DNA from: a virus
Taxonomy: Duplodnaviria; Caudoviricetes
DNA length: 30,294 nucleotides
Direction: 5' to 3' (one strand)
IMG/VR virus record: IMGVR_UViG_3300032290_000368
Location: 1-30,294 of that record
Part shown: positions 1 to 30,294 of the stretch, one piece after another
Layout: every line of letters starts with the position of its first letter
How positions within the stretch are numbered: position 1 is the stretch's first letter
The notes under the pieces: generated by a model
What the model was told of the DNA's origin: nothing
The model's input: only the letters and a program-made list of their open reading frames with translations
Databases searched by the model: none
Position numbers and translations under genes: made by a program

Positions 1-600
1 GCAGAATTTTCTAAGCAAGATCAAGTTGCTGGTGTTGCGACTTTGACTGTTCCTAATGGAGCAGAACAGAACGCTTTTGCGCGTTTGTTTGATGCGACAT
101 CTGGCACACTAAACACTGGTCTGTTTGAAATGGACCTGTTGTGCCGAACCAAGTTGTCTCTTGGAACAACTTCAAACGACAACTTTTATCCTCGCGTTGG
201 GTTCTTCTCGACGACTGTTGCTGGAAATACTGAAGGATCGTATACGGCAAACGGTATGTACTTTGAACGGATGTTTAACTTAACGACATCCTCAAACGAG
301 ACGACTTGGTTTGCTGTATTTACACAGGGTTGGAATGGAACTTCTGGCCGCCGTATCAGAGTGAATACTGGTGCTACGGTTACGAATTGGAATACGCTTG
401 GTATTTGGGTCAGTGAAGATGGACAAAATGCCGTTTGGACTGTGAATGACAGAACCGTGCTGTCTGTTCAAGACGCAAATATCAACTCTGCTGCCATTCG
501 TGCTGGAGCAGAAACTTATGTGTCAGGGACTCTTTCTGCCGCGTTCAACAACAAGATTGATTACATGCAATTCCGCGTGTTTCCACGGAGGCCAGCATGA
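1..600 (+). CDS. Virion accessory / receptor-binding protein with a ConA/LamG-like beta-sandwich (5' partial)
   Basis: Frame is open from base 1 (AEFSKQDQVAGVATLTVPNG...). The product is T/S/G/N-rich and beta-strand-like with the motif WNTLGIWVSEDGQNAVWTVND. Its stop overlaps the next start (ATGA at 597-600). Confidence 0.55.
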   Translation, partial: AEFSKQDQVAGVATLTVPNGAEQNAFARLFDATSGTLNTGLFEMDLLCRTKLSLGTTSNDNFYPRVGFFSTTVAGNTEGSYTANGMYFERMFNLTTSSNETTWFAVFTQGWNGTSGRRIRVNTGATVTNWNTLGIWVSEDGQNAVWTVNDRTVLSVQDANINSAAIRAGAETYVSGTLSAAFNNKIDYMQFRVFPRRPA

Positions 601-1409
601 TTGGCACATTAAACTCCGTTGACGCATCTCACTACGACAGCCGAGAATACGACATCAGAAGTTGCAGTCGCTTGTTTGCAAATTGCGCAAGCAAGTCGCC
701 AACGAACAATCTGGTTCTTGGAAATATGAACCTGTCTATTCCAGCAACTAGTGGAGGGACGGTTGCTCTTGTTGGTAGTTACACCGCAGGCGCTGCTCAG
801 TTGTATCAGATGAGCATTCCTCAAAACACTGGATTGAGAGTGTCTCTTACAGATCGCGTTGCCGCCACATCTCAAACTTTGTGGGCTGGCATGTTTGAGA
901 TGGATACCACAGCCCGTGTTCGGTGGAATAAGACTGGTCAAGACGACACGATGCCAAAAATTGGTTTTTGCCAATACAGCGCCTCTGTTGCGTCAATCAT
1001 TGCTTTCACATGCACTGGCACAGAAACGACTTGGCGAGTGCATATCGCGATTACTACGAACGACAACGGCTCTTTGGTTATTGAAGAGAAACGAATCAAC
1101 ACTGGCGTTTCGATTAGTGATTGGACAACGCTGCATGTCTGGGTAGATCAAGACGGAAAGCACGCAAAGTTTTATGCGAATGGCCGTCTCGTGTATCACG
1201 AACGAGATCCTTTGTGGATTCCTCGCGCAGACAACCACAAATACAAGTTGTCAACCCGTGTGGATGCTGATTGGAATCCAGAAATAGTTACAAACTATGC
1301 GGACAGCCTCAACAACGGAGGAGTGACTCTCCGTGGAATGCAAAACAATGCAAGCCCAGCAACATTCGATGTTGATTGGGTTCGTATTCGATACTTCACA
1401 AAGAGGTAG
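597..1409 (+). CDS. Paralog of the upstream lectin-like virion protein
   Basis: Shares collinear motifs with the upstream ORF: FEMD, P(R/K)(V/I)GF, R(V/I)NTG..(V/I)..W.TL.(I/V)WV..DG..A....N.R, and C-terminal (I/V)D(Y/W)...R.F..R. SD-like GGAGG lies just upstream. Confidence 0.6.
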   Translation: MIGTLNSVDASHYDSREYDIRSCSRLFANCASKSPTNNLVLGNMNLSIPATSGGTVALVGSYTAGAAQLYQMSIPQNTGLRVSLTDRVAATSQTLWAGMFEMDTTARVRWNKTGQDDTMPKIGFCQYSASVASIIAFTCTGTETTWRVHIAITTNDNGSLVIEEKRINTGVSISDWTTLHVWVDQDGKHAKFYANGRLVYHERDPLWIPRADNHKYKLSTRVDADWNPEIVTNYADSLNNGGVTLRGMQNNASPATFDVDWVRIRYFTKR

Positions 1410-1411
1410 TC

Positions 1412-1543
1412 ATGCCATTCAAGTCGAAGGCCCAACAGAAATACATGTTTGCCACCATGCCAAAGACGGCAAAGAAGTGGGCAAAGGAAACAAAAAACAT
1501 CAAATTGCTGCCGAAGAAGGCACCAAAGAAACGAGGTCGTTGA
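1412..1543 (+). CDS. 43-aa Lys-rich phage microprotein (MPFKSKAQQKYMFATMPKTAKKWAKETKNIKLLPKKAPKKRGR)
   Basis: Translated by hand, below the ORF-track cutoff. GAGG precedes ATG at 1412 and TGA 1541-1543 overlaps the next ATG. The MPFKSKAQ..YMFA..P..AKKW pattern resembles small proteins I recall from environmental phages. Confidence 0.75.
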   Translation: MPFKSKAQQKYMFATMPKTAKKWAKETKNIKLLPKKAPKKRGR

Positions 1544-1767
1544 TGCTTGTGCCGATTGGCAGAAATGTCTTTGTTGGCGCGGCGAATGTGAAACGCATCA
1601 CTCTCAATGGAGAGCAGTATGTGATTCACTACTTCGACACTCGCGATGTAGATGTTGTGCAAGGAGCAGACGCGCTGTCTCTCCGAAGATTCCTCAACCG
1701 TATCGCTGACGGGGGAAGCGAAGAACGGAAAGACATCCCCCGCATGAACCAGCGAAGGAGATCGTAA
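1543..1767 (+). CDS. Hypothetical protein, 74 aa (MLVPIGRNVFV...)
   Basis: TGATG coupling at the start, TAATG coupling at the end, GAGG upstream. It is the 3' part of the track ORF 1333..1767. Confidence 0.65.
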   Translation: MLVPIGRNVFVGAANVKRITLNGEQYVIHYFDTRDVDVVQGADALSLRRFLNRIADGGSEERKDIPRMNQRRRS

Positions 1768-1919
1768 TGAAGAACACGAAGAAGAAGATGCCGATGAAAG
1801 CAATGCCGAAGGCCCGTGGCGGCGCAGCCGTCAAGCGCAATGGAAACAACGGCGCTAAGGGTGGCGGTATGGGTGGCGGTTACGGCGGTGCTATGGGTGG
1901 CGGAATGAAGCGCCGCTAA
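1767..1919 (+). CDS. 50-aa basic Gly/Met-rich microprotein (MKNTKKKMPMKAMPKARGGAAVKRNGNNGAKGGGMGGGYGGAMGGGMKRR)
   Basis: Translated by hand. AAGGAG precedes ATG 1767, TAATG coupling, and its stop overlaps the portal SD (TAAGGAG). Confidence 0.7.
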   Translation: MKNTKKKMPMKAMPKARGGAAVKRNGNNGAKGGGMGGGYGGAMGGGMKRR

Positions 1920-1929
1920 GGAGACTCTG

Positions 1930-3702
1930 ATGCTCGACCTTTCATATGAAAAGTTTCGGCGTGAAATCGACTCTGCTGAGGCGTTCCGTGATGCGCATAT
2001 CGCAGAGTTTCGCGGAATGGTCGAGAGGTATCACGGCCCTAGTTACCGAGACGACAGGGCCGATCCTTCTAATGATGACCCAGAAAACTTTGCGCATGAG
2101 TACATATCGCTCGTGCTTCCGCGCATCATCCATGATGTGCCAAAGTTCCGCGTGCGATGCGCCGAGGCCATGATGGACATGATGTTTGGCAAGCGAATGC
2201 AGATTGCTCTGAATCGCTGGTCAAAGGTCACCCGCATTCGACGCACACTTGAGCGCATTGCCACCGACATGCTGCTGTGTTACGGCGTCGGTTTGGTTGT
2301 TAGTGAACCTCGTGCTGAATGCAGGCAGGTTGATGGTCGAGAACCGTATCTTCCACGCCTGTACCGCATCAGTCCTGAGCGGTTCTTCATTGATCCGGCA
2401 GCACAGCACATCGAAGACGCCCGTTTCATGGGTCACTGCTACGCCGTAGACAAGTCTGACCTCATTGCCAAGGCCGAAATGGATTCAACATGGGATGCCG
2501 ATGCCATTGCGGAAATCGCCGCTGGCACGGATCTTGAGTATGCGCGCGATGACACTGGCCGCGATGTCGAGGACCGTCAAGAATTGGCCGTCTACGAGGT
2601 TTGGGTACCAGAGATTGCCCAAGAGGCTGCTGAGATTGCCGACGAGTTGCTTGGCGGCGGAATGGTCAATGGAACGATCTATACGATCGTGAAGGGCCGT
2701 TCTAAGGAAACCAAGTGGGATGGCTTTATTCGCAAGCCAATCCCGTACTTTGGCCCCCGTAGTGGCCCGTATGTGGTGTTTGGCGTCTACACGGTGCCAG
2801 ATGACCCGTATCCAATGTCCCCATTGGTTGCGATTGAGTCACAGGTTGGCGACTTGAACCGAAATCTGAGCAGCATGAGAGAAAGTGCTGCGCGGTACAA
2901 GCGCATGATCATGGTCGATGCGCGTAACCACAAGTTGGCACAAGACATTAAGGATAAGCCACACGACTTTGTTGTCGTCAGCGAGTCACTGGACAAGGAC
3001 CGCGTGATGCCCGTCGAAATCGGCGGCATTACCCAGCAGCAGGTTCAGTACAGCCAGATTGCGCAGGATCGACTTGACCGCGTGTCGGGCATCCACGACG
3101 CAATGCGAGGAAACATTACTGGCGCTGCGACGGCCACCGAAGTTGCTGTGGCTGAGTCTAGCGCCACGATGCGTATGGCTCACCTGAAGCGTCAATTCCA
3201 AGACTGCGTGGACGACATGGCGCGGTCTGTGTGCTGGTATATGTGGCATGACGACCGTGTTGTCCTGCCTCTGGGCAGGGAGGGCGTAGAAGCCCTCAGA
3301 GAGGCCAATCCCGTGTTTGTAGGCGGCGTCCGTATGCCGGGATTTGAGGATTTGGATGTGGCCGTCGATGCCTTCAGCATGGAACGAGTGTCTGAGGCGC
3401 TCGTGCAGAAACGGGCTTTAGAACTCCTCCAGATCACTACGAATGTCGCCCAAGGCATGGTGTCTATGCCCATGATCAAGTGGCGCGAAATCCTGTCGAT
3501 TGTGGGCGATGCGCTCAATGTCCCAACGCTTGCGGACATGATTGACATGGACGCAGTCGGACAGATGCAGGCACAGATGGCCGCGCCCCCTGCGGCACCA
3601 CCCCCGTCAGCCCCAGCCCAACGAAGCAATGAAATGGGAGAGCCAAGCCCAATTCCGGCGTCTAGCCTTGCCGGAATCCGAGGGGCGGCAAACCGAGCAT
3701 GA
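1930..3702 (+). CDS. Portal protein (P22-like)
   Basis: 590 aa with strong SD AAGGAG. Motifs RISPERFFIDP, VYEVW and G...A.ATATEVA, plus a Q/P/A-rich tail. Located before scaffold and capsid genes. Confidence 0.85.
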   Translation: MLDLSYEKFRREIDSAEAFRDAHIAEFRGMVERYHGPSYRDDRADPSNDDPENFAHEYISLVLPRIIHDVPKFRVRCAEAMMDMMFGKRMQIALNRWSKVTRIRRTLERIATDMLLCYGVGLVVSEPRAECRQVDGREPYLPRLYRISPERFFIDPAAQHIEDARFMGHCYAVDKSDLIAKAEMDSTWDADAIAEIAAGTDLEYARDDTGRDVEDRQELAVYEVWVPEIAQEAAEIADELLGGGMVNGTIYTIVKGRSKETKWDGFIRKPIPYFGPRSGPYVVFGVYTVPDDPYPMSPLVAIESQVGDLNRNLSSMRESAARYKRMIMVDARNHKLAQDIKDKPHDFVVVSESLDKDRVMPVEIGGITQQQVQYSQIAQDRLDRVSGIHDAMRGNITGAATATEVAVAESSATMRMAHLKRQFQDCVDDMARSVCWYMWHDDRVVLPLGREGVEALREANPVFVGGVRMPGFEDLDVAVDAFSMERVSEALVQKRALELLQITTNVAQGMVSMPMIKWREILSIVGDALNVPTLADMIDMDAVGQMQAQMAAPPAAPPPSAPAQRSNEMGEPSPIPASSLAGIRGAANRA

Positions 3703-3989
3703 AATACGAATTTGAAGATTCTCAAGGAAATGTCGTAGAACTCGACATGCGGATGTCGGAAGCCCCCGCAATCGGTGATATTATCACCCATGATGGGGTA
3801 ACCCTTCGCCGTATTGCCAGCATCCCACAAGTTGACGCTGGAACCTGCCGTGGGCAGTATCCATATGTGAGTCATGCACTTCCGCGCAAACTTGCAGGGT
3901 GCCAGACAACACGCGACGGTAAACCAATCATCAAGTCAAAGCGACATGAGCGGAATGTCATGTCGCAGCATGGTTATGCAAAGGACTGA
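3699..3989 (+). CDS. Hypothetical protein, degenerate FmdB-like zinc-ribbon homolog
   Basis: ATGA overlap with portal. The M.YEF....G..VE..M.M.E.P.......G..LRR..S pattern resembles FmdB-like proteins often found after portals, but the CxxC pairs are missing. Confidence 0.5.
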   Translation: MKYEFEDSQGNVVELDMRMSEAPAIGDIITHDGVTLRRIASIPQVDAGTCRGQYPYVSHALPRKLAGCQTTRDGKPIIKSKRHERNVMSQHGYAKD

Positions 3990-3990
3990 A

Positions 3991-4842
3991 ATGCCAGAAC
4001 CCATTGAAAACCAGCAGCAGGAAAGAGCAGAGATCGAAACACCAATCGATACTCCGAAGGAAGTCGCACCACCACAACCTGTTGTGGACGACAACTCCGA
4101 CGCGGAAATGGATGCGGTGCTTGATCGCTTGCTTGGCGTTGACGAGTCTGAGCCACGGACTAATTCCAACACTGTAAGTGCGGCTCCAGACGCGGAATAT
4201 GACCGCGCACTGAAGGCGCTGCAACGAGACGGTGTTCCGCAAGATGTCATTGATGCCATCAAGTCAGATCCCTCTAAGGTGAAGGATTGGGGACTTAAGG
4301 CAGCAAAGCGCCAAGCGGATGTGGACGCCTTTGGAGCGAAAGTTGCGCAGCAAAGCCAAGCAAAGGAAGAGGTAAAGAATTCCGCTGATGCGGAAGATGA
4401 TGCCGATCCTTTGTCCGAATTCGATGAGATTTTCGGTGATGGTGCTGCGAAGCCAATTCGCACGATGGCTGAACGGCTCAAGAAGGAATTCGATTCCAAA
4501 GCGCAAGCGATGGAAATGCAATTTCAAACCTTCCGTGCATATCAGCAATTGGCTTCGCAGGACGGAGCAAATGCTCCCTCTTATGAGGCATTGACTGAGA
4601 AGGCTGCGGAAATTGGTCGAGCCAATCCGGGACAGTTCGACAGTGTCGATCAAATCGTGGCCGCTGCATACAAGCAGTTGGCGAAGCCAACTACAAAGAG
4701 AGATCCTCGTGATCTTGCCCGTCCAACTGTTGGGAAGTCTGTTCCACGGCCACAGCGCCAAGTGGATCGTGATGATCTCGCATTGGACATCTTGCTGTCT
4801 GGTGGAAGTCGCGATGAAGTTCGACGTGTACTCACTCGCTAA
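3991..4842 (+). CDS. Capsid scaffolding protein
   Basis: ATG 3991 follows AAGGA. Acidic, disordered N-terminus, helical coiled-coil middle and basic C-terminus. Lies between portal and major capsid gene. Confidence 0.7.
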   Translation: MPEPIENQQQERAEIETPIDTPKEVAPPQPVVDDNSDAEMDAVLDRLLGVDESEPRTNSNTVSAAPDAEYDRALKALQRDGVPQDVIDAIKSDPSKVKDWGLKAAKRQADVDAFGAKVAQQSQAKEEVKNSADAEDDADPLSEFDEIFGDGAAKPIRTMAERLKKEFDSKAQAMEMQFQTFRAYQQLASQDGANAPSYEALTEKAAEIGRANPGQFDSVDQIVAAAYKQLAKPTTKRDPRDLARPTVGKSVPRPQRQVDRDDLALDILLSGGSRDEVRRVLTR

Positions 4843-4861
4843 TTAACACAAGGAGTGGCAA

Positions 4862-6214
4862 ATGCCATCCATTCAAACATTCAACGATTTCATGGCAACG
4901 ACAGGTCCGACGTACCTGACGAGCGCCGATCAAGTCATCAACGAGGCCGTCAAGAACACTTACGCATTCTCTCGTCTTCTTAAGAACAAGACGAGCGAGG
5001 TCACCATTCAAGGTGGTAATGAAATTCGTGATGTCATCATGTTTGATGACTCGCGAACCTATGACCACTACCAGCCAAATGATGTGTTCACTTGGCGCAA
5101 TCCTCAAGTGACTGACACAATCAAGGCACCGTGGCGATTCTCGATCGACCACATGTCTTGGACTGACGCTGAAGTCGAACTCAACACGGGCGAAACCGCT
5201 GCCAGCACCAAGGTTGCTTACAAGCGTCTCAAGCGCATCAAGGAACAGCGGCTTTGGACCTCGATGACTAACGGGTTTGAAGAAGACCTGTGGGCACCAC
5301 CATCTCTTGCGCAGATGGAAGTTGAATCTGGTCGCCTTCCATACTCTCTTCCATTCTTTATTACGGAAATTGGACGAAATTTTGGTGGGTCTCTTGGCCT
5401 TCGTGGAACTCGTCCATTTACGGCATCAGCAAACACTTCGACTGTGATGGGTCTTGATCCAACGGTTGATACTCGTTGGACCAACATCATTGAGCCATAT
5501 GGCTACAACAGTGGTGCCGGAATTGCTACGGAACCATCTGCTGCTGGAGTTCCGTTGACATTCAATGACAAGTCAACTCTTGGGCAGGGCGCTGGCACTA
5601 CAACAAGCATCACCGTTAATCCCCTCTTTACGGCGTTTGATCGCATGTTTATGCGCATCAAGTATGAGGCTCCTTCGTCTCATCAAGAATACTTTGAAAA
5701 GGACACCCTTAATCGTCAGATGATTCTGACGAGCCGCGAAGGTGTTCAGTTCTATCGCCGTCTTCTTCGTCTGAGCAATGACACTTTGGTTAATTACCAA
5801 GATGCTGCCTATAGCAACCCAACATACAGCGGCATTCCTCTGACTTACTGCTCAGACCTTGACACAGCGGCAATTTTCCCAGCGCACAGCGGAACCGTTG
5901 CTGACAAATTTAGCGGCACCGCAGGAACGGATTACAACGAAGTTGTAACCACGAATGCTGATGGTGCGTTTAGCGCATTTGGAACAGAGTCTGGTTCAAC
6001 TACCATTGCAAAGGGTCCGCGTTACTTCTTTGTGAATGGCAACTACCTCACGCCGATCTTCCACAGCAAGCGTTACTTCAAGACCCATGAAGTTCTGCGC
6101 CATCCGAATCAGCCATTCACTTATGTGATGCCTGTGGATTGCTGGCACAACCTGTTCTGCAACAGCCGTCAGCGTCATGGCGTCGTTTGCCCAATTCCAA
6201 CCGCAACTTCCTGA
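4862..6214 (+). CDS. Major capsid protein (HK97 fold)
   Basis: 450 aa with strong SD AAGGAG. N-terminal pattern (..DQV......F.RL......IQGG.EIR..IMF) and C-terminal NLFCNSRQRHGV resemble phage MCPs. Position follows the scaffold. Confidence 0.85.
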   Translation: MPSIQTFNDFMATTGPTYLTSADQVINEAVKNTYAFSRLLKNKTSEVTIQGGNEIRDVIMFDDSRTYDHYQPNDVFTWRNPQVTDTIKAPWRFSIDHMSWTDAEVELNTGETAASTKVAYKRLKRIKEQRLWTSMTNGFEEDLWAPPSLAQMEVESGRLPYSLPFFITEIGRNFGGSLGLRGTRPFTASANTSTVMGLDPTVDTRWTNIIEPYGYNSGAGIATEPSAAGVPLTFNDKSTLGQGAGTTTSITVNPLFTAFDRMFMRIKYEAPSSHQEYFEKDTLNRQMILTSREGVQFYRRLLRLSNDTLVNYQDAAYSNPTYSGIPLTYCSDLDTAAIFPAHSGTVADKFSGTAGTDYNEVVTTNADGAFSAFGTESGSTTIAKGPRYFFVNGNYLTPIFHSKRYFKTHEVLRHPNQPFTYVMPVDCWHNLFCNSRQRHGVVCPIPTATS

Positions 6215-6235
6215 TCCCAAAGGAGGGATACACAA

Positions 6236-6727
6236 ATGATTGCAGGTCTTATTACCCCCTCTGGGAACCTGTCGGCCCTTACACCTCAACAAGTTACGGT
6301 CAGGCCAATCGCAGCCGCAGCCGTTGCTGTTGGAGACCTCGTTCGGTTTGATGCTGCTTCGGCAACGCTTGACACGACATACTCGTCGCAGGCCAATCTG
6401 GAAAACTACGACGAACCGAACTGCCCATTCAATGTTGTTGTTCTGGCTGCGGCTGGCAATGACGCTGGTCCGTTCGGTGTTGTGACTGAAGCAGCGCCAG
6501 CAGGTTCTCGATGCACGGTCTGTGTTGCGGGTGTCGTTCCCGTCAAGGCAACTGCCGCATCAATTGCTCGTGGAGATGTCGTAATTCCCGGTGCAGGAGC
6601 GGTTCTCGCTGCTGCCGCTGCTGCTGGGTCTGGCGCTCCGCTTGGTGTTGCGTTGGAAGCATTCGGAGCCAGTGAAACGAAGCGCATCCTTTTGAACGGA
6701 TTCGTGTTTGCCGTTGGCGGCGCGTAA
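6236..6727 (+). CDS. Capsid decoration/cement protein (DUF2190-like)
   Basis: Strong SD AAGGAGG. Small and Ala/Gly/Val-rich with A..VAVGDLV, GVV..A, IARGD.V and LGVALEA motifs. Directly after the MCP. Confidence 0.7.
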   Translation: MIAGLITPSGNLSALTPQQVTVRPIAAAAVAVGDLVRFDAASATLDTTYSSQANLENYDEPNCPFNVVVLAAAGNDAGPFGVVTEAAPAGSRCTVCVAGVVPVKATAASIARGDVVIPGAGAVLAAAAAAGSGAPLGVALEAFGASETKRILLNGFVFAVGGA

Positions 6728-6760
6728 TCGTCAATTGGACGGATCGATTAACAACTGAAC

Positions 6761-6788
6761 GGCTTGGCGGGGGAAACCCCGCCAAGCC
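6761..6788 (+). promoter_or_regulatory. Perfect 12-bp GC-rich hairpin with GAAA tetraloop after the head genes (terminator/attenuator or mRNA stabiliser)
   Basis: GGCTTGGCGGGG-GAAA-CCCCGCCAAGCC. No U-tract follows, and it ends 6 nt before ATG 6795. Confidence 0.65.
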
Positions 6789-6794
6789 AATTCC

Positions 6795-8300
6795 ATGGCT
6801 CTGACATACGGCAACCTCAAGCAGCACATTTTGCTGGCGCTCGGTGGTCAACCGTCGATCGTCAGTGGTGTGACTCGCGATCAGCGTATCGCTGAAATCA
6901 TCAATCAGGCTGGGAACTATCTGTTCTCCAAGCAGTGGCGATTCCGTGAACGGACATCTCGTCCGTTGTCGGTAGTCGCAAGTCAAGACTACATCAGTCT
7001 TCCCAGTGATGTAGACGAACTTGTCACGCTTACCTGCAAGGCTGGTTTGGGATGGGTTGTCGAGATGACAACGCCAGAACAAATGGAAATCCTGCGCACG
7101 GCTATTGAGCCGGGATTGATGGCTGGCACTTACTACGCCGCACTATCACGCCCGTGGGCGCAGTCGAACGGCTCTCCTCTAGTCGATGGCACTGGAATGC
7201 CAGAGATTCGACTTGAGTTGTATCCCAAGCCTGCATCATCTAGCAGCGACAGCATTTTCGTTCGGTACCGATCAGCGTGGGTTGCTCTCAATGAGAACAC
7301 GCTGTCAACCTATTTGATTCCTGTCCCTTCATATGCAGAAGCCCTTCTGATTGCATATGCACGGGCCTTTGCGATGGCGTATGAAGACGAGGGTCTTTCT
7401 GCGCGTCTCATTGAGATCGACAATGGTCCGTTGTTTAACAACGCATCGATCAAGGATGGAATCCAACAGCGGGATTACGGGAGGTTGCCGACTCAGAGAG
7501 TCGGCCCCTTTCGTCGCGGATCCGGTTCGGTATCGTCTGGGTACGGTTCAGTAGGCGCTCTTCTTGCGCCAGCAACCGCGTTCTCAAACATTCGATGGCG
7601 CGGGGTTTGGTCTGGTGCTTCAACCTACACCATTGGCGATGTCATTCGCTATGGCGACAAGGTCTACATTGCAGTCATTGGTAGCACCAATAGCACGCCA
7701 CCATCAAGTTCATGGGAATTGATGACCCAAGACGGGCAGGTTGGTCCTATTGGACCAACAGGAGCCACAGGCGCTACTGGACCGATGGGAACTCTTCCCG
7801 CGATAAATGAAGGCAGTCTCATTGGAAGAGCCACTGGTTTAGGGAACGGTGTTCCTGTAGGTGTTCCAGCAGGTTACGGACTTGGCGTTCTTGCAGATGT
7901 TGCAGTGTCGTTGACTATGTATTCAAGCACATTGTCATCGAATGTAGCAATGACAAATGCAGTGACTTGGTATGACGGTCCATCAATTTCATTGACTGCT
8001 GGAACATATTCAATTGATTCGACTGTGACCCTTCGCAAGGGAAGCCTTACTGGAACAAGTAACTACGCGGTAAGAATTACAGACGGAACAAATCATTTCT
8101 GTTCTACAGAATCATCTTGGAACACACGAGCATCTTCTAACGGCACTGCTTCTTGCAGTTCAAGAATCGTGCTTGCGTCTACAACCACTATAAAAATTCA
8201 AGCCATTTCTGATTATGCGGGTGGTCAAATACTTGCTGCAACAGATTTCCAAAGCAGCGGAGCAAACGCTACAAACATCAATGCATTGAGGATCGCATGA
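6795..8300 (+). CDS. Head-to-tail adaptor (tail tubular A-like) fused to a fibre-like C-terminus
   Basis: N-terminal M.LTYG.L...I...L....IINQA...L..WRF and LYPKP...VRY motifs resemble adaptors. These are followed by a CBM5/12-like W....Y..GDVI.Y....Y.A motif, a (Gly-X-Y)6 collagen-like run at 7734-7790 and a beta-rich terminal domain. Confidence 0.65.
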   Translation: MALTYGNLKQHILLALGGQPSIVSGVTRDQRIAEIINQAGNYLFSKQWRFRERTSRPLSVVASQDYISLPSDVDELVTLTCKAGLGWVVEMTTPEQMEILRTAIEPGLMAGTYYAALSRPWAQSNGSPLVDGTGMPEIRLELYPKPASSSSDSIFVRYRSAWVALNENTLSTYLIPVPSYAEALLIAYARAFAMAYEDEGLSARLIEIDNGPLFNNASIKDGIQQRDYGRLPTQRVGPFRRGSGSVSSGYGSVGALLAPATAFSNIRWRGVWSGASTYTIGDVIRYGDKVYIAVIGSTNSTPPSSSWELMTQDGQVGPIGPTGATGATGPMGTLPAINEGSLIGRATGLGNGVPVGVPAGYGLGVLADVAVSLTMYSSTLSSNVAMTNAVTWYDGPSISLTAGTYSIDSTVTLRKGSLTGTSNYAVRITDGTNHFCSTESSWNTRASSNGTASCSSRIVLASTTTIKIQAISDYAGGQILAATDFQSSGANATNINALRIA

Positions 8301-8566
8301 CTGAGGATTCAAAGAATAAGTCACAGTTGATTGCGTCTTGGGCGCAGTTCGTTGCAATCTGCATTGGCATTGGGACCGTGTTGTTGAACATGGGACGAAA
8401 AGACCAACAGTTAGCGACCACCAGCGAACAAGTCAAAGAACTCAGCAGCATCGTCTCCGATCTTGCCAAGGCACAGGTCGGCTTCACACTTACAGACCAG
8501 CAGACATCAGAGCGTCTGCGCGAACTAGCCGCACGGCTGGATCGACTTGAAAGGACTAATCGATGA
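8297..8566 (+). CDS. Single-TM coiled-coil membrane protein (holin/antiholin-like)
   Basis: TM segment LIASWAQFVAICIGIGTVLL followed by a coiled coil. ATGA coupling on both sides. Confidence 0.5.
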   Translation: MTEDSKNKSQLIASWAQFVAICIGIGTVLLNMGRKDQQLATTSEQVKELSSIVSDLAKAQVGFTLTDQQTSERLRELAARLDRLERTNR

Positions 8567-8772
8567 CCGAATTCAATCCGTCGTGGCGTACAACGCTTGC
8601 TGGTATTGGCGCAATCCTTGTTGCTGTTGGTAGTGCAGTTGCTGCTTACTTTGACAATGACCCGCTTACCAATGCAGATTGGGGTGCAGTGGTCGCTGCA
8701 ATCATTGCTGGTATTGGCCTTCTCAATGCCCGTGATAACAAGGTAAGCAGCGAGAAGGCTGGCGCTAAGTGA
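8563..8772 (+). CDS. Putative holin (two TM helices)
   Basis: 69 aa: SWRTTLAG..TM1..loop..TM2..GL..ARD with a charged C-terminus. This pattern is typical of small phage holin-like proteins. Confidence 0.6.
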   Translation: MTEFNPSWRTTLAGIGAILVAVGSAVAAYFDNDPLTNADWGAVVAAIIAGIGLLNARDNKVSSEKAGAK

Positions 8773-8773
8773 C

Positions 8774-8995
8774 ATGCTGGATCGAATCATTGCATCAATT
8801 GCATTGGCACTTGTTTCGTACCTTGAGCGCCGTATACGCGAAGGTTCGACTGCTGTGGACGGCACTGTGGATCGTGGGCGTCTTTCTCGCGCTGGCAGCA
8901 ACATTCGCAAGTGGCTGCACAAGAACGATCTTAGTGCCGGAAGCATCCCCGATAAGGATCGGCCCGATGGTGAAGGGACGAATCTACATTCTTGA
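8774..8995 (+). CDS. Putative inner-membrane spanin-like protein (Rz-like)
   Basis: ATG 2 nt after the holin stop. N-terminal hydrophobic anchor then a charged region. Overlapped in another frame by a lipoprotein gene. Confidence 0.45.
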   Translation: MLDRIIASIALALVSYLERRIREGSTAVDGTVDRGRLSRAGSNIRKWLHKNDLSAGSIPDKDRPDGEGTNLHS

Positions 8996-9086
8996 TGATG
9001 GCAAGTGGCGTCTGTCAGATGAAAGCATTGTGTTGAATGAAGGGTGGTATGTCGTACCGCCTTCATTTGTTGAGGAAGAACAATGA
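8823..9086 (+). CDS. Putative lipoprotein / outer-membrane spanin (Rz1-like); start uncertain
   Basis: Signal peptide KVRLLWTALWIVGVFLALAATFASG|C with a lipobox-like ASGC and a Pro-containing mature part. Stop overlaps the next ATG. TTG 8823 is my preferred start (track gives 8769). Confidence 0.55.
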   Translation: MSAVYAKVRLLWTALWIVGVFLALAATFASGCTRTILVPEASPIRIGPMVKGRIYILDDGKWRLSDESIVLNEGWYVVPPSFVEEEQ

Positions 9087-10069
9087 GTGCAAAGATCCAA
9101 ATTCGTCGAGATACATCAGCAAATTGGTCAGGAGTGACTCTTGCCAATGGCGAGATTGGTCTTGATACCACTCTCAAGCAGATCAAGATTGGCGATGGAT
9201 CAACTGCATGGGGTTCATTGCCGTGGCTTGGCGGAACACTTCCAGTATTCACAAACCCTAATGCGGACGCCAATGACACAACCAATCGCGTGCAGGGCAT
9301 CTACAGGTTTGCTACTGCTTCGGCAATTACGAATGGTCCTTCTGCGCCAATCAACATTGTTGCCAATGACGGCGGCGCAACGATGCTCGTGATTGTTGCT
9401 AATTCCCATGTGGTTCAACAACTGTGGACTGATGGAGATGGTTCTACGCAAGTTCCAAAGTCATACAGTCGCGTGTATGACCACGGCTCGACCGCATGGC
9501 GTCCATGGACCCCACAAAATAGTTGGGGCATCAGCGCCACGGAAGGCGTAGATTTATCGGCAAAAAGTTTGACTGTTGAAGACGGAGCAGTCGCAACCCC
9601 ATCAATCACAAATCGTGATGACACAAATACAGGTTTGTATTTTCCATCGGCAGATCAATTAGGGATTTCCGTAAATGGAACGAATGCGATCCTAGCCGCA
9701 TCTGATGGAGTGAAAGTCAACACAACCCCATCAATTGCAAATGCTCTCAAAGAGCATGTGATGAGGATGAATGATCTTTCACAGATGGGTGCTATTTCTA
9801 CATTGATTGCGCAATCCAACACGAGCGTAACGGATGTTGGTGGGCAAATTCAATGGACTGTTGCAAACATTGGAGTGGCTTCTTCCGTAACGCTGACGCC
9901 CAACAGTTACACATGGTATGGATGGGCAATCGCATTTGACACTGATGGTGAATTGTATTCAGTCACTTCAATTCAATATGCATCAGCAACTAGTGGAGCG
10001 TGGACTTTGCCCGGTACTGGAACGACTGTAGCAACGGTTGTTCTTGTTGCCTTTAGAAAGTTTGCATGA
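9083..10069 (+). CDS. Tail fibre with Mtd_N-like N-terminal domain and pyocin-knob-like domain
   Basis: IQIRRDT.ANW...LA.GEIG.D....KIGDG..AW..LPW is the Mtd_N-type signature. GIY......NGP...QQ.W......YSR......W..W resembles a knob domain. DG....PSI....DTNTGLYFP..DQLG is a common fibre segment. Confidence 0.8.
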   Translation: MSAKIQIRRDTSANWSGVTLANGEIGLDTTLKQIKIGDGSTAWGSLPWLGGTLPVFTNPNADANDTTNRVQGIYRFATASAITNGPSAPINIVANDGGATMLVIVANSHVVQQLWTDGDGSTQVPKSYSRVYDHGSTAWRPWTPQNSWGISATEGVDLSAKSLTVEDGAVATPSITNRDDTNTGLYFPSADQLGISVNGTNAILAASDGVKVNTTPSIANALKEHVMRMNDLSQMGAISTLIAQSNTSVTDVGGQIQWTVANIGVASSVTLTPNSYTWYGWAIAFDTDGELYSVTSIQYASATSGAWTLPGTGTTVATVVLVAFRKFA

Positions 10070-12384
10070 CGCACTTTCCCATTCCAATTCCGTTTCGTGG
10101 ATTTACTGAGCAATCGCAGTTCTCTGCGATTCCAGAAGGCATGACGCCGTCATGCTTGAATGTAATGCCATCGGACATTTGGAATGGTCGAATGCGACTT
10201 AGCACTCGCGCTGGCACGCGCAAGTACAACAAAGATAACGCGGCAGCGATTAAGGGCGCGCAGTTTGTCGGTACATACCGCATATACGAAAGCAATGTCC
10301 TTGTAGAGCGAATCATCTTTGTCCGCGATGGAAAGGTGTATTACGCAGATCCGAATAGCACGACCATCCCTGCATCTGTCACTCTGTTCGGTGGACAAAG
10401 CACGGCACTGCTTAATACAAGCGGGTTGGTCGAGGGCGTTCAGTTTAACGAGCACTACTACTTCGTCGATGGAGATCACTATGTTCTGGTGCATCTCGCG
10501 ACGCCTGCGTCTGCTACTGCGGTAACTGTTTGGGGTAATGACTCTCCTAAACATGGCCCGTTTCATACGGATCCGGGAACCATCACGACTGGATGCAGGG
10601 CGACTCTGATCTGCCGATGGGGTGCGCGCCTCGTTCTGGCTGGATACAAGGACACTCCGAACATTTGGTACGCCTGCGCTCCTGACGATACATGGCCGAT
10701 TGCAGGAGGTTCAGGAGGTGGCCTGTCCGATGGATGGACTAGCGCGCATGTGATCGGAGCAATCACAGGAACGACCGCCAACGAGTACGGGACGCTCGGA
10801 GATCCGATCGTCGCCATCTTCCCGTTCGCGCAGAGTGGTCTGATGTTCGCGTGTTCAAACTCGTTCGGATTTTTGACGAGCGATCCAGACATGGATCCCA
10901 ACGCTGCGATCGTAAACCTGACGAAATCCATTGGCATTGCTGGTCGTCGCGCATGGTGCCAAGGTCAGGAAAAAGGCGCATACATTTTGGGTCGTGACGG
11001 CTTGTACTTTCTCAATGCCAACGATTTCAATTTCAACCGTGGGAACAGAATCAGTGCTGGCCGTCTTGATTCATTCTTCTTGAGACTGGACTTCGGTACG
11101 CCAGCCATTCAAGGATCTGGAACGCTTGCAGGCGGATCTCTACGGCTGTTAAACACAGAAACAGGATCAGCAACAGGCGCAACGGTCAAGACATTGACTG
11201 GCACTGGAACCATTACTGAAACCGCAACAGCAGAATCTGTATCTGTTCCAACAGATGTAGCGTCGTTTACAGGATCAAGTCTTGTCGATGGCGAGGTATT
11301 TCCTGTGTTGTGTTGGGATCCAGATCGCGAAGGCGTATGGATGTTCTTGACGGTAAATGGAATTGAGAGTTCCAGTATCCATCTGTTCTACGATGTCAAA
11401 ACAGAATCGTTCTGGCCTCAGCGGTTTTATGACCCTGACATGTACGGTCCAACATCGGCTGTGTATATCGGGTCATCAAGATCGAAAAATGGCCGCTTGA
11501 TTATGGCTAATTCTGATTCCATTGCGTTCATGGAAAAGTCATTCGCAATTGGAATGGACGGGTACTACAGCGCAATTGAAGACGAAGCAACAATCAGGAC
11601 GCAATCAATCAAAACAAGTCTGACATTTGGGCCGATTATTGCGCCTCTTCCGCAGCGGTTTCTTTTGAGCGAAGTCCGCGTTGATCTGTCAGAGGATGCT
11701 TACGAACTTCCCGCAGGATTTCCAGATGTAACGACGCCGCCGATCCTTTCTGTGTCAACGGGCGATACGGCTCAATTGGCTCTTGGACTTCAGAGCGATA
11801 CGCTGTTTGCAACCAACATCAATCCTCTTGTGATTGATTGCGGTAATGCTGCAACATCATCTCCGTCGCCAACATATGACGGTGGTACATCCGCCACACC
11901 AGCGCCGGATCGAATTGATGGGCGATTTGCGCTTCGTCCCTTTGGGACATACACGCAAAACGATTCATTTGCATCGATGATTGACCGCATTTACGACGGT
12001 CCCGGAAATTGGCAACTCAAATACTCCAGTGGGTATTGGAGGATTATTTATGCAGGCACCAATCTTGATGGTTTGTCAAACGAGTCTGAATACCAACAGA
12101 TCGTTCCTGACATTGGATCTCCTAACGGAATCATGGTGACCCAGCAACAGGATGTAATTTCTCCAGATGTTTTAGATAACGCCAATGTCACTGGGGCATC
12201 GTTTCCTGATGCAGAAGTGACTGAGATTGGCGAACTCAACGCTGGAAGAAACCAAGCAATTAAAACGCGCGTGCGATCAGAAGCGATGTATTTGACACTT
12301 GGCTCAAATGGTCGTCCGTGGAGTATTGAGCGAATGTCTGCTGTGCTTTCACAGGTTGGCTACAGCAGAGGAGGAACATCGTAA
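10066..12384 (+). CDS. Tail nozzle / tail tubular B / P22 gp10-like DNA stabilisation protein
   Basis: 772 aa, beta-propeller-like. Starts PF.G......IP.G..P.C.NV.P......R...R.G and contains WGARLVLAG. Precedes the ejection genes. Confidence 0.7.
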   Translation: MTHFPIPIPFRGFTEQSQFSAIPEGMTPSCLNVMPSDIWNGRMRLSTRAGTRKYNKDNAAAIKGAQFVGTYRIYESNVLVERIIFVRDGKVYYADPNSTTIPASVTLFGGQSTALLNTSGLVEGVQFNEHYYFVDGDHYVLVHLATPASATAVTVWGNDSPKHGPFHTDPGTITTGCRATLICRWGARLVLAGYKDTPNIWYACAPDDTWPIAGGSGGGLSDGWTSAHVIGAITGTTANEYGTLGDPIVAIFPFAQSGLMFACSNSFGFLTSDPDMDPNAAIVNLTKSIGIAGRRAWCQGQEKGAYILGRDGLYFLNANDFNFNRGNRISAGRLDSFFLRLDFGTPAIQGSGTLAGGSLRLLNTETGSATGATVKTLTGTGTITETATAESVSVPTDVASFTGSSLVDGEVFPVLCWDPDREGVWMFLTVNGIESSSIHLFYDVKTESFWPQRFYDPDMYGPTSAVYIGSSRSKNGRLIMANSDSIAFMEKSFAIGMDGYYSAIEDEATIRTQSIKTSLTFGPIIAPLPQRFLLSEVRVDLSEDAYELPAGFPDVTTPPILSVSTGDTAQLALGLQSDTLFATNINPLVIDCGNAATSSPSPTYDGGTSATPAPDRIDGRFALRPFGTYTQNDSFASMIDRIYDGPGNWQLKYSSGYWRIIYAGTNLDGLSNESEYQQIVPDIGSPNGIMVTQQQDVISPDVLDNANVTGASFPDAEVTEIGELNAGRNQAIKTRVRSEAMYLTLGSNGRPWSIERMSAVLSQVGYSRGGTS

Positions 12385-13361
12385 TGGCAGCACTAGCAAT
12401 CGGTATCGGCGCTGGCTTAATGGGCGCAGGCGGGATCATGGGCGGCCTATCTGGTCGCTCTAAAAAGAAAGCAATGCAGGCATTAGCCCGTGAAGCCTTG
12501 ACTCGTTACGGAGATTTGGCAAAGGATTACGGGTCTCAATTTCAAAGCGTCATCGACGATTTCTCTAAGGCTCAGGCTGCGAACATAGCGCAGTACAGGC
12601 AAGACTTTGAGAAGTCAGCCTCCACCTATGAGCAGTATTTCAAGCAGGCTCAACAGCAGTATGCAGAGGGATTCGATGCTGCTATTGGCGAATACCGAAC
12701 TGGTCGAGAAAACACTATTGCGCTGATGCGTCAACAAACAGAAGCGCAGCAACAATCAGCACGAGCGCGTAATGCGTTTACGGGTCTTGGACAAACATCA
12801 TTCGGTCAACAGCGCGTCGATGCTCTTGGTCAGCAAGGAATGATGCGTGAGGGTGCTGTCCGTGAAGAGTATTCGCGTGGGCTTTCAACAATGATGGCTC
12901 AACGCGCTGTTGGTGTGTCAGGAATGACGCAGCAACTTGGGACTGGTCTTGCTGCTATTCAGCAGCAGATGGGATCTGGAGTAAGCGCGCTGATGACGCA
13001 TTACGGAACGAATTTGGCCCAGATGGGTCAGGCCCGTGTTGGCGGAATTACAAACATTCAGCAGGCTGGTCTTGGGCAATACTTCGGAAGCCAAGGGCAA
13101 GCAGCACAAATGGCTGGCAGCATGATGGGCGCAATGGGCAACTTCCTTGGCTCTGCTGGTGGTGCGGTTATGGGTGCTGGCTTAAGTGGTGGTTTCTCAC
13201 CTGCTCAGGCTGGTGCTGGTGCTGGTTCTGGACCAGCGACAGGTTCAAGCCTTGGTTACACGGGACAAGGAAACATTGGTTCATCAACTGGAATGGGCAA
13301 TCCATTAACCGGAGGATGGCACCAAGGATTTAGTGGTATGCCAATTACATTCACGGGATAA
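12384..13361 (+). CDS. Ejection / DNA pilot protein
   Basis: SD GGAGG. Gly/Ala hydrophobic N-terminus (MAALAIGIGAGLMGAGGIMGGL), Q-rich coiled coil and Gly-rich C-terminus, resembling podovirus pilot proteins. Confidence 0.6.
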   Translation: MAALAIGIGAGLMGAGGIMGGLSGRSKKKAMQALAREALTRYGDLAKDYGSQFQSVIDDFSKAQAANIAQYRQDFEKSASTYEQYFKQAQQQYAEGFDAAIGEYRTGRENTIALMRQQTEAQQQSARARNAFTGLGQTSFGQQRVDALGQQGMMREGAVREEYSRGLSTMMAQRAVGVSGMTQQLGTGLAAIQQQMGSGVSALMTHYGTNLAQMGQARVGGITNIQQAGLGQYFGSQGQAAQMAGSMMGAMGNFLGSAGGAVMGAGLSGGFSPAQAGAGAGSGPATGSSLGYTGQGNIGSSTGMGNPLTGGWHQGFSGMPITFTG

Positions 13362-13364
13362 CGC

Positions 13365-13961
13365 ATGGCAAATAAGCAATCAACAACACCGCAGTTTCTC
13401 ACGCAAGAAAAACTACGCGCTATTGCTGCGGGTCTTGGTCGCGGCCTGATGGCGTATGACCCAAACAATCCATTTGCTGGTGCAGGCGCTGCGCTTGCAA
13501 CTGTTGCTGGTATTGAAGAGGAGCGCGCGCTTCGCAATCAAAACTTTGCGGAGCAACGCCAGACCTTGACACAACAGCAAGAGTTCAGTGCATCACAGCG
13601 CAAGCAGGCCATTGCAGATGCGCGTGCTGCTCGCGATGAAGAGCGCGCATATGATGAGAAGATGCGCCCAGAATTGCGCAAGGAACGACTTGAAGACATC
13701 AAAGAAAGTGAGCAACTAAAGTTTGATCTTGCGAAGAAGCAGCGAGAAGAGATTGCCTCCGGTTTAAAAAACCAAAAAGCATTTGCACTTGGGTTAAGTC
13801 AGTTTAAAAACCCATCATTCAACCAAGACTTTGCAAGTTCTATTCCTGAAGCACCGCGTGCTTCTGGAACTGCTCCAACTCAATATCTGGACAGCCTACT
13901 TGAGGATGGAGAACAATTCCGCACACAGATGCGCGCGCTTCGTGGGGAGTTTGGACGATGA
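13365..13961 (+). CDS. Putative internal virion (ejection) protein
   Basis: Amphipathic G/A segment followed by a charged coiled coil. Located in the ejection cluster with ATGA coupling to the next gene. Confidence 0.5.
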   Translation: MANKQSTTPQFLTQEKLRAIAAGLGRGLMAYDPNNPFAGAGAALATVAGIEEERALRNQNFAEQRQTLTQQQEFSASQRKQAIADARAARDEERAYDEKMRPELRKERLEDIKESEQLKFDLAKKQREEIASGLKNQKAFALGLSQFKNPSFNQDFASSIPEAPRASGTAPTQYLDSLLEDGEQFRTQMRALRGEFGR

Positions 13962-15328
13962 CTTCATTTCCGCAATCAATAAAGAATTCTGTGGCATCGA
14001 TGACATCTCCAAAGATGGGAACTGCTGCACAAAGCGGTGGGTCTTCATTGCCTGAGCAATCTGCTGATCCAAGTTCTGATTCATTCCAGTTGGATCTTAC
14101 GAGTCAATCAGAAGCGCCAACCTACGAGGGAATCCCTCAGCGTGACGCAACATCGACACTCAGCAAGATTGATGAGGCATATAGAAAAAGTCTCGCAGAG
14201 AATGTCAAGGGTCGTGCGTCCGAAGTCAATGACATTCAATTGACTATGCGGGGAATCGTTGATGGCGATCCTGTTGGCATGGAGACATTCGATCTTGGGT
14301 TTTACGAGGATGGCACTCCAGCGATCTTCATTAATGGCGCTCCTGTTCCGATTGAAAACAGCCAATGGATGGCTCTTTTGAATATGCGGAAGAATCAGCG
14401 CGACCAAATGCAAGCGATGATGGAGTTCCGAAAGGCTAGCGAAGACGCGCAAAGAACCGTATCTGCTGTTGTGTCATCAATGCCCAACATGCCAAAGGGG
14501 TTGGCTGAAGGACTGATGTATCTGGCAAGGAACAACCCAGATGTCGCTGGTCAGCAACTTGCTCGACTCGGAAATTCGTTTGCAACGGATGGTGGAAAGA
14601 CTCAGGCACTCGACATCAGCGTTGGGATCATGCAGTCTCAAGTTGAAAATAGAATGCGCACGCTGTACGAGCAAGGCCCAGAAGAGCCAATTACGGTAGA
14701 AGAAAAGGGCGTTGGCGGTGTTGTAATTGGTAGTAAGCAGATCATGCAACGCAGGCCATCTCGCGTAGACATGACTCAAGGAATGTTGCAACAGAAATTG
14801 CAAATGCAGGGCGCAAACCGCGAAGAGATCCAAGGGCAAATGGGATCTCTTCCATTGTTGCAAGGGTTGTTCCCAATCGCAGAGCGCAAGTACCTCAATG
14901 GCGGCGCATCAATGGGCGTGTTTGATTGGATTAGCAGCCCATATCAGGTTGGTGGAACTGGAAACAATGTCAATGCATATGGCGCGTGGGACACGCTTAA
15001 GCGCGTGGCAACTATTCCAGAGTTGTGGGACGGCCATGTTGTGCCACAGCCACAGCAACCATTGAATGTCAACGACCCAATGTCTGTAAATGCATGGATG
15101 CAGTATCTGACTAATCTTGATGAATGGGCAAGCATTCGTCTTGGATGGGATCGAAGTAGCCCACAGATGATCCAGCAGCACTTGCAGGCTCTTGCGGCAT
15201 CCGCATCTCAAAGTGCTGGAATGTCTATGGCATCTCCTGCACCTATCTCAGCACCACAACAACAAATGAGTCCAGTTGATCAGGCATTGAACAACGCTGG
15301 TCTTGGTGGATTTGAAATTCAGAAGTGA
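13958..15328 (+). CDS. Putative internal virion (ejection) protein
   Basis: 456 aa, Q/M/S-rich and helical, immediately before the giant gene. No catalytic motif recognised. Confidence 0.45.
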   Translation: MTSFPQSIKNSVASMTSPKMGTAAQSGGSSLPEQSADPSSDSFQLDLTSQSEAPTYEGIPQRDATSTLSKIDEAYRKSLAENVKGRASEVNDIQLTMRGIVDGDPVGMETFDLGFYEDGTPAIFINGAPVPIENSQWMALLNMRKNQRDQMQAMMEFRKASEDAQRTVSAVVSSMPNMPKGLAEGLMYLARNNPDVAGQQLARLGNSFATDGGKTQALDISVGIMQSQVENRMRTLYEQGPEEPITVEEKGVGGVVIGSKQIMQRRPSRVDMTQGMLQQKLQMQGANREEIQGQMGSLPLLQGLFPIAERKYLNGGASMGVFDWISSPYQVGGTGNNVNAYGAWDTLKRVATIPELWDGHVVPQPQQPLNVNDPMSVNAWMQYLTNLDEWASIRLGWDRSSPQMIQQHLQALAASASQSAGMSMASPAPISAPQQQMSPVDQALNNAGLGGFEIQK

Positions 15329-15335
15329 GACATCT

Positions 15336-18300
15336 ATGAACAACGATCTGACCTTCGCGCAGCAATGGCAAGCAATTCGCAACAAGATTGACGCCGACAT
15401 TCAAGCGGAAGGAATTACGGATCTTGGGCAAGTCGAAGCGCGCGTATCAAAGAACTACGACTCGTTTCGCGACTTCATTTCAAACCGCAAAAAGCAAGAG
15501 GCTCTCGCAACTGCTTACAAGGCTGGTCTCACGCCACAAGTAGTTGTTGAAGGCGAAGGTGGGGAAGCAAAGTTCGCGTCGTATGACGATAAGGTCAACG
15601 ATTGGGCAGAGTTGTACGCTAATCAATACATGGCTGGGAAAAAGCCAATCGATTGGAATACTTACAGCACGAATGACCGTAGTGCATTGATCGTTGGAAC
15701 AGAAGACGCTATCGGTCGATTCACTCACAGCACTGAGGGATTTCTCGGCGCGCTTGGCGGGTCGTTTGCTGCAATGCAGGCCGATCTCATGTCTCGCGGA
15801 GTTTTTTCTGCTCAAGGAATTCCCGCTCTTCCTCCAGAGTACGCAGAGGAAATTACCAATCGCGCATTTGAACAGGGAAAAGAGATCACGCAATCAGCGG
15901 CTGGCGAGTTCGCTAGAACCATGATTCCCGGCCTGTCTTCTGTTGCTGGAGAGGATCCAAATGCACCAGAATTAAAAAGTGAGCGCATCGGATCAGCAGG
16001 GAGTCCAACAGCATCAGCAATCGGACAAACGATTGGAGAGGCCGCTGGAGGGGCAGCGCAGTCAATTCCGCTGCTGATGATCAAAGACCCAATTCTTCGT
16101 GCTGGAGCAACGCTTCCGTACTTTGTCATGGGCAAGTACCAGCACCAAAATGAACTGTACAAAAATGAAATGACGGCGCGAGAAACTGCGCGTCGTCTTG
16201 GCATTCCATACGAACCTATTCCGTATTCTCAACGACAGTTGGCTGGTACTGTTCAAGGTTTAGCAGAATACGGATCAGAGTACATCGGTGACTCGTTGCA
16301 AATCGGCGTGCTGAAGTTTGACAAGTGGCTTCTTCGTGGCCTTGGAGCAAAGAAGTTCGGGCCATTGGCTAAAGAACTTGGGCAAAGCATGGACCGACAT
16401 CTTGGTCCTATGGGTCTTTTAAAGACTGCTGGAAAAATTGCATTTGCTGGCGCAACAGAAGCAGGTGAAGAAGCATTCTCTGAATCGGCAAAGGGCGTCA
16501 ACATTGCCACACCTGCGGGATTTGAATACGAATATCTCAGCGAGGATGTAGCAGACGCTGCACTTACAGGCGGCTTGTCTGGTGCATTTTTAGGCGCTGG
16601 CACTACTGGGTTGGGCGGGATCCAAAAGGCTTTCGATGACCGTGCTATTCGCAGGCAACTTGAAGAAGGCGGCGCTCAAGCAGACATGACACAGTCGCTT
16701 GTTGAGCGTGGTCAACAACAAGCAGTCGGCACCTTTGAAAAGCGACAAGTAATTTCTGGGTCAAAATCCCGGAATCAAGACCTCATCAACTTCAATCGAA
16801 ACATTCCCGTGGTTCGTGGTCAAACTATGGCCCGACACCAAATCGAAGAGTTGAGTGCTGGCAACAGGCTTGCCATGTTTGTTGACCCAGTTAATCAGAA
16901 AGAGACGATTACTCCGAAGTTGAAAAAGGAAATGGCAGATGCGGGAATCGTCAAAGTTGGAACGCATCAAGGTCGAGCCGTTTACGCTCATGCAGCCTTT
17001 GCTGCGGATGTCATGCAGGTTGTTGCGCAACGAAATAGCGCGGCAATCAATGGGTACAACGATTTGAACACAGACCAGATTATGGCTGGTGCTGTAGTTC
17101 TGCGAAACGATGCTGGTCACATCGTTCATGTATACCCATACTCAGATCCAGCAGAAATGTCGAAGCGGATTCCTTCGATTGTTGCCGACGCTGACGCGCG
17201 CGGATTGACGGTAGAAGATGTTGAGACCGGAAAGATTGGCACAATCACCGATCAGATTCAGCGCCAAGTCGATGCAGACGCTGCGTTGATGCGGATGCTG
17301 CCAGAAGAGCAGCGCCCATTGAGCACGCAAGATGTAACTAAAGGAATTTCAACACTGCGGACGGATATTGCAAAGTCCATCAAGGGCGGTATGGCAGATC
17401 CAAACGCGAAGTTCGTTTACGCCAAGACGAAGAAACCTGTGCGCAATGGATCTGTAAAGTTGCGTGGAATCACGCTTAGTCGAGTTGCAGATCAATCTTT
17501 GAGCGATGGTGAACGCAAGGTTCTTGAAACATCAACTGGCAGAGCAGTTGTGCTTGACGGAACTGCTGAATACGAGATTACAAACGACGATGGAACTGTA
17601 GAAGTTGTTCAAGGCGCGATCCCAATGGATGGTGCCTTTGTCAACCAATCGACTCCTGACGGCGTGTTTCTGGTCCGCGAAAATGGAAATGCACTGACTT
17701 CTCGCTCTGCGTTTGTTGTTGCGTGGCACGAGTTGCGTCACATGATTCACGCAAAGTCACGCGCTGGTGCCGCGCACATGGCGCGCCTGCTTTCGATCGA
17801 TCCAGTGTTTGCTGCTCGTGGCGGCGCTGAATACATGCGCAATAGGTATCAAGAACTCAATGGTTTGTCAGATTTGGAACTGATCAAAAAGTTGCAGGGT
17901 TTATCTAATGCAGCCAGAACAACCTTGAGTTCCCCAACCGCAACACAGCAACAGCGCGCGGAAGCAACACGCGATATTGCGCGATTCCGGCAATTTTCGG
18001 AGGAGTCAGTCACTACCACTGCCAACCAAGGCATGGGCATGATGACGGAACTTGCTGCGGAACATGAAGCCATCTATCAACTTCGTAGCGAACGGTCGAT
18101 GCGTGCATATTCCGCATGGCTGGCAAATACCCTCGTAAAGCGTGGATGGGCTGGACCACATGCCCGTCAGGCTTTGTATGAACTTGGGCAACGAGTTCGT
18201 GGGGTCCGTAGCGAAGAATTTGAACTGCATGAGAAATTTCGTGAGCAGACAGAACGCGCTGCTAAGGAGGCCATGCAACAAGGCGAAAGTCGCGCTGAAG

Positions 18301-21300
18301 CAGCAAAGGGAGCCGCATCAGCAGCACCAGCCATTGGCGCTGTAGGGGCGTCTGGAATTGGAAGTGGCATTGCAGAAGCCGCAGCATCTCTGGCCGGAGA
18401 AGATGACGAAGAACAACAAGCACAGCCGCCATCGGATTTGCAAACATCTGCATTGCAAACCATTACGGATCCTAGATTGGCGGCAATTGCTCAGATGATG
18501 ATGGCGCAGATTGCGCCTCCGTCTCGTGGCATAAGCGGTGGTCCGCGCGCGCAGCAGCGTGAGCGTCAACTTCGGCAGGCCGAACAGCAAGCGCCGGAAG
18601 TTGTGGCTGATGAACCGCCAAGCAAGATTGATCTTCCTCTGCTTGCATCAATCCCAAAGCCAACGCAGGTCGATTTGCGTCAACGAACACTGCGCAATGA
18701 GGCACAGGCTGCGCGTGTAATTGAAGGCATGGATTCAACTGAAGAGTTGGATATCGGTTCTATAAGTCGCGCGCAACGCGCACGACGATACGAATCTCCT
18801 TCTGAAGAATCGTTGTTTTCGGTGCGAGACCGTCCCGGAAGGCAACAGGCAAACCAAAGTGTTCGTGATCTTCGTAATCGCTACATGCAAGATCGCGGCA
18901 TCACGCCGGAAATCGATATCACCGACACATACGCTGAGGTAGACGAAAACTTTGCCAAGCGTGTTGCAGATTGGTATGACTCTGCTGAGGTTGATTACGC
19001 AGATCCAGAGATGCTGCGCGCATATGAAGCATTTGGGAAAGAAACGCTCGACCAGTACAAGTATCTGCGCGATGCTGGAGTGCAGATGATTCCTTGGGCT
19101 GGGACAGAAAGCGTTCAGCCATATGCGAACAGTGCGCAAATGACGCGAGATTTGCGAGAGAACAATCGACTGTTCTACTTCAAAACAGTTAACCCAGAAG
19201 AGGCCGCGTCATTTGGTAGCAATCCTGAGAAGTTTGCAGAGCAATTGGCGCGCAATCCATTGCTTGCTGACTCTGGAATCACCGTTCTCGACAGCGAAGG
19301 CCAGCCGTACCGACAAACTTACAACGATCTATTCCGCGCTGTGCATGATGTGTTTGGACACGCAGCGGAAGGATTCCAGTTTGGACCTCGTGGAGAAGAG
19401 AACGCTTACCGAAGCCACGCAGTGATGTTCTCGCCATTGGCTCGTGGAGCAATGGCAACTGAAACGCGAAGCCAAAATTCTTGGGTTAACTTTGGGCCAA
19501 ACCGTCGCAACCCTGATGGCACGGTGTGGGGTGAAGAGGATCCAAGGTTCCAGCCGTGGAAAGAGGCGTTGAATCGCGGCGAAGGCTACGCCGATCAGAA
19601 GCCCGTCCTCACGCCGCCGGAGTTCCTCGGCCTGTACGAAGCGCCGCAGCAGGCGCGCGCATCGCTCCGTCCGATCACTCGTGAGGAAATGACTCCTGCG
19701 ATGCGGGTGTGGAGCGATGGGTCGAAGATCGTGGACAAGAACGGCGCTTTGATCCCGGTGTACCACGGGACATCGAAGGACACGGACTTCAAGAAGTTCC
19801 GAATCGGAAAGCGCGGTGCTTGGTTCACAACCAATCCGCAGGAGGCATCGCAATATGCGATGGCGAACGACAGCATGGGTTGGAAGTCCGATCCTACGGA
19901 AACGGATCCGTGGGCATCAAGACAAACCAACACCGCATCACGAGTCATTCCCGCAGTACTGAACCTGAAGAACCCGGCAAACTACTACAGGAATGTCTCT
20001 ACGGAAGACAAAAAAGCGCTTGAGACATCGGAGAACTATGGCCGTGAGCAAGGCCGCGTATTCGATAAGTTGCGTCGTCAGGGATTCGATGGTGTTGACA
20101 TGGGCAACGGCGTGTATGTCGCCTTTGAACCAAATCAGATCAAGGGCTACTACAACGCTAACCCGACCGCCGACGAGCGCATCATGTACTCAGTTCGCGA
20201 TCAAAAGCCTGTCGTAACACCCGTTGAACTTCAATCGCTGTATTCAATGCGAGAGGGCTATCCATTCCGTGGAAAGAGACTTGCGCGTGGCAATCAAGCG
20301 ATGATCAATCGTTTGAACCAACAGGTATCTCGCGGAAAGATGAGCCAAGAAGATGCCTCATTCGGCATCGAACTCATTCAGCGTGTAAATCAGAATGTTC
20401 CTTTGGTGCTGCAACTTTTTGGACCAGCAGAAATGCGTCGAGAAGGTAGGCCCAAGGAAGTTGGTGCAATGTTCGACGCCGTAAACGAACGAATCATTGT
20501 TGGCACAAAGGCAATCAAAGACGGAGACTTTCAAGAGGCATTCACGCACGAGTTGTGGCATTCTCTGTCTAGGTTCTTGCCGCAAAGCCTTTTGAAGCCA
20601 ATCGCTCGTGACTACAAAAAGGCGTATCTTGCATTCCGCAAAGAGTACAACCTTGACCCGCATGATTTCAACAATGTCCGCATTGCTGATCGACAAACTG
20701 GAAAGACATATCGCGATATTTTTCTTGAGGAAACTGAGAAAAGGAATATCAGCGACCTTCTCTGGTATCGCTTAATTGACATTGATGAATGGCTTGTGGT
20801 CAATGCGGCAGAGGCAACACAGGACAGAATGTCTAGGGAAAAGGAAGCGCGGGATAAATCTGGACCTGCGCGTGTGTATGCGGCTGTTGCGTTGTTGATT
20901 CGCGACATGCTTAACTCTGTCAAGAGTGTCTTTGGTTATGGCGTGTACGAGAATCTTGCCAAGAACTTCCTTCGCGGCACAACGCTTGGCATGGCATCTG
21001 AACCCGATAAGGAATGGGATTCCGTCTCTGGGCAGTTGTACGACTTGTTGGCATCAGAAGAGGATGCGCAAGCAATTCGCAATGAACAACGAATCGCACA
21101 ACAACAAGAGATGGCGCAAGAGCCAGCGTTGTCGTCTAGGTATGAAAGTCTCTTTGACATTCGGAAGACGAAAGAAACGCAATCCGACAAAGCGCGCGCG
21201 AAGGTTCGCAAGACAAAGCAAAAACAACCAGAACTGACACCTGTTCAGCGTGTCGTTTCTAACGAAACTGCGATTGGATTTGCGCCATCAACGAGTATTG

Positions 21301-24300
21301 CGCTTGGTATCAGGTCTGATCGATCTGGCCGCCAGATTTCTCCTGAGTATGCGCAGCGACGAATCATTGACATCTTCACATCACCGAATGTGCAAAAGAA
21401 AATTTCTACATCTCTCCAATCACTTGGAGTTGGTGGTATCGAATCGATCGAAATTGCCAATGGCATTTGGCAAGGGACGCCAGAAATTTCTGCGCGCATC
21501 AAACTGCAAACGAAATCGTTTGATACCCAGCATCGTGTTGCAAACATTCTTGCAGCAGCAATGATGCAAGACGCTGTATTGTCTATCGGACTTCCAGACG
21601 AATCGAACAAGGCATTCCACAAGGCTGTTCTTGTCTTTAACTTGGCAGAAAAATCCAGTCAAGAGATTGCAGACTTCACCAAGGTATTGAACAATGGGTT
21701 CAAGGTTGGTACGGTGGTAAGCCGAACTAAAGTCGCGTATGTCGCTCGTCCAGACGGCATGAGCGAAGAAGACTTTTCTAAAATCGGTTCAAAGATCGCT
21801 AGCGAAAATTCTGTTGCAGTAGATATCTCTAACGCAGCAGTGCAATTTGGAGATACGGGAGTTTCCGATGAATCAAGACCAAAGGTCAGAAGCACAGCGA
21901 GTAGCAGATCTCATGGGTTTACCATTGCGGGGCAACGACTTTCTGATCAAGAGCGGAATTCTTGGCTCGACATTGCTAGCACATTCGCGCACGCCGCAGA
22001 AGTCGAAGGATATGAAATCGACTACAACAAGTGGCTCAGTGCCTTCGTCGCAGACCCAGATGAGCGAAGCGCCCTCCAGACAGAACTTGTCGAGCGAATC
22101 GTCGCCATCGATGGAGCCGCCGGAAACTACGGGTTAAGCAGTTGGTACCTGACGAAGTTCAAGGGTGATGTGAAGGGCTTGATTGTTGGCCCGAAAGCCT
22201 TGGTTGGACAAGACACCAAAGACAAGGCTGATGAGTTTGCAGTCATCGATAAGTTGATTGCAAAGCACCCTGATGCGTTCAAAACGCTTGACGGATACCA
22301 AAGATTCATGGTTGAGATGTTGCAATCTCGCACCATCCCGATCGCTCCAGAATCGCACTTCAAGCGTATTGCAGACAACCACGCTGGGGATAAACAGCGA
22401 TTCCGTTTGATCTCGCCAAGCGATAGGAGTGCTGGTCAATCTGGAATCACGCGGGGGCAACTCGACGATGCTATTCACGGCATGGAAAATGCCGAAGCAT
22501 TGCGCAAACTGTATTCGCAGGGAGTGATGAAGCCAAAGCACACGGTGCTGTTGTATCTGTGGGGCTTCCTGTCTCGTGGCGTATCACCGAATGTGCAAGA
22601 GAGTCTGCTTCTCGACATGGTGAATTTCAAGTACGAAGCGCCATCGATTGATGTCTATAAATACGATGTCGTCACCACAGAGAAAAAAGATGGTAAGGAA
22701 ACAAAGCGAGAGGAAAAGACAGAACTTAGGTTCAAGAAACCACAGACGCCTCTTGGTGCAATTAGGTTCAAGCGTTCAAAGAACCAAACCGTAAGTAAGA
22801 AATTGCAAACCACGGTGCAGACCATTGCGCTGTCGAAACCTCTGTCCTTAGATTTCTTCATCGACGCTGCTATTGAAGGGAAATGGTCTGACGAAACAGA
22901 CACGCTATGGAGCGCGTTTGTATCTCTGATGATGGATAAAAATGCATTCCCTGCATATGACATTGATGGTGAGCCGATTGTCGAGTTTGGCGAACCAACA
23001 CAGATCAATGGGTCATTCGGCGCAGGTGCCGTCCACAACGCGAATGCATTTGGAGACAACTTCCTTCGCAACATTGCCACCATCGAAACAATCAATGGTC
23101 AAACGAAGAGCGGACTTGCTCACATCCACGATGAGATGAGCAAGGACACCGCAACGGGCGATTCGCTTCGCCGCGTGTTCGCACAGATCCCGTCTGCTCT
23201 TGGCATCGACAACAAGGTTGTGTCGTTCAACGGCCTTGTGTCTGGGTTGTTTGGCATCGTTGCAGATCGCGTATTCATGCGTTTGGCCTACAACGCGAAC
23301 AACGAACTGCGCGGAAATATCTACGACGGCTTTACGCTGGGATGGAATGTTTTCATTAACGGAAAACTTTCTGAGTTCCGTTTCAACCCAGAATTGCCTC
23401 AAGACACTCCACCTGATTCGCAAGTAGCGCCATTCGATTCTCTTGATGAGATCGTAAAGGTCTTGGATGTTGCGCTCGGAACTAAACCTGCGCGAAATTT
23501 CAACGACACGACTTGGGATCGGAAATCCACAGTCGAATCTCTTTTGAAAGAGGCCGCAAAGAAAAAGATAACTGTTCCTAGTGTTCAGTTTGAAGCGGTC
23601 ACACATAAGGGGATCGGTAAATTGTGGGATGGCACGCGAGGCATTGCGATCTACAAGGCATTTGAGGAATCGATTGATCTGCAAGAAGCGTTCTCTGAAC
23701 TGATCAAACAAGAACCCAAGTTTGCTCCACATGCTCACATGGGCATGTATCACTGGCTCGGATGGGTCGAAGACAGCGGTCAAGAGGCCAGTCACCAAAC
23801 AGTCGAAGCCATCATGCGTATGGCTACCACTGGTAATGATCGAATCGATTCCGTGTATGCCAAGGCAGGCAAGTACAACTCATTCCAATATGGGTTTGAG
23901 TACGGGTATGAGGTTGTTGGAACATCAAAATCTGGAGAACAGATTCTTGAGCCGCGCTACAAGATCACACTGCCTGATGGCAAGACGCGGCAATTCTCTA
24001 CGAAGGATTTCAAGGCATTCCAACTTGCATTGAAAAAACCCGCGAATGGAGTTGTTCCGAAGAACTTTATGATCAGTGAACAGAAGGGGCCGTGGTTCAA
24101 CTCTCCGCAATTGTCGGAAACGAATAAAGCGAACCTCTATCGTCTAGCAGACGAGATGCAAACCCAATTCAGTGTTCGTGCGGGTTGGGATCAACGCCAG
24201 AGTCTGATGCGGAATATGCGGATCACCTCTGTTGATCCAGAACGCATGTCCCGCGTTGCGATGGAATTGCCGTTTGAAACAATTGGCGTTCCCTCTGAAC

Positions 24301-27300
24301 GACTTCCTGCATCGTTGGAGAAAATCAAACAGGCATTTGTTGATCGACCAGTACCTACTCCGGTGAGTCCAGAGTTCATCGAATGGAATCGCGGAAACAA
24401 GTTGGTTGGCATGGTGCCTAACAACATTTTCTGGCATGGGACTGGCGCTCAATTCAGCCGATATGACGAACGGCCCTACGAACTTGGGTGGCATGTTGGT
24501 TCGATCCAACAAATCACACCGTTCGTGTTACAGAATTGGGCAAACAAAAAATCTGCGTATGCCATGCCGCTGTATGTGACCGCGAAGAACCCATTACGGT
24601 TGCCTGACCGTGGTTCTTGGGACATGCGAACGATTGTTTCCAGCATGGTGAAAGAGGAAATACTCACGCAAGAAGACGCTGTGCAATTGATGCAACGAAT
24701 GACGAGAGATGTTGGAGGAGAACTTCAAGGCAGCACGCCTTTGAAATCGTTCTCAGGCCGTAGCGTCAGTCAGGTCTCAGCACTGCAACGCCAGTTCACT
24801 ACGGAATGGCTGAACAGCCTTGGGTATGACGCAATCGTCTACGACAATAAGTTTGAGGGTGCTGGACCAGATGGCACGAATGATTCCGTAGTCATCTGGA
24901 ATTACGGTCAGGTCAAGAGCCTGAGTGCAAAGCAATTCGATCCGACAGTCCCAGACGCATTGTTCTCCATGCGTACTGAGCGCGGGTCTATGTTCCATGA
25001 TGCGAATCCCTACGCGGTCGATGCTCAGTTCTCTATGCGCAGAGGATCGCTTGGCGCGAAAGACGAGTTCGTGCAACAGATTGTTGATCAGTACGACGAG
25101 GTGCTTCGTCTGCAACGCACGATTGAAACGAGAACAGGAACCGCGTTGCCAGATGCATCAAATCCATATCTAGGTATGCGAGTGCTGTCTGGTCGTCTTG
25201 GATCAATGCAGCAGGTGGCAGAACGCAGGTACGCCACAATCCTGCATGACATGGCGAGACACCGAATTACGCTCGACATGATGGACGATTTCTTGACGGC
25301 ACAACATGCCTTGAATGGCGGCAATCAATACATCGAAAACTTGACGGCTGGCCGCGTTCTTGATGGAACAGGCATGAGCAATAGTGATGCGAACGATGTC
25401 ATTCTTCGCGCACAAGCATCCGGCAGATACGCGCAGATGAATCGCATTGCAGAGGATTGGCGTGAAATGCTGCGAGATGCGTTGCGGCAGCGCCGCGACA
25501 GTGGGTTGATTACGCCACAACTGTACAACACACTCACCACGCGATACACGCACTATGTTCCGTTGCAGGGCATTGCTAATCGTCCCGAAGACGAGGTCTT
25601 TGAGCAGTTTGACGAGGCAATGCGTGGAACTGGGCAAGGCCAATCGACCACGGGCCGTGGCATTCGACGACGACTTGGCCGCCGCAGCCGTGCTATGGGC
25701 GTGACCTCTCAGGTGGGGTTCATGCACGAGGAGACATTCCGTCGTGTAGCACGCAACGACATCGGGAATCGCTTTGCGCGCTTCGTGACGGCTCTGAATG
25801 ATCCGAATGATGCGGAGATCGTTCGTCCGACAGCGCGGTATGTCGCTGCTGATGGGTCGTACCAGTATCGTCCTGATCCTAGTTGGATGCAGGATCCGCG
25901 CATGTTCGGTCTGTATGTCGATCGCAGAATGACGGTTGGGGGACACACATACCAGCAGGGAGATTTGATGGTCATCCGCCTGACCAATCCGCGCTTGGCT
26001 ACGGCTATGAAACAGCCGAAGACGGACATTGGGTTGGTTGGGCGGGGTCTTCGCCACCTCAATGATGCGTTCCGATTCTTCACGACTGGCATGGGTAATC
26101 CGCAATTCGCTCCAGTGAATGCCGGAAGAGACATTCTGACCTCATCCCTGATGAATTACACAAATCGTGGGGCAATTGACACCGTGCAAATGCTCGCAAG
26201 GTATCCATTCGCATTTGCGCGTGTATTCAAGGACTCGTGGAGGGGACGGCCAACGGGTACCTATGCAGCAATGCAACAGGCTGGTGGCGACATGATGGCG
26301 TGGCGTCCAAACGATTTGGAACTGAAGCGAATTGACTTTGATCGTTTGGCGGCAGACGCGCAGCGAAGAGATCCTAATTCAACGAGTGTCGCTCGTCGTC
26401 TGCTTGGGTGGTATCCCGCGTTCTTTTCCGCCGCTGAAACTGCGAGTCGTCTTGCGCAGTTTGAGCAGCGTGTTGCGACTGGATCCACGAAAGAGCAAGC
26501 AGCACTCGCTGCGCGAGAAATCACAGTCGATTTCGCGAAGGGCGGCGTGCAGAAGACACTGCTCAATACGCTCTACATGTTCTTGAACGCAGGCATTCAA
26601 GGCAATGCAAACATCATCAATTCCATGCGCCGCAATCCTCGACGGGGTGCCGTTGTTGCGTCAAGTCTCGTAGGCATCGGTGTGATCAACGCAGTGATGG
26701 CACGAATGATGGCGGGAGATGACGAGGAGTCTGGACTCAATCGTTGGGATATGATCCGCAACCACGAGAAGGCCAGCAATCTGTTCTTCTTCGATCCGCG
26801 AGGAACGGGGAAGCACATCAAGATTCCTCTGCCCTATGGCTTTAACGCGATGGTGACAACAGGGACGCGCATTGCAGATTCAGTGTTTGGACCAAAGACC
26901 GGATCTGAGGCCGCAGTAGATATCTTCACCGATTTCCTCAATGCCTTTAATCCAGTTGGTGGATCAGGAATTACATCGGGATCCGCCACGGCGTTCAATG
27001 CGTTCGTTCCAACGGCATTTCGGCCATTCGCGGAAATCGCAACGAACACTACATTCAGTGGCGCGCCTGTGTACCGTGACTCATTCGGTAAGGATGTCGT
27101 CGATTCGGCAACCTATTTCGATGGGACGCCGCAAGCGTATATTGCGTTGGCTGAAGGGTTGAACCAGTTCACTGGTGGTGATCAGTATGAATCTGGATCT
27201 GTGCTTGGATTCGATACAGACCTTAGTCCGAATGTCCTGCAATACCTTGTCGGCTACTACTTCAGCGGCACGGGTCGCCTCGTCAACCAGACGCTGAAAG

Positions 27301-27671
27301 TTGCGAGTGGAGATTACAGCGTCTCAGATGTGCCTTTGGCGCGCAGTTTCGTGGGACAGGCGGGAACAGACAACGCCGCAATCAACGAACTGTACTACGA
27401 AGAGGAGGCGAAGTCGTTGCCTACGATGCGCCGCGCGAAGGCCGCTGCCGACAAGTCTTTGAGTTTGGAGCAACGCACTGAAGCAGCGGCTGGCATTGAT
27501 CCAACGGAACTGCGTGTTGGTATCTCACTGAAAGAGACTGAGAAAGCGTTAAAAAAACTGCGAGAGCAGATGAAGGGTGCCACGCCAGAACAGCGCGCTG
27601 CGATTATGAAGGTGCGTCAATCCGTAATGAAGGGCGCATTGCGCACAAGAGGGTTGACCCCCAATCAATAG
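15336..27671 (+). CDS. Giant (~4111 aa) polyvalent internal virion protein with HExxH peptidases, two ART-PolyVal-like domains and C-terminal LPD38
   Basis: Uninterrupted 12.3-kb ORF; ATG 15336 avoids overlap with the upstream gene. Motifs: HELRH (17727), HDVFGH (19344), YHGT (19761), HELWH (20547), WHGT (24432). LPD38-like IKIPLPYGF...P..EI.TN..F.G.PV lies at ~26800-27070. Confidence 0.85.
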   Translation: MNNDLTFAQQWQAIRNKIDADIQAEGITDLGQVEARVSKNYDSFRDFISNRKKQEALATAYKAGLTPQVVVEGEGGEAKFASYDDKVNDWAELYANQYMAGKKPIDWNTYSTNDRSALIVGTEDAIGRFTHSTEGFLGALGGSFAAMQADLMSRGVFSAQGIPALPPEYAEEITNRAFEQGKEITQSAAGEFARTMIPGLSSVAGEDPNAPELKSERIGSAGSPTASAIGQTIGEAAGGAAQSIPLLMIKDPILRAGATLPYFVMGKYQHQNELYKNEMTARETARRLGIPYEPIPYSQRQLAGTVQGLAEYGSEYIGDSLQIGVLKFDKWLLRGLGAKKFGPLAKELGQSMDRHLGPMGLLKTAGKIAFAGATEAGEEAFSESAKGVNIATPAGFEYEYLSEDVADAALTGGLSGAFLGAGTTGLGGIQKAFDDRAIRRQLEEGGAQADMTQSLVERGQQQAVGTFEKRQVISGSKSRNQDLINFNRNIPVVRGQTMARHQIEELSAGNRLAMFVDPVNQKETITPKLKKEMADAGIVKVGTHQGRAVYAHAAFAADVMQVVAQRNSAAINGYNDLNTDQIMAGAVVLRNDAGHIVHVYPYSDPAEMSKRIPSIVADADARGLTVEDVETGKIGTITDQIQRQVDADAALMRMLPEEQRPLSTQDVTKGISTLRTDIAKSIKGGMADPNAKFVYAKTKKPVRNGSVKLRGITLSRVADQSLSDGERKVLETSTGRAVVLDGTAEYEITNDDGTVEVVQGAIPMDGAFVNQSTPDGVFLVRENGNALTSRSAFVVAWHELRHMIHAKSRAGAAHMARLLSIDPVFAARGGAEYMRNRYQELNGLSDLELIKKLQGLSNAARTTLSSPTATQQQRAEATRDIARFRQFSEESVTTTANQGMGMMTELAAEHEAIYQLRSERSMRAYSAWLANTLVKRGWAGPHARQALYELGQRVRGVRSEEFELHEKFREQTERAAKEAMQQGESRAEAAKGAASAAPAIGAVGASGIGSGIAEAAASLAGEDDEEQQAQPPSDLQTSALQTITDPRLAAIAQMMMAQIAPPSRGISGGPRAQQRERQLRQAEQQAPEVVADEPPSKIDLPLLASIPKPTQVDLRQRTLRNEAQAARVIEGMDSTEELDIGSISRAQRARRYESPSEESLFSVRDRPGRQQANQSVRDLRNRYMQDRGITPEIDITDTYAEVDENFAKRVADWYDSAEVDYADPEMLRAYEAFGKETLDQYKYLRDAGVQMIPWAGTESVQPYANSAQMTRDLRENNRLFYFKTVNPEEAASFGSNPEKFAEQLARNPLLADSGITVLDSEGQPYRQTYNDLFRAVHDVFGHAAEGFQFGPRGEENAYRSHAVMFSPLARGAMATETRSQNSWVNFGPNRRNPDGTVWGEEDPRFQPWKEALNRGEGYADQKPVLTPPEFLGLYEAPQQARASLRPITREEMTPAMRVWSDGSKIVDKNGALIPVYHGTSKDTDFKKFRIGKRGAWFTTNPQEASQYAMANDSMGWKSDPTETDPWASRQTNTASRVIPAVLNLKNPANYYRNVSTEDKKALETSENYGREQGRVFDKLRRQGFDGVDMGNGVYVAFEPNQIKGYYNANPTADERIMYSVRDQKPVVTPVELQSLYSMREGYPFRGKRLARGNQAMINRLNQQVSRGKMSQEDASFGIELIQRVNQNVPLVLQLFGPAEMRREGRPKEVGAMFDAVNERIIVGTKAIKDGDFQEAFTHELWHSLSRFLPQSLLKPIARDYKKAYLAFRKEYNLDPHDFNNVRIADRQTGKTYRDIFLEETEKRNISDLLWYRLIDIDEWLVVNAAEATQDRMSREKEARDKSGPARVYAAVALLIRDMLNSVKSVFGYGVYENLAKNFLRGTTLGMASEPDKEWDSVSGQLYDLLASEEDAQAIRNEQRIAQQQEMAQEPALSSRYESLFDIRKTKETQSDKARAKVRKTKQKQPELTPVQRVVSNETAIGFAPSTSIALGIRSDRSGRQISPEYAQRRIIDIFTSPNVQKKISTSLQSLGVGGIESIEIANGIWQGTPEISARIKLQTKSFDTQHRVANILAAAMMQDAVLSIGLPDESNKAFHKAVLVFNLAEKSSQEIADFTKVLNNGFKVGTVVSRTKVAYVARPDGMSEEDFSKIGSKIASENSVAVDISNAAVQFGDTGVSDESRPKVRSTASSRSHGFTIAGQRLSDQERNSWLDIASTFAHAAEVEGYEIDYNKWLSAFVADPDERSALQTELVERIVAIDGAAGNYGLSSWYLTKFKGDVKGLIVGPKALVGQDTKDKADEFAVIDKLIAKHPDAFKTLDGYQRFMVEMLQSRTIPIAPESHFKRIADNHAGDKQRFRLISPSDRSAGQSGITRGQLDDAIHGMENAEALRKLYSQGVMKPKHTVLLYLWGFLSRGVSPNVQESLLLDMVNFKYEAPSIDVYKYDVVTTEKKDGKETKREEKTELRFKKPQTPLGAIRFKRSKNQTVSKKLQTTVQTIALSKPLSLDFFIDAAIEGKWSDETDTLWSAFVSLMMDKNAFPAYDIDGEPIVEFGEPTQINGSFGAGAVHNANAFGDNFLRNIATIETINGQTKSGLAHIHDEMSKDTATGDSLRRVFAQIPSALGIDNKVVSFNGLVSGLFGIVADRVFMRLAYNANNELRGNIYDGFTLGWNVFINGKLSEFRFNPELPQDTPPDSQVAPFDSLDEIVKVLDVALGTKPARNFNDTTWDRKSTVESLLKEAAKKKITVPSVQFEAVTHKGIGKLWDGTRGIAIYKAFEESIDLQEAFSELIKQEPKFAPHAHMGMYHWLGWVEDSGQEASHQTVEAIMRMATTGNDRIDSVYAKAGKYNSFQYGFEYGYEVVGTSKSGEQILEPRYKITLPDGKTRQFSTKDFKAFQLALKKPANGVVPKNFMISEQKGPWFNSPQLSETNKANLYRLADEMQTQFSVRAGWDQRQSLMRNMRITSVDPERMSRVAMELPFETIGVPSERLPASLEKIKQAFVDRPVPTPVSPEFIEWNRGNKLVGMVPNNIFWHGTGAQFSRYDERPYELGWHVGSIQQITPFVLQNWANKKSAYAMPLYVTAKNPLRLPDRGSWDMRTIVSSMVKEEILTQEDAVQLMQRMTRDVGGELQGSTPLKSFSGRSVSQVSALQRQFTTEWLNSLGYDAIVYDNKFEGAGPDGTNDSVVIWNYGQVKSLSAKQFDPTVPDALFSMRTERGSMFHDANPYAVDAQFSMRRGSLGAKDEFVQQIVDQYDEVLRLQRTIETRTGTALPDASNPYLGMRVLSGRLGSMQQVAERRYATILHDMARHRITLDMMDDFLTAQHALNGGNQYIENLTAGRVLDGTGMSNSDANDVILRAQASGRYAQMNRIAEDWREMLRDALRQRRDSGLITPQLYNTLTTRYTHYVPLQGIANRPEDEVFEQFDEAMRGTGQGQSTTGRGIRRRLGRRSRAMGVTSQVGFMHEETFRRVARNDIGNRFARFVTALNDPNDAEIVRPTARYVAADGSYQYRPDPSWMQDPRMFGLYVDRRMTVGGHTYQQGDLMVIRLTNPRLATAMKQPKTDIGLVGRGLRHLNDAFRFFTTGMGNPQFAPVNAGRDILTSSLMNYTNRGAIDTVQMLARYPFAFARVFKDSWRGRPTGTYAAMQQAGGDMMAWRPNDLELKRIDFDRLAADAQRRDPNSTSVARRLLGWYPAFFSAAETASRLAQFEQRVATGSTKEQAALAAREITVDFAKGGVQKTLLNTLYMFLNAGIQGNANIINSMRRNPRRGAVVASSLVGIGVINAVMARMMAGDDEESGLNRWDMIRNHEKASNLFFFDPRGTGKHIKIPLPYGFNAMVTTGTRIADSVFGPKTGSEAAVDIFTDFLNAFNPVGGSGITSGSATAFNAFVPTAFRPFAEIATNTTFSGAPVYRDSFGKDVVDSATYFDGTPQAYIALAEGLNQFTGGDQYESGSVLGFDTDLSPNVLQYLVGYYFSGTGRLVNQTLKVASGDYSVSDVPLARSFVGQAGTDNAAINELYYEEEAKSLPTMRRAKAAADKSLSLEQRTEAAAGIDPTELRVGISLKETEKALKKLREQMKGATPEQRAAIMKVRQSVMKGALRTRGLTPNQ

Positions 27672-27681
27672 TCGCTATACT
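27654..27681 (+). promoter_or_regulatory. Candidate sigma70 promoter
   Basis: TTGACC (27654-27659), 16-nt spacer, TATACT (27676-27681). Each hexamer matches consensus at 5 of 6 positions. Confidence 0.45.
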
Positions 27682-27705
27682 CCGTCCATCTTTTCCCCAA
27701 GCGTG

Positions 27706-27740
27706 AACGCCACCTAGCCGATCGGGTGGCGTTTGCGTTT
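27706..27740 (+). terminator. Hairpin / possible intrinsic terminator after the virion operon
   Basis: AACGCCACC...GGTGGCGTT 9-bp stem followed by TGCGTTT. Confidence 0.5.
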
Positions 27741-27787
27741 CAAGGGAAACCGTTCCGCAGCACCCAGAATCAATGCTTAGGGAACAC

Positions 27788-27815
27788 AACAAGCCCACCT
27801 TTCGGTGGGCTTGTT
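27788..27815. terminator. Probable bidirectional intrinsic terminator between converging operons
   Basis: AACAAGCCCACC-TTTC-GGTGGGCTTGTT, a perfect 12-bp stem with a GAAA loop on the - strand. It abuts the stop of the last - strand gene. Confidence 0.7.
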
Positions 27816-27816
27816 C

Positions 27817-28038
27817 TTAGATGCGAAATCTTCGGTCTCGTTCCTCAAGCAGTTGATCTGCAATTACGGCGATCTCTGCGATGGTTTTAGGCTTCGCTGC
27901 ATCCCTTGTAGTTCCTGGATGCATCGACATTCCAAGCGCACTGGCTGCATAGACATCCCATGCTACCGCGCGCATTGTTGCGCGTTGAATTTTGTCTTCC
28001 ATTGTGAGGTACGAATTCAGAGGATCGAAACTAGACAT
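27817..28038 (-). CDS. Conserved hypothetical phage protein (73 aa)
   Basis: D.YAA.AL.......IA..AD.LL.ER pattern of small phage early proteins. Overlaps the upstream gene by 8 nt. Confidence 0.65.
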
Positions 28039-28489
28039 TGTCCAATGCTTTCAGTTGTTGCCATGCCGCCTTGTGGTCGTCTCGACACCGCGTCGAGAAC
28101 TCAATGATCCTGCGCAGCATGTAATCTTCGTTGCTTGCCTCGTCTGCGACGATCACAATTTGGTTTTCCGGCCAGTCTTTGATGTACACGGGCCGTCGAA
28201 TTGTGAGCGCCTGTATCTCAGCGTCGTCCTTCCACCAACCATTATCGGTCAGGCCGTCTAAGGCGCTTTTAAGGCTTGCCATGACATTGTCGATGTCACG
28301 GCGGTGTCGGGTGGTCACGATCGGAAGAACGCCGCAGACGGGATTCTGGATGGGTTTCCTGCCATGCTGTCCGGCCAACACTCCCGTCGATGTTCTGTAT
28401 GCCCGTACTGCACGGGCCTTGAGCATGTGGTGAACCCTCGCGTTTGGGTTCAGCAAACGCGAGGGCCACGGCAATGCAATCACCCTCAT
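28031..28489 (-). CDS. rusA: RusA-family Holliday junction resolvase
   Basis: LPWP...NPN start and the RRDIDN....KSALDGL...G.W.DD catalytic Asp/Lys pattern. ATGA coupling. Confidence 0.8.
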
Positions 28490-29034
28490 CGTGCAGCCTT
28501 TCGATGGGCAGCGATGAACGCGCGATTGCGTTCGGCAACATCATCACACTCGTCTGGTTGGCTCAGTCGAGGCAAGCCAGCCCCTCCAAAGGCTGGCGCT
28601 GCCTCGCGCGCGCGGGTCGTAGAACCCACACTAGATGTTCTTTTATGGTTGTGGTTGTGGCTTGCCATCGAAGAGCCATTGGCTGAGCCATTGGCTGAGC
28701 CATGCCATTTCGCTGCTGCTCCACGCCTTCCAGACTCCGCGCGTTCCTCTGCAAACCGTTGTCGTTTCAGCCTTTCCATCTCAAGTCTCGTCTGTGACAG
28801 ACCATTGGTGCCGTCGTCTCTCTGACATGGAGAGAACCTATTTGCGATGGCCCTCCAAACCTGCAATCGACAGCCTGCAATTCTGCAAATGACTTTGTCG
28901 TCAATCGGTATGGGACCGCGCGTCCAACAATGACACAAGAGACGCATGTACGCTCCAAACTCTTCGACACTCATGTCCGCAGTACTGCTGATCAGGTCGT
29001 CGCAGTACAGGGGCATCCACGGTGTTCGTGCCAT
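28486..29034 (-). CDS. DUF1376/YdaU-family replication initiator-like protein
   Basis: PWMPLY..D....T..MS.EE.GAY.RLL...W..G.IP.D.....IAG and ..AESGRRG...KW motifs. SD GGAGGA. Confidence 0.85.
   Translation of the reverse strand: MARTPWMPLYCDDLISSTADMSVEEFGAYMRLLCHCWTRGPIPIDDKVICRIAGCRLQVWRAIANRFSPCQRDDGTNGLSQTRLEMERLKRQRFAEERAESGRRGAAAKWHGSANGSANGSSMASHNHNHKRTSSVGSTTRAREAAPAFGGAGLPRLSQPDECDDVAERNRAFIAAHRKAAR
28673..28708. repeat. Tandem 12-bp palindromic repeats within the initiator gene (iteron-like)
   Basis: GAGCCATTGGCT twice, then GAGCCATGCCAT. The core AGCCA-T-TGGCT has dyad symmetry. Confidence 0.7.
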
Positions 29035-29314
29035 AAATCCTCCAATTGTTCAATCGTCCATCGACAAGCCGTAGCCACGCATACCGATCGTGCCACGGCA
29101 TCGAATCCCATTGTTTCTTGTATTGCAACACGGTGATGTGGCTGATGTTCAGCACAGGCGCTAGTTCGTTCGCGCTGTAGGCTGAACACATCTCGTAAAT
29201 GCACCCCACCACTATTGCGCCTTTCTGTTGGCGCATCTTGATGATCGCGCCACGCTTCGGCGCAGGCAACAGCGAGTGTACGGCCTGCAACACCTTCTCT
29301 GGGGTGCGGCTCAC
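28901..29314 (-). CDS. HTH DNA-binding protein (DnaA C-terminal-like helix-turn-helix)
   Basis: YSANELAPVLNISHITVLQY resembles S..EIG..L.R.HTTV. GTGA coupling with the upstream gene. The 3' end overlaps the DUF1376 gene by 134 nt. Confidence 0.55.
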   Translation of the reverse strand: MSRTPEKVLQAVHSLLPAPKRGAIIKMRQQKGAIVVGCIYEMCSAYSANELAPVLNISHITVLQYKKQWDSMPWHDRYAWLRLVDGRLNNWRIYGTNTVDAPVLRRPDQQYCGHECRRVWSVHASLVSLLDARSHTD

Positions 29315-29721
29315 GGCACAATCCGCCGCGACAAAATGTCCTTTGCGAAGTCTGACGAATACGGCTCGTCTTTGTTCTCTGCAATCTGCGTCAGAGCATT
29401 TCGCAGCCGTTCGATCTCGTTCTCTGCTTGCGCGACGAGATCCAGTTTGTCGCCAATCTCAGACCGTGGCGGAACACGGCGAAGGATCAATGGCGTGACC
29501 TCACCGATCCATGCCGTTTCGATGTTGGTCTCGCACCACTCTTCTGCTTCCTCATCCGACATTCCCTGCCGGATGAATTCCTTGATTAGTTTCTGTCTGT
29601 CGTACACGACAGTCGGCTCCATGCCTTGTCGATACGCGACCCCAATGATCGCCCTATCGCAGTGATGCCATAGGCCCACTGCTCCAAAGTTTTGACTCAA
29701 CCATTGTCGTTTGTGGTTCAT
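29311..29721 (-). CDS. Conserved hypothetical phage protein (136 aa)
   Basis: ATG 29721 with SD GGAGG. D.AIIGV.......VVYD..K.I......GMS.EEA.EW...NI..AW.GE.TP is a motif I recall as common in aquatic phages. Confidence 0.75.
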   Translation of the reverse strand: MNHKRQWLSQNFGAVGLWHHCDRAIIGVAYRQGMEPTVVYDRQKLIKEFIRQGMSDEEAEEWCETNIETAWIGEVTPLILRRVPPRSEIGDKLDLVAQAENEIERLRNALTQIAENKDEPYSSDFAKDILSRRIVP

Positions 29722-29816
29722 TTTTCCTCCAGCGCGTGCAGTTTCGCGAGTGCGTAGCCGAATGCTCCGCAACTAATTCCAAAACCAATTGCTGCAAGTA
29801 GTGCCATGCCAGTCAT
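29718..29816 (-). CDS. 32-aa single-TM microprotein (MTGMALLAAIGFGISCGAFGYALAKLHALEEK)
   Basis: ATGA overlaps at both ends and one hydrophobic helix. Confidence 0.55.
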   Translation of the reverse strand: MTGMALLAAIGFGISCGAFGYALAKLHALEEK

Positions 29817-29965
29817 TCGGTATTCGCCTTTCTGAATGCGTCGTCGTCGTCGATGTCCTGTGGTGCAGTACCACGGATCGACCTTGGTTTGCATGTCCAA
29901 CAATGATCTCTGTCGCTATTGGCCTCAAAAATTTCTCCGCACCTATTGCAGACTTGGATGTTCAT
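29813..29965 (-). CDS. 50-aa zinc-ribbon protein
   Basis: ATG 29965 with SD GGAGGG, CNRC...CWTC motif, ATGA coupling. Confidence 0.65.
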   Translation of the reverse strand: MNIQVCNRCGEIFEANSDRDHCWTCKPRSIRGTAPQDIDDDDAFRKANTE

Positions 29966-30294
29966 TTTCCCTCCAAAATGGCTTTGATTTCGGATCTTGA
30001 TGCCGTCGTGATTGCTGCGAGGCACCGATCGATTCTCGCCTGCAATTGTGCGCGAGTCGGTCGCGTGCTTTCGATGGGGACTGGGTTTGTTGCGCGTCTC
30101 CAAACGATCGCGCGCCGCCCTGCGCTTGTCAGACGCTTCTCGCCTGAGTCAACGATCAAGCCCTTGCGCATCAGCCAGTTGATCGTCGCACTCGCTGATT
30201 GATGCGACCACCCACTTTCCATGATCTCGTCACAGGTAGAGGGTCTCTCAGAGATGCGCATGAGCATTGCCATGCGCAGATCAGAGAGTTCAGC
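29962..30294 (-). CDS. Winged-helix DNA-binding protein (5' partial)
   Basis: T.DEI......HQSASA....L...GLIVDSG..R.T..GRRA.VW motif. Frame is open to the window end. Confidence 0.7.
   Translation of the reverse strand, partial: AELSDLRMAMLMRISERPSTCDEIMESGWSHQSASATINWLMRKGLIVDSGEKRLTSAGRRAIVWRRATNPVPIESTRPTRAQLQARIDRCLAAITTASRSEIKAILEGK

Follow-up and report, generated by a model that had tools for sequence, protein, structure and literature searches.

The window analysed here, a whole stretch of 30,294 nucleotides from a phage record that is ~73% complete as a genome, encodes a giant protein of the LPD38 polyvalent type in which a short peptide recurs where unrelated domains meet, and the question that it raises is what this peptide is for and what might read it. 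The gene follows, on the same strand, those for portal, major capsid/head, cement, SU10 adaptor and fibre proteins, and its product joins unrelated activities (two ART-PolyVal domains, LPD38, phrog_3170 and two HExxH regions), so that it has two marks of a phage-type polyvalent protein, a large multi-activity chain and a gene placed among those for virion morphogenesis. From this gene context and from a relative, phi24B gp47, which has been found in virions and put forward as an ejection protein (phi24B preprint), we infer that the giant protein is packaged and ejected. Residues are numbered from a TTG at 15303 (ORF 15303-27671, + strand; 4122 aa), and the database copy (P0002) has 4111 aa, the same length as the product from the probable ATG.

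Junctions and cassettes of the giant protein

A preliminary description had listed eight related peptides as marking every cargo boundary of this protein. All eight translate exactly where they had been placed (Table 1), and the six strict copies of [FY]S[VM]R compare with 0.12 expected, none of 2000 shuffles reaching six; that pattern was picked after the sequence had been seen, and the tests on homologs therefore carry the weight. Of the two proposed variants, RASLR is a true member of the set, with Ser at this site in 28/28 mapped homolog rows, while LFDIR does sit at a junction (homologs have AMFSQR, AQFSLR or PMFSRR there) but is a degenerate copy with Asp for Ser. Both ART-PolyVal domains lie between copies, Pfam placing ART1 between Ser1454 and Ser1630 and ART2 between Ser2957 and Ser3222 (the latter match at E 4.8e-6 and 27.8 bits, against a cut-off of 31.2).

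Table 1. Features of the giant protein in the window; positions are nucleotides of the window, residue numbers count from the TTG at 15303.
Feature	Position	Strand	Remarks
Giant polyvalent (LPD38-type) protein	15336..27671	+	4111 aa from probable ATG; closes virion module
Conserved N-terminal body	15336..17444	+	known family none; motif not in excess
Core zincin-like peptidase candidate	17445..18227	+	HELRH (H809, E810, H813; 17727-17741) and E901 (18003-18005)
Junction motif 1, SLFSVR	18810..18827	+	Ser1173
Cassette with HDVFGH motif (phrog_3170)	18828..19652	+	stand-alone genes of about 215-300 aa also exist
Junction motif 2, ARASLR	19653..19670	+	Ser1454
Cassette ART1 (PF18760)	19671..20180	+	Pfam domain aa 1478-1622
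Junction motif 3, IMYSVR	20181..20198	+	Ser1630
Short spacer	20199..20234	+	repeats HD cassette end (DQKPV.TP.E...LY); 33/66 nt identical
Junction motif 4, SLYSMR	20235..20252	+	Ser1648
Optional cassette with second HExxH	20253..21146	+	HELWH (20547; aa 1749); minority of relatives
Junction motif 5, SLFDIR	21147..21164	+	degenerate; Asp1952 replaces Ser
1000-aa cassette	21165..24161	+	aa 1955-2953; motif copies inside: none
Junction motif 6, TQFSVR	24162..24179	+	Ser2957
Cassette ART2 (PF18760)	24180..24956	+	below curated cut-off
Junction motif 7, ALFSMR	24957..24974	+	Ser3222
Spacer of 16 residues	24975..25022	+	between two motif copies; similar length at this place in relatives
Junction motif 8, AQFSMR	25023..25040	+	Ser3244; Ser and Arg invariant in 39/39 aligned proteins
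Conserved C-terminal body	25041..27671	+	LPD38 (PF18857, 26739-27302); hydrophobic segment aa 3781-3799

The claim that every boundary carries the motif holds for almost all joints, but a probable boundary inside the 1000-aa cassette has no copy. This cassette probably holds two or more domains with motif-free joints, and its first ~300 residues are found separately in another protein (P0132). The SAM-lyase/HhH-like label given to it, a resemblance to SAM lyase and HhH glycosylase by motif only, found no support in Pfam, PHROGs and PDB profile searches with shallow profiles (5-7 sequences), and an ESM Atlas search returned unnamed clusters only. Elsewhere in the array, the spacer that repeats the HD cassette end is probably the scar of a cassette insertion, and the DNA of the ART1 cassette is 81-84% identical to that of its counterpart in relatives that are otherwise distant.

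The motif in relatives and the shuffling of cassettes

Across some 50 full-length relatives the consensus broadens to [AIPV]-[MRQL]-[FMYA]-S-[MLVIQ]-R, on which four non-homologous junction classes converge with Ser and Arg near-invariant. Enrichment at the junctions of homologs, which had been proposed as a check, was found: among 51 relatives, held-out PSSM matches in the cargo numbered 146 as opposed to 21 in shuffled cargo, with nine in the N-terminal body and five in the C-terminal body; the motif is thus restricted to the variable part of the chain between two conserved ends, neither of which shows an excess. The earlier view that conservation is on the peptide level and not that of a DNA repeat also stood, as the Ser codons in this gene are TCG, TCG, TCA, TCA, AGT, TCC and TCT. 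The motif Ser is encoded by 47 TCN and eight AGY codons, with all six possible triplets in use (five for Arg), and constraint therefore acts on the peptide; at junction motif 8, Ser and Arg are fixed in all 39 proteins while their upstream neighbours vary freely. A DNA repeat was rejected on codon use, and for an integron- or shufflon-like cassette system no conserved DNA site was found, given synonymous variation that includes TCN/AGY. The motif is thus strongly supported as a peptide-level marker of module junctions.

Most mosaic breakpoints fall at the same places. Within six residues of a motif Ser lie 251 of 358 block ends, where 7.1% would be expected at random, and 93 of the 358 lie more than 10 residues away from any motif (this filtered test supersedes an earlier, cruder one in which 163/859 ends fell within 10 residues against 7.4%). 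Cutting in silico at the motif yields cassettes in 37 different orders among 65 proteins. Stand-alone HD genes have about the span of the cassette and their ends are motif-free, the matches in two of 54 being both internal.

The form of the motif varies among lineages. Distant LPD38 proteins flank a domain on both sides with a version of their own (YSR, FSR, LDSR or ESAR), and cultured phages repeat theirs (ESAR four times in Planktothrix phage Pag-Yong1, YSR three times, and FSR twice, at residues 521 and 683 of gp60, in Pseudomonas phage F116). In 31 proteins the motif on the N-flank of ART scored 0.574 against the protein's own C-flank motif and 0.405 ± 0.029 against those of other proteins, a value reached by none of 20000 permutations in a statistic that ignores shared ancestry. 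Similarly, in one branch of the peptidase tree (21 rows, shared ancestry uncorrected) the flavour of the motif shifts at several junctions together. Among 144 distant relatives only 67 have [FY]S in the 66-residue stretch that precedes the C-terminal body (78 against 37 expected), and 24 have no HExxH or HExxxH upstream, many of which may be fragments; one of these 24, P0176, still has matching ART flanks.

The candidate peptidase

The HELRH domain had been put forward as the peptidase, and this choice is supported here: H809, E810, H813 and E901 are invariant in the 53/53 homolog rows that cover it. The second HExxH belongs to an optional cargo cassette and, being absent from most relatives, was rejected as the enzyme that processes these proteins in general. 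The assignment of the HELRH domain, which is a candidate, rests on the motif pattern. Two AlphaFold2 models were of low confidence (pLDDT 56.5 and 58.6); in the first the motif region is indistinguishable from linker, and in the model at 58.6 HExxH and the downstream Glu are both on predicted helices, in an order of strands and helices that fits the zincin arrangement. The matches obtained by fold search were helical hairpins only (best Z 6.0, rmsd 2.1, 54 aligned); zincins were listed neither in four such searches nor in PDB sequence searches, a result with which such a fold is still compatible. A Pfam search of the region gave no peptidase match, and profile-profile comparison with the HExxH domains of other polyvalent proteins was weak (best probability 15%, E 0.0017). 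A predicted complex of the domain with Zn and a 32-residue motif peptide, at a score of 0.02, has no weight either way.

Proposed self-processing, its alternatives and known systems

We hypothesize, at a probability of about 0.55, that the motif is a recognition site for self-processing by the predicted N-terminal zincin-like domain; peptidase activity, cleavage, enzyme and timing are all parts of this scheme that we infer. Between fixed N- and C-terminal bodies lies a series of exchangeable cassettes, nearly all of them motif-joined, and the predicted zinc peptidase (HELRH plus E901) just upstream of this series would read the motif, such that the chain, once packaged and injected, would be cut into free enzymes inside the host, in cis or by one copy acting on another. 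Cutting would follow packaging, most likely once the ejected chain refolds, since fragments made any earlier would all require packaging signals of their own. The X-Ser bond is somewhat favoured over the Ser-X bond as the scissile one, because Ser/Ala is constant across lineages while the preceding residue changes (F/Y, M, A, D, E). A new cassette would be useful only if flanked by a site on both sides, and surviving recombinants would therefore break at the motif. Counting against self-processing are the Asp-for-Ser substitution at one site, the probable domain boundary that is site-free, the block ends far from any motif, the distant relatives that lack [FY]S or an upstream HExxH, the negative Pfam search and poor models of the peptidase domain and, as detailed below, the intact N4 vRNAP and the peptidoglycan substrate proposed in the phi24B preprint.

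The junction evidence can be read in other ways. The motif may be a binding tag that stays uncut: while the chain is packaged, unfolded or threaded through the tail, the tag would hold each module to one common partner, be it the LPD38 body, the HExxH domain, a chaperone or the portal, and the chain would function as beads on a string. This reading, which we regard as unlikely, accounts equally well for peptide conservation, junction position and lineage-specific versions, and tolerance of Asp at motif 5 favours it, as does the behaviour of N4 vRNAP (gp50), which bears an HExxH and, as a recombinant full-length protein, remains whole without degradation after purification (PMC13434306); Iyer et al. 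(2017; PMC5512222) note that processing precedes neither the packaging of N4 vRNAP nor the transfer of ArdC and TraC1. It fits less well with the spacing of the motif, which is irregular (18 to >1000 residues) and follows domain ends rather than length, with the bracketing of the HExxH domain itself by the motif in POCJ13, with the invariance of the predicted catalytic Glu, and with the coincidence of cassette ends and the ends of stand-alone proteins. More improbable is a cut made by another phage (prohead) protease or by a host protease, the HExxH domain attacking a host target, e.g. the envelope. All junction evidence is compatible with it, the gene could be missing from an incomplete genome, and peptidoglycan has been proposed as the metallopeptidase substrate (phi24B preprint). 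Nonetheless, prohead-protease families were absent from the structural ORFs scanned, as was PF04586, the sole family so searched, from all six frames of the ~73% complete record, and the differences in motif version between phage lineages are easier to reconcile with a reader encoded by the phage than with one from the host. Known prohead proteases (T4 gp21, phiKZ gp175) cut many internal, later-ejected proteins at a short motif, which speaks for such an enzyme; in those systems, however, scaffold and capsid proteins are substrates of the separate protease as well, whereas here the putative scaffold and capsid ORFs have no match at >=7 bits and the motif stays below threshold in 15 other + strand ORFs (best 7.7 bits).

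A very improbable reading, in our view, is that recombination alone produced the motif: cassette swaps via short DNA homology at their ends would propagate one junction sequence and make it uniform, the peptide having no role. The breakpoints do map to the motif, the duplicated stretch at aa 1633-1647 resembles an insertion scar, and same-codon pairs within genes are modestly over expectation (Ser 42/133 against 30, Arg 42/128 against 32); yet this reading has to contend with the diversity of Ser and Arg codons, with the fixation of both residues at motif 8 amid free variation just upstream, and with shared DNA of only about 12-18 degenerate bases.

Returning to self-processing, Iyer et al. 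(2017; PMC5512222) argued that MPTases process polyvalent proteins into units, and their text describes the same kind of virion-module giant with LPD38, ART-PolyVal and HExxH as phage-type polyvalent proteins. Sites are absent from the text available, which describes no recognition motif or linker code, and a literature search found neither a site motif for such processing nor data on cleavage products in print; no usable proteomics was among the papers listed for the cultured relatives. The present analysis places the joints and identifies them as shuffling points, and the motif offers exact candidate bonds for a proposal that dates from 2017. The available text of the P1 and JC1 papers states nothing on internal cuts. 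The Sepvirinae ejection-protein candidates phi24B gp47 and POCJ13 gp71 share the C-terminal body (29% identity), which is common to 8093 representatives, and in POCJ13 gp71 three copies of YSR mark domain joints, as the motif does here. They differ in their cargo (LPD5, LPD1, MuF_C) and in an HExxH domain that is bracketed by the motif and not, as here, upstream of the cassettes; the phi24B preprint text is silent on whether gp47 runs full length. The virion RNAP polyproteins of N4 (gp50) and crAss-like phages are likewise giant and ejected, with an HExxH/zincin domain, and cleavage has been proposed for the fused crAss polyprotein; in contrast, the protein described here has a variable cassette array instead of an RNAP.

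On a broader reading, to which we give slightly less than even odds, LPD38-type ejection proteins would be plug-and-play devices for effector delivery, with a fixed chassis and a metallopeptidase of their own, the cassettes recombining, and then being released in the host, at a lineage-specific peptide code that co-evolves with the peptidase. MARTX toxins and RNA-virus polyproteins are likewise single chains in which an internal protease releases domains at short recurring inter-domain sites; these use cysteine or serine proteases, with cuts mapped, whereas here the predicted enzyme is a metallopeptidase and the target bacterial, and we claim no sequence relationship. If true, the plug-and-play reading would make these proteins the phage counterpart of such systems, and the sequences of thousands of unannotated giant proteins would reveal their domain boundaries and cut sites. 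If cutting occurs, a short-tailed phage would deliver several enzymes and free them just as infection begins. The cassettes are candidates for effectors that act early against the host or its defences. The motif supplies a candidate enzyme and cultured phages for testing (F116; Vibrio phage 1.205.O, whose protein is gp20; Pag-Yong1). Irrespective of its reader, the motif splits the giant proteins into natural modules, comprising >30 cassette families, most of them without a Pfam name.

The giant protein and its junction motif

The window is an entire virus record of 30,294 bases, linear and ~73% complete, and near-identical strains occur in other metagenomes (loci L046 and L047, with 99.8% and 96.8% DNA identity to the window phage). 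Its giant protein is a phage-type polyvalent protein, as this class is defined by Iyer et al., 2017 (PMC5512222).

Features of the window and of its giant protein (aa counted from the TTG)
Feature	Window position	aa	Strand	Remarks
Portal, major head, cement, SU10-type adaptor and fibre genes	upstream of giant ORF		+	
Three genes	12384-15328			325, 198 and 456 aa, without convincing family; first is Gly/Ala/Gln-rich; trio occupies the usual place of small ejection proteins
Giant ORF	15303-27671		+	4122 aa from TTG; 4111 aa from probable ATG at 15336
Short helical cassette	~18380-18810			90-160 aa; families M11, M13, M23 and M36
HDxxGH cassette	18828-19652			
ART-PolyVal		1478-1622		Pfam match; second copy scores under cut-off
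Duplicate of HDxxGH cassette end	20199-20234	1633-1647		peptide-level; 33/66 nt identical
Spacer	24975-25022			before LPD38 body; two motif copies separated by 22 residues
LPD38		3813-4000		Pfam match

All eight peptides listed in the preliminary description (LFSVR, RASLR, MYSVR, LYSMR, LFDIR, QFSVR, LFSMR and QFSMR) are present where it placed them, and all copies lie within aa 1170-3246. The strict form [FY]S[VM]R occurs six times against 0.12 expected, a count reached by none of 2000 shuffles. A search with the C-terminal body yielded 80 proteins (the giant protein itself, 49 close relatives at 41-53% identity and 30 distant ones), while a second homolog search gave 8093 representatives, 150 of which were drawn on here; DNA of relatives was retrieved as sixteen loci. 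Members of the close set have ~1000 residues at the N-terminus and ~880 at the C-terminus in common, around a mosaic middle of changing block order. At four non-homologous junction classes the central Ser is kept in 70/74, 27/27, 28/28 and 30/32 mapped rows, and these classes converge on a single consensus, [AIPV]-[MRQL]-[FMYA]-S-[MLVIQ]-R. The strict form originally proposed is thus real in the giant protein but only one lineage's version of this wider consensus, since many relatives carry R-M-S-x-R, F-A-M-R or M-G-S-R-R instead.

A PSSM built from the junction sites matched 323 times in the middle versus 13 and 7 times in the two ends, counting training sites and near-duplicate rows. With the 108 training sites excluded, 51 database proteins still gave 146 held-out matches in the middle, where shuffled sequence gave 21; their two ends had 9 and 5. 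The suggested enrichment at homolog junctions is borne out by this excess and by the clustering of breakpoints described below.

Cassette exchange and constraint on the peptide

Breakpoints, taken as ends of high-identity blocks adjoining unrelated sequence, were collected blind to the motif. Among 358 collapsed block ends, whose pairs are non-independent, a motif Ser lay no more than 6 residues away for 251 (random 7.1%) and no more than 10 away for 265 (random 11.6%); of the remaining 93, the 45 listed were mostly variable intra-cassette inserts or sub-threshold variants. A cruder version placed 163/859 ends within 10 residues, versus 7.4%. Cutting 65 proteins at the motif produced 229 segments of at least 70 residues, which form 37 families aligning across most of their length, in 37 different orders; overlap between some families reflects missed sites or domains split by chance matches. 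In nucleotide sequence, the ART1 cassette shares 81-84% identity with its counterpart in phages that are distant elsewhere, and one such block stops exactly at Ser1630. The motif marks the points where cassettes swap. The duplicated HDxxGH cassette end is likely a trace of ART1 insertion, its repeat pattern being that expected from such an event.

A motif arising merely as a by-product of recombination is improbable. All six Ser codons occur among 55 motif Ser (47 TCN, 8 AGY; window plus 11 loci), and 39/39 proteins keep Ser3244 and Arg3246 of the last junction unchanged amid variable upstream columns. Constraint acts on the peptide, not the DNA, as initially described. A modest excess of same-codon Ser pairs within genes (42/133 versus 30 expected) is compatible with some conversion between junctions.

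For the HDxxGH cassette, 120 of 305 short homologs were analysed, of which 54 begin with Met, are no longer than 300 aa and span roughly the cassette. The PSSM, which is clade-specific, matched two of these 54, both internally, and some homologs may be fragments; 12 [FY]S dipeptides fall within their last 40 residues, several being PEEFS at the domain's own end. The motif thus appears to lie outside the cassette folds. This HDxxGH...EENA domain is a widespread stand-alone gene without a Pfam family and, by eye, resembles an HExxxH zincin with Asp replacing Glu.

Candidate peptidase and putative cleavage

The anatomy alone is established: the motif is a real feature, well supported as a junction code, and cleavage at it is likely as an inference. 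The most economical reading is that the giant protein is a putative self-processing delivery chain, which would be packaged whole and ejected, its own HExxH domain cutting it afterwards; cutting at all eight sites would release products of about 125, 32, 20, 2, 35, 111, 30, 2.5 and 97 kDa. The candidate HELRH domain lies directly upstream of the cassette array, and none of the 53 rows spanning the region departs from its H809, E810, H813 and E901; a second HExxH sits in an optional cassette. The analysis did not confirm its fold: a Pfam search of the candidate domain returned no peptidase match, its structure models were poor, fold searches were uninformative, and its profile resembled those of other HExxH domains from polyvalent proteins weakly. 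In a quick tree of the 53 rows, every member of a 21-row branch (SH-aLRT 99) carries motifs of the non-aromatic type, across several different junctions, next to neighbours of the aromatic type; as a single event, this shift is no more than suggestive.

The same junction peptides could instead be docking tags left uncut, which we consider unlikely, or be cut by a different protease, which seems less probable still: no prohead protease was found among the structural ORFs of this ~73% complete record, nor the motif in its other virion ORFs. A full-text literature search, mostly of journals outside subscription, found no such junction motif described, and the supplements of Iyer et al. (2017) could show one.

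Degenerate sites and distant relatives

The earlier claim that every boundary carries the motif probably goes too far. Block 1955-2953, for which SAM-lyase/HhH is an unverified, putative label, probably holds two domains without an intervening site, as its first part stands alone in the homolog P0132. LFDIR, proposed as a variant, does sit at a genuine junction but is a degenerate site. Relatives have an extra site directly after the peptidase, degenerate in the giant protein (about aa 1030; by eye). The short helical cassette follows the peptidase in many relatives, where motifs flank it; in the giant protein its upstream site looks degenerate (AAASLA). A spacer of 16-29 residues before the LPD38 body recurs in most relatives sharing the neighbouring cassettes, and might represent either a micro-peptide that is set free or a scar.

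In distant relatives, the peptides that bracket ART-PolyVal domains resemble D-I-R-[YF]-S and A-x-F-S-R. Across 31 proteins, N-flank motifs resembled their own C-flank motif (0.574) more than those of others (0.405+-0.029; 0/20000 permutations), in statistics that ignore shared ancestry; five candidate pairs without an anchor were dropped, one sister sequence was removed, and several proteins gave no match. Lineage versions include LDSR (homolog P0102), ASR (P0136), [KR]FSL[KR]-type sites occurring 10-11 times (P0076-78), four copies of ESAR at joints (Planktothrix phage Pag-Yong1), FSR flanking ART on each side (Pseudomonas phage F116 gp60) and YSR three times, around the HExxH domain and MuF_C (POCJ13 gp71). 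Plain [FY]S upstream of the C-terminal body, a weaker signal than the flank test, numbered 78 versus 37 expected, in 67/144 proteins. The homolog P0220 (4583 aa) contains about ten ART-PolyVal-like repeats in a single protein (YHGT ten times, QIKS nine times). In phage F116 (locus L021, 839-12200) the annotation splits the giant protein into two adjacent CDSs, gp59 and gp60, and gp59 ends in an apparent out-of-frame tail after a methyltransferase start.
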